Position numbers and translations under genes: made by a program. Positions 1 to 64,000 of a DNA stretch of 64,000 nucleotides are shown piece after piece. Source of the stretch: Polyangiales bacterium (GTDB taxonomy: Bacteria > Myxococcota_A > Polyangia > Polyangiales > Ga0077539); NCBI GenBank assembly GCA_044229975.1, contig JBGARZ010000010.1, positions 192,001-256,000 on the forward strand. The letters run 5' to 3'. Numbering within the stretch: the stretch's first letter is position 1; every line of letters starts with the position of its first letter. The notes under the pieces are model-generated. The model was not told the DNA's origin and did not search any database. It saw only the letters and a program-made list of their open reading frames with translations.

Positions 1-60
1 CCCGAAGGTGGCGAGGGTGACGATCACGAGGCCGAAGGAGCGAGAGAGGGAGTGGGTCAT
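1..60 (-). CDS. 5' end of a probable exported protein/lipoprotein running off the window edge; candidate immunity gene of the T6SS cassette
   Basis: ATG at 60 on the minus strand, preceded by GAAAGGAA. Reads MTHSLSRSFGLVIVTLATFG, which is signal-peptide-like. Lies directly downstream of the effector. Confidence 0.45.
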   Translation of the reverse strand, partial: MTHSLSRSFGLVIVTLATFG

Positions 61-220
61 GGCGACGTTCCTTTCGGGTCGCGGCGGCGTTGCGTCGCGT
101 CCCGGGAACCTCTTGAGCAGCCCTCGTACCAGGCAGGAATCTTCGAGAAACCAAGCGTCTGGTGGGGGTGCCGATGCGTGGCGTCGGCGCCCCGTGGGTG
201 GCGTCGACGCGTCCGCCCGC

Positions 221-1549
221 CTACTGCGCTCTCGTCGGCGGAACCAGGCTCGTCGCCGTCGTCAGCGTCTGGATCGACAGGTTCTGCAACGACGTCCGCA
301 GCCTCGCTGCCAGCGTCGCCTGCGCGGGCGCCCGCGGCGCCGACGCGTACGTGCCCGCTTCGAGCTCGCCGATTACCCGCTGCACCTCCTCCACAAACGG
401 AACCGTCGCGATCGACGGCACCCGCCCCGGCGGCGGCGCCATCCCCGATGCGGGCGCGGGCACCACCGCGTACCCGCCCGGAATCGCATCCGCGGGCCGC
501 GCACCCGGCATCACGGGGATGCCTTCGAGCTTGATGACCGACGCGGGCGTGGGCCTCGTCCCCGGGTTGGCGCGCAGCGCGGCCGACCAGTCGTCATACA
601 TGACCAGGTACTTGCTCGACACCACCAGGTAGGGGATCTCCTCCTTGTTGGGGGCCGCCTCCCAGCGCTCGCGGAAGTCCTTCTTGTAGCGATCCGAGGC
701 GGGCGCGTGCGCGAGCACCGTGCAGCCCGTCGACCAGTTCTTCACCTTCCCGGCGTCGCCGTAGTCCATCGACCAGTGGATGTGGATGGTGGTGTTCTGC
801 TCGTCGGTGCAGAACAACCAGTTCTGGTCGCCGTTCTTGTCGTGGCCGCCGATGGTCGCGTCTTCGATGTTGGTGAAGGTGTTCCTGGTCTTCGTCGCCT
901 CGCGCGCGAGTCGCACCGTGGGCGCCGTCCCGGAGTACACCTGCAACGCCCCAGCGGTTCCCTTGTGGTTCGTCGGCTTCGCCTTGTAGGGGTAGCCCTC
1001 CAACAACAGCGGCGTGCCCGTGGTGCTCGCCTCGTTGAAGCCCGGGTCGATGGTGCAGCGAAACACCTCCACCTGCTGGTCGAGCTCCTGACCCTCGTTG
1101 GTCCACACCATGTAGAGCAGGTCGTTGAAGCGGACGATGGAGTTGTTCTTGTCGCCCGACTGCGCGACGCCCTCGTCGTCACGCGTGAAGCGGTCGGCGT
1201 TGCGCTCTGGCGCCGAGAGGTCTTGCGTCGCCGCGGTGTCGCTCACCGTGCGCCCCGCCGCGCGCTCGCGCGCCAGCATCTGCGCCGCGTCGGCCCCGGC
1301 TCCGTCCGCGAAGGTCGACTCCCGCACCGCGAGCAGCGCCACGTCCTTCAGCCCGGCCGGAACGGTCCGCCCGAACGCCCGATACACCAGCTCGACCCAG
1401 TTGTAGACCGAGTGCTCCACCACGGCGCGCGCGTTGCCGTTGGGCGCGCCCTGAAACGCCCCGTTGGTCTCCTGCCCGCTGCGCGCGGCCGGCGTCACCA
1501 CGTGGTCGGGTCGGCGCCTGGGCCTCGGAGGTGTCTGACCGTCGTTCAT
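221..1549 (-). CDS. Putative T6SS effector with a YkuD/L,D-transpeptidase-like domain (peptidoglycan-active)
   Basis: 11 bp downstream of PAAR. Motif IHIHWSMDYGDAGKVKNWSTGCTV fits H-x14-S-x-G-C. No signal peptide. Confidence 0.6.
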   Translation of the reverse strand: MNDGQTPPRPRRRPDHVVTPAARSGQETNGAFQGAPNGNARAVVEHSVYNWVELVYRAFGRTVPAGLKDVALLAVRESTFADGAGADAAQMLARERAAGRTVSDTAATQDLSAPERNADRFTRDDEGVAQSGDKNNSIVRFNDLLYMVWTNEGQELDQQVEVFRCTIDPGFNEASTTGTPLLLEGYPYKAKPTNHKGTAGALQVYSGTAPTVRLAREATKTRNTFTNIEDATIGGHDKNGDQNWLFCTDEQNTTIHIHWSMDYGDAGKVKNWSTGCTVLAHAPASDRYKKDFRERWEAAPNKEEIPYLVVSSKYLVMYDDWSAALRANPGTRPTPASVIKLEGIPVMPGARPADAIPGGYAVVPAPASGMAPPPGRVPSIATVPFVEEVQRVIGELEAGTYASAPRAPAQATLAARLRTSLQNLSIQTLTTATSLVPPTRAQ

Positions 1550-1560
1550 CGCGCTCCGCC

Positions 1561-2100
1561 TCAGTCCGACTTGTATTTCTGCAGCGGCTTGAGCACCAGC
1601 ACCGCCGCGTCCTTACACAACCCCGTAACCGTCGTCGACCCGCTGAACTCCCGGTCGACCCACTTCCTGTGCGGACACACCACGTGCACGGTGGCCTTCC
1701 CGATGGCCCGTCCCATCGCGTCCGTGTAGTCGATGTCCATCGTCTGGTCGTGCGCCACCGCCACGCTGCTGCCGCTCGCGAGGTCGCCAATGAGGACGTT
1801 GCCGCTCCCGCTCACGAGCTCGCCGTCGCCGCCGCAGTGCGCCACCGCGTCGCCCACCCGGTGCGCCTTCTGCCCGTTGATGAACACCGCGGGCGCCCCG
1901 CCCACCGCCTGCCACTGGTTGGGCCCGCAGCACGCGCCGTGCGCCCCGCGATCGCCCACCCGCAACGCCTCGCGCCCGTTGATCTTCACGTCGGGCGAGC
2001 CCTCCACCGCGCCGCCGATCACGTCGTGCGGACACGCCGGGCAGCCGTGCGAGTCCGCGGGGCAGTGGGCGTCATCGCCCTTCCTTCCGGCCTTTGCCAT
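1561..2100 (-). CDS. PAAR-domain spike-tip protein with a ~70-aa C-terminal extension
   Basis: MAKAGRKGD...HGCPACPH...GSPDVKINGREALRVGD...VFINGQKAHRVGD...GSGNVLIG. True start is the ATG at 2100, 17 bp after the vgrG stop. Confidence 0.9.
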   Translation of the reverse strand: MAKAGRKGDDAHCPADSHGCPACPHDVIGGAVEGSPDVKINGREALRVGDRGAHGACCGPNQWQAVGGAPAVFINGQKAHRVGDAVAHCGGDGELVSGSGNVLIGDLASGSSVAVAHDQTMDIDYTDAMGRAIGKATVHVVCPHRKWVDREFSGSTTVTGLCKDAAVLVLKPLQKYKSD

Positions 2101-2117
2101 CGGGTGCCTCCGTCCCC

Positions 2118-4130
2118 TCAGTTGATCTTCACGACGCCGCCGCGGATGACCACCTCCTGCTCGCCCAGCACCGTGATGGTCTGCGACGACAGGGTGATGG
2201 AGTCCGGCGTCATCACGATGGTGCTCCCGCCGCACTCCAGCACGATGCGACCGTCGGCGCGCACGTAGCAGGTCTCGTCCACCTGCGTGCTCATGCCGCG
2301 CGAGCCGTGCACCGTGATGTCGAGGTTGTCGGTCACCTCCAGCGAGTCGTTGGCCTTCACCTGCGTCGTGCGGTTCTTGTCGATGGTGTTCTTCTCGTTG
2401 CCCTTCACCGCCTTGGTGCGGTGCTTGCCGACGGTGAGCGCCTGGTTGTTGTCGACCTTGGTGCTCTGGTCGTGCAGCACCCACTCGTTGAGGTCCTTCT
2501 GCGCGCGGAGGTAGATCTCCTCCTGGTCGGCGAGGTCTTCGAAGCGCAGCTCGTTGTAGCCGTTGCCGCCGGGCGTGCTCCGCGTCTTGATGACGCTCTT
2601 GCTCTTCTCGCCGGGCAGTCCGTACGGCGTGTGGTTCTCGCCGTTGTAGGCGCAGCCCGTGACGAGCGGCCGGTCGGGGTCGCCATCGAGGAAGGTCACG
2701 ATGACCTCCATCCCGATGCGCGGCGTGAACACGAAGCCCCAGTTGGGCCCCGCCCACGCCTGCGCGACACGCACCCAGCACGACGAGTGCTCGTCCTCCT
2801 TGCCGAGGCGGTCCCAGTGAAACTGCACCTTGATGCGCCCGTGGAAGTCGGTGTGGATCTCCTCGCCGGGAGGGCCCACCACGCGCGCCGTCTGCGACCC
2901 GCTCACCACCGGCCGCGCCGTCACCTTCGCCGGCCGAAACGGGACCGCCGCCGGGATGCACTCGAAGGTGTTCACGTAGCGCCGCACCTGCTGCCGCTCG
3001 TTGGAAGAAACCCCCGCGTCCTTCAGCGCACCGAGCAGGTGCTCGCTCGCGCGGACGTCTTCGGGCAGATCGCTCCACGCCTGCACGACGTGCTCGACGC
3101 GCGTGATGAGGTAGCGCCCGTCGCCGTCGGCGCGGTGGTGGCCCGCCACCTCGAATACACCGCCCGGTAAGAACCCGGTGACGTTGCCCGCGCCGCGTCC
3201 GGTGCGCGTCGCGAGGTGCTCGCCCTCGTGACGAACGCGCGCCTGCCGCACGCCGTCGTGGGCCTCGTGGGTGTTGGAGCTTTCGTTGTACTGGTAGATG
3301 TCGAGCCGCGACGGGTGGTCGTAGACGGGGCGCTCGCCCTTCGGGCCGGGGTGCTGCACCGTGAGCGAGAGCATCGCGCGCGGCTTGGTGAAGTCGTAGT
3401 CGCGCACCGTGCGACTCGTGGACTGCATCGCGGCGCAGCGATCGAACCACTGCACGCTCTCGCCGCGGTGGAGCTGGGCGCCTGCGTCGGTGACCGCGAA
3501 GGCTCCGCCGTCGATGGGCGCGACGTCGTCCCAGCGCGCCTGGTCTTCGGCAAGAACAAGCGTCTCACCGCCGTCGCCGTCGTGGCGGAAGTGGAAGGGG
3601 ATGCCCTCTTCCTGGAGGAGCCGCAGCACGAAGTCGAGGTCGGTCTCGTGGTGTTGCAGGCAGTAGATGCGCGGCGGGAGCGCGTCGAGCGAACCCGGAA
3701 TCACCGCGCCTCCGTCGCCCTGATAGACCCCGGCCGTCTGGAGCACCTTGCGGACGATGGCGGCGATCGGGAGGTCCTGGAAGATTCGGCTGTCGACGCG
3801 CTGCGAGAGCGTCCAGAGCGCGGGCACCATGACGACGCGGACGTAGCGATGCGTGGCGGTGGTGCCGAGGTCTTCCACCTGGCGGACGACGCCCTGCACC
3901 TTGCGCGAGCGGTGGCCGCGGCGGATGTCGAAGACGGCGTTGGCGCCGAGCAGCCCGTCGGGCTCGTTGCCGGGCGTCGGGAGCGTGAGGACGAGGGAGC
4001 ACTCGTAGGGCTCCGAGAGGGCCTCGCGCAGTCGGGCGTAGACGACGATCCACGGGAGGCCGTCGGCGCCGGTGAAGTCCAGCGACACCTCGGGGAGGAT
4101 CGCGTCGGAGAGCAGGTCGGGAAGGTCCAT
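2118..4130 (-). CDS. vgrG: Type VI secretion spike protein VgrG
   Basis: EALSEPY, RIFQD, YCLQHHETDLDFVLRLLQEEGI, GRIKVQFHWDR, SCWVRVAQAWAG, PRIGMEVIVTFLDGDPDRP, NELRFED, then a Gp5-like beta-repeat tail. Confidence 0.97.
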   Translation of the reverse strand: MDLPDLLSDAILPEVSLDFTGADGLPWIVVYARLREALSEPYECSLVLTLPTPGNEPDGLLGANAVFDIRRGHRSRKVQGVVRQVEDLGTTATHRYVRVVMVPALWTLSQRVDSRIFQDLPIAAIVRKVLQTAGVYQGDGGAVIPGSLDALPPRIYCLQHHETDLDFVLRLLQEEGIPFHFRHDGDGGETLVLAEDQARWDDVAPIDGGAFAVTDAGAQLHRGESVQWFDRCAAMQSTSRTVRDYDFTKPRAMLSLTVQHPGPKGERPVYDHPSRLDIYQYNESSNTHEAHDGVRQARVRHEGEHLATRTGRGAGNVTGFLPGGVFEVAGHHRADGDGRYLITRVEHVVQAWSDLPEDVRASEHLLGALKDAGVSSNERQQVRRYVNTFECIPAAVPFRPAKVTARPVVSGSQTARVVGPPGEEIHTDFHGRIKVQFHWDRLGKEDEHSSCWVRVAQAWAGPNWGFVFTPRIGMEVIVTFLDGDPDRPLVTGCAYNGENHTPYGLPGEKSKSVIKTRSTPGGNGYNELRFEDLADQEEIYLRAQKDLNEWVLHDQSTKVDNNQALTVGKHRTKAVKGNEKNTIDKNRTTQVKANDSLEVTDNLDITVHGSRGMSTQVDETCYVRADGRIVLECGGSTIVMTPDSITLSSQTITVLGEQEVVIRGGVVKIN

Positions 4131-4237
4131 CGTCGCTCCAACGGGCCGCATCGGTGCGGCGGGGAGCGCGATGCTACGCGCAGGTCAGGGGCGTGGTCGT
4201 GGGAGATGAGACGGGGGGACGGATTTGGTGCCGCGGG

Positions 4238-4513
4238 TCAGTGACCGCCGCAGCCGCCGCCTTCGGGCGCGGCCGGGGCCGGAGCGCCGCAGCCACCGCC
4301 TTCGGGCGCGGGCGCCGGAGCGCCGCAACCACCGCCGCCACCGTTGGTGGGCATCTGCGCGGCGTTGAGCGTGTCGCCGTGCACGACGGCCGCCGGGGCG
4401 GGCGCCACGACGGTCTCGGCGGCGGGGCCCTCGACGGGCTCTTCGGTACGGTTGAGGGAGGCCCCCGCGAGGACGAGGGAGAGAGCGCCTGCGTAGCCGA
4501 TCCAGGTCATCAT
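4238..4513 (-). CDS. Small (~91 aa) exported/membrane-anchored peptide with three GGGCG repeats
   Basis: Hydrophobic N-terminus MMTWIGYAGALSLVLAGAS. C-terminus GGGGGCGAPAPAPEGGGCGAPAPAAPEGGGCGGH. Fills the gap between vgrG and the divergent lipoprotein gene. Confidence 0.6.
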   Translation of the reverse strand: MMTWIGYAGALSLVLAGASLNRTEEPVEGPAAETVVAPAPAAVVHGDTLNAAQMPTNGGGGGCGAPAPAPEGGGCGAPAPAAPEGGGCGGH

Positions 4514-4621
4514 GACTTGATGGGATACCCGCTCGGAGGGTCTGGCGTCCAGCCGAGGCGCGCAGGGGGTGACCGCCGCCGCTCCCATCGGAGACCAGAC
4601 CTGCGGTATGAGCCGTGCGCC

Positions 4622-6508
4622 ATGAACGCCCGCCGTATCCTCCTCGCCGCGAGCCTCGTCGTCGCCGGTTGCGCCACGGAGATCACCGCCGTCCCGACCC
4701 GTGATGCTGCCTTCGTGGAGGAGATCGTCCCGCCCGACATCGGCTTCGACGTGGGCTTCGATGTGCCCTCGGTCGACGTCGCGCCTGAGGCCGCGGTCGA
4801 TGTTCCTGCGGACGTCGTGGTGCCGCGCGATGCGCCCCCGGACGACGTCGACCCGGTCTGCGCCAACGGCGCGACCGACCGCTGCCTCTCCACTCCACCC
4901 GGTCCGTGCGCCGACCTCTCCGATGGGCGCGAGCACGTCGTTCGCTTCACGGGCTTCATGCAGGACCATGCGCCGAGCTGCGCTGGTGCCATGACGGGCG
5001 CGGGGCCCGACGCCGTGCTCCCGCTCACCATCACCCAGACCAGCGACGTGAACATCGCGGCCATGCCCGGCAGCACCGACGCCGTCGTGGTCGCGCTGCA
5101 CCGCGCCGACGGGTGCGGCGACCCGCGGCAGGAGATTCTCTGCGTCAACGGCAGCAACGCCATCGGCGCCATCGCGACCGCTCGTGCGAGCTCGCTCCCG
5201 CCCGGCCGCTACACGCTCACCATCGCGACGGCGCGCGGCTCCGACGTGCGCGTGCAGACCCAGGTGACCCCGGCGAGGGCGCGCCAGCCCGGCGACCTGT
5301 GCCCCGGCGTCGCGGTGGTTCCGGATGGTGAGCCCGTCGTCGTCGACACCAGCGGCTTCACCACCTCCTCGGACTACGGAACCACCTGCGGCTACTTCTC
5401 GACGCGCGCGCTCGGCTGGGCCGACGCCGTGTTTCGCTACACGCTGACCGAGGCGCGCGACGTCAACATCGACGTCTCCGGAACCACCGAAGAGCCCCTC
5501 TTCCTCGAAGTGTCGCCGGTGTGCGGATCGACCTCACAGGCCGTCCCCGGCTGCGACACGGGCGAGCCCAGCGCACCGGTGCATCGCACGCTCCGCAACC
5601 AGCGCCCCGGGACGTACTACTTCACCGTCGAGCACCACTTCGAGCGACGTCCCACGCACGTGCTCACGGCGCGCGTGACGACGGCGCCGCCGACGCTGCC
5701 GGGTCCGCGTTCGCGCTGCCCGGGTGAGCCGGTCGCGGCCGAGTCGGTGGCGAGCGCCGTGGACATCGACGTGCTCACCGCGGGTGACGCCATCGCGTGC
5801 CTGCCGCGGCAGCGGGCGAGCGGCTTCTGGACGCTGACGGCCCCGGCGGGTGGCGGCGATCTGCTCATCAACATGGCGACGTCGGCGGTGCGCGGCGACG
5901 CGGCGCTCCAGGTGCGCGACGCATGTGAAGGCGAGCCGGGGTTTGCGTGCGTGGGTCCTGAAGACCGGGCGGCGCGCTCGGTGTGGACGCGGCTCGCGGG
6001 CATCGCGGAGGGTCGCCGGCTCATCCTGCACGGCGGGACGAATGCGTCAGGCGGCGAGCTCGCGGCGCGGTGGTATCGGGTTCCGACATCGAGCCCGGTG
6101 GAGGTGACGGGCAACACGACCTGCGACATGGCGCGGACGATCCCCGAGAGCGGCGGGCTCTTCACCGGGAGCACCGCGACGGCGACGGCCATCTCGATGC
6201 CGCCGTGCGCGACGACGATGTCCGGCTGCAACGGAGCGCGCGGCGTGATGTACCGCCTCGTGCTGGCGGCGCGGCGTCGGGTGGTGGTCATCGAGCGCAG
6301 CGGGGCGTTCGACACGCTGCTGGCGATCCAGTCGGGCCCCACCTGCCCGGGGCGGGGGTTCTCGTCGATCTGCAACGACGACTGGTACAGCACCGACTCG
6401 CAGGTGGAGGCCGTGCTCGATCCGGGGACGTACTGGGTCTACGTCGCGGGCTGCGGCGCCTCGCAGGTGGGGCAGTACAGCCTCGACGTGGCGGTGCTGC
6501 CTCCGTGA
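4622..6508 (+). CDS. Cys-rich lipoprotein with repeated PPC-like beta-sandwich modules
   Basis: Lipobox LVVAGC. Repeated segments DAV.., C-x-D/N and L-x-PG-x-Y (LPPGRY, QRPGTYY, LDPGTYWVYV); FDTLLAI..CNDD. Confidence 0.75.
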   Translation: MNARRILLAASLVVAGCATEITAVPTRDAAFVEEIVPPDIGFDVGFDVPSVDVAPEAAVDVPADVVVPRDAPPDDVDPVCANGATDRCLSTPPGPCADLSDGREHVVRFTGFMQDHAPSCAGAMTGAGPDAVLPLTITQTSDVNIAAMPGSTDAVVVALHRADGCGDPRQEILCVNGSNAIGAIATARASSLPPGRYTLTIATARGSDVRVQTQVTPARARQPGDLCPGVAVVPDGEPVVVDTSGFTTSSDYGTTCGYFSTRALGWADAVFRYTLTEARDVNIDVSGTTEEPLFLEVSPVCGSTSQAVPGCDTGEPSAPVHRTLRNQRPGTYYFTVEHHFERRPTHVLTARVTTAPPTLPGPRSRCPGEPVAAESVASAVDIDVLTAGDAIACLPRQRASGFWTLTAPAGGGDLLINMATSAVRGDAALQVRDACEGEPGFACVGPEDRAARSVWTRLAGIAEGRRLILHGGTNASGGELAARWYRVPTSSPVEVTGNTTCDMARTIPESGGLFTGSTATATAISMPPCATTMSGCNGARGVMYRLVLAARRRVVVIERSGAFDTLLAIQSGPTCPGRGFSSICNDDWYSTDSQVEAVLDPGTYWVYVAGCGASQVGQYSLDVAVLPP

Positions 6509-6797
6509 CGTGGGGCCGGGGTTCACGGTGCAGGCTCCGCGTCTGTCGCGTTCCGTTCGCTCCGGTCAATGGTAGGGGGTCACCCCGTCGCTGCGCGACG
6601 GGGTTGCAGGGAACACCACCTCGATCCCTGTGGAAGATGGAGTTCGAAAAGAACTCAATCCTGCAACCCCGTCGCGCAGCGACGGGGTGACCCCCTACCC
6701 ACGCGATGTGCATCAGCCGGCGCCAACCTGTTGATTGCGCGAGCGAACTCCCGGCAGCCACGGGAACATCGGAGCTCCTACACACACGAGGTGCCCA

Positions 6798-8902
6798 ATG
6801 ACTGCCGAGAGCCCGAACGATATCTCTGTCGCGTCCGTGGTGGCCAGTTCGCAGCCGGATCCGCTGGTTCCCGCGGGACTCGCCGAGTGCGCGATCTGGG
6901 CGCGCCACTTCTGGAACACCTGGCAGCTTCTCCCGATCTGCACGATGGTCACGGTCCCGATGCGTCGCGTTGGCGACTACGCCTTCGTCGACATCCTCCT
7001 GGTGCTGCTCGCTCATGCTTGCAGCGGCAATCGCTCTCTCGGGGAGACCTCTTGCCGGTTCCGGCCCGTCGCGCCCGCGCTCATGTCGCTGTGGGGTCGC
7101 GACGCGATGCCCTCCGCGTCGCAGATCGGTCGATGGCTGGCTCGCATCGATGAGTGGTCGATGGAGGCGTGGCGATCCCTTTTTTTCACGACCTCTGTCA
7201 GCACGGGGTGCGCGGATCACGCCTGGGCGGCGTCTTCGGCGCGGACGGTCGCCGCTCGTTGATCTTTGACGCCGATGGCACTCGCGTCGCCGTGCGCCAG
7301 CGTGCGGTGCCGGAGGATGAGTCACGGCCGCCGGTGTTCCGTCGCGTGAGCCCGTCGGCCGCGGCGCCAGGTCACACGGGACGCAAGCGCGGCGAGATGG
7401 TTCGAACGCGCATGACGGTGCAGCTGCGGCACACCAGCGAGTGGCTCGGCACCTTTGGCGAGCCCGGCAACGGCGACGCGAATGCGGCGGTCGAGCGCGT
7501 GTGTCAGGTCGTCACCGCCTACCTCAAGGCCCACGACCTGCCGCTCGCCCTCGGCGTCGTGCGCCTGGACGGTGAGCACGGCTGGCTGCACCGCATCGCG
7601 CGCATCGTCGACCACGGCCTGGGCTATCTGGTGCGGTGCTGCGACTACAAGATCCTCAAGAGCCCGATCCTCGCGGCGGCGCTGGCAGCCGGTGCGATCG
7701 CTCGCATGACCCACGAAGACACGGGGGTCGTGCGCGAGCTGTTTGATCTGCCGGCCTACCCCTGGAAGACGCTTCGCGGCGGCGTCCGGAGTACGCGGCT
7801 CGTCGTCGCGCGGCGGCGGGTCCCGATGGACGTCAAGGTGACGGTTGGCAAGCGGGTGGGCGAGTGGGTCTACGAGATGATCGCGACGGACCGTACGGCC
7901 TCCGAGTGGGACGCCGCCCAGGTCTTCGCGCTCTACCTGGAACGTGGCGCGTTTGAGCGCACGCTCGGCGAGGAAGACCGGGAGCTGCCGACCGATCGCT
8001 GGGTGAGCTACCGCGAGAACGGGGAGGAGGTCTGGCAGATCCTCTGTCAATGGATCTGGAACCTCCGACTGTGGCGAGGCGTGGAGGCGCTGGGGGCGGT
8101 GCCTGATCGAGACGTCGTGGACACGCTCGCGGAGGCGATCGAAGGGGAGTCCGTCACGCTCTCGGAGACCGAGCTGGTCTTCGTCAGTGACGCGATCGTG
8201 GAGCCTGCGGTCGAGGCGTCGGTGGAGCCTGCGGTCGAGGCGTCGGTGGAGCCTGCGGTCGAGGCGTCGGTGGAGCCTGCGGTCGAGGCTCAGGTCGTGG
8301 CAGTGCCGTTTGGATCGGGTGCCTTTCGACAACGAAGCGCGTTGCTGGTGGTCTGCCCGTCAGGCGTCGAGATGCACGCCTCGGAGCGGGTCCATCTCGC
8401 GAAGGAATCCCGGATTCGGTATGCCGCTCCTGGGGCCAAGTGTGCGGAGTGCGAGTGGTCCATGGCCTGCCGCGGGTCGACCGCGAAGGAGGCGCGGGGT
8501 CGTCGGATCACGATGCGCGACGGGTCGAGTGCGGCGCCCCCCTTGGCCTCGCAGCCATCCGCCGATCCGGTGATGTCGTCGGCGCACGCGCGGGATGTGG
8601 CGCCCCGCTGGGAAGCACGTTGGGAAGCGACGCCGCTCTGGCATGAGACGTTGAGGGGCGCCGCGCTGCGGCGGTACCTCCCGAAACTGCTGGCGGGCCA
8701 GCGAGTCCGTTGTGACGTGATCGAACGCCCATCTCAACCGCCACCACCGTCCCGACGGAGTCAGCGAGCGAAGCGAAGGACACGCTGGCACGAACGCTGG
8801 AGCCGGAACCTCCTGACCACTCGCGTCTGCACCATCACGCTCCCCGGGATCCACGCGGAACTCGCAAAAGTCGTGGACTTACCGACAGTCCGCGCCGGCT
8901 GA
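6798..8902 (+). CDS. DDE transposase encoded in two frames joined by a -1 shift at ~7181-7187
   Basis: ORF1 (MTAESPND...AWRSLFF) overlaps the -1 frame ORF2 (FFHDLCQ...FDADGT...RLDGEHG...YLERGAFERTLGEED). C-terminal CPSG...CAECEWSMAC zinc-binding-like region. Stop codon lies inside the right TIR. Confidence 0.8.
8198..8289 (+). repeat. 24-bp tandem repeat (~3.8 copies) inside the transposase, encoding VEPAVEAS
   Basis: GTGGAGCCTGCGGTCGAGGCGTCG x3 plus a partial fourth copy. Confidence 0.95.
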
Positions 8903-9013
8903 TGCACATCGCGTGGGCCTACCATTGACCGGGGCGAACGGAGCGCGACGGACGCGGAGCCTGCACCGTGAACCCCGGCCCGCCGCGACGAGGCCTCAGA
9001 ATCAGCCGCTGCC

Positions 9014-9868
9014 CTACCGAATCACCCCCACAAACACCACCGCCCCCAACGCCAGCGCCGCGTAGCGATACCGCAGCCGCACCGCGCGCAACCCCCGCCG
9101 CTCGCCCCGTCGCACCAGCGCTACGATCGTCGCCAGCCACCACGCCGCGAAGGCCGCCGTCGCTCCCGCGAGCGCCCACCGCCCCGCGACGCCGCGCGCG
9201 AGCCACCACGTCACCACCGGCAGCGCCGCGAGCCCGATGGACGCCGCGAGCAGCGCACCGCGCACGCCCGTCACCACGGCCACGGTGAACACTTCACCCG
9301 CCAGATCGTCGTCGCGGTCTTCGGCTTCGTGCAGGAGCTGGCTCACCACCAGGAGCAGCGCGAAGAGCGCGACGAGCAGGCGCAGCGGAGCGCTGGGTGA
9401 GCGCGGCGTGTCGGCCAGGAAGAGGCCGGGGAGGGCGATGACGACGTTCCAGAGCGTGCCGAGGACGGGGACGCGCTTGAGGCGCGGCGGCGCGGAGTAC
9501 ACCGTGGCGGCGACGAGCAGCAGCAGCGTCGGGACGAGGCCCGCGGGCGAGAGCCACGCCGACAGCGCGACCGAGAGCAGCGCCGGCGGAACGGAGAGCA
9601 GCAGGGCCTCGCGGCGACCGAAGCGGAGGCCGACGGGGTTCTTTCCGGCGCGCTGATCGAGGCGATCATCGAAGGCCTGGTTGACCGCCGACATGAAGGC
9701 GAGGGCCATGGTCCAGGCGGCGAGCCCGCCGACGAGGGAGCGCACGCTGCGGGTGTCGCCCGCGCACCAACCGGCCAGCGGGAGCGGGAGGAAGTGCACC
9801 CAGTCGAGCACGCGATAGAGGCGCGCGAGGTCAGCCACGCTGAGCGGTGCGGCGCGGGTTCCGATCAC
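9014..9868 (-). CDS. UbiA-family prenyltransferase (membrane)
   Basis: NQAFDDRLD...KNP, YSAPPRLKRVP and HEAEDRDDD motifs; many TM segments. GTG start overlaps the upstream stop (GTGA). Confidence 0.8.
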   Translation of the reverse strand: MIGTRAAPLSVADLARLYRVLDWVHFLPLPLAGWCAGDTRSVRSLVGGLAAWTMALAFMSAVNQAFDDRLDQRAGKNPVGLRFGRREALLLSVPPALLSVALSAWLSPAGLVPTLLLLVAATVYSAPPRLKRVPVLGTLWNVVIALPGLFLADTPRSPSAPLRLLVALFALLLVVSQLLHEAEDRDDDLAGEVFTVAVVTGVRGALLAASIGLAALPVVTWWLARGVAGRWALAGATAAFAAWWLATIVALVRRGERRGLRAVRLRYRYAALALGAVVFVGVIR

Positions 9869-10887
9869 GGCGCGGAGGTCCCGAGGGCGACGTCGACGGC
9901 GGAGAGGAGGAGGCGCACGTCGAGGTCGAGGATGCGGTTGACCTCGTACGACGGAACGCACGCGCAGCCGGGCCCGGTGGGCGGTGCGAGCTCGTCGAAG
10001 GCGCGGGTGAAGCCGCGCGCGCGGCCGTTGCCGGGCGTGACCTGGGCGCGGGTGAGGAGGCAGTGGGAGACGGTTCCGTCGCTGAAGACGTAGCCGTAGT
10101 AGGTGCCCGCCCAGCAGTGGTCGCAGTCGAGCAGGTAGCGCTGCCCCTCCTGGCGGGCGAGGGAGGCGTCGGAGTTGCCGACGGGCGCGCCCTCGCGCTT
10201 CCGGGCGCGGAGGTGACGCGCGAGCGAGGCGATGCGCTCGTGGCGGATGGACGGGGCGATGGGGCGCAGGACGTCCATGGCGGCGTCGTGTTCGAGCTGG
10301 AAGAAGGCGCGGATGCCGTGGGCGCGCGCGACATCGAGGACGTGGTCGACGTGATCGACGCCGGCCGCGGTGAGCACGGTCATGGTGACGACGGCGACGT
10401 CGCGCGAGCGGAGCGTGTCGATGGCGCGCAACACGCGGGCGTACGAACCAGCATGGCGCTGGCGGTCGTGGAGGCTCTCGGGGCCATCGAGGGTGACGCA
10501 CGCGAGGTCGAGCCCGGCGAGCTCATCGATGCGATCGGGGACGAGCCAGCCGTTGGTGTTCATCGACGCATGAACGCCGCGCTGCTTGAGGTGACGGAGC
10601 ACGTCGGCGAGGCCGCGGTAGAGGAGGGGTTCACCGCCGATGAGGCTGGCGCGGCCCATGCCGCCGGCGTGGAGGTCGTCGATGGCCGCGATCCATTCGG
10701 AGGGCGACATCTCCTCGATGCGCTGAAGCGGGATGTGGCAATAGTCGCAGCGGAAATTGCAGCGGTTGGTGAGCGAGAGCGTCACCTGGAAGGGGCTCTT
10801 GCGGCGCGTGACACGGCGGGCTCCGAGCTGGAGAAGCGGGAGCGCCCGGCGGGCGATGGAGTGCAGCGTGGTGGGTTCGCTGCTCAT
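9865..10887 (-). CDS. Radical SAM protein with a C-terminal SPASM/twitch-like Cys cluster
   Basis: LTNRCNFRCDYC, GGEPLL, NTNG, TLDG; C-terminal CDHCWAG...DGTVSHC...CAC. Confidence 0.92.
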   Translation of the reverse strand: MSSEPTTLHSIARRALPLLQLGARRVTRRKSPFQVTLSLTNRCNFRCDYCHIPLQRIEEMSPSEWIAAIDDLHAGGMGRASLIGGEPLLYRGLADVLRHLKQRGVHASMNTNGWLVPDRIDELAGLDLACVTLDGPESLHDRQRHAGSYARVLRAIDTLRSRDVAVVTMTVLTAAGVDHVDHVLDVARAHGIRAFFQLEHDAAMDVLRPIAPSIRHERIASLARHLRARKREGAPVGNSDASLARQEGQRYLLDCDHCWAGTYYGYVFSDGTVSHCLLTRAQVTPGNGRARGFTRAFDELAPPTGPGCACVPSYEVNRILDLDVRLLLSAVDVALGTSAP

Positions 10888-10954
10888 CGCCGGGCGACGC
10901 TAGCAACGCGCCGCGCGGAGGGTCAAGGCGCGTACCATCGCGGCATCTCACCCG

Positions 10955-12244
10955 ATGCCCCTCTTCCCTCGTCGCCTGCCCCGCGGTCAGCTCTACTTCG
11001 AGCCGCTAGGCGTCCTCGCCGACGCCGTCCGCCGGCTCGGACCGACGCCTCCCGCGGGCTCCGTCGTCCGCCGCTTCGAGCGCGCCTTCGCCGATGAGCT
11101 CGACGCCCCCGCGGCCGTGGCGCTACCCCACGCGCGCGTGGCGCTCCACTACCTCCTGCAGGTGCTCGCGCTGCCGCGCGGCAGTGAAGTCGCGATGACC
11201 CCGGTGACCATCCCCGAGATCGTCTCGGTCGTGCTCATGGCGGGCCTCGTCCCGGTCTTCGTCGACCTCGCGCCGTACACCTGCAACATCGACTGCGACG
11301 ACCTCGCGCGGAAGATCACACCCCGCACCCGCCTCCTCCTCCTCACCCACCTCGGCGGCCTCCCCTCCGAGATGGACTGCGTGATGGCCCTCGCCGCGCA
11401 ACACAACCTGGAGGTGCTGGAGGACTGCTCGCAGGTTCCGGCCACGCGCTATCGCGGCCGTGCGCTCGGTCTCTTCGGTCGCGCGGGCTTCATGAGCCTC
11501 ACGCCGCTCAAGCCGGTCTCCACCTTCCACGGCGGCATGACCATCACCCACGACCGCGCCCTCGAACGCGAGCTCCGCCGCCTCGTCGACGGGTCGCCGC
11601 CGCCGCTGCCGCCGCGCGAGATGCTGCGGCTGCTCGTGCGCGACCAGGTGCTGCACGCGACGACGCACCCGACGGTGTTCTCGCGACTCACCTGGTACGG
11701 GGTGCGCGCGGGCGAGGCGCTGCGCCCGGAGGTGGTGCGCGAGTTTCAGCGGGGCAATCTGTTCAACGACCCGGCGCGGCGACGACGGGTGGTGCGGCTC
11801 GACCGGCTGCCCGATCGGATGCTGGCGCGCTACTCGGACCTGCAAGCGGCCATGGGGCTGCGCGGGCTGCGCACGCTCGCGGCGGGCAACGTGCGTCGGC
11901 GGGAGCTGTCACTGCTGCTATTGGGGCTGCTGCGCGACGCGGGTATTGCGGGGCTCGTGCGCATCCCGGTGGATGAGGGCGACTGCACGTTCTGGCGCTT
12001 CCCGCTGTGGGTGGAGGAGGCATCGCGCATCCCGGCGCTGCGACGGCGACTGCTCGCGCGCGGGGTTGATACGTCGCCGACGAACCTGGAGTGCTGCTCG
12101 CGCGAGGCGGCCTTCGTGGAGCGCAACGCCGACACGCCTGAAGCGCGGAAGTATGTGGATGGGATGATCTTCCTGCCGATGCACCCGGCGCTCACCGAGG
12201 CGGACGTCCGCCGCATCGCGCGCGAGGTGGCCGAGGTCACGTAG
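10955..12244 (+). CDS. DegT/DnrJ/EryC1/StrS-family PLP aminotransferase-like protein
   Basis: FERAFA, PVFVD, THLGG, VLEDCSQ, FMSLTPLKPVSTFHGGM, LPMHPAL. Confidence 0.85.
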   Translation: MPLFPRRLPRGQLYFEPLGVLADAVRRLGPTPPAGSVVRRFERAFADELDAPAAVALPHARVALHYLLQVLALPRGSEVAMTPVTIPEIVSVVLMAGLVPVFVDLAPYTCNIDCDDLARKITPRTRLLLLTHLGGLPSEMDCVMALAAQHNLEVLEDCSQVPATRYRGRALGLFGRAGFMSLTPLKPVSTFHGGMTITHDRALERELRRLVDGSPPPLPPREMLRLLVRDQVLHATTHPTVFSRLTWYGVRAGEALRPEVVREFQRGNLFNDPARRRRVVRLDRLPDRMLARYSDLQAAMGLRGLRTLAAGNVRRRELSLLLLGLLRDAGIAGLVRIPVDEGDCTFWRFPLWVEEASRIPALRRRLLARGVDTSPTNLECCSREAAFVERNADTPEARKYVDGMIFLPMHPALTEADVRRIAREVAEVT

Positions 12245-12281
12245 TACTTCGCCACAGGGGACCTGGAGGGTCGGAGAAGGA

Positions 12282-12372
12282 CCGCAAGGGTCGCAAGGGT
12301 CGCAAGGGTCAGAGGGATGGATACGAGGTGAAGGTCTCTCGCTCGAACGGCTCTTCCCTTGCGTCCCTTGCG
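12282..12372. repeat. Short intergenic 9-bp tandem repeat (CGCAAGGGT x3) with inverted copies (CCCTTGCG x2)
   Basis: Seen directly downstream of the aminotransferase stop; could form a stem-loop. Confidence 0.55.
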
Positions 12373-12480
12373 CGCTGGCGGCCCTTCTCCGAACACGCGT
12401 CGCCCGTCGCTCCGCGACGGTGAGGGGCGTTGGGCTGACGTGAGCGGGTGCTCCGATCGTTCGCGCACTCCCGCTCCCCT

Positions 12481-14325
12481 ATGGCATCGTCGCGCCCCGC
12501 CGTGCGACCCCTTCAGCTCCGCTCGCTTCTCCCCCTGCTCCTCGCCCTCGGCTGCGCCGCGCCCGCGGCCTTCGCTCCCGCCGACGCGGGCGCTCGCCGC
12601 GATGGCACCGCCCTCGATGGCAACGCCGCCTGTGGCCTCTGCGCGGGCCGCTCGTACACGCCCTGCAACGCCGACGGAACACCCGGCCTGCCCGTCGGCT
12701 GCCCCGGCGCGTGCTCGCCCGGCCGCGGGTGTGCGACGTGCGTCCCGGGCCAGTCGGTGTGCGTCGGCAACGACGTGCATCGCTGCGGCGACGACGGTGA
12801 GCCCGGCGCCGTCACCGAGTCCTGCGACGTCGCCAACGCCATGCTCTGCCGCAACGGCGCGTGCGTGTCGGCCTGTCAGACAGCGGAGAACCAGCCTTCC
12901 AACGTCGGCTGCGAGTTCTGGGCGGTCGACCTCGACCAGCAGGACGCCCTCAACGACCCGGCGAGCGCACCGTGGGGCGTCGCCCTCTCCAACGTCGGCG
13001 AGTCGCCCGCGCGTGTCACCGTCGAGATCAACACCGCGCCCGTGGGACAGCCCATCCAGACCACGGTCATCGCCCAGGAGACGGTGAACCCCGGCAGCCT
13101 CCGCCCGCTCGTCCTCCCGACGCGTGAGCTCGACTGCGGCGCGCGACCCAACGACTACGCCGCGCCCGGCACCTGCCTGTCGTCCAACGCGTTTCGCATC
13201 CGGTCGACGTCGCCGATCATCGTCTATCAGTTCAACACCTTCTCCAATTCGTTCTCCAACGACGCGTCGCTGCTGCTGCCCGCCAACTCCCTCGGCCGCG
13301 TGTACCGCGCCATCGGGTGGTCGGCCGGGCACCCGATCCCGCTGCTGGGCATCATCGATCGCGCGTACGTCACGGTGGTCGGCGTGCGACCCAACACCCG
13401 CGTCACGGTGCGGCCGACGTGGCGAATCCGCGGCAACGCCCCGATCATGGCGACCATGCCGGGCGGCGAGATCGTCGCGACCCTCGGGCCCTTCGACGTG
13501 CTCAACCTGGAGACCGCCGACGGCGCCTTCGGCGACGACCTCACCACCATCGCCGACCTCAGCGGAACCTCCGTCGTCACCACCGAACCCGTCGCCGTCT
13601 TCTCCGGGACGGAGTCGTCCATCGCGCCCGGCGGCGCGCTGGAGGTGCCGCGACCCCCGGGCAAGCCCGGTCAGACGTGCTGCCTCGATCACCTCGAAGA
13701 GCAGATGTTTCCGGTGGAGTCCATCGGCACGCGCTACGTGATCCCGCGCAGCGCGGTGCGGTCGACCTCCAGCTTCCGCGAGCCCGACGTCCTGCGCTTC
13801 GTCGGCGCCGCCGAAAACGCGACCGTCACCACCACGCTGCCGGCGCCCTTCGACTCGTTCACGCTGCGCCCCGGCGAGGTGCGCACCACCTGGACGCAAG
13901 ACAACGTCATCGTCTCCTCCGACCGGCCCATCGTCGTGGGGCAGATCCTCGTGAGCAACGGCTACGTCGACGGGCCCTCCATCGGCGACCCGTCGCTCAC
14001 CGTGTTTCCCCCGGTGGATCAGTTTCGCGCGGACTACATCATCCTGACGCCTCCCGGGTGGACGCAGAGCTGGGGCGTCGTCGTCGCCGAGGTCGGCGCC
14101 GAGGTGACCATCGACGGGCGCGCCCCCACCGGGTGCATCGTCGAGCCCGCGGGCCCCCTTGGTGGGGTCACGTACGAATCGCGGCGGTGCCCGCTCAGCG
14201 ACGGCGTGCACCGGCTCGCGGGCGACCGTCCGTTTGGCGTGGTGGTGTACGGCTACGGCGGCGCCGGGTCGTACGCCTTCGTGGGCGGGGCCGACGTGCG
14301 GCGCATCTACGACCCGCCCGGCTGA
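12481..14325 (+). CDS. Lipoprotein with an IgGFc-binding-protein N-terminal-like domain
   Basis: Lipobox LLLALGC; SNVGCEFWAVDLD, PIIVYQFN, SNDASLLLP, DHLEEQMFP, GDPSL, SYAFVGG. Confidence 0.85.
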   Translation: MASSRPAVRPLQLRSLLPLLLALGCAAPAAFAPADAGARRDGTALDGNAACGLCAGRSYTPCNADGTPGLPVGCPGACSPGRGCATCVPGQSVCVGNDVHRCGDDGEPGAVTESCDVANAMLCRNGACVSACQTAENQPSNVGCEFWAVDLDQQDALNDPASAPWGVALSNVGESPARVTVEINTAPVGQPIQTTVIAQETVNPGSLRPLVLPTRELDCGARPNDYAAPGTCLSSNAFRIRSTSPIIVYQFNTFSNSFSNDASLLLPANSLGRVYRAIGWSAGHPIPLLGIIDRAYVTVVGVRPNTRVTVRPTWRIRGNAPIMATMPGGEIVATLGPFDVLNLETADGAFGDDLTTIADLSGTSVVTTEPVAVFSGTESSIAPGGALEVPRPPGKPGQTCCLDHLEEQMFPVESIGTRYVIPRSAVRSTSSFREPDVLRFVGAAENATVTTTLPAPFDSFTLRPGEVRTTWTQDNVIVSSDRPIVVGQILVSNGYVDGPSIGDPSLTVFPPVDQFRADYIILTPPGWTQSWGVVVAEVGAEVTIDGRAPTGCIVEPAGPLGGVTYESRRCPLSDGVHRLAGDRPFGVVVYGYGGAGSYAFVGGADVRRIYDPPG

Positions 14326-14361
14326 GTTACTGTCGCGTCCGCTCCGACGGAGGGCCCGCGC

Positions 14362-15744
14362 ATGGCTGACCAACACGACGAACCCGACAACCCCAACGTC
14401 CCCGGTCACGAGTGGTTCGGGCCGCTCTCGCTGCAACCGCTCAAGCAGTTGGGGAAGTTCGTCAACGAGTGCGACGACTTCACCAAGGAGCTGCGCGTCG
14501 AGAGCCGGTCGTCGGTCTTCAAGGCCCACCCCGGCATCAAGAGCACCTTCATCACCGACATGGCGGGCCTGGAGTTCGTCTTCGACGCGAAGCCCGAAGA
14601 GCTCGACCGACTCAAGGACGAGCACCCGGGCTTCGGCGGCCTGGCGTTCAACCCCCAGATGCTCGGCGACGTGGTGCCCGCGCTCATGACCCACGCGGGC
14701 AATCACGCTCCGGCGCGCAAGCTCATCCTGGAGGTGCTGAAGCTGCGCCGCGCGTCCTTCAAGCCCGCCTGCGAGAAGGTGCTCCACTACGGCATCCCGA
14801 TGCTGCGCGAGGCGCCCCGCGGCACCCCGGTGAACTTCCAGCACGCGATGCACCACGCGGCCATCAGCATCTGCTTCGAGTGGCTCTTCGACCTCACCCT
14901 CGACTCCCCGACCGCGGGCGCCGACGCCGAGAGCTGGATCAAGGGGTGTTTCAGCCTGAGGTCCGATCAGCCCATCGCCAACGCGCTCGCCCGCCTCGTG
15001 GGCCGACTCAAGAACGGCCCCAACGCCAGACAGCGCGACTACGGCGCCAGGACGATGGACGCCATCCGCGGCAGCGCGCCGTACTCGTCCTTCGTCGAGG
15101 TCGCGCGCCAGGTGGGGGTGCCCGAGAACGACGTCGCGGCGCACCTGATGTTCGCGGCCAGCTTCAACGCCACCGGCGGCGCGTGGTCGACGCTGCACCC
15201 GGCCCTCGCGCAGCTCTCCGTCGACGCCGTCACGCGCGCCCGGCTGGCGAAAGAACTCCTCGCGTTTCGCGGCACCGTCTACGAGCTCGACAAGCTCCCG
15301 CACCTCCACGATTTCTTCCTGGAGTCGATGCGCCTCTTCGGCCGTCCGCGTCACTACTACCGCCGCGCGAAGGTCGACCTCGACATCCCCGTGAGCGTCG
15401 GCCCGTCGGTTCACGTCAAGGCAGGCACCACGCTCTGCCTGGTCGCCACCAGCGCCCGCCAGGACCGCACCGTGTGGGGCGACGACGCTGCCATCTTCGA
15501 CCCCGAGCGCTACGCCCGCAAGCCCGAGCTGCGCGCCCGCGTCCACCCCTTCGGCCCGTCACCGAGCTCGCCCAGCCAGTACGGCTGCGCGGGCATGGAA
15601 GACCACGTCGCGGCGATTCTCTGGAAGACGCTCGCCGCCGCGCTCGGCCGCTCCGTCGACTGGAAGCTGTCGCCCTGGCCCGAGCCCGACGTCGACGCCT
15701 TCGCCGGCGTGCGCCCCGCCGAGTTCAAGTGGGTGCGCGAGTAG
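14362..15744 (+). CDS. Cytochrome P450, CYP74-clan-like (allene oxide synthase / hydroperoxide lyase / epoxyalcohol synthase type)
   Basis: ExxR (ESMR), PERF-like FDPERY, heme Cys in PFGPSPSSPSQYGCAG with a loop insertion. I-helix FAASFNATGG has Asn in place of the AGxxT motif. N-terminal VPG..FGP and SSVFK resemble plant CYP74. Confidence 0.82.
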   Translation: MADQHDEPDNPNVPGHEWFGPLSLQPLKQLGKFVNECDDFTKELRVESRSSVFKAHPGIKSTFITDMAGLEFVFDAKPEELDRLKDEHPGFGGLAFNPQMLGDVVPALMTHAGNHAPARKLILEVLKLRRASFKPACEKVLHYGIPMLREAPRGTPVNFQHAMHHAAISICFEWLFDLTLDSPTAGADAESWIKGCFSLRSDQPIANALARLVGRLKNGPNARQRDYGARTMDAIRGSAPYSSFVEVARQVGVPENDVAAHLMFAASFNATGGAWSTLHPALAQLSVDAVTRARLAKELLAFRGTVYELDKLPHLHDFFLESMRLFGRPRHYYRRAKVDLDIPVSVGPSVHVKAGTTLCLVATSARQDRTVWGDDAAIFDPERYARKPELRARVHPFGPSPSSPSQYGCAGMEDHVAAILWKTLAAALGRSVDWKLSPWPEPDVDAFAGVRPAEFKWVRE

Positions 15745-15753
15745 GCGCGGGCG

Positions 15754-15977
15754 CCGGAGTTCGCGTGCCCCCATGAGCCGGGGTGCAGTCGCTCACTCCG
15801 GGCTATTTCACGTGCTCACCTCGCGGCGCGAGGTTGCGGTAGCTCGGGGTTGCCGATGAACGGTCAATGGGTCGTCCATTGAGGTCAGTGCTGCAACCCC
15901 GCGCCGCGGGGTGACAACCTGAAATAGCCCGGAGTGAGCGACTGCACCCCGGCTCATGGGAGGCACGCGAACTCCGG
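15754..15977. repeat. Second long palindrome (REPIN-like) between convergent genes
   Basis: Arms 15754-15838 and 15891-15977 (~85 bp, few mismatches, one indel) with a ~52-bp loop. Core TCACCCCG...CGGGGTTGCAG is shared with the 6513 element. Confidence 0.88.
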
Positions 15978-16006
15978 GGCCCACCGCGCGCTCGGATGAG
16001 CCCCGA

Positions 16007-17647
16007 TCAGATGGAGACGCCGGTCTCCAGGTAGCGCGGGTTGAAGGTCTCGCACGGCCACGGGCGCTCCGGGTCGGCCTTGCGGCGGACGTTGGCGGCG
16101 TCGATGTCGGCGGACAGCGCCGCGAGGGCGTCGTGGAAGCGCGCGAAGGCGGCGCGGCCGAGGTGGTCGGCGTCGAAGACCCCGGCGGCGTCGCCGAGGT
16201 CCATGAGCTGGGGCATCTGGAGGCCCGTGAGCGCCATCACGAGCAGCGCCTGCATCGACGCCTGGATGTCGGACATCTCCTGCCCCGCGCGAATCTTGGT
16301 GCCCATGAACGTCGGGTCGAGCACGTACTCGTGCACGGTGCCGACGGCCTCGTGCAGCCCCGTCACGCTCCAGATGAACTGCGCGAGCACGTCGATGAGC
16401 GACTCCCGCGAACGCCCCGGAAACTTCACCGTGGCGGGCGCGGTGTTGAGGTGGTTCCAGAAGCCGATGACGGCGAGGTCGTCCATGACGGCCTTCTCGT
16501 CCTTCGCATACTGGCCGATGTAATCGACCACGAACGCGTGGATCACCTCGTACAGCTTCAGCGCGTCGGTGGCCCACGGAAACCGGTCGCCCATCCCCGC
16601 GGCCTTCTTGTGCTCGATGAGCTGCGGCACCGTGTAGAAGCGCATGAGCCCGACCGCGTCGCCGAAGGCGTGCGTGAGGGCGTCGTATTCGAGCGCGCTC
16701 GACCGGTGCACGAACCCGCGCTCGGGGCACAGCGTGTCGCACGCCCCGGCGTTGATGGTGATGGTCCGCCAGGTGAAGGGCTTGAGCAGCAGCCGCAGGT
16801 AGTGCGTGGGCGGCAGCTTGATGCGCGCCGCGGTGGTCACGTAGTTGGCGATGATCCAGTGCACGCCGACGAGGTGATCGACCACCGTGGTGCCGACCAT
16901 CAACGAGCACCGCCAGGCCCACTTCGCGTGCTCCCACTCCCGGTTGATCGGCTGCCCCGGCTTCGGGGGATGGACCCACCGCTTCCCTTCGCTCCAGAAG
17001 ATCGCGATGGGCTTCTGGTCGGCGTCGAAGACCGCGCGCGCCCCGTAGTGCTCGAAGCCGTCGCGAACCTTGTACCGCGAGAGGAAGGTCAGGTCGTGCT
17101 GCCACGTCGCGCCGACGAGCTCCCTGGCGGGGTCGTCCGTGGCCTGCTTGTAGGGCAGCAGTCGCAGCGCGGCGAGCCCGGCAAACGCGAGCCGCGACAT
17201 GGCGGCGTCGGACTGCATCTCGTCCCAGTGGTGGTACGGCCGGGCCATGTACGAGCCGAGCGGCAGAACCTTCTGGAAGGTGTCGCGCGCCTCTTCCGCG
17301 CTCCCCCACCGCTCCTTCGGGTCGGTCACCGGGAAGAAGTAGTTGTTGCGCAGCAGCCACAGGAAGGCGCGCCGCTTCCAGTCGGCCGCGGGCCAGTCCT
17401 CATCCTCCTTGGGGAGTTGCAGCCGGTTGTCGTCGCTGCCGAAGGGCATCGGCAGGAGATCGGTCTTGCCCGACAGGCGCGGCGGCCGGACCTTGTCGAC
17501 CGTGGGCAGGTCGCTCTTCCACTGCTTGATCGCCCCTTTGATCATCTTGAGGAACAGCCGCGTGTGGCGGTCGAGCTTCTTCACGCGAACCGACGCGGCG
17601 CCGTAGGTGATGGCGGCGTCCGTGGTGGCGAGGGCGGCGGTGGACAT
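16007..17647 (-). CDS. Lipoxygenase (catalytic domain only)
   Basis: WEHAK, DHLVGVH (H-x4-H), HYLRLLLKPF, TITINAGA, TGLHEAVG, C-terminal GVSI (terminal Ile metal ligand). Confidence 0.92.
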   Translation of the reverse strand: MSTAALATTDAAITYGAASVRVKKLDRHTRLFLKMIKGAIKQWKSDLPTVDKVRPPRLSGKTDLLPMPFGSDDNRLQLPKEDEDWPAADWKRRAFLWLLRNNYFFPVTDPKERWGSAEEARDTFQKVLPLGSYMARPYHHWDEMQSDAAMSRLAFAGLAALRLLPYKQATDDPARELVGATWQHDLTFLSRYKVRDGFEHYGARAVFDADQKPIAIFWSEGKRWVHPPKPGQPINREWEHAKWAWRCSLMVGTTVVDHLVGVHWIIANYVTTAARIKLPPTHYLRLLLKPFTWRTITINAGACDTLCPERGFVHRSSALEYDALTHAFGDAVGLMRFYTVPQLIEHKKAAGMGDRFPWATDALKLYEVIHAFVVDYIGQYAKDEKAVMDDLAVIGFWNHLNTAPATVKFPGRSRESLIDVLAQFIWSVTGLHEAVGTVHEYVLDPTFMGTKIRAGQEMSDIQASMQALLVMALTGLQMPQLMDLGDAAGVFDADHLGRAAFARFHDALAALSADIDAANVRRKADPERPWPCETFNPRYLETGVSI

Positions 17648-17670
17648 ACCGCCCACTGTATCAAAGGTCG

Positions 17671-19536
17671 CTACCGCACCAGCACCTGCGGGTGCGCGAA
17701 CAACGCCACCCCGTCCACCCGCACCGTGACCTGGTGCAGTCCCGCGGCGAGCCCGCGCGCCGTCGCGGTGTATGTGCCGTTGCCCTCGTCGCTCACCGTC
17801 AGCGCCACGTCACCGGGCGCCATCGTCACCGCGACCCGGTGTCCCCCGCCCAGCAGTCCACCGTCGGGTCGCGCGGGCCGCACCGTCACCCGCGCATCAC
17901 CGCCCGCCGCCACCATCGGCGGCTCCACCGTCAGCCAACGGGGCTCTTCCACCACGACCTCGGCGCCCGCCAGCACGGGCCCGGAGCGCTGCACATAGCC
18001 GTCGGGCCAGCGCACCTCCACGGACTCTGCGCGGGGCCAGCCCGCGAGCCCGTACACCAGCCGGTGCTCGCCGTAGCCCCACGGCGCGCCGCCGCTCTGC
18101 ATCTCCTGCACGAGCAGCCGCGACCCGACGCGCGCGCTCACCTTCGCGCCGACGCCTTCGGAGTTGGAGACGGTTCCGCGCAGGCGCACCGCGAACGATC
18201 GCCCGCCCACCACCTCGTTGCGCAGGAGGCGCGGGGCCATGCTGGTTCCGCCCATCCAGTAGTCGGTGCGGCCGTCGCGATCGAGGTCGCTGCCAGTCAC
18301 CCAGAAGCTCGTGTACGTGCCCACCTGATGCAGCAGCGGCGTCGCCTCGGTGAACACCCCGTCGCCGCGGTTGTGCCGCAGAAACGCCGTCGGTGGTGTG
18401 TAGAACCCGTCGGTTACGCCGACGGCGACGACGAGGTCGGGCCAGGTGTCGTTGTCGTAGTCGGCGAAGCTCGCCCCGAAGGCCACGGTCTCGGCCTCGG
18501 AGGGGTGCAGCATCGGGAGGTCGATGCCCGCCTGCGCCGCGACGTCCACGCGTCCACCGCGGTGCGTGTAGAGGTGCTGCGGACCGATATCCAACAGGTA
18601 CAGGTCGAGCTTCGCGTCGCCGTCGACGTCGGCGGAGGCCGCGCCCATGAGGGCCGCGGGGTTGTACTCGGGGCCGAAGTAGAGCCGGTCGAAGGTCTCC
18701 TCGACGTAGGGCCGCGACGACGACGACGAGGTGCGATGCAGGTAGCGCGCGGGCGGCCCGAGCTGCTCGTCGAAGAGCAGGAAGAGGTCGGTCAGCCCGT
18801 CGTCATCGACGTCCATGAAGAAGTTGGACCAGCTCGCGCCCAGCGTCTCGCCGAAGGTCTCGGTCATGGATTCGACCCAGGTTCCGTCCGGGCGGCTCAG
18901 GTACATCCGCACGGGCGCGTCGGCGTCGAGCACGTGGCGCGTGACGAGGTCGAGGCGGCCGTCGAGGTTGATGTCCGAGAGGTCGACGCCGGAGAACATC
19001 GCGCCGCGCGTGGCGTTCCACGGACCGAAGCCCCACGCGACGCTGACGTCCTCGAAGCGGCAGTTGCCCTGGTTGCGATACACCCGCAGCTCGGGGCGAA
19101 ACGGGCCCATTCCCCCCATCTGCGCGCGGACGAACTCCGACGCGCTGATGGACACGATGAGGTCGGGTCGTCCGTCGTTGTCGAGGTCGCCGAAGGCCGC
19201 GGCGGTCGGTCCCTCGCGGTCGGCGCCGGGCAGCGCTCCGAGAGACTCGAAGTGGAAGTTGCCGGTGTTGCGCCAGAGCACGCCGCGGCTGCTCCACCCG
19301 AAGACGTAGGCGTCGGGGAGGCCGTCGGCGTCGCAGTCCCCGATGGCCGCGGCGTTGACGGCGCCCATGCGGGGGAAGGGCCATCCGCCGATCTCGTCGA
19401 GGCGCACACCCGACGTGGCGAACTGGTCGACGAAGCCGCGCGAGTCGTCGTAGCGAACCGTCGGCGGGGCCATCGTGGCGGGCGCGTCGGAGCAGCCCGC
19501 GAGGGCGGCGAGCAGGAGGGCGGACCTACGCCTCAT
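17671..19536 (-). CDS. CRTAC1/ASPIC-UnbV-family lipoprotein with FG-GAP repeats
   Basis: Lipobox LAALAGC; repeats GDCDADG, GDLDNDGRPD, DINLDGRLD, DYDNDTWPD; UnbV-like RLVYGL...VEVRWPDG. Confidence 0.88.
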   Translation of the reverse strand: MRRRSALLLAALAGCSDAPATMAPPTVRYDDSRGFVDQFATSGVRLDEIGGWPFPRMGAVNAAAIGDCDADGLPDAYVFGWSSRGVLWRNTGNFHFESLGALPGADREGPTAAAFGDLDNDGRPDLIVSISASEFVRAQMGGMGPFRPELRVYRNQGNCRFEDVSVAWGFGPWNATRGAMFSGVDLSDINLDGRLDLVTRHVLDADAPVRMYLSRPDGTWVESMTETFGETLGASWSNFFMDVDDDGLTDLFLLFDEQLGPPARYLHRTSSSSSRPYVEETFDRLYFGPEYNPAALMGAASADVDGDAKLDLYLLDIGPQHLYTHRGGRVDVAAQAGIDLPMLHPSEAETVAFGASFADYDNDTWPDLVVAVGVTDGFYTPPTAFLRHNRGDGVFTEATPLLHQVGTYTSFWVTGSDLDRDGRTDYWMGGTSMAPRLLRNEVVGGRSFAVRLRGTVSNSEGVGAKVSARVGSRLLVQEMQSGGAPWGYGEHRLVYGLAGWPRAESVEVRWPDGYVQRSGPVLAGAEVVVEEPRWLTVEPPMVAAGGDARVTVRPARPDGGLLGGGHRVAVTMAPGDVALTVSDEGNGTYTATARGLAAGLHQVTVRVDGVALFAHPQVLVR

Positions 19537-20512
19537 GCGCGACGGCTCCGGGCGTGAGCGGGAGCTTGCGGAAGTACGCCACGAGGAAGCCCAGGTAGCT
19601 GCGTCGCACCTCCACGTCGGGTCGTCCCGCGAGCAGGGGTTGGAGTCGGGGGAGGTTGTAGTAGGGCACGTACGGCCACAGGTGGTGCTCCGCGTGGAGG
19701 TTGAGATGGTAGGGCGAGAACAGCGCCCGCTCGACGGCTCCCGGCGCGAAGGTGATGAGGCGCAGCGGGTCGGCCGCCGCGTCGGGCAGCACCGGCACCG
19801 CGTGCTCGCAAAACATCCTGATCTTGTGCGGAACAAACACCAGCGGATAGACCGGCGCGATCCAGAACGCGAGGTAGTACCAGGCCGGGAAGCGCGACCA
19901 GATGGCGAGGAAGATCATCGCCTGCGCCGCGAGCGTTGCACCTCGCCGTCGAACGAATCCCTTGAGCGCCTCGGCGAAGGGCGTCGGAGTCGAGGGACCG
20001 GCGCCGCCGTGGAGGGCCTTGTGTAGAGCGCGCGGAAACATGGTGAGCCCGGTGAGGAAGAGCACGAAGTCGAGGCGCGTGGACTTGTCGACGACCGAGT
20101 AGAGGTAGCGGTCGGGGTCGTCCTCGGTGGCGAGGAGCTGGTGGTGACGCCCGTGGTTCTTGCGCTCGCCGTGGAAGTCGACGCCGACCGGGGCGCAGAG
20201 CGCAGCCTGGGCGAAGAGGTCGTTGGTGCGGCGGCGCGCGAAGAGCGTGCGGTGGTCGCCCTCGTGGGTGAGCACCGACAGCGCGTACTGCCGGTTGCCG
20301 ATGACGAGGAAGGCGACGACGGCGCTCCACCACGTCGGCGCGCGAGCGAGCAGGACGAAGGCGAGGAGGATGGTCGCGTAGCAGAGGGCGGTGTCGGCGA
20401 CGACGCGCCACGGGCGATGCTGGAGCACCTCGCGGAGGAGAGGACTGCCCGGTGGGAGCAGCCGTCGGCCGAGGGCCTCGGGGTCGAGCACCGCAGGTGG
20501 CAATCGGCTCAC
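19526..20512 (-). CDS. Membrane fatty-acid desaturase family protein
   Basis: Three His boxes HEGDH, HGRHH, HAEHH, plus FCEH; TM segments. GTG start overlaps the upstream stop. Confidence 0.9.
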   Translation of the reverse strand: MSRLPPAVLDPEALGRRLLPPGSPLLREVLQHRPWRVVADTALCYATILLAFVLLARAPTWWSAVVAFLVIGNRQYALSVLTHEGDHRTLFARRRTNDLFAQAALCAPVGVDFHGERKNHGRHHQLLATEDDPDRYLYSVVDKSTRLDFVLFLTGLTMFPRALHKALHGGAGPSTPTPFAEALKGFVRRRGATLAAQAMIFLAIWSRFPAWYYLAFWIAPVYPLVFVPHKIRMFCEHAVPVLPDAAADPLRLITFAPGAVERALFSPYHLNLHAEHHLWPYVPYYNLPRLQPLLAGRPDVEVRRSYLGFLVAYFRKLPLTPGAVAHEA

Positions 20513-21633
20513 GAGTGCCGCCCGAGCAGCGCCCCGACGCGCCCGGTGAAGGAGTCGTAGAGGCGGCTCATCTCGACGAGGTCGAGGTTGCGCGCGTACG
20601 ACGACTCCCAGCACATGCAGCCGTAGTCGCGGGACTGCATGTGCTCGCGCGCTTCGTTCGCGCGGTGGGCCCGCCAGAGGTCGTCGAGCTCGGCGTCGAC
20701 GAGGCTCCCGATGTGCGAGTCGGCGCGGCCGTGGCAGAGCTTCACCGCGCCGTTGGCCTCCACCACCGCCGTCGTCGCCGGAACCAACAGACACCGGAAC
20801 CCGATGTCCTTCTGGAGCGCCTCGCGCTCGAAGACGTAGCGCGGCAGCAGGTCGTAGTAGCGGCCCGCGAGGAAGGGGTGGCGCGCGCGCAGCGCGGCGT
20901 AGGCGCGCTCGAACTCCGGGCGGTCTTCGGGGCGGAAGAGGCAGCTCCGGTCGCGCACCTGATGGAGCCCGTTGTCCTGGATGATCTGGAAGAGAACGTT
21001 GTCCGCGTGCTCGCTCCAGTGGTCGATGAAGGCGTCGAGATCGCGGTAGTTGTGGCGGTTGATGGTGCAGCGCACCTGCACCCGCGGCCCGTCGGTCGTG
21101 CGTCGCGCGCGCAGCTCGTCGGCGGCCTTCTCGACGCGGTCGAAGAGCCCGGCGCGCCCGCGGAAGGCGTCGTGCTTCGCGGCCTCGGCGGCGTCGACGC
21201 TGAGGGTCACCACGTCGATGCCCGCGTCGAGCACGGCGTCGACGTGGCGCCCGAGGCGGTCGCCGCTGGTTCCGATGAAGACGCGCTTGCCGCCGTCCTT
21301 CAAGGTGCGCGCGAGCTCGAACACTCCATCGACCAGGAGCGGTTCGCCGCCGATGAGGGACACGCCCCAGGCGTCGCTCGCGGCCAGCTTGCGGGCGACG
21401 GTGAGACGTTGCGCGCGGGTGAGCTCGTCGGGGAGCGGGCGGTTCATGGAGCAGTGGGCGCAGGCGAGGTTGCACGCCTCGGTGACGGCCCAGCTCAGGA
21501 AGACGGGGTTCTTCGCGCGCAGCACCGGCAGCGCGGTGCTGGCGATGTTGCGGGCCAGCGGAACAAGCGCTGGACCGAGGTCGCCGAGGGTGACGCCCGT
21601 GGTCGTGGGGGTGGTTCTCTGGCGGGGCGACAT
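20509..21633 (-). CDS. Radical SAM/SPASM-like protein
   Basis: VTEACNLACAHC, GGEPLL, LSVD; C-terminal CLVP...NGAVKLC...IGSL...CMCWESS. Start codon uncertain. Confidence 0.9.
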   Translation of the reverse strand: MSPRQRTTPTTTGVTLGDLGPALVPLARNIASTALPVLRAKNPVFLSWAVTEACNLACAHCSMNRPLPDELTRAQRLTVARKLAASDAWGVSLIGGEPLLVDGVFELARTLKDGGKRVFIGTSGDRLGRHVDAVLDAGIDVVTLSVDAAEAAKHDAFRGRAGLFDRVEKAADELRARRTTDGPRVQVRCTINRHNYRDLDAFIDHWSEHADNVLFQIIQDNGLHQVRDRSCLFRPEDRPEFERAYAALRARHPFLAGRYYDLLPRYVFEREALQKDIGFRCLLVPATTAVVEANGAVKLCHGRADSHIGSLVDAELDDLWRAHRANEAREHMQSRDYGCMCWESSYARNLDLVEMSRLYDSFTGRVGALLGRHS

Positions 21634-21723
21634 CGGGGGTGCTTCTGCCGGAGTCTCGACGCTCGCACGCATCGGGGCGGCGAGGCAACGACCGCCGTGG
21701 GCGTAGCTGCGCTGACGCGGTCC

Positions 21724-22527
21724 ATGGGAGACTCCGCGGCGCCCATGCGCGAGATGACCCCCGTCGAGCGGATCAAGCCGCCGTCCCCGGAGGAGTTCGA
21801 GGAGCGCTACGTGCGCCCGTCCCGTCCGGTGATCTTGCGCGGCGCCATCGACCACTGGCCTGCGCTGCGGTGCTGGTCGCGCGACTACTTCAAGCGCCGC
21901 TTCGGCGACCGCAGCGTGCCGGTCATCCGCAAGAAGGGCGGAGCGATGTACGACGCCAGCGCGGGGCTCTTCTACGAGCGCATGCGCGTGGCGGACTACG
22001 TCGACCAGCTCACCGAGGCGCGGCCGAGCGACCTGTACATGGTGTTTCGGGTGCACGAGGTGCTGCCGGAGATCTTCGACGACATCGCGCGCCCGGCGTA
22101 CTGCCATGACGCGAGCTGGTACCGCGCGCGGTTCTGGTTTGCGGCGCCCGACACCAAGGGGCCGCTGCACCGCGACCTGCCCGAAAACCTCTACGCGCAG
22201 GTGTCGGGTCACAAGCAGTTCGTGATGATCGACCGTCGGCTCACACGGATGGTGCACCGTCATGCGTTCTACTCGGGCGTTCCCAACTACAGCCCGGTGG
22301 ACGCCGAGGAGCCCGACCTGCTGCGCCACCCGCGCTTCCGTGACGCTCCGCGGATGCTGGCCACGCTGGAGCCCGGCGACCTCTTCTACATCCCGAGCAT
22401 GTGGTGGCACCAGGCGCACTCCCTCGACCTGAGCCTCTCGGTGAACCTCTGGTGGGCCCGCGGCTGGATGGTGCCGGTGGTGAGGGCGGCGGAGGCGTTC
22501 ATGAAGGTGCGCGACCTGAAGCTGTGA
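21724..22527 (+). CDS. JmjC/cupin-8 Fe(II)/2-oxoglutarate oxygenase
   Basis: PVILRGAIDHWPA, LHRD..ENL, LEPGDLFYIPSMWWH, SLSVNLWW. Confidence 0.9.
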   Translation: MGDSAAPMREMTPVERIKPPSPEEFEERYVRPSRPVILRGAIDHWPALRCWSRDYFKRRFGDRSVPVIRKKGGAMYDASAGLFYERMRVADYVDQLTEARPSDLYMVFRVHEVLPEIFDDIARPAYCHDASWYRARFWFAAPDTKGPLHRDLPENLYAQVSGHKQFVMIDRRLTRMVHRHAFYSGVPNYSPVDAEEPDLLRHPRFRDAPRMLATLEPGDLFYIPSMWWHQAHSLDLSLSVNLWWARGWMVPVVRAAEAFMKVRDLKL

Positions 22528-23306
22528 GGTCCGCGACGCTGATCCCCCGCACCGCCGCCCCCACCGCGGAGCGCTTCGAGCGCGACCACCGCGCGCCTGG
22601 CCGCCCGGTGGTGCTCACCGACCTCCTCGACGGCGTGGCCCTCCGCGGCGCCCTCGACCTCGCCCGACTGCGCGAGCAACACGGTGCGTCTGCGGTTCCC
22701 GTTGCGCGCATGCGCGGCGATGACCTCGTCGTCGACCCGGCCCGCGGCATCGCGCAGGACCCCGTCGCGCTCGGTGACTTCCTCGACGGCCTCGCCGCCG
22801 GCGCCTCGCGCGGCTACCTCATGGCGCGCGCCGAACAGCTCCCACCCGCGCTCCGTCGCGAGCTCGTGGCGCCGCGGTATTGCGACGGCGCTCCGTGGGT
22901 CGTCTCCAAGCTCTGGGTGGCCTCCGCGGACACCGTGTCGGCGCTCCACCGCGACCTCGCCGACAACCTCCATACGGTGGTCGATGGCGAGAAGCTCTTC
23001 ACCCTCGTCTCGCCCTCACAGGACGATCGGGTGTATCCGCACGGCCTGCTCGCGGGGCTGCCCAACGCGGCGCGCGTCGACCTCGATCGGCCCGACTACG
23101 AGCGCCATCCCCGCTCGCGCGCCATCGAGACGGTGACGGCGCGGCTCTCTCCCGGCGAGACCATCTTCATCCCGCACGGGTGGTGGCACCACGTCCGGAC
23201 GGTGCGCGGCAGCGTCTCCATCAACACCTGGTGGGCGCGCGGAACCCGCCTCCCCATCGTGGCGCTCGCCGACTGGTTCAAGCGGGTGCGCGGGCTCAGC
23301 CGCTAG
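22524..23306 (+). CDS. JmjC/cupin-8 Fe(II)/2-oxoglutarate oxygenase (paralog)
   Basis: PVVLTD, LHRDLADNL, LSPGETIFIPHGWWHHV, SVSINTWW. GTGA coupling to the previous gene. Confidence 0.88.
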   Translation: MRSATLIPRTAAPTAERFERDHRAPGRPVVLTDLLDGVALRGALDLARLREQHGASAVPVARMRGDDLVVDPARGIAQDPVALGDFLDGLAAGASRGYLMARAEQLPPALRRELVAPRYCDGAPWVVSKLWVASADTVSALHRDLADNLHTVVDGEKLFTLVSPSQDDRVYPHGLLAGLPNAARVDLDRPDYERHPRSRAIETVTARLSPGETIFIPHGWWHHVRTVRGSVSINTWWARGTRLPIVALADWFKRVRGLSR

Positions 23307-24337
23307 CGCTGTGCTGCTCGCGCGACGGTGAGCTCGCGCTGGACGGCGTCGATCATCTCGGAGGTGGTGAGCTCGGCGCCGCGGCGGCTCCAGTGGCGAT
23401 CGCGGTCGACGAAGTAGCTGTTGGGCCCGCGCGGCGTCCAGATGCGCTCGACCGGGACGCCCCGCTGCCGGAGCTGCTCCATGAGATAGGGGTAGGCCTC
23501 GCAGCCCGGGGTTGCGTCGTCCAGCAGGAAGAACAGCGACCGCACGTTGGTCGCCTGCATGTTGCGCAGGTACTGGTCGACCTTGGCGATGAGCTGCGCG
23601 CGCGGCACCGGCGGCGACTCCCCGCGCTCGCGGTTGTGCACATAGAACATCAGCCGCGCCAGGTTGGAGCGGTCGATGAGCCACTTCCACACGCGGCTGC
23701 GCGGCACGAGCACGCGGGTGTAGTCGAACTGCTCGGTGAGGTGCCACGGGCGCACGAGCATCACCATGAGCCGCGGCTGCTTCACCGGTCGCACGAGCTC
23801 TGCGGTGCGAAAGGTCTGCACGATGTGCTGCCCGATCACCCCGCAGTTGCCCACGCTGATGCCCGCGAACCCCCTCGCGCGGAGCTGCGTCTGCAACATC
23901 GCCGAGACGGTGTCTTCGGCCGGGACGAGCATGCCGAAGCCCTGCGAGCTGCCGAGCACGACGACCTCGGAGGTCTCGGGAATCGGGCCCGTGGAGGGCG
24001 CGCGGCAACCCGCCTCGTCGATGCGATAGAGCGTGTACCCGGGGGGCGGAGGCGCCGTGACCGGGCGCGTCGGGTCGCCGAGGTGGATGAGGTCGAGCAC
24101 CACGTAGAGGGGCGCGCGCCAGACGTCGGCCTTGGCGTGTCCGAGCCACGTCCCGGGGGTGCTCTCGTAGACGAGCTCGCGGTCGCGGGAGGGCCGCAGG
24201 ATGCGGTTGGGCCGCGCGACGAACTGCCCCGCCAGCACCTCCAGCACCACCAGCATCGCGAGGAGCGACAGGGGCCAGCGCAGCCTGCGTCGCCAGCTCT
24301 TGGGTCGGGGGGCGGTGGCCTCGGCGGTCGACGACAC
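23303..24337 (-). CDS. Membrane-anchored SGNH/GDSL-like hydrolase/acyltransferase
   Basis: N-terminal TM helix, VVVLGSSQGFG (block I-like), NCGVIG, C-terminal DRHW. Start uncertain. Confidence 0.6.
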   Translation of the reverse strand: MSSTAEATAPRPKSWRRRLRWPLSLLAMLVVLEVLAGQFVARPNRILRPSRDRELVYESTPGTWLGHAKADVWRAPLYVVLDLIHLGDPTRPVTAPPPPGYTLYRIDEAGCRAPSTGPIPETSEVVVLGSSQGFGMLVPAEDTVSAMLQTQLRARGFAGISVGNCGVIGQHIVQTFRTAELVRPVKQPRLMVMLVRPWHLTEQFDYTRVLVPRSRVWKWLIDRSNLARLMFYVHNRERGESPPVPRAQLIAKVDQYLRNMQATNVRSLFFLLDDATPGCEAYPYLMEQLRQRGVPVERIWTPRGPNSYFVDRDRHWSRRGAELTTSEMIDAVQRELTVARAAQR

Positions 24338-24407
24338 CCGGCGTTGGTAGCCCGCGGGTCGAGAGACGGTCAATCACGCGGAGAGTTGCGGTAGAGTCCG
24401 CGCCATC

Positions 24408-25816
<1,409 letters not shown>

Positions 25817-25820
<4 letters not shown>

Positions 25821-26515
25821 CGCGGTGGGCTCCACTGGGCGCCGCGCTGTGGCTGCTGACGGCCTGCGAGAAGAACGACCCTCCGCGACCCTCCACTCCG
25901 ACGCCACCCGCACCGACCGTCGCCCGCGACGCGGGCTCTGCGCGCGTCGACGCGGGTGCACCCGACGCGGGCTCGACCGAGCGCGTGGTGGCGCGCATTC
26001 GCATCAAGAACGTCGACACCCTTCCCCTGCACATCCTCACCAACCCGGACATCAACGAGATGCTGCACGCGCACCGGGTGCGGGCTTCGTCCGACCGGGC
26101 GGCGCTCTACGCGGGAGGCCCGCGCGTCGACCGGGTGAAGGCCTTCGCGGTGGGTCAGATGGCGCTCTGCACGGCCGACGCGGGCGTCGGGTACGGCGGC
26201 CTCGGTCAGCCGGGGGAGATCACCCTGGCGCCGGGCGACAGCTTCGAGGCGGGGCGCTGGGACGGCATCCTGCGCGAAGAGATCAACGACCCGCTGCGGG
26301 GCGTGTGCGCGCGGGAGTTCGCGCCGGTGCCGGCGTTCTACCGCTTCCAGCTCGATCAGCCGCAGTTGGAGGGCGCGCCGAGCTGCGTGCCTGCGGTGAC
26401 GGCGTGGCCCATCCCCGACGATGCCGGGGTACCGGTGCTGGAAATCCGTTGTCGCAACGCGCCGCGTGACGCGGGCGTGCGCGCCGCACCGAGGGTGGCC
26501 CCGACGGCGCCCTGA
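25817..26515 (+). CDS. Hypothetical lipoprotein
   Basis: Lipobox LLTAC; GTGA overlap with the regulator stop. Confidence 0.65.
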
Positions 26516-26599
26516 CCGGGGGTGTCGCTGCCTGACGGCGCTCTGCCCTGTCGCAAAGCAGCGCTCCCATTCGAACGACGTTCGGGCACTATCCGGCGC

Positions 26600-29287
<2,688 letters not shown>

Positions 29288-29293
29288 CGGGCC

Positions 29294-29365
29294 GGGGACG
29301 GTTTCAGCTTTTCACGTTTCCCCGAACTCGATCGGGTGGATGGGTGAAAAGCTGAAACCGTCCCC
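29294..29365. repeat. Perfect 22-bp inverted repeat with a 28-bp spacer (REP-like element or terminator)
   Basis: GGGGACGGTTTCAGCTTTTCAC (29294-29315) / GTGAAAAGCTGAAACCGTCCCC (29344-29365). Confidence 0.85.
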
Positions 29366-29416
29366 ACGTCTCCTCCGCTCGGGTGTACGCCTTCGGGTCG
29401 AAGGGAGAGTTCACCA

Positions 29417-29809
29417 ATGCAGGTCGAGACGCGTCGTCGGGTGCTTCGTGGGTTGCTGGGTGTCGTGCTGGTCGGGGGGATGTCGCTGGCGGGGAGCGCC
29501 GAGGCGCAGGACACCCTCCAGGTCGGTGGCATCTACGGCGCGCAGTGGGGCGCCGGGGCCATCAACCTCTCGCTCCAGCAGACCGGGGTCTGGGTCAACG
29601 GCATCTACACGGGCGGCAACGGCGTGCAGCCCGGCGCGATGGCCGGCCGCCTGACGGGCAACACGCTCGTCGGACGGTGGACCGACGCCAACAGCAGCGG
29701 CGGGTTTACGCTGGTGTTCTCGCCCGACGGCCGGGCCTTCGCGGGGACGTGGGGGCGCAGCGTCGCGTCCAACACCGACGGCGGGCCGTGGAGCGGTCGC
29801 CGCCGCTGA
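29417..29809 (+). CDS. Small secreted beta-rich hypothetical protein
   Basis: RBS AAGGGAG; signal peptide ending SAEA-Q; Gly/Trp-rich mature part. Confidence 0.7.
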   Translation: MQVETRRRVLRGLLGVVLVGGMSLAGSAEAQDTLQVGGIYGAQWGAGAINLSLQQTGVWVNGIYTGGNGVQPGAMAGRLTGNTLVGRWTDANSSGGFTLVFSPDGRAFAGTWGRSVASNTDGGPWSGRRR

Positions 29810-29889
29810 CGGCTCTCGCGTGGCGCGCGCGGGCGTCGTGGTAGGGTGCGGCTCCGCGGCGATTGCCCGGCGGAGGTACACCACAACCG

Positions 29890-31002
29890 ATGGCGCTCAA
29901 GATCGACCAGGACCACGCGCGCTTCCGCGACATCGTGAAGGGTCGCATCCGCGACAACCTCAAGCGCTACATCAGTCACGGTGATCTGGTTGCCCGGCAG
30001 GGCAAGGACACGGTGACCATCCCGGTGCCGCAGATCGACCTGCCGCGCTTCCGCTTCGGCGAGAAGCAGTCGGGCGGCGTCGGTCGCGGCAAGGGCGAGC
30101 CCGGCGACCCGATGGACGGGGGCGAGGAGGGCGAGGGGGACGGCAAGGGCAAGGCGGGCAAGGACGCCGGCGAGCACGCGCTCGAAGTGGAGGTGGCGCT
30201 CGACGACCTGGCGAAGATCCTCGGCGAAGAACTCCAGCTCCCGCGCATCGAGCCCAAGGGCAAGGCGCGCATCGTCGCCGACAAGGACAAGTACACGGGC
30301 ATCCAGCGGCAGGGCCCGGAGTCGCTCCGTCACTTCCGTCGCACGTACCGCGAGGCGCTCAAGCGGCAGATCTCGGCGGGCGGCTACAACCCCTCGAAGC
30401 CCGCCATCATCCCCATCCGCGAAGACCGCCGGTATCGCGGCACGAGCACCAGCGTTCAGCCCGTCGCCAACGCCGTCATCGTCTACATGATGGACGTCTC
30501 CGGCTCGATGGGTGATGAGCAGAAGGAGATCGTCCGCATCGAGAGCTTCTGGCTCGATACGTGGCTGCGCTCCCAGTATCAGGGGTTGGAGTCGGTCTAC
30601 ATCATCCACGACGCGGTGGCGCGCGAGGTCGACCGCGACACCTTCTTCCACACACGGGAGTCGGGCGGAACGATGATCTCTTCGGCGTACAAGCTGTGCG
30701 CGGACATCCTGGGCAAGCGCTATCCCTCCTCCGACTGGAACGTCTATCCGTTTCACTTCAGCGACGGTGACAACTGGTCGGTGGACGACACGTTGCAGTG
30801 CGTCGATCTGTTGAAGACGAAGATCCTGCCGGGGTCGAACATGTTCTGTTACGGGCAGGTGGAGAGCCCGTACGGGTCGGGGCAGTTCGTGAAGGACCTG
30901 CGCGAGCACCTGGGGAAGGACGAGCGCGTGGTGACCTCGGAGATTCGCGACAAGGACGCCATCATGGAGTCGATCAAGGAATTCCTGGGGAAGGGACGCT
31001 AA
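29890..31002 (+). CDS. yeaH: YeaH/YhbH family protein (DUF444)
   Basis: [28 protein letters not shown]; adjacent to spoVR. Confidence 0.92.
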
Positions 31003-31007
31003 GGCAC

Positions 31008-33773
31008 ATGGAGTCGACGGGCCTGCGGGCGGAGCTTCCCGAGTACCTTCGCGAGTGGCAGGAGAAGATCGAGGCGTACGCGCGGCGCAGCGGGCTCGAT
31101 TTCTTCCCACAGGTCTTCGAGGTGCTCAGCTTCGACGAGATGAACGAGGTGGCGGCGTTTGGGGGGTTTCCCACGCGCTATCCCCACTGGCGCTGGGGGA
31201 TGGACTACGAGCGGCTGAAGAAGTCGAGTGAGTACGGGCTGTCACGCATCTACGAGATGGTGATCAACAACAACCCGTGCGTGGCCTATCTGTTGGAGGG
31301 CAATTCGCTCACCGACCAGAAGCTGGTGATGTCGCACGTGTGCGGTCACAACGACTTCTTCAAGAACAACTACGCCTTCAAGGTGACCGACCAGGATCGG
31401 CGGCCGCCCGAGCGCGCCGAGGACATGGTGGTGTCGCGCATCGACCGGCTGCCCACGCGGCGCTGGATCGACACCTTCGCCAACCACGCCTCGCGCATCC
31501 GTCGCCACATGGACCGCTACGGGGTGAGCCCGGTGGAGGAGTTCATCGACGTCTGCCATTCATTGGAGAACCTCATCGACCCGCCGGGGCGCATGTTGGA
31601 GGGTCGTGCGCGGGAGCCGGAGCGGGACGAGAACGCGCCGGCGGAGGAGGTTCCGCGGTTGAAGTCGAGCGGGTACATGGACTCGTTCATCAACCCGAAG
31701 GAGTACCTCGACGCGCAGCGCAAGAAGATGGACGCCGAAGCCCAGAAGGCGCGGCGCTTTCCCGAGAAGCCCGTGCGGGACGTGCTGTGGTTCCTGTTGG
31801 AAAACGCCCCACTGGAGAAGTGGGAGCGCGACGTGCTGGAGGTGATTCGCGAGGAGGCGTATTACTTCTGGCCACAAGCGCAGACCAAGGTGATGAACGA
31901 AGGGTGGGCCTGCCTGCACCCCGACAGCATGGTGTTTACGCGTTCGGGCGTGATCACGATGCGCGAGCTGGTCGAGGGCGGCAGTGACACGGTCTTCGAC
32001 GGTGGCGCGCGGCAGCGGGTGTACGACCGTCATGTGATTCGCGACCACGAGACGGTGACGGTGCGTACGCGCCGCGGCATCGAACTCTGCGGGTCGACCA
32101 ACCACCGGGTGCTGTTGTCCGATGGGACGACGTGGAAACGCCTTGATGAGCTCGCACCGGGGGACAAGGTGCAGGTCTCAGGTGGCGGCGGGATGTGGGC
32201 CGAAGAGGAGGTCGCGCTGTCGTACGAGGCACCGCACTCGGTGACCCTCGATGATGTGGCCGAAGTAGCAGGCGTGAGCGTGTGGACGGTGCTGCGGCAC
32301 CGCGCAGGTCGCTCGACGCGATCGGGCGCGGCGGTGGCGCAGGCGCTGGAGTCGACCGCCTATGAGACGACGCCGTGGGTTCTGCCGACGCGGCGGAAGG
32401 CGTTGAAGGTTCCGCGCACGCTCGACGCTCGGGTGGGCGCGATTCTCGGGTATCTGGTGGGTGACGGTCACATCAGCCGGGTCAAGCGACACCTCGGGCT
32501 GACCACGGGCGATCTCGACCAGGCCGTGAGCTTCGCGACGCTGGTGCAGGACGCCTTCGGGGTGGAGGCGCAGACGCACCTCGATGAAAACCGATACCGG
32601 GTGCTGGTGCACGCCGAGGCGCTGTCCGATCTATTGGTCGAGGAGTTCGGTCTCACCGAGGGTCCGAGCGCGGCGCAGAAGCGGGTCCCGGCGAAGGTGA
32701 TGCGCTCACCGGTCGGCGTGGTGCGCGCCTTCCTGCGGGCGTACTTCGATTGCGACGGGTATGCAGGGAAGCAGGGCGTGATCCTATCGACCGTGTCGAC
32801 GGAGATGTCCCGCGAGGTGCAGCTCCTCCTCTTGAACTTCGGTGTGCTGTCGCGCCGTCGTCGCCAGAAGGACGGTTGCTGGCACGTTCACGTGGCGGGC
32901 GCCTCGGCGGCTCGCTTCGCCGAGGTGGTTGGCTTTGGTCTGGCGCGGAAGCAGCGCGCGCTGGAGGCGTACGTCTCCGGTCATCAATGGACGAAGGTAG
33001 AGCGCTGGGACGACGAGGTGGTGTCGCTGGAGCGCGGGCGCTCGGACGTCTACGACATCTCGGTGGAGGACACGCACCGCTACGCGGCGGGCGGTGTCAT
33101 CAACCACAACTCGTTCTGGCATTCGAAGATCATGACCGGCTACGCGTGTGACGCGAGCGAGATCATCGATTACTCCGACCGCAACGCGTCGGTGATGGGC
33201 GGCGGCGGGCGCAACCTCAACCCGTACAAGCTGGGCGTCGAGCTCTATCGCCACATCGAAGAGCGCTGGAACAAAGGGCGCTTCGGCAAGGAGTGGGAGG
33301 ACTGCACCGACCTCGAAGACCGGTTGCACTGGGACCGGCAGTTGGGCCTCGGGCGCAAGAAGATCTTCGAGGTGCGGGCGCTCTACACGGACGTGATGTT
33401 CATTGACGAGTTCCTGACGCCGGAGTTCGTGATGGAGCACAAGCTCTTCACCTACGCGTGGTCGAACCGCAATGACCGGTTTGAGATCGACACCCGCGAG
33501 TTCAAGGCCATCAAGGAGAAGCTGCTCTTCCAGATGACCAACTTCGGGAATCCCTTCATCTACGTGGAAGACGGCAACTACGAAAACCGGGGCGAGCTGC
33601 TCTTGCGGCACGAGCACCAGGGCGTCGACCTCGACCAGGAGAAGGGCAAGGAGACGCTGCGCAACCTGTTCCGGGTGTGGCGGCGGCCGTGCACGCTGGC
33701 GACGCAGTTCGACGGTCGCGCGACGCTGCTGCGCTACGACGGCAAGGAGCACTCGTCCAAGCCGGTGAAGTGA
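31008..33773 (+). CDS. spoVR: SpoVR/YcgB family protein containing an intein
   Basis: [35 protein letters not shown], conserved [12 protein letters not shown] split by a 400-aa insert, NPYKLG. Confidence 0.93.
31911..33110 (+). mobile_element. Intein (400 aa) with a LAGLIDADG homing endonuclease
   Basis: Starts CLHPDS (Cys1); block B STNHRV; LAGLIDADG blocks LGYLVGDG and LRAYFDCDG; block F VYDISV; ends INHN followed by Ser+1. Confidence 0.95.
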
Positions 33774-34393
33774 GCGACGCGCGGCGGCTCGCGCTGCTGG
33801 GCGACGTTCATCGGGAGCTGGTGGCGTGTCGGGCGTGCCCGGGAATGCACGGGCCCGCGGTGCACGGGCCGGCCGTGCTGCGCGGCGTGATGCTCATTGG
33901 GCAGGCGCCCGGTCCGCACGAGGGGAAGATCGGGCGGCCGTTTGCGTGGACGGCGGGGAGGACGCTGTTTCAGTGGTTCGAGGCGGCGACGGGGGTGGGC
34001 GAGGCGCGCTTCCGCGAGCGGGTGTACTTCGCGGCGGCGGCGCGGTGCTTTCCGGGGAAGGCGCCGAGCGGCGGTGACCGGAAGCCCGATCGCGACGAGA
34101 TCGAGCGCTGCGGGCGCTTCCTCGCGAGAGAGGTGGCCATCGTGGCGCCGGGGCTGGTGATTCCGGTGGGGTCGCTCGCCATCGAGCAGGTATTGGGGCA
34201 CCGGGGCAAGCTCGTGGAGGTCATCGGAACGCAGCAGCGGGCGCGGTATCACGGTGTCGAGACGGATGTGATCGCGCTGCCGCACCCGAGCGGCGTGTCG
34301 ACGTGGCATCGGATGGAGCCGGGGAAGTCGCTATTGGCGAAAGCGCTGTTGCTCATCGGACAACACCCGGCGTGGAGAGAAGCGGTGGGTTGA
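33770..34393 (+). CDS. Uracil-DNA glycosylase family protein (4Fe-4S, family 4/5-like)
   Basis: CRACP, IGQAPG, PF...AG, RCFPG...DRKP..EIERC, LPHPSG. Confidence 0.85.
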   Translation: MSDARRLALLGDVHRELVACRACPGMHGPAVHGPAVLRGVMLIGQAPGPHEGKIGRPFAWTAGRTLFQWFEAATGVGEARFRERVYFAAAARCFPGKAPSGGDRKPDRDEIERCGRFLAREVAIVAPGLVIPVGSLAIEQVLGHRGKLVEVIGTQQRARYHGVETDVIALPHPSGVSTWHRMEPGKSLLAKALLLIGQHPAWREAVG

Positions 34394-34406
34394 CGGGGGA
34401 AGGCGC

Positions 34407-34862
34407 CTACCGACAAGCGAGCGAGCTCGTCGTACGCAAGCGCGCGGGGCACAGACAGGCGTCCGCCAGGCCATAGGAGACGACCCGACCGGCGCCTTCG
34501 GTCACGACGACGACGGTCCGAACCGATGCTCTCCCCGCTTGCGAGAGGGTCACGCAAGCGACCCCATTCGAGAACTGTCCCGATGTGGCCGTGACGGAGG
34601 TCTCAAAGGATCCGCCACCGAGCAGCGCGCCGAGCGCCGCGGCGCTGGGGGGCGCGCTGTCGGGCGCACGACCCTGCGCGGCCTCGCTGGCGAACGACAG
34701 GGCCGCGCGCGTCGCGCCTTCCCTCAATCCCGACGTGGCGAGCAACGCGAGACCCGCCATCGCGCCCAGGCCCACGACGACGAGAGCCCCGACGATGAGG
34801 CCGGTGCGCCAGGAGCCAGGGTTTCGCGCGGGTGGGGGAGGAGCGGCGGGAGGGACGTTCAT
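34407..34862 (-). CDS. Hypothetical membrane-anchored protein
   Basis: One N-terminal TM segment; fills an intergenic space. Confidence 0.5.
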   Translation of the reverse strand: MNVPPAAPPPPARNPGSWRTGLIVGALVVVGLGAMAGLALLATSGLREGATRAALSFASEAAQGRAPDSAPPSAAALGALLGGGSFETSVTATSGQFSNGVACVTLSQAGRASVRTVVVVTEGAGRVVSYGLADACLCPARLRTTSSLACR

Positions 34863-34944
34863 CGTGGCCGCACTCTATCCCGCTCTGGCCCTTGTCCCCT
34901 GTCATTGACCGCGGGCCCCCGCAGCGACGACCATCGCTGCCACC

Positions 34945-35664
34945 ATGATCGTCTTCGGCCAGCGCCTCTACGGGAAGACCCTCCGCTGCGGTGATGCCTA
35001 CGTGGCCACCCGCTTCTTCCACGTGTGGTTCATCCCGCTCATCCCGATGGGGTCGTCCATCGTGCTGCGGTCGCTCGACGGTGGACTCGTCGAGTCCATC
35101 CGCACGCCGTTTCATTTTCCCTCCGTCGGCCTCGCGCTGCTCCGCGGCTGGAGCGTCGTCCTCCTCCTGCACGGCCTCCTCAACTGGATGGAGCCCGACC
35201 CCGCCGCCCCGTACGACGGGCCCGTCGTCAGCGCCGTCGCGCTCGTCGGCCTCGTGCTCGGACTCTTCGTGCTCGGTCGCACCTCCAAAACGAAGCGCGC
35301 CCAGCTCGAGACCTACGCCCAGGTCTTCGGTCATCCCATCGACCTCGCGCTCCTCGGCGACGCGCGCGAGCAGCTGGCCAACGCCATCCGCGAGCAGCTC
35401 GTCGTCCACGGTTGCCAGTACGCCGTCCACTACCGCGCCACCTACGATCCGGCGACGCAGTGGGGCGCCCTCGCGCTCGACCCCGCCATGCGCGACCGCG
35501 TGTACCTCACCCAGGCGCTCGCGCTCGCGCGCATCGAGGCGTCGCGCGCGTCGGGCCCCGCGAAGGCCGAGCTCACGCAGACCCACGACCGCATCTGGGC
35601 GCGGATGCAGGAGCTCGGTCCGGTCGCCGCGCCCGCGATGACCCACGAAGTCACCGCGGGCTGA
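34945..35664 (+). CDS. Hypothetical membrane protein
   Basis: MIVFGQRLYGK...ATRFFHVWFIPLIP start; two TM segments. Confidence 0.7.
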   Translation: MIVFGQRLYGKTLRCGDAYVATRFFHVWFIPLIPMGSSIVLRSLDGGLVESIRTPFHFPSVGLALLRGWSVVLLLHGLLNWMEPDPAAPYDGPVVSAVALVGLVLGLFVLGRTSKTKRAQLETYAQVFGHPIDLALLGDAREQLANAIREQLVVHGCQYAVHYRATYDPATQWGALALDPAMRDRVYLTQALALARIEASRASGPAKAELTQTHDRIWARMQELGPVAAPAMTHEVTAG

Positions 35665-35673
35665 GCAGTTGTT

Positions 35674-36957
35674 TCAGAGGGGAGCGGGCGCGCGGCGCAT
35701 CTGACCGCGCACCTCGCCGCCAGGGTTCGCCGTGGAGTGGGCGTTGGCGTAGAGGTTTCCCTCGGTGAGGGCGGTGATGATCGCGGCGCTGGGCATCGCG
35801 GTGCCGCGGAAGTTCATGCCCGTCACGTCGAAGGTGACCACCACCCCGCCGGACGCTCCCACGGCTCCCTGGTGCAGGTGCGCCGCCGACGGCGTGAAGC
35901 CCGTCACTGCCCCCTCGTAGGTGATGCGGTCGCGGTCGGCGCCGAGGATCACCGCGGTGCTCCCGGTCGACGTCGTCGTCACCGGCGGAACCTCCTGCGC
36001 GCCCGTCATGCGACCGATGTAGAGCTGCTCGCCCGGCCGCAGGATCTGCCCGCGCACCTCGCCGCCCGCGTTGGCCGCCGTGTGCACGTTGGCGTACCAG
36101 CGGCCGCCTTCGAGGTCGCCCACCGAGGTGATGGGGCGCGTTCCCGTGATGGTCGCAGAGGCCGCGCCGAAGTCGATGGCGACGCCGCCGTTGGTGCCCG
36201 CCGCGCCCGTGTGGATGTGCGCCGCGGAGGGGGCACCGGTGAGCCCCGTGGTGCGAACGATGTAGCGCACGCGCAGCGCCGTCGGGTCGACGAGAAACTC
36301 CGCGAGCCCGGTGCCCGTCGAGGTCGTCGGCGGGTTCTCCTGGTCGGCCGAGAGACGCGCCACGTAGACCGTCTCACCCGGGCGAACGATCTGCCCGCGG
36401 ATCTCTCCGCCCGCGTTGGCCGCGGTGTGGATGTTGACGTACGCGCGGCCCTCCTCGATGGCGGCGGCCTGCTCGGCGGTCACCGTCGCGGTGCCGGTGA
36501 TGACCGCAGGCGTGGCCGTGAAGGGGATGGCGACCGCGCCGTTTTCCCCGGCGATGCCGAGGTGGATGTGAGCGCCCGTCGGCAGCAGGATGGAGTGCGT
36601 CACCGAGTACATCAGGCTGGTGCGGTCGGCGCTGAGCGTGAAGGTCGCCGTGCCCGTCGCGGTGGTGTCGTACACCGCGGGGACCTCCTGCCGACCCGAC
36701 AGCGTGGCGACGAAGCTCTGCGCGACGGCGGGGACGTCGGTCGCGGTCTGTACGTCGGTCGCAGTCTGGACGTCGGTCGCAGTCTGGACGTCGGTCGCGG
36801 TCTGGACGTCGGTCGCGGTCTGGACGTCGGTCGCGGTCTGCACGTCGCTACCCGGAACATCGGTGGCGGCGTCGGTGGTGGTGGCCGCGTCGTCGCAGGC
36901 CGCGAGACCGACGGAGGCGCAGAGGCAGAGGAGAAGGGAGGGGTACTTGAAGGACAT
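35674..36957 (-). CDS. Lipoprotein with three CHRD domains
   Basis: Lipobox GLAAC; three repeats of L/M-x-x-x-QE-x-P...AHIH/AHLH...Y-x-N-x-H...GE-I/V-RGQ. Confidence 0.92.
   Translation of the reverse strand: MSFKYPSLLLCLCASVGLAACDDAATTTDAATDVPGSDVQTATDVQTATDVQTATDVQTATDVQTATDVQTATDVPAVAQSFVATLSGRQEVPAVYDTTATGTATFTLSADRTSLMYSVTHSILLPTGAHIHLGIAGENGAVAIPFTATPAVITGTATVTAEQAAAIEEGRAYVNIHTAANAGGEIRGQIVRPGETVYVARLSADQENPPTTSTGTGLAEFLVDPTALRVRYIVRTTGLTGAPSAAHIHTGAAGTNGGVAIDFGAASATITGTRPITSVGDLEGGRWYANVHTAANAGGEVRGQILRPGEQLYIGRMTGAQEVPPVTTTSTGSTAVILGADRDRITYEGAVTGFTPSAAHLHQGAVGASGGVVVTFDVTGMNFRGTAMPSAAIITALTEGNLYANAHSTANPGGEVRGQMRRAPAPL
36733..36847 (-). repeat. 18-bp tandem repeat (~6 copies) encoding the TDVQTA linker
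   Basis: GACGTCGGTCGCGGTCTG-type units on the + strand. Confidence 0.9.
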
Positions 36958-37157
36958 GCGAGACCTCGTTCGGAGTGTGGTGAGGGCGGCGTCAGGTACG
37001 GTCGACGTCGTCCGCGGGTCGCGGCCCTGGCCGCAGCGTCCCCCTCATCCAACCGTGGCACCCGAACCGCAACCCCGGGGAGAGGACGACCGTCAGACCC
37101 TACACCCGGAACCCCACGACGCGAGCGTTGTCTCTCCCGCCTGGAGGCACTCGTCAG

Positions 37158-38588
37158 GTGAAACGCTTTGTAGACCCGGTTCAGGCGCCCGTGTACCGCT
37201 CGGCCGCCCGCCCCTCCGTCACGGAAGAACGCGGCGAGACCGTCATCGAGGTGGTGGTGTCCTGGGGTGCGGAGCCGATGCTCGCGGTGGCCCACCTGCG
37301 ATCGGGCGAACGCTTCGTGCTGACGTCCCGCGGGAGCAGCTCTCCCGACGCGCACACCTTCGTGCACCCGGCGATGGAGCACGGCGTTCATGTGCTGGTG
37401 GACTTCGTCGGGCGCGAAGGGCGGGTCACGCCGTTGGGTGGAGCGGCCTTCGTGCTGGCGCGGGGTGAGGGCGCGCGCATCGAGCACGACGAGGTGCGGT
37501 ACGAGCTGAGGCATGTCCCGCGGGCGGAGCGGCTGCCGGCGCGGCGGGGCGATCGGCTCTTCGGTGTCGCCACGATGGTCACGCTCGTTGGGACGATCGC
37601 CGCGGGCTCGTGGATCGGACACGGTGAGCACGACGATCGCCTCACGCGCGAGGACGAGGACGAGCGCCGCGGGTACCTCATCGAGCACGCGCTGCGGGCG
37701 CGGTCGTACGCGCCGACGCACGCCGAGGGTACTGGCGCGAGCGAAGGCGGCACCGGGTTGCGGGCGGTGGGCGACGAAGGGGCGGCGGGTTCACGTCGGG
37801 CGCCGCGGGTGTCGCGGGCGTGGTCGACGCCGCCGCAACGCGGGCCGACGCGCGACGGCTCGCGCAGCGGCGAGGCGGTGCTGAGCGCGAGGGATCGGGT
37901 GCTGCGGCGCGGGGTGTTCTCGGCGCTGGGCGAGGTGGGGTCGGTGCCGTGGGGCGTGGTGCTGCCGGGCGACGGCGCCACGCGACAGGCGACGGGCGCG
38001 ATGTACGGCGAGACGACGGGCGACGCGCGCGGCTACGAGGGACTCGGGCTGCTCGGAACGGGCTGGGGCGGCGGCAGCACCGGCGGGCTCATCGGCCTCG
38101 GTCGGATGCCAACGCGCGGGCACGGCACCGACGACGGCACGGGGCAGGGCATCGGCGGTGGGTCGTACTGCGGGTGCGGCGAGGGGATGCTGCCGTCGCG
38201 CGCGACGGGGCGTGCGGGCATCGGGGTGCGGGCGCTCGCGAACGTGGGTACGACCACCGGGTGCGTCCTCGGCCGCGATGCAGCGAGCGCAACCTACGAC
38301 GCGGGCGAAGTCCGCAGGGTCGTCGTTCGCAACCTGGGTCAGGTGCGCCACTGCTACGAGCAGGCGCTCACGGAGGTTCCGAACGCCGAGGGGCGCGTCG
38401 CGATGCGTTGGGTGATCGGGGGCGACGGCGCGGTGATCGCGTCGACGGTGACGGACAACGGAACGGGCTCCGCGGGGCTCGGCGAGTGCGTCGCGAGCGC
38501 CGTGCGACGGTGGCAGTTTCCCGCGCCCGAGGGCGGCGGCGTGGTGACGGTGAACTACCCCTTCGACCTCAGCGTCGTCGATCCGTAG
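37158..38588 (+). CDS. AgmX/PglI C-terminal (TonB-like) domain membrane protein
   Basis: GGAGG RBS plus GTG; TM segment; Gly-rich linker; C-terminal VRRVV..NLGQVRHCYE...GRV...WQFPAPEGGGVVTVNYPF. Confidence 0.8.
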   Translation: MKRFVDPVQAPVYRSAARPSVTEERGETVIEVVVSWGAEPMLAVAHLRSGERFVLTSRGSSSPDAHTFVHPAMEHGVHVLVDFVGREGRVTPLGGAAFVLARGEGARIEHDEVRYELRHVPRAERLPARRGDRLFGVATMVTLVGTIAAGSWIGHGEHDDRLTREDEDERRGYLIEHALRARSYAPTHAEGTGASEGGTGLRAVGDEGAAGSRRAPRVSRAWSTPPQRGPTRDGSRSGEAVLSARDRVLRRGVFSALGEVGSVPWGVVLPGDGATRQATGAMYGETTGDARGYEGLGLLGTGWGGGSTGGLIGLGRMPTRGHGTDDGTGQGIGGGSYCGCGEGMLPSRATGRAGIGVRALANVGTTTGCVLGRDAASATYDAGEVRRVVVRNLGQVRHCYEQALTEVPNAEGRVAMRWVIGGDGAVIASTVTDNGTGSAGLGECVASAVRRWQFPAPEGGGVVTVNYPFDLSVVDP

Positions 38589-38631
38589 CGCCGCTCCGAC
38601 GCTCTCTCTTCGCTTCCGGAGAGCACCCGCT

Positions 38632-38787
38632 CACGCCCTCGGTGCGCGCCCTTACCCGAAGGGACGCGACCACCCACGCCCGCTGCGAAAATCGGGGCCT
38701 CCGAACGCCGAGCCTCCCGACGAAGGACGACGACCGTCGGCGTGGGCGGTCGCGTCCCTCCGGGTAAGGGCGCGCACCGAGGGCGTG
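38632..38787. repeat. Third long palindrome (49-bp arms, 58-bp loop) between convergent genes
   Basis: 38632-38680 pairs with 38739-38787 with 2 mismatches. Confidence 0.85.
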
Positions 38788-38820
38788 GTCGTCGCTCCGG
38801 AGCGCGGAGCTCGTTCCCCC

Positions 38821-41217
38821 TTACGCCGCGGCCGCCTTTCCGAGCGCGTAGAGTTCGCGTCGCAGCGCCGCCGGGTCGCTCGCCACCGCCGTAAACCCCG
38901 GCAGCGAACCCCTCGCCGCCGCGGCCTGCTCGACGGCGAGCGCCGCCCGCTCACCATCCGCTGCGAGCGCGCACGCGGCCAACGCCCACGCGGCCAGCGC
39001 GGGCGACCCTAACCCCCCCGCGACCAGCGAGACGAGCGCCGCGACGGCCTTCCGCATCTGCGGCCCGTAGGTCGGGTGCGTCGCCGTCACGCCCTCGCGC
39101 ACCAGCGTCGAGAGCGCCTCCGCCATCGATCGCATCCGCGCGACGTCGTCACCGTTGTCGCCCGTGAGCTGCGCCTGGAGCAGCGCCTTCCACGCCTCGA
39201 CCACGCCCTGCGCAGGCGGGGGCGCGGCGGCCATCGAGCGACCTGCCACCATCGGTCGCGCCATCGACGAGCCCGGTCGTCCCGCCGAAACCTTCACCTC
39301 CACCCAGGCGCCCGTTCGTCGCGGCGGCGGACAACGCATCGACGACGACGCCCCCACCGACTCGTAGACCACCACGCGCGCAACCGGGTCCCACCGCGCG
39401 ATGCCGCTCTTCACTGGCGACGTGTGCATCGCCCACCCCGCGGGCGCGCTCACCGGGACCACGCGCGTCTCCGGCGCTGCGTTGCCGACGCGGTCGCCCG
39501 TTCGCTCTTCCACCAATACGAAGGACGTGTGCCGCGACGCCACGCCGTGCTCGACCGCGATGGCCACCACGCGCGCCTTCATCGCCGATGCGCGTCGCGG
39601 GTCGGTGATCGCCGCGCCCTCCAGGTCGCGCACCCGCTCGGCCGCCCACAGCTTCGGCAGCGCAGGCTGCGACGCCTCCGCTGGAAAGCGCACCGGAACC
39701 TCCAGCAGGTACGGCTCCGTCCCGCGCGTCCCGGTGATGAGCGCGAAGCCCTCGCCCGCGCCCTCGTAGCGTCCGAAGACCGACCACGGCTCGCCGTCGA
39801 CGAGGTCAGGCGCGCTACCCGGCGCGAGCTCCGACGCCGCCACTCCCTCGAACACCACGCGCACCCCCGTCACCCGCGCCGCGGCCACCCGCGCAAACAT
39901 CGCGGTGACCTTGGCGTCGACCTTCTCGCCGGGGTGGACGAACTCCACCTCGCCGCTCGTCCGCCGCGCAAGGTCGCGCAGCAACCCCTCACAGATGTTG
40001 GTGCCGAGACCGAAGGCACACACCCGCGTCGTGCGGCGCGCTGCCATCACCGCGCCCACGAGCTCGGACTCGTTGCCCACCTGACCGTCGGTGAGCATCA
40101 CCACCACGCCATCCGGAACCATCTCCACCGCGGCCACCAGCGGCGCGAGCAGATCGGTTCCGCCGTCGGCCTGGCGGGAGATCACCCACCGATCGGCCGC
40201 CTCCACCGTCGCCGGCGTGAAGGGCACGAGCCGTCGCTCGAACCACGACGCGTGACCCGAGAACGCCACGATGTTGAAGCGATCGCCCGCGCGCAGGTGA
40301 CGCAGGCACGCTCGCAGCGTCTTGCGCGCCTCCCTGATCGACGGGCCTTCCATCGAGGCCGACTCGTCGAGCACGAACACCACGCTCCTCGGCGCGAGCG
40401 CTCGCTCCGCGTCGAAGAGGTCGGGCAGCACGCCCAGCGAGAAGAACCCGCGGCCCTGCCCCTCACAGTGCGCGACGAGGCCCGCCGTGGGGCCGTCGCC
40501 GACGCCGCGGGCGATCACCACCACGTCGCGGTCGAGGGCCACGCTGGTAGCGGCGAGCTTCACGTGGGCGGTGCGTTCGTCGTGCTCGACGGCGAGGTCG
40601 TGCGAGGGGGACTCGACGCGCAGCGCGCGACCGAGGTGGAGCGCGAGGTCGAGCGTGAGACCATAGCGGGCGTCGCCGATGGGCGGCGTGACGAGGTCGG
40701 CGTCGGCGACGCGGTCGGTGGGGGCGGAGGTCCCGTGGCCGGTGCGGTCGCCGTGCGGTGTGCCCGGGATGTAGCGCGGTGCGACCAGCGTCGGGATGAC
40801 CCAGCGGAGGGCGCCCTCGTCGCGGTGCAGGCGCTGGAGGTACGAGACCTCGACGTCGACCGACTCGCCCGGCAGGAGGTTGCCCGCCGTCGCCGTAAAC
40901 ACCTCGTCGCGCTGCTTCTCCAACAGCGCCGCGCCGTGGCCCTGGACGATGGCGTCGTCGTAGGTGCGGAAGGCCGCCTCGCGCTCGCGCACCACCGCGT
41001 CGATGCGCCGTCCGGCGACGTTCATCGCGAAGCCCACGAGCGCCGCCTCGGAGGGAAGCGGGAAGGTGTAGACCGCCTCGATGGCCCGCGCTTCGGTGTT
41101 GAGATAACGCTGCCGCACGGTGACGCGCGCGTGCGCCCCGAGCAGCTCTCCCGTGATGTCGACTCCCCGCAAGGGGACCGCGGCGCCGTCTGCGGCGTGG
41201 AGACCAGTTTGCTTCAT
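38821..41217 (-). CDS. VIT + von Willebrand factor A domain protein
   Basis: QRYLN...EAVYTFPLP (VIT); VFVLDESASM (MIDAS), GGTDL, LTDGQ, LWA..R, TSFV. Confidence 0.9.
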   Translation of the reverse strand: MKQTGLHAADGAAVPLRGVDITGELLGAHARVTVRQRYLNTEARAIEAVYTFPLPSEAALVGFAMNVAGRRIDAVVREREAAFRTYDDAIVQGHGAALLEKQRDEVFTATAGNLLPGESVDVEVSYLQRLHRDEGALRWVIPTLVAPRYIPGTPHGDRTGHGTSAPTDRVADADLVTPPIGDARYGLTLDLALHLGRALRVESPSHDLAVEHDERTAHVKLAATSVALDRDVVVIARGVGDGPTAGLVAHCEGQGRGFFSLGVLPDLFDAERALAPRSVVFVLDESASMEGPSIREARKTLRACLRHLRAGDRFNIVAFSGHASWFERRLVPFTPATVEAADRWVISRQADGGTDLLAPLVAAVEMVPDGVVVMLTDGQVGNESELVGAVMAARRTTRVCAFGLGTNICEGLLRDLARRTSGEVEFVHPGEKVDAKVTAMFARVAAARVTGVRVVFEGVAASELAPGSAPDLVDGEPWSVFGRYEGAGEGFALITGTRGTEPYLLEVPVRFPAEASQPALPKLWAAERVRDLEGAAITDPRRASAMKARVVAIAVEHGVASRHTSFVLVEERTGDRVGNAAPETRVVPVSAPAGWAMHTSPVKSGIARWDPVARVVVYESVGASSSMRCPPPRRTGAWVEVKVSAGRPGSSMARPMVAGRSMAAAPPPAQGVVEAWKALLQAQLTGDNGDDVARMRSMAEALSTLVREGVTATHPTYGPQMRKAVAALVSLVAGGLGSPALAAWALAACALAADGERAALAVEQAAAARGSLPGFTAVASDPAALRRELYALGKAAAA

Positions 41218-41436
41218 CGTATCGACCGAACGCTCTCTGCCACCATCCGTGGCGGGTGTGCGGAACAGGTCGGCGGGCGCCGCAACCCCCGATGGCCGCG
41301 ACGTCCATGGGAGGTGCAGTGAGACCGTGAATTGGCCCACCGAAACGGGGCGCACCGTGCGACAAGACAGTGGTAGTGTCAAGTCGACATCGGTGGTGTC
41401 AATGCGGAGCGCGGTGGTCGGGTAGATTTCCCCCGC

Positions 41437-42507
41437 GTGATCATCACCGCTCCCGAGAACCTCTTCTACGACCTCGACGAGGCGCTCGCGCAGCCCGATC
41501 GCGTCGAGGCCTTCTACCTCCATGACCACCAGATGGAGGCGCTCCCCGACGCCCTCCTTCACCTCCCCAACCTGCGCGCGCTGCGCCTCGCGCTGCCGCG
41601 TCTTCGTCGGCTGCCCGACGAGTTCCCCGCTGTCACCGAGCTGTCGCTGGAAGGAACCTCCGCGCTCGACCTCGACCAGGCCTTCGTGCGCCTTGGCGCG
41701 CTGCCGTCGCTCAACGCCCTCGGCGTGTACTCCGTCGCTGCGTCGCTGCCGCCGTCCGTCGGGCGCCTCACGCAGCTCGACGCGCTTGCGATGGATGGCG
41801 GCGCGCCTGATCCGGTGCCCGCCGCGATCGGTCGGCTCACCGGTCTCACCCGACTCAGGCTCACGTCGCTCTCGCTCAGCGCGCTGCCGCCGGAGCTCGG
41901 CGACCTCGCGTCGTTGCGGTCGCTGCACATCATGGGCGGCGTCATCAACGGGCGCCCGGTGACCATCGAGCGCCTGCCCGACTCCATCGGCCGCCTCGCC
42001 TCCCTCGAAGAACTCTTCCTCTGGCACCTCCCGCTTACCGAACTGCCGACCACCCTCGGCGGGCTCACCGCGCTGCGCCGACTCACCGTCGCCTTCGCGA
42101 AGTTTTCCACGCTGCCCGACTCGGCCCGCGAGCTCATCTCGCTGGAAGAGCTCGCGCTGCGCGGTCCTCCCATCGACGTCGCCCAACTCGTGAAGGTGCT
42201 TGCCCCGCTACCTCGCCTCCGTCGCCTCGCGCTGGAGTGTTGCAGCGAGGTGTCTCTCACTCGTGGGCTCGTCTCCCTGGAATCGCTCTCGGAGTTGTTG
42301 GTTCCGCGGTGCATGAACTTCAGCGTCGAGGAGGGCTTCGCGCCGCCCCCGCAGCTGGCCCTGCTCTCGGTGCCGAAGTGGAACCTCACCGCCGTCACCC
42401 GCGACCGCCTCGACGCGGCGCTGCCGAAGAAGCGCTGGAGCGGTCGCAACGAGCGCGACGAGCGCATCTACCGGCGCAAGGCCCCGAAGGCGCCGCGCGT
42501 TCCGTGA
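41437..42507 (+). CDS. Leucine-rich-repeat protein
   Basis: Repeated LPxxLGxLxxLxxLxL units (LPPSVGRLTQLDAL, LPPELGDLASLRSL, LPDSIGRLASLEEL). Confidence 0.88.
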   Translation: MIITAPENLFYDLDEALAQPDRVEAFYLHDHQMEALPDALLHLPNLRALRLALPRLRRLPDEFPAVTELSLEGTSALDLDQAFVRLGALPSLNALGVYSVAASLPPSVGRLTQLDALAMDGGAPDPVPAAIGRLTGLTRLRLTSLSLSALPPELGDLASLRSLHIMGGVINGRPVTIERLPDSIGRLASLEELFLWHLPLTELPTTLGGLTALRRLTVAFAKFSTLPDSARELISLEELALRGPPIDVAQLVKVLAPLPRLRRLALECCSEVSLTRGLVSLESLSELLVPRCMNFSVEEGFAPPPQLALLSVPKWNLTAVTRDRLDAALPKKRWSGRNERDERIYRRKAPKAPRVP

Positions 42508-44870
42508 CGCGTGGCCGCTCGACACCGGGTGCGCTCGTCGGTCGACGGCGTGAGCTCGCACTGCTGACCACGTCGCTGCGAGCGCGCTCGGCGCTGGTGA
42601 CGGTCCATGGTCCTGGGGGTGTGGGCAAGACGGCGCTCGCGGCGGTCGCAGCGGCGGCCGCGAGGGCGAGCGGGCGCTTTCCGGGGGGCGTCGTAGAAGT
42701 GTCGCTCGTCGGGCTCACCACCGCCGATGCGCGGGTGCTCGCGGCGCGCGTGGCGGCGGGTCTGGGCGTGGTCGCGCGTGCGAGGGTGGGTCACGACGCC
42801 GTGGCCGCGGCCCTCGCCGCGCGGGGCAGGGCGCTGGTGGTGCTCGACGAGTGCGAGGGCGTCGTCGAGGCGCTGGGGGTGGTTCTTCCGGGGTGGCGTG
42901 AGGTGGCGGCCGACGTGGCGTGGCTGCTCACCTCGCGGCGTGCGCTGGGCTTCCGCGACGAGCGCGTGGTCACGCTGGAGGGGCTCACCACCGCGTCGGC
43001 CGTGGTGCTGTTCGCGGCGCGGCTCGCGCACGCCCGCCCGGGGTTCGCGCCCGCCGACTCCGACGTCGCGTCGATGGAACACATCGCCCGCGCCCTCGAC
43101 GGCCTGCCGCTCGCCCTGGAGCTCGCCGCCTCGACCGCCGCGTCGCAGCCGCTCGCCTCGCTCGCTGCGTCGCTCGTGGCGCACCCGCTGCGGCTCGTCG
43201 GAGCGCCCGATCGCAAGGCCCGCCACCGCAGCCTCGCGGCCGCCGTGGAGTCGTCGCTCGCGGACCTCGGTCCTGCGGCCACGGCCGATCTCGCGGCGCT
43301 TGCCACGCTGCGCGCTCCCTTCGACCTCGATGCGGCGGCTGCGGTCATGGGTCGCGACGCGACGACGGTGCTGTCGGCGCTGGTGGCTCGCTCGCTGGCG
43401 CGCGTCGACGAGGTGAGCGGGCGTCACCGTCTCTACGCCGCGGTGCGGGCGTTTGCGCTCGAACACCTCGACCACGCCGATGCGTTGGCGCGGCACGCGG
43501 CGCACTTCAGCGAGCGGGGAGAGCGCTGGGCGCGGGCCTTTCATGACGGCGACGCGGGGTGGGCGAGGCCGCACCTCGACGCGGCGGTGGACGACCTCTT
43601 CGCGGCGGCGACGTGGACGGGGGTGAGCCTCGCGCAGCGGGTGACGCTGGTGGCGGCGTTGGATGCGGCGCTGACGCCGAGGGGCGGCTCGGATGCGCTC
43701 GATGGGTTGATGGACGAGACCGTCGCGTGGGCGGAGCGCGAGGGCGACGACACGGCATTGGTACGGTCGCGAACGATTCGGGCGAGGGGTCGCTTCCTGC
43801 GGGGTCAGGTGGCGCTCGCGGAGGAGGACGTGGTCGCGATGCGGGCGGCGACGGGGGCCGAGGGGTGGGCGCGGCGCGAGGCGATGGTGTTGCACTCGGC
43901 GGTGCTGCGCGGGGCGGGGCGCGCGGCCGAAGCGTTGGCGGCGGCGGAAGAGGGGATGGCGGCGGCCGAGGCGGCGGGTGACGACGACGCGTGGTTGCGC
44001 GCGGCGCACCAGCGGGCGAGCGCGCGGGTGTCGATGGGCGATCGGGTGGGCGCGCGGGAGGAGTACCTCGCGCTGCTGGCGAGGGCGCGGTCGCGGGGCG
44101 CGCGGCGGGTCGAGGCGCTGTGCCTGTCGAACCTGGGCATCGTGTCCGAAGAGGACGGCGCGCTGGAGGAGGCGGCGCTGCGCTTCGGGCTGGGCATCGC
44201 GGCCTTCGTGGCGGTGGGCGAGCGGCTGCTGGCGGCGAAGATCACCGCGGGCCTGGCGCGGGTGCTGGTGGCGCAGGGGGCGCTCGACGAGGGGGCGGCG
44301 CGGGTGGCGGAGGCGACGGCGATGGCGGCGGAGTCGCGCGACCAGGAGACGGCCATCGAGGCGGCGCTGGTGGGGGCGCGAATCAGTCGGCTGCGGGGAA
44401 GGAGCGCCGAGGCGGCGGTGGCGGTGGAGGACGCGTACGCGACGGCGTGGGCGCTCCGGATGTACGAACTGGCGGCGGTGGCGGCCGGGATGCGGGCAGA
44501 GGGCGGGGCGGCGGGCGGAGGAGCGGGCGCGCTGCGGGTGGGCGCAGGGGCGTATTGGTTCGAGGCGCCGAGTGGGAGTGGTGGTGGTGGCGGCGGTGGC
44601 GGCGGGCGGGTGGAGCTGGGGCGACGGCCGTCGTTGCGGCGGGTGCTGGCGCATCTGGTGGAGCTGCGGGCCAGGGAGCCGGGCGCGGCGGCGAGCGTGG
44701 AGGTGTTGTTGGCAGCGGGGTGGCCGGGCGAGCGGGTGCTGCCGGAGGCGGGCGCCGAACGGGTGTACACGGCGGTGCGGACGCTGCGCGGGATGGGGTT
44801 GGCGGCGGTGCTGGTGCGGCGCGATGGGGGGTATGCGTTGGACCCGGCGGTTGCATTGGCGCAGGGGTGA
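42504..44870 (+). CDS. STAND (NB-ARC/AfsR-like) ATPase with TPR repeats and a C-terminal wHTH-like region
   Basis: LVGRRREL, Walker A GPGGVGKT, Walker B LVVLDECE, TSR, LDGLPLALELAA; TPR-like helices; WPGERV...RVYTAVRTLR. Confidence 0.85.
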   Translation: MTRGRSTPGALVGRRRELALLTTSLRARSALVTVHGPGGVGKTALAAVAAAAARASGRFPGGVVEVSLVGLTTADARVLAARVAAGLGVVARARVGHDAVAAALAARGRALVVLDECEGVVEALGVVLPGWREVAADVAWLLTSRRALGFRDERVVTLEGLTTASAVVLFAARLAHARPGFAPADSDVASMEHIARALDGLPLALELAASTAASQPLASLAASLVAHPLRLVGAPDRKARHRSLAAAVESSLADLGPAATADLAALATLRAPFDLDAAAAVMGRDATTVLSALVARSLARVDEVSGRHRLYAAVRAFALEHLDHADALARHAAHFSERGERWARAFHDGDAGWARPHLDAAVDDLFAAATWTGVSLAQRVTLVAALDAALTPRGGSDALDGLMDETVAWAEREGDDTALVRSRTIRARGRFLRGQVALAEEDVVAMRAATGAEGWARREAMVLHSAVLRGAGRAAEALAAAEEGMAAAEAAGDDDAWLRAAHQRASARVSMGDRVGAREEYLALLARARSRGARRVEALCLSNLGIVSEEDGALEEAALRFGLGIAAFVAVGERLLAAKITAGLARVLVAQGALDEGAARVAEATAMAAESRDQETAIEAALVGARISRLRGRSAEAAVAVEDAYATAWALRMYELAAVAAGMRAEGGAAGGGAGALRVGAGAYWFEAPSGSGGGGGGGGGRVELGRRPSLRRVLAHLVELRAREPGAAASVEVLLAAGWPGERVLPEAGAERVYTAVRTLRGMGLAAVLVRRDGGYALDPAVALAQG

Positions 44871-44915
44871 TAGACAGTCGAGCGCAGCCGACTGAGATCT
44901 TATACGGAGCGAGTC

Positions 44916-45323
44916 ATGCCAGCGTGGCCTAGGTTCCTGTTCACGGACTTCGCGGACGACGACCTGGACCTCTATTACGAACTCGATGACGAAGGCCATG
45001 TTCTGCGCGACATCAACGTCCGCCAGTCTTCGGGTGAGCCGCTGACTGCTGCTTCGCGCGACGAATGGTATGCCGCTCGGGACTTCGGGGACTTGCATGC
45101 CTATCGGACGAAGTTCGGTGGGGTGGGCGAGGGCGAGGTCGGCTCTGCGTTGAGCGACGTCTTCCCGTGGCGGGCAGTCAGCGAGGTCGAGTTTGAGGAG
45201 TTGTGGTCACGGGCGCGAACTGCATGTGAGGAGCGTTGGAGGGCGGGCGGCAGGGAAGCGTACGAGCGCAGTGAGTGGTTTGGGCGCTGGGTACCGTTGA
45301 ACGCAGACCGGTCGAAGGAGTGA
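44916..45323 (+). CDS. Small acidic hypothetical protein
   Basis: GGAG RBS; lower GC; YYELDDEG..LR and EFEELW motifs. Confidence 0.65.
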   Translation: MPAWPRFLFTDFADDDLDLYYELDDEGHVLRDINVRQSSGEPLTAASRDEWYAARDFGDLHAYRTKFGGVGEGEVGSALSDVFPWRAVSEVEFEELWSRARTACEERWRAGGREAYERSEWFGRWVPLNADRSKE

Positions 45324-45424
45324 GTCCTGCGCAACTCGTATGACAAGGCGATTGTGCCGACCGCTGTCTCCTCACTCACTACCAACCCGCTGTGCCTGCT
45401 GCGGAGGCTCCTAAAGGTCTGTCA

Positions 45425-46261
45425 ATGAACTCCCTGATCCAGCAGATCCGCGCCGCGGGAGTTGAACTACGACCCGGCTTGACTGCGGCTCAACTGGCGG
45501 AGTTTCGCGTTGCTCTCGGCGCGGACCTGCCATCCGATCTCGCGTCGCTCTACGTCGACCACGACGGCATGCTCGGCACCTCGAACCTGCCAATGCGAAT
45601 GCTCTCGTGCGCTGAGGCGCTTCGCGAGAATACGGCTGTGCGCGCTTTCGACGGGCAACTTCTGGAGCCCGGCGCCTGCTTGTTCTGGACGGACGACCAC
45701 AGCAATTACGCCGGGGTCTTCCTGAGCGGCCCGCTGGTGCATCGCGTCTTCATCCTCGATCACGACGACCCAGAACTGACGCCTCGATTCTTCGATGTAA
45801 GGTCATTCACGCGGCACCTGCTGGCCCACCCCGATGACGTGCTCGGCGGGGACGGCTACGACTATCCCGCGATCGAGGATCCTGGCCCTACGGCGGCCGA
45901 GGATCGCCGACTCGGGCGGGAGTTTCTTCGCGAACATACCGAGAGTCGGCAAGACCAGCGCACGGCCTTTCTCGCGCTGGCCCTGCTGCCGCCCGAAGAC
46001 ACACACCTCGCCGTCCCGCTGCTGGATTCACCCGATATGTGGATCCAGGAACGAGCGTGCCTTCTGCTCGGGGTGCGCCGTCATCGGGCAGCGATTCCGC
46101 GACTGGTCGAAGTCGCGCGGAGTGGACTGCACAACGGAAGGATCGCGGCCGTTGTCGCCTTGAAGCGGATGGCTACACCGGAGGCTGAGTCCGCTCTGCA
46201 TACGCTCGAAGGCGAGCTCGGCGAAGGCTTCCGGCTGTACTTTCGCCGCGCGTCATCGTAG
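45425..46261 (+). CDS. SMI1/KNR4 (SUKH) domain + HEAT-like repeat protein, immunity-like
   Basis: PGLTAAQLAEFRVALGADLPSDLASLYVDHDG; FWTDDHSNY..V....V..LDHD; C-terminal helical repeats. Confidence 0.72.
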   Translation: MNSLIQQIRAAGVELRPGLTAAQLAEFRVALGADLPSDLASLYVDHDGMLGTSNLPMRMLSCAEALRENTAVRAFDGQLLEPGACLFWTDDHSNYAGVFLSGPLVHRVFILDHDDPELTPRFFDVRSFTRHLLAHPDDVLGGDGYDYPAIEDPGPTAAEDRRLGREFLREHTESRQDQRTAFLALALLPPEDTHLAVPLLDSPDMWIQERACLLLGVRRHRAAIPRLVEVARSGLHNGRIAAVVALKRMATPEAESALHTLEGELGEGFRLYFRRASS

Positions 46262-46362
46262 TGCGATGCACATCAAATCGCTGCACCCACTGGAGACGGA
46301 GACGATCGCCCGCGAGGATGCGTCGAACGGCGAGTTCTACCTGCGTGCCGACGGAACGATTC

Positions 46363-46713
46363 ATGAGCTCGCAAAAATTCAGTGACGACCGCGACGACGA
46401 AACGCTGCTCCAGGTTGTGGCGTGGAATCTGGTTCGCTTCTTTGGCTACGAGCAGGACGCTGCCGAGAAGCTGATTGTCACATTCCGCGAGCACTATCGA
46501 TTGCTTTCGCCAGAGTGGGCCGAAAACGACAGCTTTTATCACCATGAAGGAGCCTTTCGGTCGGCTGCGTTCATGCACTTCTATGCGATCAACGGAAGTT
46601 CGATGGGTGCCGGCGGATTCCATGACTGGTTTCAAGCGCAGCATTTCGAGAGCGCTGAACAGGAGGCGTGCAACTACTTCAATGCGGTGTTCTGGACCCG
46701 CGAGAAGGCGTAG
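46363..46713 (+). CDS. Small hypothetical protein
   Basis: ATG at 46363, plausible globular composition, within the low-GC patch. Confidence 0.55.
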   Translation: MSSQKFSDDRDDETLLQVVAWNLVRFFGYEQDAAEKLIVTFREHYRLLSPEWAENDSFYHHEGAFRSAAFMHFYAINGSSMGAGGFHDWFQAQHFESAEQEACNYFNAVFWTREKA

Positions 46714-46778
46714 ATTCAGCGTGAACTCTCACTCCCGTCCAGCAAGTCGCGACGTTCGGGCCGGGAGGTGACCCGGAC

Positions 46779-47150
46779 TACCTCAAGCATCTATGGGTGG
46801 CGATGGGCCGGAGCAGGCCAGATGAAGAGCAGGTCTCGGTGGTGGGAGCGTCGACGTGGCACCGAGGGCCAGACACGAGGCCAGAACTGCTGGTCTTGAC
46901 GTTTCCAACGCCGGTCGTGCGGAACGAGGCGTACTTCATCGCGGTAGTTCGGCTCGACGACGGATCGTATCGGGTATTCGGCCTGGAGCGGACTGTTCTG
47001 GCGAACGAATCAGAAGGCACCATGCTCGCGGAATTTTCTTCTACCGGCCGTAGCAACTGGGGGATCGGAACAACGGCCATGATCGAAGAATTTGACGCTT
47101 TGACAACCCAGGTCGTATCCGATCCAGAACGCACGGCCACTGGCGTTCGT
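46779..47150 (+). pseudogene. Probable gene fragment
   Basis: Protein-like frame (LVLTFPTP..NEAYF...YRVFGLE...LAEF...NWG) with no convincing start and no stop before it runs into the next gene. Boundaries approximate. Confidence 0.4.
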
Positions 47151-47235
47151 CTCGATGCAGCTTGGGTAGCGCACCGGTGGCATCAGCCGGCCGTCGGGCC
47201 GAGAAGAACAGCCCCTTCACCCCGGAGACACTCCC

Positions 47236-47697
47236 ATGAACAAAGTGACGCCTTTCCTCATGTTCAGCGATCAGCTCGAAGCGGCGATCGAGTTCTACAC
47301 CGCGACGTTTCCCAACTCCGAAGTGCGCAACGTCGCCCGCACGGGCAAGGACGGTCCCATCAGCTCCGCCGAGTTCGTCGTCGGTGGTCAATCCTTCATG
47401 GGCTACAACGGAGGCTCGTACTTCAGCTTCTCTGAAGGGGTCTCGTTCTATGTGGACTGCGCGGATCAGGCTGAGGTGGATGAATACTGGGACAAGCTCG
47501 TGAAGGCAGGAGCGACGCCGACCCAGTGCGGTTGGATCAAAGACCCCTTCGGTCTCTCCTGGCAGATCGGTCCGCGACGGTTCACCGAGCTGATCAGCGA
47601 CAAGGACCCCGGGAAGGTGAAGGCTGTGATGGAAGCCATGATGACGATGGTGAAGCTCGACGTGGCGGAGCTCGAAAGAGCCTACGGCGAGGCGTAG
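47236..47697 (+). CDS. VOC family protein (PhnB / 3-demethylubiquinone-9 methyltransferase-like)
   Basis: KVTPFLMF, AIEFY, NGG..F.FSEGVSF.VDC.DQ.EVDEYW, CGWIKDPFGLSWQI. Confidence 0.9.
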   Translation: MNKVTPFLMFSDQLEAAIEFYTATFPNSEVRNVARTGKDGPISSAEFVVGGQSFMGYNGGSYFSFSEGVSFYVDCADQAEVDEYWDKLVKAGATPTQCGWIKDPFGLSWQIGPRRFTELISDKDPGKVKAVMEAMMTMVKLDVAELERAYGEA

Positions 47698-47736
47698 TCG
47701 GGCAATGGTCCCAATGCGAACGCGGAGAAACGAACG

Positions 47737-48078
47737 ATGACGAAGTACCTTGTCTCCTTCCCCGCAGCGGCGATGGACGTCTCCGCCGAAGACATGCCCG
47801 CCGTCGGCGAAGCGTCACACGCGGTCATCCGCGAGGCGAAGGAAGCCGGCGTCTATGTGTTCGGCGGTGGTATCAACGCGGCCGTCGCGCCGCTGATGGT
47901 CGCCGCCGACGGCACCGGCACCCACGAGACCTATCCCCAGACCAGTGAGTTCGATGGCGGCTTCTGTGTTCTGGAACTCCCATCGCGCGAAGCCGCCGTC
48001 CAATGGGCCGCGAAGATCGCCAAGGCCTGCCGCTGCTCGCAAGAACTCCGCGAGTTCGGGTACGACCCCGAGAGCTGA
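47737..48078 (+). CDS. YciI/DGPF-like protein
   Basis: EAKEAGVYVFGGG, GGFCVLELPSREAAVQWAAKIAKACRC.QELREF. Confidence 0.8.
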   Translation: MTKYLVSFPAAAMDVSAEDMPAVGEASHAVIREAKEAGVYVFGGGINAAVAPLMVAADGTGTHETYPQTSEFDGGFCVLELPSREAAVQWAAKIAKACRCSQELREFGYDPES

Positions 48079-48124
48079 CCGGCATGAGAGGCAGACCCGC
48101 GATGCGCGACGGGAGTACCCACCC

Positions 48125-48394
48125 ATGACCTGTGAGAAGTGCGGCCGGGGTTTTGCGCTCGTGACCGGAGGCATGGGCGACTCCGACAGGCCCGGTTACT
48201 ACTTCCGCGTTGGCGTCGCGTTCCTGCTGGTGTTTCTCGTGCTGCTGGCCTTGCGCCTCTTCATCGGGGCCGCGGTCGTGTCTCTGTTCGTGTTCATCAT
48301 GATCGGTTGGGCCTTTGTTGCCATCGGTGATGTTCGTTCGTCAGAGTGTCCAGGGTGCAAGCACCGCAACAAGGTCAAGGCGTGGTCGGTGTGA
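48125..48394 (+). CDS. Small membrane protein with two CxxC motifs
   Basis: CEKC, two TM helices, CPGC. Confidence 0.6.
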   Translation: MTCEKCGRGFALVTGGMGDSDRPGYYFRVGVAFLLVFLVLLALRLFIGAAVVSLFVFIMIGWAFVAIGDVRSSECPGCKHRNKVKAWSV

Positions 48395-48453
48395 ACTGAC
48401 GTGAATGGCCTTCAACCATCCAAAATCGATGAGCAGACAGAGGGAGGCCGACC

Positions 48454-48795
48454 GTGACGGATGCGATCTACTGTGAGGTATGCCGACTGCCGCACCGGCG
48501 CGGCGTCACGCTGTGCGAGGTCTGTGGGCACTACCTGGGCAGCAAGCCCGATTGGGAGGGCATTCGCGGCGAGCTCCCGCCGCTCCGAACGAAGATGGTC
48601 GTCGGCATGGTCACCCTCCTGGCGATGATCGCTGCGAACGCCTTTCTCTTCGGGGGCGCCGGGTACGTCATCGCGCTGGCGCCGCTCGGGTGGATCGCCT
48701 CCAGCGCCTATCGGCATCACGTCCTGTCCACGCACCTGAAGAACGCTGACCAGGAGGTCGATGACCGCAGGCCCGACCCTCGCGCGCCGCGCTGA
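48454..48795 (+). CDS. Small membrane protein with an N-terminal zinc ribbon
   Basis: GGAGG RBS plus GTG; CEVC...CEVC; two TM helices. Confidence 0.65.
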   Translation: MTDAIYCEVCRLPHRRGVTLCEVCGHYLGSKPDWEGIRGELPPLRTKMVVGMVTLLAMIAANAFLFGGAGYVIALAPLGWIASSAYRHHVLSTHLKNADQEVDDRRPDPRAPR

Positions 48796-48837
48796 CGCCG
48801 CGGCGTGGGCCCGAAGCACCACCGCCGTCGTGATCGG

Positions 48838-50541
48838 TCAGTCCCCCCAGAGGCTCGGCACACCGAAGATCTGTCGACTCAACGCAGGTGTCGCCGCGAA
48901 GGCCAATGGGATCGTCCGCGTCAGGCACGCGGTGTCCGTCGGCGCTCGCGGGTCGCGGAGAAACTGCAGGATCATCTCGCGCCCGCAGGTGGTGCTGGTG
49001 TCGTCGGCGAGCGCTCCCTGCGCCACCACCGAGTGCGCCGCGCCGGGGATCTCCACGTAGCGCTGGAGGGGCGCCCGCAGCCGCGACACGAAGCCGCGCG
49101 CCAGCCGCGCCGGCGTCGCCGAGTCGATCTCCGCGTTGAGCATCAACACCGGAACCTCACTGGCAAAGAACCCCTCCGCCAACGGATCGCGATACCGCGG
49201 CCAGCCCGGTGTCTGCCATCCCGCCTGACGCGACACACCACGACACGCGAGGGTCTCGCCCCAGCGACGGGTGAGCTCGGCGGGCGTCGGGTCGGTGGGC
49301 TCCCAGAGCTCGGAGACGAGGATGTTCACCGCGAGGGGGAAGGAGTAGCCGGAGCCTGGTCCGCCGCCGAAGGCGGGCGTGGCGATGCTGGGGATGAGCG
49401 GCGTCCCCGGAGCGCCCGTCGCGAAGAGAGACGCCACCGCCGACCACTGCGCGCCCCACATCGAGGCGTACAGCGTGGTGAGCGCCGCGCGGTCGCCGTC
49501 GTTGCAACGCATCATGCGATGGATCACCGCGGGGATCGCCCGCCGCTGCGGCGCGCTCATCATCATGTTGCCCAGCGCCGAGCGCAGCAGCCACACGTTG
49601 CGCGCAGGCTGTCCCGCCAGCGGGCAGTGGCCTTCGCCAAGACGGCGGTAGAGCTCGGTGAGGCGCGCGGCGGCGTCGGGCCCGAGTCGGCTGGCGCAGT
49701 CGGGCTCGGCGGCGCAGCGGGCGAGGAGCGCGCGGGCCTCGGTGTCCTCCCAGCGGTCCTCGTCGCTGAGAAGGCAACCGCCGGGCGGACACATCGAATC
49801 GAGGATCACCCCGGCGGACTGCGTCGGCGCGACCTGGAGGTAGCGATGGGCGAGGTACGTCCCGTAGGAGACGCCGAAGACGAAGACGCGGTCGGCGGTC
49901 GCGCGGGTGGCGTCGATGAGACCGGCGATGTCACGGGCGGCCGCGGTGGTGGAGAAGTGGCGCAGGCGATCGCCCCACTCGGCGACCACATCGTCGCGGC
50001 AGCCGGGCCACTCCGACGGGAGGATGCCGGGGCCGCCGGGCGACGTGATGTCCTCGGCGCGCGCGCAGGTGAGCGGGGTCGAAGCGCCGGTTCCGCGGTG
50101 GTCGGGGAGGAAGACGTCGAGGCCAGGGTCGCGCGCTGACAACACGGCCGCGAGCGTCTCGCCGTCGTCACCCGCCTGGCCGGGGCCGCCCATGAGAATC
50201 CACACCGCGCGGCCCGAAGGGGAAGGCGCGCGCAGGTGGCGAACGTGAAGGGTGATGCGCTCGGCGGCGGGGAGGTTCCAGTCGAGGGGGACCTCCACGT
50301 CCGCGCACTCCGCGCGCTGGTCGTCGACGCCCGCGAAGGTCTCGCACGGCGCCCAGTCGATGGTGAGCGAGGAGCGCGGCACATCGGGCGTGGTGTCGAC
50401 GATGGGCGCGGCGTCGATGGCGGGAGGGATGTCGACGGCGGGCGCAGTGTCGACGGCGGCATCGACGGGGGAGGTGGTGGCGGAGCCCGCGCAGCCCGTC
50501 AGGGCGAGGGCGGCGCAGATGAGAGCGGTGGTGGTTCGCAT
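48838..50541 (-). CDS. Lipoprotein alpha/beta hydrolase (TAP-like peptidase family)
   Basis: Lipobox LALTGC; VPLDW, GGPG, DHRGTG, nucleophile GVSYG, DSATP, AHS. Confidence 0.88.
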   Translation of the reverse strand: MRTTTALICAALALTGCAGSATTSPVDAAVDTAPAVDIPPAIDAAPIVDTTPDVPRSSLTIDWAPCETFAGVDDQRAECADVEVPLDWNLPAAERITLHVRHLRAPSPSGRAVWILMGGPGQAGDDGETLAAVLSARDPGLDVFLPDHRGTGASTPLTCARAEDITSPGGPGILPSEWPGCRDDVVAEWGDRLRHFSTTAAARDIAGLIDATRATADRVFVFGVSYGTYLAHRYLQVAPTQSAGVILDSMCPPGGCLLSDEDRWEDTEARALLARCAAEPDCASRLGPDAAARLTELYRRLGEGHCPLAGQPARNVWLLRSALGNMMMSAPQRRAIPAVIHRMMRCNDGDRAALTTLYASMWGAQWSAVASLFATGAPGTPLIPSIATPAFGGGPGSGYSFPLAVNILVSELWEPTDPTPAELTRRWGETLACRGVSRQAGWQTPGWPRYRDPLAEGFFASEVPVLMLNAEIDSATPARLARGFVSRLRAPLQRYVEIPGAAHSVVAQGALADDTSTTCGREMILQFLRDPRAPTDTACLTRTIPLAFAATPALSRQIFGVPSLWGD

Positions 50542-50746
50542 GGGTCCTCGGCGCGGCAGCGTCGCGGAGGGCACCCGTGCGGAGCGACCGAAAGAACCTG
50601 AAACCTCACGCGCAGACGCCGGGTCCTTCCTCCGATGGCGTGCACGCACCAGCCGCTCGCGCACGGCGATGGGGCGCATCGGCGAAAATCACGATGGCAG
50701 CCCGACGAGGGTGTCGAGCGTCGTGCGGGTGTGTGATGTTCGGGGA

Positions 50747-52672
50747 GTGACTTGTTTGCCGTACGGTGCGGGGCGCGCCTTCCTGTGCGGGGTGCTGGGG
50801 GCGTTGGGCTGCCAGAAGGGGGAAGACCGGCCCGACGTCCCCGCGGTCATCGCTCCGCCAGCGGCGGCGCCGAGCACCCTCGGGCGCGGCTTCGTGCAGG
50901 TGCCGTACGACCTCCCGGCAGGGGTGACGTTTCCGACGGCGGGCCTCATCTCCAACGACCCCATCGGACTGACCGGCGCAGTGGCGGGCGACATCAACGG
51001 GGACGGTGACCCCGAGGTGCTCATGGGCGCCGTCTCCGGGTTCGGTGGTGAGTACCTCCCGCTCGCGTGGACCTACCATCGCGACCGCGGCGAGCTGACC
51101 CCCGTGGCGCTGCCCAACCTGCGCGGCGTCGCGATGCCGATGGCGCTGCTCGACCTCGACGGCGACGGCTTCCTCGACCTCGTGGACAACCGCCCGGCCA
51201 TCGCGTGGGGCGCCGCCGGAGGGCAGTTCGGGCAGTCCGTCGCGCTGGTCCCGCGGCCCAACACCGGCCGCGCGTTTACCATCATGGGGCTCTACGTGCA
51301 GGACATCGATGGCGACGGCTGGCTCGACCTGCTCACCGGGCAGCGCGACTGTAGCCCCGACAGCCACGCCTACCGTCTCCTCCTCCGCACCGGCCCGCGC
51401 ACCTTCACGGAGCGCACCGAGCTCATCGAGGACAACCCCTTCGGCGGCTCGTACGCCCTGCTCGCCACGCCGCTTGGGCCCGACCCGATGGTGCTCGCGA
51501 CCTTCTCGACCTGCGCCAACAGCGAGCCGGCCTTCCACCGACAGACCTCCCTCGACGCCGCGGGGCTGCCGCGCTTCGCGGGCCACGACATCACCCGCCC
51601 CGACGCGGACTACCGCCAGCCGATGCCCGCGATCTGTCCCAACCTCTCGTGCCGCGCACCGATGGGGGCGTGGGTCGGCTTCCTCGACGAGGACGAACAC
51701 CTCGACCTCGCGGTCTCGCTCAACCCCCGCCACGATGTGTTCATGGGCGGGCGCACCTGGCCGCTGCGCGACCTCGCGCCGCAGGCGTCGTTCACCACGA
51801 CCCGGGCGGTGGAGACGAGCAAGGGGATGATCCCGTGGGGCGTGGCGTTCGTTGATTTCGACCAGGACGGCCGCCCCGACACGGTCAACGTCCACGGCAA
51901 CGACTTCATCCCCGACGAAGACCGCGAGCGCTTCATCGGCGTGCAGCACCCGACGCTCCACTGGAACGCCGGCTCCCTCCGCTTCTATGACCTCACCGCC
52001 CTGAGCGGGCTCGGTCCGATGCTGGGCCATTGGCGCTCGCTCTGGGTCGGCGACCTCGAAGGCGACGGCGACGCCGACCTCCTCGTGGGCGGCCACCGCT
52101 TCGCGCCGCGCGTGCTGCGCAACGAGATCGACGCGGGCCACCACGGGCTCGCGATCGCCCTGCGCGGCAGCACCAGCAACGCCTACGGGCTCAACGCGAC
52201 GGTGTTGGTGCGCGCGCGCGCCGACGCCACGCCGGTGCGCTTCTTCATGGGCGGCATCTCGTCGCCGCACAACGTCTCCGAGCCGCTGATCTTCGTGGGC
52301 CTCGGCGCCGAGGAGCAGGCCGCGCAGGTCGAGGTGCGCTGGCCGTCGGGGGCGGTGCAGGTGGAGCAGAACCTCGCGGCGGGGCGCGTCCATACGCTGC
52401 GCGAGCCGCCGCTGCTCCGCATCGAGCCGGCCGAGCGCAGGGCGCCCGCGGATGGACGGAGCGTGGTGACCTTCCGGATCGCGGCCGGGGCGGGCGCCGC
52501 GGTGGCCCTGGCGATCACGCACGGCGGCGGCGAGGTGATGGCCGCGCCGCAGCGAGAGGGCGACGCGTGGGTCGCGCGGGTGCGGGCGCCGAGCACGCCG
52601 GGGTCGACGCGCTTCGAGCTGCGCATCGACGGCGCCGTGTCGGGCGTTCACCCGCGGGTCTGGTGGGAGTGA
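50747..52672 (+). CDS. CRTAC1/ASPIC-UnbV-family lipoprotein with FG-GAP repeats
   Basis: LGALGC lipobox; GDINGDG, DLDGDGFLD, DIDGDGWLD, DFDQDGRPD; FVGLG...VEVRWPSG. Start uncertain. Confidence 0.82.
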   Translation: MTCLPYGAGRAFLCGVLGALGCQKGEDRPDVPAVIAPPAAAPSTLGRGFVQVPYDLPAGVTFPTAGLISNDPIGLTGAVAGDINGDGDPEVLMGAVSGFGGEYLPLAWTYHRDRGELTPVALPNLRGVAMPMALLDLDGDGFLDLVDNRPAIAWGAAGGQFGQSVALVPRPNTGRAFTIMGLYVQDIDGDGWLDLLTGQRDCSPDSHAYRLLLRTGPRTFTERTELIEDNPFGGSYALLATPLGPDPMVLATFSTCANSEPAFHRQTSLDAAGLPRFAGHDITRPDADYRQPMPAICPNLSCRAPMGAWVGFLDEDEHLDLAVSLNPRHDVFMGGRTWPLRDLAPQASFTTTRAVETSKGMIPWGVAFVDFDQDGRPDTVNVHGNDFIPDEDRERFIGVQHPTLHWNAGSLRFYDLTALSGLGPMLGHWRSLWVGDLEGDGDADLLVGGHRFAPRVLRNEIDAGHHGLAIALRGSTSNAYGLNATVLVRARADATPVRFFMGGISSPHNVSEPLIFVGLGAEEQAAQVEVRWPSGAVQVEQNLAAGRVHTLREPPLLRIEPAERRAPADGRSVVTFRIAAGAGAAVALAITHGGGEVMAAPQREGDAWVARVRAPSTPGSTRFELRIDGAVSGVHPRVWWE

Positions 52673-52673
52673 C

Positions 52674-53909
52674 TCACTCCACGAAGTCGAGCTCCCGGCC
52701 CCAGGTCTCTTCCATGCGCCACAGCGACACCAGCGCCAGCGCGAGGCACACCGCGCCGACCACCGCGGCGCTCGCCACCAGCGACAGCCCGTGGGTTTTC
52801 AGGCCGATGAAGCTCGCCGTCAGCAGCGGCACGCTGCCGCGCACGAAGTTGGGCACGCTCGTGGTCACCGTCGCGCGGAGGTTGGTCCCAAACTGCTCGG
52901 CCGCGATGGTCACGAACACCGCCCAGTACCCGATGCAGAAGCCCATCGCGCCGCAGAGCGCGTAGAGCTGCGTGGAGGTTCCGCCCGACTGCGCGAGGTA
53001 CGCGCTCACGAGCGCCGCGGCCCCCAGCAGGAAGCCCAGCACCACCTTGCGGCGTGACCCGATCCACTGGCTCAGCGCGCCGCTCACGAGGTCGCCCACC
53101 GCGAGCGCCGCGTAGGTCACCTGCACGGCCGTCGCCGCCGTCACCTCGCCCGTCACATGAAACGCCCGCGCGAACTCCGGCGCGCCCGTCACCAGGATGC
53201 CCACCACGTACCAGATGGGCAGCCCGATGAGCACGCAGCGCACCAGCCGCCACAGCCTCTTCCACGAGAAGAAGAGCATCACCAGGTCGCCGCGCTTCAC
53301 CGCCTCGTGGCGCACGCGCCCGAACATCCCCGACTCCAGCATCGACACGCGCATCAGCAGCAGCGCGAAGCCAAGCACCCCGCCGATGATGAAGGCCGTG
53401 CGCCACGGGTAGTGCTTGCCCACCCACGCCGCGGCCACCGCGCCGAGGATGCCGACGCCTGCGACGACGGCGGTTCCGTATCCGCGCAGCCTCGCGGGGA
53501 GCATCTCGCTCACCAGCGTGATGGCCGCGCCGAGCTCGCCCGCCAGACCGACGCCCGCCACGAAGCGCCAGAACTCGTACTGCCCCAGCGTGTGCACAAA
53601 CGCGTTGGCGATGTTGGCCGTCGAGTAGAGAAGAATGGACCCGAAGAGCACGCTCACCCGGCCGCGCTTGTCGCCGAGGACGCCCCACAACAAGCCTCCC
53701 AGGAGGAGTCCCCACATCTGCCAGCTGAGGAGCGAGAGGCCCACGGTGAGGCTCTGCGCAGGGGCGACGCCGAGGTCGGTGAGCGAGCGCGTGCGGACGA
53801 TGGAGAAGAGCAGCAGGTCGTAGATGTCGACGAAGTATCCGAGCGCTCCGATGAGCACCGTGGCGATCATCGTGCGACGGGAGGCGGTCTCGGCTGGAGG
53901 GGTTCCCAC
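52674..53909 (-). CDS. MFS transporter
   Basis: GYFVDIYD, GVLGDKRGR motif A, GVGLAGE, AEQFGTNLRAT; ~12 TM segments. Confidence 0.93.
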   Translation of the reverse strand: MGTPPAETASRRTMIATVLIGALGYFVDIYDLLLFSIVRTRSLTDLGVAPAQSLTVGLSLLSWQMWGLLLGGLLWGVLGDKRGRVSVLFGSILLYSTANIANAFVHTLGQYEFWRFVAGVGLAGELGAAITLVSEMLPARLRGYGTAVVAGVGILGAVAAAWVGKHYPWRTAFIIGGVLGFALLLMRVSMLESGMFGRVRHEAVKRGDLVMLFFSWKRLWRLVRCVLIGLPIWYVVGILVTGAPEFARAFHVTGEVTAATAVQVTYAALAVGDLVSGALSQWIGSRRKVVLGFLLGAAALVSAYLAQSGGTSTQLYALCGAMGFCIGYWAVFVTIAAEQFGTNLRATVTTSVPNFVRGSVPLLTASFIGLKTHGLSLVASAAVVGAVCLALALVSLWRMEETWGRELDFVE

Positions 53910-53960
53910 GCGGCGGATGACACCACGGCGGAGAGTGGTGGTGTCAATCGACGACGACGG

Positions 53961-54536
53961 TCAGACGACCTGCCGACGCTGCCGCTCGGACACGCGCCGC
54001 ACCACCGCGGCGTAGAGCTCGTCGAGCCGATCGGCCACGCACGCGAGGTCGGCCCCGTTGCGCCGCGCCCCCGCTGCCTCGTCGTCGTGCGTCACCACCG
54101 CGACGCGCAGCATCGCGCCCATCGAGGGGTTGCGCGCGGCGGCTCGCAACAGCCGCGCGCCGTCGATGGCCGCCATCGGGACCACCGCCACCAGCACGTC
54201 GGGCTTGTGCGCGCCGATGGAGAGCAGCAACTCCAACGATGGTGGCCACACGCGCACCTCGAAGTCCTGCGCGAACACCCCGGCGAGCGCCTCGGCGCCG
54301 AGCGCGTCGCCCTCCACCGCGAAGAGCAGCGGCCGCACCCGCGTCACCTCGGGCGGAACCTCGTAGCCCTGCTGCTGGAGAAAGCGCGAGAGGTCGGGCC
54401 GCAGCACGCGTCGGTGGCCGCCCTGCGTGTGGCGCGCGGGGAGGAGCGACTGGGCGATCCACGAGACCACCGCGGGTCGCGAGACGCCGCAGTACTGGGC
54501 CACCTCCTCGGTCGTGAACTCGCGCTCGCCCAGCAT
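53961..54536 (-). CDS. HTH_17 (excisionase/MerR-like) DNA-binding protein with a degenerate receiver domain
   Basis: FTTEEVAQYCGVSRPAVVSWI..L...TQGGHRRV, followed by a receiver-like segment. Confidence 0.8.
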   Translation of the reverse strand: MLGEREFTTEEVAQYCGVSRPAVVSWIAQSLLPARHTQGGHRRVLRPDLSRFLQQQGYEVPPEVTRVRPLLFAVEGDALGAEALAGVFAQDFEVRVWPPSLELLLSIGAHKPDVLVAVVPMAAIDGARLLRAAARNPSMGAMLRVAVVTHDDEAAGARRNGADLACVADRLDELYAAVVRRVSERQRRQVV

Positions 54537-54563
54537 TCGCGGCGCGAAGGCTCGCACAATCTC

Positions 54564-54592
54564 TTGACGGCCGAAACCTTCGCTGATACACC
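54564..54592 (+). promoter_or_regulatory. Sigma70-type promoter of tRNA-Ala
   Basis: TTGACG (54564-54569), 17-bp spacer ending TGA (extended -10 TG), TACACC (54587-54592); 20 bp upstream of the tRNA. Confidence 0.6.
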
Positions 54593-54612
54593 CCGGCTCC
54601 CTCGAACGGAGA

Positions 54613-54685
54613 GGGGCTGTAGCTCAGCTGGGAGAGCGCCTCAATGGCATTGAGGAGGCCACCGGTTCGATCCCGGTCAGCTCCA
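54613..54685 (+). tRNA. tRNA-Ala (anticodon GGC); CCA not encoded
   Basis: GGGGCTG acceptor stem with G3:U70, TAGCTCAGCTGGGAGAGC D-arm, CCTCA-ATGGCAT-TGAGG anticodon arm, GGTTCGATCC T-arm. Confidence 0.97.
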
Positions 54686-54899
54686 CAACACACGGTCTCG
54701 GTTGCCAACGAGACCACCCAACGAACCTGATGCTTTCGAGTATCGGGTTCGTTGGCATTTGGGGGTATCGGGTGGCAGCCATTTCACGGTCATCGCGCCC
54801 GGCCGCCGTGGGTTTCCAACCCGCGGTAGCCGAGTGCAATGGTGTGCGGACGGCCTTGGCTTGATCCAACGCCCGCGGTTGACGCATGGTGCGCGCCCC

Positions 54900-56861
54900 A
54901 TGCGACCCCTCCGCCCCACCACCCTCGCGATCGCGCTGCTCCTCTCGGCTTGTGGCGCTCGTCAGACCACGGCCACCAACACCCCGACGCCCGTCGCTAC
55001 CGCCGACGCGCAGGTCGTTGCTACCGCCGACGCGGCCGTTGCTTCGCCGTGGGCCTCGCTCGGTCGCGCCGAGCTCTCGGCGCTGCTCACCGAAGACGCC
55101 CAGCGACGGCTGGTGAGCGAGGGCGACCCGGGCTTCGACGTGGCCCAGCTCGCGAACTACGTCGCCCACCCCGATCAGGCCCCGGAGCTGTCGGGCAAGC
55201 GGTGCGATCGGCTCCTCGACCTCGCCGTGGTGGCGCTCGCCAACCATCGCCTCGACGAAGCGGCGGGGCTGGTTGCTCTCGTGCGCGCCAAGGCCCGCAA
55301 TCGCAACATGGCCTTCACCGGGACGACCATCCTCGCCGAGGTCGCGCGGCAGCGCGCGGGCGCCGATGGCGCGGCCCAGCAGGCGGCGATCGAGGGTGTG
55401 TTGCGCGAGCTGCCGAGGCCGCGCTTCGGGGCGGCGACGGTGGTGTTCCAGGTGTTTCAGGCGCAGGCGCAGCTCGACGCGCGCGTGGAGCAGACGAAGC
55501 AGCAGATGGTGTCCGGCGAGACCGCGCGGGCGGTGCTGTGGTTCAGCGATGTGATGCCGAGCATCGTGCAAAACAGGGAGCGCTTCCTGGCGGCCGTGAC
55601 GGCGGTGCGCGCGGTCAACGACGCGATGCCCGCGGAGCCGGAGTTCAACTTCCACGACGTCGACCTCGCCCGTCAGGCCGACGCGCGCGACGTCAACGTC
55701 GCCGTCTGGGACGTCGGAACCAACCCCGAGCTCTTCCGCACGCAGCTCCTCGTGAACCCCGGTGAGCCCGCCAACGGCCAGGACGACGACCACGACGGCA
55801 TCGTCGACGACACCGTCGGCATCGCGAGCGACCCCGACCCGGCGCAGACGGCCCTCTTCTACAACCCCGGCGCGGAGATCATCGAGCGGTACTCGCCCTT
55901 CCTCCGCGGCGTGATGGACCTCCGCGCCGGCATGGCCTCCACCCCCGCGGCGCAGCGGGTGCTCGAACTCCAGCGGGGCATCACCGATGCGGCCCAGGCA
56001 CGCCAGCTCGATCAGCGCCTCGACGCGGTGGGCGAGTGGGCCCACGGGACCCACGTCGCCGGCATCATGCTGCGCGGCAATCCCCACGCGCGGTTGGCGA
56101 TCTTCCGCAGCGCGTGGGCGGGCGAGAACCGCGTCTACGACGAGCGCGGCCCGACGGACGCCGAGCTCGACACCGAGCAGGCCAACATCGACGCCATCGC
56201 GGCCTTCATCAACCGGCACCACATCCGCGTGGTCAACGCGAGCCTCGGGTTTTCGCAGGAGTACGTGGAGGACTCGCTGCGCCACCAGAGCGCGCTCTAC
56301 CGCACCGACGCGGACGTACGCGCTCGCGCGGCCGTGGTGCAGGAGCGGCGGCGAAGCAACTGGCAGCGGGTGTTCACGACGTGCCCGGAGACGCTCTTCG
56401 TGGTCGCGGCGGGCAACAGCAACCAGGACGTGATGGAGTACGGGGAGGTTCCGGCGAGCAACCAGAACGCGCCCAACCTGCTGGTCGTGGGCGCGGTCGA
56501 CCGCTTCGGTCACTGGGCGACGTTTACCAACAGCAACCCCGAGCGGGTGCAGGTGTTCGATCACGGCGTCGAGGTGGACAGCCTGGTTCCGTCGGGTGAG
56601 CATGTGCCGTTGTCGGGGACGTCCATGGCGTCGCCCAACGTCGCCAACCTCGCGGGCAAGCTGGTGTCCCTCGACCCGGCGCTCACGCCCGCGCGGCTCA
56701 TCACCATCATCCGCGAGACCGGCCGCGCCATCGCCGCGCCCTTCAGCGGGCGCATCACCGACGAGGTCGCCGCCATCGCTCGCGTGCGGCGGGAGCGTCA
56801 GAGCCCGCGCAGCGGCGCAATTGCCCCGCGCGCTGCGGCTCCGGCGAGGCCCGCCCGCTGA
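54900..56861 (+). CDS. S8 (subtilisin-like) serine protease, lipoprotein
   Basis: Lipobox LLSAC; triad VAVWDVG, HGTHVAG, GTSMASP; AAGN oxyanion motif. Confidence 0.93.
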   Translation: MRPLRPTTLAIALLLSACGARQTTATNTPTPVATADAQVVATADAAVASPWASLGRAELSALLTEDAQRRLVSEGDPGFDVAQLANYVAHPDQAPELSGKRCDRLLDLAVVALANHRLDEAAGLVALVRAKARNRNMAFTGTTILAEVARQRAGADGAAQQAAIEGVLRELPRPRFGAATVVFQVFQAQAQLDARVEQTKQQMVSGETARAVLWFSDVMPSIVQNRERFLAAVTAVRAVNDAMPAEPEFNFHDVDLARQADARDVNVAVWDVGTNPELFRTQLLVNPGEPANGQDDDHDGIVDDTVGIASDPDPAQTALFYNPGAEIIERYSPFLRGVMDLRAGMASTPAAQRVLELQRGITDAAQARQLDQRLDAVGEWAHGTHVAGIMLRGNPHARLAIFRSAWAGENRVYDERGPTDAELDTEQANIDAIAAFINRHHIRVVNASLGFSQEYVEDSLRHQSALYRTDADVRARAAVVQERRRSNWQRVFTTCPETLFVVAAGNSNQDVMEYGEVPASNQNAPNLLVVGAVDRFGHWATFTNSNPERVQVFDHGVEVDSLVPSGEHVPLSGTSMASPNVANLAGKLVSLDPALTPARLITIIRETGRAIAAPFSGRITDEVAAIARVRRERQSPRSGAIAPRAAAPARPAR

Positions 56862-56868
56862 TCCATCG

Positions 56869-57570
56869 ATGCGACGCACCGACCCCGACCTGACGCCGCT
56901 CCACGCGACGGGAGCGCTGCCCTACACCGCCGAGGAGATCGAGGCGGCTTTACAGGGCGTCGTATTGCCCGAGCGCCTGGAGCGCCTCATGGCGGTGGCG
57001 GGGTCGCGCATCGGGTCGGTGACCGTGGTGCTGGAGGGCGTGATCGACCCGCACAACACCGCGGCCGTGCTGCGCACCGCGGACGCGCACGGCGTGGGCG
57101 AGGTGCACCTCATCGAGCGGGGGCTGAAGCCGCTGCTGGCCCAGCGGGTGACGCGCGGGTGCGAGCGCTGGATGGACGTGGCGATCCATCGTGAGACGGC
57201 CCCGTGCGTGGAGGCGCTGCGCGCGAAGGGCTTCGAGCTGTGGGTCGCCGACATGAACGGCACCGCCACGATGGAAGAAGTCGCCGCGCGGCCGAGGGTG
57301 GCGCTGGCCTTTGGCAACGAGCACCTCGGGGCGAGCGCGGAGCTGCGGGCGGCGGCGACGGGGACCTTCGCGGTTCCGATGCGGGGGATGGTGGAGAGCC
57401 TCAACGTGTCGGTGGCGGCGGGCATCGCGCTGCACACCGTGACGAAGGAGCGCGCGGGCGACCTTGGCACCCAGGAGCTGCATACGCTAAGAGCGCGCTT
57501 CCTCATGGAGAGCGTGCGCAGCCCGGAGATGATCATCGAACGCTGGCGACAGACGCAGGGGCGGTCGTGA
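56869..57570 (+). CDS. trmH: SpoU/TrmH family RNA methyltransferase
   Basis: DPHNTAAVLRTADAHG, FGNEHLG, VPMRGMVESLNVSVA. Confidence 0.88.
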   Translation: MRRTDPDLTPLHATGALPYTAEEIEAALQGVVLPERLERLMAVAGSRIGSVTVVLEGVIDPHNTAAVLRTADAHGVGEVHLIERGLKPLLAQRVTRGCERWMDVAIHRETAPCVEALRAKGFELWVADMNGTATMEEVAARPRVALAFGNEHLGASAELRAAATGTFAVPMRGMVESLNVSVAAGIALHTVTKERAGDLGTQELHTLRARFLMESVRSPEMIIERWRQTQGRS

Positions 57571-58547
57571 GCGTGCGGGTCGAGCGCGCCAAGAGCGACT
57601 CGCCGCGGCTGCCGTTCACGCTGGCGGGCGTGGCGCTGTGCGGGGTCATCGGGTTCTACGGGGCGAAGGCGATTCCGTGGGTGGCCGAGGGAGAGGGCGG
57701 CCCCGAGCACGGCAACGGAGCTGAGCCGGTGGGTGGCGGCACCGAGCCGACGGCGGCGGTGGACGCGGGGCGGGCGACGGTTCCGGTGGCGGCACCGGCG
57801 GCGCCGAGGGCTCCGGTGCGGGTCAACGCGGGGGCGCTCCAGGGCTGCGGTGATGGAGAAGAGACCGACCAGGCGCCGTCGGCGTGTGACGCGCCCGCGG
57901 CGGTGGAGGCGGCGTTGCGCGCGCGGCTGACGGAGGTGCTCGCGACGTGCCCGTCGGCGATGGAGGCGGCGCGCGAGCCGTCGCGGATGCTGAGCATCGG
58001 GCTGCGCGTCGATCGGCAACGGCATCGGGTGGCGGTGCTGCTGGGGCGGAGTTCGTCGGTGGCCGATCGGCTGTCGTACGTGGCGTGCGTGCGCGAGCAC
58101 ATCGGTCCGATGGACGCGTTGTGGGCGCTGCCCGCGGCGCACCCGCGGTACCTGTATTACTTCGTGGCGCGGTTTGGTCCGCTCGGGGCGGGAGACGTGG
58201 TGCCCGCGGCGCCGGTGGTGGCACCGGTAGCGCCGGTTGCGGTGGCACCCGTGGCGCCGACGCCGGTTGCGGTGGCACCCGTGGCGCCGACGCCAGCGCC
58301 GACGGAGCCTGCGCCTGCGGGGTTGCCGACCGCGCAGGAGCTGCAGCGGATGCGCTCGCTGGGCAACGCGACGGTGACCTGGAGCGTAGCGATCATCCGC
58401 GACGCGCCGCGCACCGGGGCGATCGTCGGGCGGCTGGTGCAGGGGACGGCCGTGGAGCTGGTCGACCGTCGCGGCGGGTGGCACGCCATCCGGTGGGGCG
58501 GCGGGTCGCATGTGGGGTGGACCTTCCGCGAGGCGATCGGGCAGTAG
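57567..58547 (+). CDS. Membrane-anchored protein with a Pro/Ala linker and C-terminal SH3b-like domain
   Basis: N-terminal TM; IRDAPRTGAIVGRLVQGTAVELVDRRGGWHAIRW...GW. Confidence 0.7.
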   Translation: MSVRVERAKSDSPRLPFTLAGVALCGVIGFYGAKAIPWVAEGEGGPEHGNGAEPVGGGTEPTAAVDAGRATVPVAAPAAPRAPVRVNAGALQGCGDGEETDQAPSACDAPAAVEAALRARLTEVLATCPSAMEAAREPSRMLSIGLRVDRQRHRVAVLLGRSSSVADRLSYVACVREHIGPMDALWALPAAHPRYLYYFVARFGPLGAGDVVPAAPVVAPVAPVAVAPVAPTPVAVAPVAPTPAPTEPAPAGLPTAQELQRMRSLGNATVTWSVAIIRDAPRTGAIVGRLVQGTAVELVDRRGGWHAIRWGGGSHVGWTFREAIGQ

Positions 58548-58552
58548 GGCCG

Positions 58553-59347
58553 TCAGGTCTCGTCGGGGTCGACACCCAGCGCGCGCAGCTTCGCCGCGAG
58601 CCGATCGGCGCGAGCCTTCTCGCTCTCGGCGCGAGCCCTCTCGCTCTCAGCGCGTGCCTTCGCATCATCGGCGCGTGCCTTCTCGGTCTCGGCGCGAGCC
58701 CTCTCGTCTGCGGCGCGCTCGTCGCCCGTGGGGATGAGCGCTCCTCGGGCGTCGTGCCAGCGCAGCCAGCGCTCGGCGCAGGTCTCGAAGACGCCCTCCC
58801 ACGGGAGGAGCTCGAGCTCGAGCTGTGGAATCCACGCCCGGTCGATGGGCGAATACACCTTCCCGTGGAGCTGAAAGGCATGGAGCTCGCTGCCGCCCAG
58901 GATCTGCTCCGGGTCCCACACCACATAGAACGGGATTCGCATCCGCGCGTAGCGCCGCAGCTTCGTCGACAGCTCGCCGCCCTCGCGGTTGGACACCACC
59001 TCGATGACGACGTCGGGCACCTTGCCGTACTCCCACACGAAGTACGATCGATGCTGCTTCACCCAGATGTCGTCGGGGAGGGTCACCTCCACGCTGACGA
59101 GGGCGTCGGGGACGAGCGGCGGCTCCTTCGCCGTCGCGAAGAGGCCCACGTTGGCCATGGCGACGAAGGTGCCCGGCGTGCCGTCGTCCCCGCCCGGCGC
59201 CATCCAGCCGGCGTAGAGCGGCGACGTCAGGAGGCGCTGCTGCTTCTCGGAGTAGAGGTTGTCCACGGGCGTGTCGTCCTCGGTGACGAGGCCGCTCACG
59301 TCGGGGACCGGAACGTCGAACCCCAGGTCATGCGAGTAGGTGACCAT
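58553..59347 (-). CDS. Uma2 (DUF820) family PD-(D/E)xK endonuclease-like protein
   Basis: VTEDDTPVDN, VPD, PDVVIEVVS, YVVWDP; coiled-coil tail ERARAESEKARA. Confidence 0.88.
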   Translation of the reverse strand: MVTYSHDLGFDVPVPDVSGLVTEDDTPVDNLYSEKQQRLLTSPLYAGWMAPGGDDGTPGTFVAMANVGLFATAKEPPLVPDALVSVEVTLPDDIWVKQHRSYFVWEYGKVPDVVIEVVSNREGGELSTKLRRYARMRIPFYVVWDPEQILGGSELHAFQLHGKVYSPIDRAWIPQLELELLPWEGVFETCAERWLRWHDARGALIPTGDERAADERARAETEKARADDAKARAESERARAESEKARADRLAAKLRALGVDPDET

Positions 59348-59475
59348 CGGGACGCAGCCTCGCGCGGCCCACGCAGCGGGTCAACCACCTCGCCGACGCG
59401 TGCTCCCAACCTCAGCCCGCGGTGCTGTGGTGGCGCTTGACCCGATGCGCAGAGTGCCGTCTCGTCCCCAGCGCC

Positions 59476-59973
59476 ATGAACGACCGCCGTCGAGACCCCC
59501 TCGCGCCCACGCTCTCGCCCCCACCCACCACGCCCGCGCTGGTGCGCCGCACGGCCCTCGCGGTGGCACTCAGCGCCCTCGGCCCGCTCGCGTGCAGCTC
59601 GACCACCACCGCGCTCGACGCCGCGCCCGTCGACACCGCGTCGTCCACCGACGCCACCGACGCCCCGCTCGTCGACGCCCCCGCTCCGCCCGATCGCATC
59701 ACCCCGATGCCTCCGCCGATGCCCGCTCCGCCCGACGTCATCCCGCCGATGCCGCCACCGATGCCTCCGCCCGTCGACAGCGGGTTCATCCCGCCGATGC
59801 CGCCACCGATGCCTCCGCCCGAGGACAGCGGCGTCGTCCCCCCGATGCCCGGTCCCCTCGACGGCGGCTTCATCCCGCCGATGCCTCCGCCGATGCCTCC
59901 GCCGATGCCTCCGCCCGCGGACAGCGGCTTCATCCCGCCGATGCCTCCCCCTCCACCCGACGGCGGCGACTGA
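59476..59973 (+). CDS. Pro/Met-rich repeat lipoprotein, (D-S/G-G-F/V-I/V-PPMPPP)n
   Basis: Lipobox PLAC after RRTALAVAL; about six PPMPPP/PMPPP units separated by DSG/DGG spacers. Confidence 0.7.
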   Translation: MNDRRRDPLAPTLSPPPTTPALVRRTALAVALSALGPLACSSTTTALDAAPVDTASSTDATDAPLVDAPAPPDRITPMPPPMPAPPDVIPPMPPPMPPPVDSGFIPPMPPPMPPPEDSGVVPPMPGPLDGGFIPPMPPPMPPPMPPPADSGFIPPMPPPPPDGGD

Positions 59974-59981
59974 GCACCGGC

Positions 59982-61031
59982 ATGCGTCCGCTCCGCTCGC
60001 GCCATCGACGCCCGACGCGCGCCCGCGCCGCCCTCACCCTCGCGCCCGACTGGCAGGTCTGGATCGCCGACAACCTCCTCCGCCAGGCGCCCCGCGATGA
60101 GCTCACCGCCGCGCTCGCTGCGCAGGGCCTCACCCCCGCCGCCATCGCCGCCGCCATCGCCGCCGTCGAGTCGTCGCCCGCCTTCGTCGCCGCGCAGCGC
60201 CACGCCCGCCACCACCGCCGCGCCGAGCTCGTCGCCCACCTGCACCGCAGCCTCGCGGCCACCAGCACCGCACCCCGCGCCATCGAGCGCCGCGCCCACC
60301 TCACGCCCGCCGAGTTCTTCGAGCGCTACTACGCCACCAACAACCCGGTGGTGCTCACCGACGTCGTGACGGCGTGGCCCGCCTTCGGCCGCTGGACGCC
60401 CGCCTTCCTCAAAGAGCGCTTCGGCCACGTCGAGGTCATGGCCGCCGTCGGCCGCGACTCCGACCCCGACTACGACCTCCACACGCCGACCCTCAGCCAG
60501 CCCACGTCCCTCGGCGACTTCGTCGACCGCGTGCTCGCCGTCGGTGAATCCAACGACCTCTACCTCGTCGCCAACAACCGCAACTCCGACCGCGACGGAC
60601 TGCAACCGCTCTTCGACGACGTCACCTTCGCGCCCGGCTGGCTCGACGATGCCCGGCGCCGCGGCTCCACGGCCCTGTGGTTCGGCCCCGGCGGAACGGT
60701 CACCCCGCTCCACCACGACACCTCCAACATCCTCTTCGGCAACCTCTACGGAACCAAGCGCTTCACCCTCATCGCCCCGTGGGAGACCGCCCTCCTCGAC
60801 TGCACCCGCGGCGTCTACTCCCTCGTCGACCCCGAGCGCCCCGACCTCCAACGCTTCCCCCGCTACGCCGACGTCGTCACGCGCGAGGTCACGCTCCAGC
60901 CCGGCGAGATGCTCTTCCTCCCCGTCGGCTGGTGGCACCACGTCCGCGCCCTCTCGGTGAGCATCAACCTCGCGTTCACCAACCTCGCGCGACCCAACGC
61001 CTTCGACTGGTATCGCCCCGGCGAGCAGTGA
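59982..61031 (+). CDS. JmjC/cupin-8 Fe(II)/2-oxoglutarate oxygenase with a helical N-terminal extension
   Basis: PVVLTDVVTAWPA, LWFGPGGTVTPLHHD, LQPGEMLFLPVGWWHHV; starts 8 bp after the Pro-rich gene. Confidence 0.9.
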   Translation: MRPLRSRHRRPTRARAALTLAPDWQVWIADNLLRQAPRDELTAALAAQGLTPAAIAAAIAAVESSPAFVAAQRHARHHRRAELVAHLHRSLAATSTAPRAIERRAHLTPAEFFERYYATNNPVVLTDVVTAWPAFGRWTPAFLKERFGHVEVMAAVGRDSDPDYDLHTPTLSQPTSLGDFVDRVLAVGESNDLYLVANNRNSDRDGLQPLFDDVTFAPGWLDDARRRGSTALWFGPGGTVTPLHHDTSNILFGNLYGTKRFTLIAPWETALLDCTRGVYSLVDPERPDLQRFPRYADVVTREVTLQPGEMLFLPVGWWHHVRALSVSINLAFTNLARPNAFDWYRPGEQ

Positions 61032-61201
61032 CGGCGAACGGTCCTCCGACGCTGCTGAATGGTCGCGGGCCCGCGAACCCTTCACCGATACACGGCGGTC
61101 CGCAGCGGCGGTCAGGGAGGGCACTTCGCCGCACCACGATGGCGCTGTGCTTCGCGCGCCGACGGTGCATCCTCCGCGCTCACCAAGGACGGAGGTCTCC
61201 G

Positions 61202-62365
61202 ATGAAGCGATGCGTACGTGGGTCTGCCGTAGCCGTGGCGATGCTGGTCGCCGGGTGCGGCGCGCGCACGGGGCTCAACGTCCCCGACGTGACCTTCCCC
61301 GACGACGCGGCCTTCGACGTGAGCGACGTGACGGACGTCGCCGACGTGCGCGACGTGCTGCGGCCGCCCACCTGCGCAACCGGTCGCTTCACGCTCACGC
61401 AGCGCGGCGCCGACATGATGCTCGTGATCGATCGCTCGGGCTCCATGGGGCAGCGCCTCGGCAACCTGCGTGTGGGGCCGTCCAAGTGGGTGCTGCTCCG
61501 CGCCGCGCTCGCCACCACGCTGCCGATGTTTCAAGACCGCATCGGGACGGGCGCGCTCTTCTACCCGCAGGAGGGCGCCGAGAGCCGCGTGTCGACCTGC
61601 GCGCTGCCCAACATCCCGAGCGTCGACATCAGCCCCGCGGCCAACACGGCCTCGCGCGTGCTCGACGTGTTCGACACCGAGCCCGGCGGCAGCACCCCTA
61701 CTGCGGCGGCGCTGCTGCGCGCGTATACGTGGTTCGTGCGCAACCCCAACCGCGCCCGCGCCCGCTACCTCGTGCTGGCCACCGACGGCGGGCCCAACTG
61801 CAACGCCGACCTCGACCCCTCGCGCTGCGTCTGCGTCGGCGCCGGCGGCATCGGCGGCGGCCGGAGCTGCGCCCGCGACGCCGACGGCCTGCGCTGCCTC
61901 GACGACACGCGCACCGTGTCCAGCATCGCGCAGATGGTCGCCAACCCCGTGGCGTCGATTCCCACCTTCGTCATCGGGCTCGCCGACGAGACCGACCCCA
62001 CCTACGCCGCCACGCTCACCGCCATGGCCGTCGCGGGCGGTCGCCCCTTCCGCGACGCCACGGGGCGCGCCACCTACTACAACGTCGAGCGCGCCGAAGA
62101 CCTCACGCGGGCCTTTACGACCATTCAAGACACCGTGTCGCGCTGCGCCTTCGTGACCCCATCACGCCCCGGAGACACCGGGTCCATCGCGCTGAGCGCG
62201 GGCGGCGTGACGGTTCGTCCCGACCCGACGCGCGTCAACGGCTGGGACTGGACCGACCGCGCCTTCGGCGAGATCACCCTCTTCGGCGCGGCGTGCGAGC
62301 AGGTCATCGCGCAGCGCACGACCGAGGTGGTGGCCACGGTGGTCTGCGAGGCCGACGGTGGTTGA
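61202..62365 (+). CDS. vWA-domain lipoprotein (CglB-like)
   Basis: GGAGG RBS; lipobox LVAGC; LVIDRSGSM, GSTPT, LATDGGPNC, TFVIG. Confidence 0.85.
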   Translation: MKRCVRGSAVAVAMLVAGCGARTGLNVPDVTFPDDAAFDVSDVTDVADVRDVLRPPTCATGRFTLTQRGADMMLVIDRSGSMGQRLGNLRVGPSKWVLLRAALATTLPMFQDRIGTGALFYPQEGAESRVSTCALPNIPSVDISPAANTASRVLDVFDTEPGGSTPTAAALLRAYTWFVRNPNRARARYLVLATDGGPNCNADLDPSRCVCVGAGGIGGGRSCARDADGLRCLDDTRTVSSIAQMVANPVASIPTFVIGLADETDPTYAATLTAMAVAGGRPFRDATGRATYYNVERAEDLTRAFTTIQDTVSRCAFVTPSRPGDTGSIALSAGGVTVRPDPTRVNGWDWTDRAFGEITLFGAACEQVIAQRTTEVVATVVCEADGG

Positions 62366-62873
62366 TCGTCGCGCCTGGTGGTTCGCCGCGACGGTGGCGC
62401 TGCTGTCCATGGACTGCGCGCCGGGAGAGACCTGCGCGCCGGGTCAGTCGCGCTCGTGCTCGCGCACCATCGACGGTGGCGTCACGCAGTCGGGCTTCGA
62501 GTCGTGCGAGGCCAACGGCCGATGGAGCGCGTGCGTCTCCGTGGGCGGGTGTAGCTCCGCGGCGGGCGCGCTGCCCATCTACTCGCGCTGCGAGGAGACC
62601 GCGCAGTGCGGCCCCGAGGGGTGCGCGACGTGCACCAACTACGTGGGCGTCAACAACCCGGGCGGATACAGCGTGTGCTTCGTGTACTGCCAGAACGACG
62701 CTGACTGCGCGCCCACGACGGCGAGCAGCGGGGTGGCGCCGCGGTGCCTGCTGGGCCAGTGCGCGCTGCTGTGTCGCAACGGGTCGACGTGCCCACGCGA
62801 CTCGCAGTGCCTCGCGTGGGCCAACGACACGCTGGCCGCGGCGTATCCGGGCTACGACGGGCTCTGCGAGTAG
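62358..62873 (+). CDS. Small Cys-rich secreted protein
   Basis: Signal-like N-terminus; many Cys; overlaps the vWA stop. Confidence 0.65.
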   Translation: MVDRRAWWFAATVALLSMDCAPGETCAPGQSRSCSRTIDGGVTQSGFESCEANGRWSACVSVGGCSSAAGALPIYSRCEETAQCGPEGCATCTNYVGVNNPGGYSVCFVYCQNDADCAPTTASSGVAPRCLLGQCALLCRNGSTCPRDSQCLAWANDTLAAAYPGYDGLCE

Positions 62874-62875
62874 GC

Positions 62876-63778
62876 TCACGCGCCCGTTGCAGCGGGTGCC
62901 AGCACGCGCAGGCTGCCCGGCAGGCTTCGCACGACGATGGGGGCGTCGAGCGCGTCTTCGCCGTCGACCATCACGCGGCGGGGCTCTGTCGTCTCGATGC
63001 GAACCTCGCCGGTCTGGAAGTGTTCGATGTTGTCGCGGTCGGCGTCGCGGCGTAGGAGCGAGCTCGCGGCGAGGTGGGCTGCCGTCGCGACGGCGTCGAG
63101 CAGGCCGCGCGTGGCGACCACGGTGACGCTCAGGTGACCGTCGTCGGCCTCGATGGTGGCCGGGCCCTGGGCGAGCAGCGCGGTGGGGCGCGCGATGTTG
63201 GCCACCGTCACAGCGTTGGCCGTGGTGGTGATGCGCTGGCCGTCGGCCTCGATGGTGACCTCGAAGAGCTCGTTGCCGACCATGCGCTCGACGCCCTCCA
63301 ACACATAGGCGAGCAGCCCGAGCGCCTGCTTGCGCGCGGGGTCGACCTCGGTGATCGCCTCGGCGTGAACACCGAGCGTGGCCATGAGCAGCATCGGGCG
63401 GCCGTTGACCGTGGCGGTGTCGATGACCCGGAAGTGGCCCGCGGTGATGACCGCGCAGGCCGCGTCGACGTCGCGGGGAATGCCGAGGTGACCGGCGATG
63501 GAGTTGGCCGTCCCGCGCGGAAGGATGCCGAGCAGGGTGTCGGTCTTTCCGACGAGGGTGCCGCCGACGGCGGAGACGGTTCCGTCGCCGCCGGAGGCGA
63601 TGAGCAGCTTGGAGCCGGACGCGAGAGCACGGTGTGCGAGGGCGACGGGCGAGGCGTCGTCGGAGACCTCGAGCACTGCCAGATCGAACACGGCGGAGAG
63701 GAGTTCGCGCGCTCGCGCGAGGTCTTCGGCGCTCGCGCTGCCGCCGCCGGGACTATGGATCAAGGTCGCAAGGGCCAT
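62876..63778 (-). CDS. YegS/BmrU (diacylglycerol kinase family) lipid kinase
   Basis: ASGGDGTV, ILPRGTANS, ADDG.L, VMVDGE. Confidence 0.9.
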   Translation of the reverse strand: MALATLIHSPGGGSASAEDLARARELLSAVFDLAVLEVSDDASPVALAHRALASGSKLLIASGGDGTVSAVGGTLVGKTDTLLGILPRGTANSIAGHLGIPRDVDAACAVITAGHFRVIDTATVNGRPMLLMATLGVHAEAITEVDPARKQALGLLAYVLEGVERMVGNELFEVTIEADGQRITTTANAVTVANIARPTALLAQGPATIEADDGHLSVTVVATRGLLDAVATAAHLAASSLLRRDADRDNIEHFQTGEVRIETTEPRRVMVDGEDALDAPIVVRSLPGSLRVLAPAATGA

Positions 63779-63843
63779 GGGCGCATCGTCGCACGCCGAC
63801 GTGCCCGCGCGTCGCGCCATCCCGCGGTGTACCGTCCTCCTCC

Positions 63844-64000
63844 ATGGAACGCCCGAACACCCTCGTCGGCCTCTCCCTGGAACTCCTCCGTCGCCGCGGC
63901 TCCCTCCGCGCGGTGCGCCCGCTGCTCGTCGCGCTCGCGGCCCTCTCGGGCGTCGCGCTCGTCGCCCGCGCGCACCACCGCCCCGTCGCTCCGCCGCCCG
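63844..64000 (+). CDS. 5' end of a hypothetical protein (runs off the window)
   Basis: ATG at 63844; open frame with a hydrophobic segment up to the window end. Confidence 0.45.
   Translation, partial: MERPNTLVGLSLELLRRRGSLRAVRPLLVALAALSGVALVARAHHRPVAPPP

Follow-up and report, generated by a model that had tools for sequence, protein, structure and literature searches.

A lipoxygenase gene paired with a CYP74-related cytochrome P450 gene in a Polyangiales bacterium: a likely two-step route to oxylipins

Described two-step routes and the present locus

Plants make jasmonates and green-leaf volatiles by way of a lipoxygenase (LOX) and then a hydroperoxide-rearranging P450, and a two-step coupling of an oxygenase with a hydroperoxide-rearranging haem enzyme is also found in the catalase-like allene oxide synthase (AOS)-LOX fusions of corals and cyanobacteria and in the dioxygenase-P450 fusions of fungi. 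In the coral and cyanobacterial proteins the second enzyme has a catalase fold, and in the fungal ones the first is a haem dioxygenase, whereas the locus reported here encodes a P450 fold and a non-haem LOX in separate genes. The CYP74 family and clan comprise plant AOS, hydroperoxide lyase (HPL), DES and epoxyalcohol synthase (EAS), metazoan CYP440 and CYP443, and the Methylobacterium nodulans HPL; the CYP5164 clan comprises the hydroperoxide bicyclases CYP50918A1 (Plasmodiophora brassicae) and Ectocarpus CYP5164A3, together with the Ectocarpus EAS CYP5164B1. A 2024 review treats CYP5164 as a clan separate from CYP74 (PMC10813956), and an older, wider usage of the CYP74 clan takes in CYP5164B1. 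In the literature consulted, named CYP5164-clan members come from SAR eukaryotes only (brown algae and Plasmodiophora), and bacterial examples are confined to Methylobacterium CYP74-clan genes.

In Myxococcus xanthus, presumably of the same phylum as the present bacterium, a LOX and an epoxide hydrolase carry polyunsaturated fatty acids (PUFAs) through a hydroperoxide and an epoxyalcohol to a triol, a similar route yielding hepoxilins and trioxilins; there the LOX itself forms the epoxyalcohol, locus tags show the hydrolase gene to be non-adjacent, and putative TXA synthases were inactive (PMC5760719). Here, in contrast, a dedicated CYP74-related P450 is paired with a divergent, Gly-ligand LOX. 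A LOX also adjoins a P450 without the normal acid-alcohol pair on plasmid pNFSY07 of Nostoc flagelliforme; that P450 has IHIAGTAGTS in the I-helix, with no Asn, reaches 33 bits on the profile of the window P450 family and falls outside its clade, and its LOX has the usual HAAVN, unlike the Gly of the window LOX. Judged by these features, this one cyanobacterial example is of a different P450 lineage.

In the window (the whole 64,000-nucleotide stretch analysed), the P450 and LOX genes face each other, 262 bp apart (Table 1), with GTG 17656 as an alternative to the ATG 17647 start of the LOX. Open reading frame calls, Pfam and alignments, including one of 48 LOX rows, agreed with the first-pass annotation, which had described a LOX with H-x4-H, a third His and a C-terminal Ile converging on a P450. 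The pair varies a pathway type that is already known, and the two enzymes probably act one after the other to produce lipid-based signals, a route for which the literature consulted gave no bacterial description. Both proteins are small, a signal peptide is not evident in either, and they could be co-expressed to find the product.

Table 1. Features of the LOX-P450 locus (window positions)
Feature	Position	Strand	Remarks
Cytochrome P450 gene	14362..15744	+	460 aa; Pfam p450 E 2e-5
Phe91, F/L-toggle position (SRS-1)	14632..14634	+	F in 27/27 aligned homologues
I-helix groove FAASFNATGG, residues 264-273	15151..15180	+	Asn269; replaces AGxxT oxygen-activation motif
Haem-thiolate loop FGPSPSSPSQYGC, lengthened, up to Cys409	15550..15588	+	alignments
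Intergenic palindromic repeat, ~225 bp	15745..16006	none	nested inverted arms
Lipoxygenase gene	16007..17647	-	546 aa; Pfam Lipoxygenase E 6e-14

Motifs and relatives of the P450

The features listed for the CYP74 clan are an I-helix Asn, an F/L toggle, an ERR triad together with a cysteinyl haem ligand, a PPV motif and a nine-residue haem-loop insertion (PMC8124189). The first three are present in the window P450. As had been proposed, its I-helix groove stands in place of AGxxT; it aligns with LFATCFNTWGG of Arabidopsis AOS (AtAOS), with Asn269, present in 27/27 aligned homologues, opposite the FN of AtAOS, and CYP50918A1 reads FLVQFNGVAG at the same site. Phe91 pairs with the Phe of the AOS 'DLFTG' in AtAOS (via the profile A3 alignment) and is probably the counterpart of AtAOS Phe137, and the triad (E321, R324, R383) and haem ligand C409 are invariant in the same 27 homologues. 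The other two features are where the claim of CYP74 hallmarks did not hold in full. After ExxR the P450 has G-R-P-R-H instead of PPV, where H-P-P-V or something near it stands in the CYP74-clan rows shown and M-G-P-R-V in CYP50918A1. The insertion before the haem Cys is real but two residues short of CYP74: G398 and C409 enclose 10 residues, where Arabidopsis AOS has 12 and the FxxGxxxC motif 3, giving an insertion of 7 rather than nine on the CYP74 register. Neither the ordinary-monooxygenase signature (A/G)Gx(D/E)T nor the short FxxGxxxC loop occurs in the protein.

With CYP50918A1 and brown-algal proteins the P450 has in common an SRS-1 LDR...FG, the I-helix FN, a P-R after ExxR and an aromatic-GC end of the haem loop (ARFGC in CYP50918A1, MPWGC in a brown-algal protein), an end lacking from the displayed rows of the CYP74 clan, for example NKLC and NHHC. 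It differs from CYP50918A1 in being bacterial and in its shorter haem loop (10 vs 17 residues).

In a single-sequence PDB search, BM3 variants alone made up the best 60 of 116 matches, so profiles and folds were needed. The family profile gave CYP74A as top PDB match (E 1e-7), and a wider profile again placed CYP74A first over nearly the full length (E 6.5e-26). With the AF2 model (pLDDT 88), the six best fold matches were CYP74A (TM 0.74-0.77, Z 30.6-31.3; next Z 29.8), at 16-18% identity in structure alignments, which is under the >40% family criterion for CYP74, CYP74A being the subfamily compared.

These best fold matches are AOS, and the I-helix LMFAASFNATGG closely resembles AtAOS LLFATCFNTWGG; moreover, the toggle Phe is reported across all AOSs (PMC10813956). 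The P450 of the same pathway might then be a plant-style AOS leading to ketols or cyclopentenones. However, plant EASs carry the toggle Phe too (PMC10813956), and because AOS are the only CYP74 entries among the PDB matches listed, the fold match cannot pick the product. Characterised enzymes of the CYP5164 side are EAS or bicyclases, and the epoxide hydrolase fusions of some relatives would suit a stable epoxide over a short-lived allene oxide. We therefore regard the AOS reading as decidedly unlikely.

By phmmer the P450 matched CYP50918A1 at E 6.5e-21 (25% identity, 437 columns) and the brown-algal protein P0102 at E 1.4e-31, with family-profile scores of 160 and 186 bits, respectively, against 60-90 for CYP74-clan rows. 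On these comparisons CYP50918A1, a protist enzyme acting on oxidised fatty acids, which it rearranges, is its closest characterised relative, and by the 40% rule their 25% identity would make the window P450 a separate family. In trees whose non-outgroup rows were all phmmer matches of the window P450, 50 CYP74-like rows split from 16 ordinary P450s with support 100/99, which answers the suggested phylogenetic check against monooxygenases. A 36-row clade joined the P450, CYP50918A1 and brown-algal relatives (counted as CYP5164 by inference) at 100/99, and at 99 under a mixture model with 4 long rows dropped. This clade is sister to, not within, the CYP74-clan clade matching AtAOS at E 5e-76, in trees built without named plant CYP74, the Methylobacterium HPL and Ectocarpus CYP5164B1; a profile search for named plant and Methylobacterium CYP74 sequences found 0 among 14 matches. 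Joining 9 close rows to 14 CYP74-clan rows, groups named after the first tree, was disfavoured by the AU test (p=0.009).

Thus, as far as alignments and trees can place it, the P450 is CYP74-related and lies on the CYP5164 side, outside the narrow-sense CYP74 clan and inside the wide-sense one, in one clade with CYP74-like enzymes and apart from monooxygenases. The earlier assignment to the CYP74 clan holds as to type, a predicted fatty-acid hydroperoxide isomerase and not an ordinary monooxygenase, but not as to the clan proper. The bacterial group of the clade sits outside the eukaryote subclade, and such a branch bears on the origin of algal epoxyalcohol and bicyclase chemistry. A plasmid search with the P450 returned a Nocardia P450 as sole match (26.6% identity over half its length), and the Acaryochloris plasmid P450 matched by a CYP74-clan query was set aside as an ordinary P450 with no LOX nearby.

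The lipoxygenase family, gene pairing and surroundings

The LOX ligands H258-x4-H263 and H432 were present in 48/48 aligned rows and the C-terminal Ile (I546) in 40/48. The AF2 model (pLDDT 92) had lipoxygenases throughout among the fold matches listed, and the protein belongs to a divergent family with a lipoxygenase fold, in which the three His and C-terminal Ile/Leu ligands are found. At the Coffa site it has Ala302 (S-type Ala in 46/48 rows), and S-type stereochemistry is predicted.

The first-pass annotation overlooked that the Asn/His/Ser ligand position, four residues past the third His, is Gly436 in 48/48 rows. The available portion of PMC10968607 gives His, Gln and Ser as variants at this Asn site, with no Gly, and the window LOX represents a family in which a metal-ligand site carries Gly.

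The co-location of LOX and P450 across related genomes, which had been put forward as a check, was found in 15 of the 16 related loci, in about eight distinct neighbourhoods and in three arrangements (convergent, divergent and divergent-with-fusion). In most convergent relatives the genes almost touch, and in a 42%-identical relative they are separated by 5.4 kb. Among 401 genomes of the phylum, the close LOX family occurred in 4, three of which also had the close P450; in the fourth, the LOX gene reaches the contig end on the side usually holding the P450. The window P450 differs from the CYP5164 clan in being encoded beside its own LOX. Furthermore, relatives of the P450 are fused as P450-ACBP-LOX (4 proteins), P450-LOX, patatin-P450, haem peroxidase-P450 and epoxide hydrolase-P450 (P0023, P0025 and L010; best PDB match an epoxide hydrolase, E 3.5e-26). 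In a 97% complete genome (G189) with a more distant member of the clade, the P450 adjoins a patatin gene and LOX was not found. A haem-peroxidase dioxygenase as alternative partner was matched in 0/5 genomes, and the control likewise had no match anywhere.

The P450 is patchily distributed (3/8 same-genus genomes, 0/16 other same-family genomes searched), and of its 11 genome loci three appear damaged, by a frameshift (L002), an in-frame TAG (L003) and a deletion (L008), which may be assembly errors or decay. With Gly436 and the BM3 variants heading the single-sequence search, these data could suggest an ordinary or decaying monooxygenase or an inactive LOX, adjacent through shared inheritance only. 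Against this, the BM3 matches are weak (E 0.004-0.007) and confined to the C-terminal part, the P450 has no acid-alcohol pair and is parted from ordinary P450s by the 100/99 branch, linkage persists through rearrangement, and the H-E-x-x-G motif is kept in the two P450-LOX fusions that have a LOX grouping with the window family. We consider such an explanation improbable.

The intergenic palindrome is a genome-wide element outside the pathway; with 39 sites 150 bp or longer across 15 contigs of the genome, it was rejected as a feature of the module. The flanking IgGFc-binding and ASPIC/FG-GAP genes were rejected as parts of the module since they were matched in none of the 16 related loci. A scan of 12000-20100 gave 0 promoter-like and 2 terminator-like sites, not above shuffles. 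As previously stated, no ferredoxin or reductase gene was nearby, none of these families being matched among the window ORFs scanned (sets of 9 and 43), which is weak evidence because the redox partners of bacterial P450s are often encoded far away.

Proposed pathway, product and signalling context

Product class aside, the motifs, the folds, the tree, the gene pairing, the fusions in relatives and, as to substrate, a PUFA-synthase cluster elsewhere in the genome point very probably to a coupled pathway from LOX to a hydroperoxide-rearranging P450. In such a route, a polyunsaturated fatty acid would be dioxygenated by the LOX to a predicted S-hydroperoxide, and the P450, needing neither O2 nor a reductase, would rearrange this product, most likely to an epoxyalcohol. 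By analogy with CYP74 and CYP5164 enzymes, the haem iron and Asn269 would cleave the O-O bond (PMC10813956, section 4), ring closure of the alkoxy radical would produce an epoxyallylic radical, and rebound of the hydroxyl would yield the epoxyalcohol, which an epoxide hydrolase, P450-fused in some relatives, could open to a triol. Calling the module self-contained, as was done before, is fair for the window but not for relatives, which add an epoxide hydrolase, patatin or kinase-cyclase gene.

The identities to CYP50918A1 and CYP74A are too low for the product class to be read from sequence. Placement on the CYP5164 side makes epoxyalcohols or bicyclic oxylipins the lead candidates, and Phe91 disfavours HPL (lyase) chemistry; from the original list of AOS, EAS and HPL, the EAS type now leads, HPL recedes and bicyclic oxylipins enter. 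If the hydroperoxide is turned over, we put an epoxyalcohol at slightly under an even chance; an allene oxide or ketol would be unlikely, a bicyclic oxylipin equally so, a lyase or divinyl ether type product doubtful, and any other very improbable.

A hydroperoxide bicyclase in the same pathway, turning omega-3 hydroperoxides into bicyclic oxylipins of the plasmodiophorol or ectocarpin kind, would agree with CYP50918A1, the nearest named characterised relative, being a bicyclase, whose substrates are 13S-HPOT and 15S-HPEPE (PMC12843491). The S-type Ala of the LOX fits as well, as does a PUFA-synthase cluster in the genome (G000:C10, 41.6-58.4 kb), with PfaD and PfaA above curated cut-offs and a PfaB/C-like gene. 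Set against the 25% identity and a bacterial group branching outside the eukaryote subclade, this reading appears to us rather unlikely, and the epoxyalcohol remains our preferred product.

A signalling role of the LOX-P450 products is suggested by a giant kinase-AAA-GAF-cyclase gene that often adjoins LOX genes in the phylum (at least 15 of 36 genomes). The gene is missing, however, from the window and from L001, L002, L003/L008 and L005/L007/L016, and some loci have patatin, thiolase and enoyl-CoA hydratase genes close by, so that the pair might serve fatty-acid handling instead, disposing of hydroperoxides or degrading PUFAs obtained from food or prey, lyase cleavage being one way. We find this unlikely, since a LOX makes hydroperoxides and does not remove them, Phe91 speaks against lyase chemistry, and a thiolase or hydratase neighbour was seen in one case each, whereas the kinase-AAA gene turns up repeatedly.

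Returning to signalling, a speculative reading, to which we give a low probability, is that a mostly unnamed and partly bacterial P450 radiation holds the eukaryotic CYP5164 clan, and that a myxobacteria-like module would turn home-made PUFAs into epoxy or bicyclic oxylipins read by the giant kinase-AAA-TPR-GAF-cyclase, in a full lipid-hormone circuit (synthesis, rearrangement and receptor) with the LOX as a new four-protein-ligand class. For the question of what bacterial oxylipins do, the recurrent kinase-AAA-GAF-cyclase neighbour offers a candidate receptor.

The lipoxygenase and P450 gene pair

In the source genome (G000; 10.0 Mb, 39 contigs, 93% complete), the cytochrome P450 and lipoxygenase (LOX) reading frames converge on a gap of 262 bp, and the motifs reported by the first-pass annotation were all located, namely FAASFNATGG in place of AGxxT in the I-helix and the loop insertion of the P450, and H258-x4-H263, the third His (H432) and the C-terminal Ile of the LOX. 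The claimed absence of a neighboring ferredoxin or reductase gene also held, no such Pfam family being matched in the sets of 9 and 43 window ORFs scanned. The palindromic repeat between the two genes was ruled out as a pathway feature by its 39 copies, approximately 75-88% alike, on 15 contigs of G000. The flanking genes on both sides look like one biosynthetic set, between whose halves lie IgGFc, P450, LOX and ASPIC genes.

Features of the window, of G000 and of a Nostoc plasmid
Feature	Location	Strand	Details
P450 ORF	window 14362-15744	+	460 aa; Pfam p450 E 2e-5 (weak)
LOX ORF	window 16007-17647	-	546 aa; Pfam Lipoxygenase E 6e-14
Palindromic repeat, MITE- or REP-like	window 15745-16006		~225 bp; P450-LOX gap
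Module flanks	window 9014-12244 and 19526-24373		UbiA-like, two radical SAM, DegT aminotransferase, desaturase-like, two Cupin_8/JmjC, SGNH-like
VgrG-like gene	window 2121-4184		phage baseplate hub, OB and gp5 trimer domains
ORFs without annotation	window 224-1612 and 4076-6505		alongside VgrG-like gene
ORF without Pfam match	window 7154-8902		582 aa; five tandem EPAVEA(S/Q)V repeats; transposase-like by eye
SpoVR-like gene with intein	window 30771-33770		LAGLIDADG domain in intein; next after DUF444 gene; lower-GC stretch
Ordinary LOX + kinase-cyclase	G000:C19:443452-452702 (L082)
Ordinary LOX + kinase-cyclase	G000:C32:481270-489620 (L083)
Module-type LOX fragment	G000:C24:51669-52223 (L026)		C-terminal, residues 361-546; 65% identical; no adjoining P450
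PUFA-synthase cluster	G000:C10:41572-58437 (L032, L033)		three genes: PfaD, PfaA, PfaB/C-like
LOX + P450 + 186-aa hypothetical gene	L089:6287-10328		Nostoc flagelliforme plasmid pNFSY07

A P450 beside CYP50918A1 and algal proteins

The P450 does not belong with the ordinary monooxygenases. Its haem loop (G398 to Cys409) has 10 residues, against 12 in the Arabidopsis allene oxide synthase (AOS) and 3 in ordinary P450s, and all 27 rows of close homologues carry F91, N269, E321, R324, R383 and C409. A single-sequence PDB search gave only weak matches to BM3 variants among the top 60 rows; the profile of the 27 close homologues (52-86% identity) had Arabidopsis AOS as its top match (E 1e-7), with the I-helix aligned to LLFATCFNTWGG, and a wider 29-row profile was led, near full length, by CYP74A2 and then CYP74A (E 6.5e-26 and 1.1e-22). 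Similarly, Foldseek ranked six CYP74A chains on top for the AlphaFold model (pLDDT 88; TM 0.74-0.77), and VIA-align placed the same chains first (Z 30.6-31.3, next 29.8; rmsd 3.5, ~423 aligned). Among the CYP74 features listed in the accessible text of PMC8124189, the I-helix Asn, toggle, ERR triad and Cys were found. The PPV motif is missing, as it is from CYP50918A1, and the insertion falls short of the full nine residues.

An exhaustive phmmer search returned 124 matches, including P0102, a protein of the brown alga Nemacystus (E 1.4e-31), P0115, which is the Plasmodiophora hydroperoxide bicyclase CYP50918A1 (E 6.5e-21), and proteins from chytrids, Chrysoparadoxa, Lithocolla, Ploeotia and Tectomicrobia. 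A weaker second set (best E 2.6e-17), to which a Trichoplax protein belongs, is of the CYP74 clan, its profile matching Arabidopsis AOS at E 5e-76. All non-outgroup rows of our trees are matches of the window P450, with group names given after the first tree and without named plant CYP74, Methylobacterium hydroperoxide lyase (HPL) or Ectocarpus sequences. In the careful 66-row tree, whose bootstrap had not fully settled, the P450 shared a clade of 36 rows with CYP50918A1 and the algal proteins (support 100/99), 14 CYP74-clan rows formed the sister clade (99/98), and 16 ordinary P450s split from both (100/99). A quick mixture-model tree minus four long rows again put it with the CYP50918A1 side (support 99), and an AU test rejected forcing nine close rows onto the CYP74-clan rows (p=0.009). 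The P450 family profile scored P0102 at 186 bits, CYP50918A1 at 160 and CYP74-clan rows at 60-90, and pairwise identity to CYP50918A1 was 25% over 437 columns. Sister position and AU test rule out the CYP74 clan proper; judged by phylogeny and profiles, the P450 belongs instead to the CYP5164 side, beside CYP50918A1 and the algal proteins. Thus, the proposed separation from monooxygenases stands, and the clan assignment does not.

Nine proteins from metagenomes belong to the CYP74 clan proper, being of the FNAWGG, WxxG...C type, and are likely of bacterial origin (P0124, P0128, P0148, P0159, P0162, P0163, P0173, P0179 and P0202, the last fused to a LOX).

The lipoxygenase and the proposed chemistry

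The LOX is a genuine, though divergent, lipoxygenase by the fold of its AlphaFold model (pLDDT 92), for which every Foldseek match listed is a lipoxygenase at 15-21% identity. By the Coffa-site rule, Ala goes with S stereochemistry, and Ala302 at this site (46/48 rows) predicts an S product. The three His are invariant, and Gly occupies the position of the Asn in the Pseudomonas LOX HAAVN motif in 48/48 rows; the variants given for this ligand site in the accessible part of PMC10968607 are His, Gln and Ser, Gly not being among them. A quick LOX tree groups this family with the LOX portions of two P450-LOX fusions, which have the family's H-E-x-x-G motif as well; that grouping carries a long-branch warning. 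An N-terminal fragment of this LOX family lies on contig C10 of genome G307.

All of the pathway chemistry is what we infer for the two proteins: most likely, the LOX would make an S-hydroperoxide, and the P450 would split this at its haem and Asn269 into an epoxyallylic radical, which the accessible text of PMC10813956 describes as a common intermediate. The same text associates toggle Phe with AOS and epoxyalcohol synthase (EAS), and toggle Leu with HPL and divinyl ether synthase (DES), and a lyase or DES appears improbable here. Characterised CYP5164-side enzymes comprise, in the sources as accessible, one EAS and two bicyclases. A hydrolase is fused to the P450 in P0023, P0025 and locus L010 (epoxide hydrolases in 13/14 PDB rows; best E 3.5e-26), which may suit a stable epoxide. 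We tentatively rank EAS first, at somewhat under an even chance, whereas AOS and bicyclase are about equally unlikely. The module, a directly testable pair of proteins, would be a bacterial variant of a pathway of known type; the earlier reading as a LOX-P450 hydroperoxide pathway is partly supported, with the clan moved to the CYP5164 side.

Fusions in relatives point the same way as LOX-P450 coupling. A domain scan of 47 phmmer matches found four P450-ACBP-LOX proteins of 1225-1460 aa (P0089, P0091, P0129, and P0113 from the chytrid Siphonaria), two P450-LOX proteins, one on the CYP74-clan side, and single cNMP-patatin-P450 (P0110) and haem peroxidase-P450-GDPD (P0122, Lithocolla globosa) fusions. 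A P450-C2 protein was seen in Ploeotia (P0116).

Conservation, known systems and genomic partners

LOX-P450 pairing is conserved. A module-type LOX lay within the fetched stretch at 15 of 16 P450-profile loci (11 genomes, 5 metagenomes), the P450 of the 16th beginning at a contig edge; these 15 are not independent, shared neighbors reducing them to approximately eight neighborhoods. The two genes converge in 13 loci and diverge in L011 and L010, the L010 P450 also carrying a fused hydrolase at its N-terminus. Of 28 P450 homologues, 11 apparently shared a source assembly with a LOX homologue (indirect match). The profile matched 4/401 phylum genomes (four candidates scored per genome), and gave no match in the 35 genomes with a Pfam LOX match other than G000 (36/401 LOX-bearing in all). 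The close LOX family (>780 bits) occurred in four: G000, G307 and G397, which have the P450 (42% identical and 5.4 kb from the LOX in G397), and G242, where a module-type P450 was not found and the LOX runs off its contig. Three observations weigh against conserved pairing. In G189, without LOX match, a distant P450-clade member adjoins a patatin; the P450 was apparently broken in L002, L003 and L008; and it was present in 3/8 same-genus and 0/16 other same-family genomes, which may overlap the 16 loci and were kept out of locus counts. The L002 record bears the title Klebsiella pneumoniae, yet myxobacteria-like genes surround its copy of the module (68-73% identity); it is probably a mislabelled bin.

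The known myxobacterial route combines a LOX with a separate epoxide hydrolase (accessible text of PMC5760719), whereas the module pairs the LOX with a P450. A literature search, with most subscription journals outside its scope, returned no bacterial CYP5164-type P450, myxobacterial LOX-P450 pair or LOX-kinase-cyclase link, and none appears in the accessible parts of PMC13319228, which reviewed bacterial LOX in 2026, and of a preprint (10.1101/2022.06.21.497025); trees in the primary CYP50918A1 paper, outside this scope, might contain bacterial sequences. Unlike the window P450 with its Asn269, the Nostoc pNFSY07 P450 has no I-helix Asn or acid; because of this, its 33 bits on the family profile and its position outside the clade (tree with seven long rows dropped), it is considered a separate lineage.

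The L004 group, L009, L010 (ending before GAF at the contig end) and L025 each have a kinase-AAA-GAF-cyclase gene (~1800 aa) next to the module; in L006 a cyclase lies between P450 and LOX genes, and in L011 a cNMP-binding protein adjoins the LOX. The 64-kb window contains no such gene, but G000 has two full-length copies, both no more than 2.6 kb from an ordinary LOX. Among 15 other LOX loci, a kinase-AAA gene adjoined the LOX in nine, with a cyclase end in five, a histidine kinase in one, neither in two and one cut. At L066, L067, L069, L072-L076 and L078, ordinary LOX genes, often tandem, adjoin a giant gene that encodes a Ser/Thr kinase-AAA-TPR-GAF-cyclase or, in its place, a histidine kinase. 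Place comparison added five genomes outside the training alignment, and therefore adjacency holds in at least 15/36 LOX genomes; the reverse fails, since the kinase-cyclase profile matched 63 genomes and the majority of these gave no LOX match. LOX and kinase-cyclase are a candidate oxylipin-sensing module, in which the kinase-cyclase protein would, as a hypothesis, sense the oxylipin.

Myxobacterial PUFA genes have reportedly been the subject of a study (PMC8436480). PUFA supply in G000 is likely, since PfaD and PfaA over cut-offs and a PfaB/C-like protein are encoded in one cluster. Four of five further genomes also encode PfaA over cut-off, and one of these four lacks the module; Pfa genes are therefore permissive, not specific. 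A 1620-aa ORF follows the G000 cluster.
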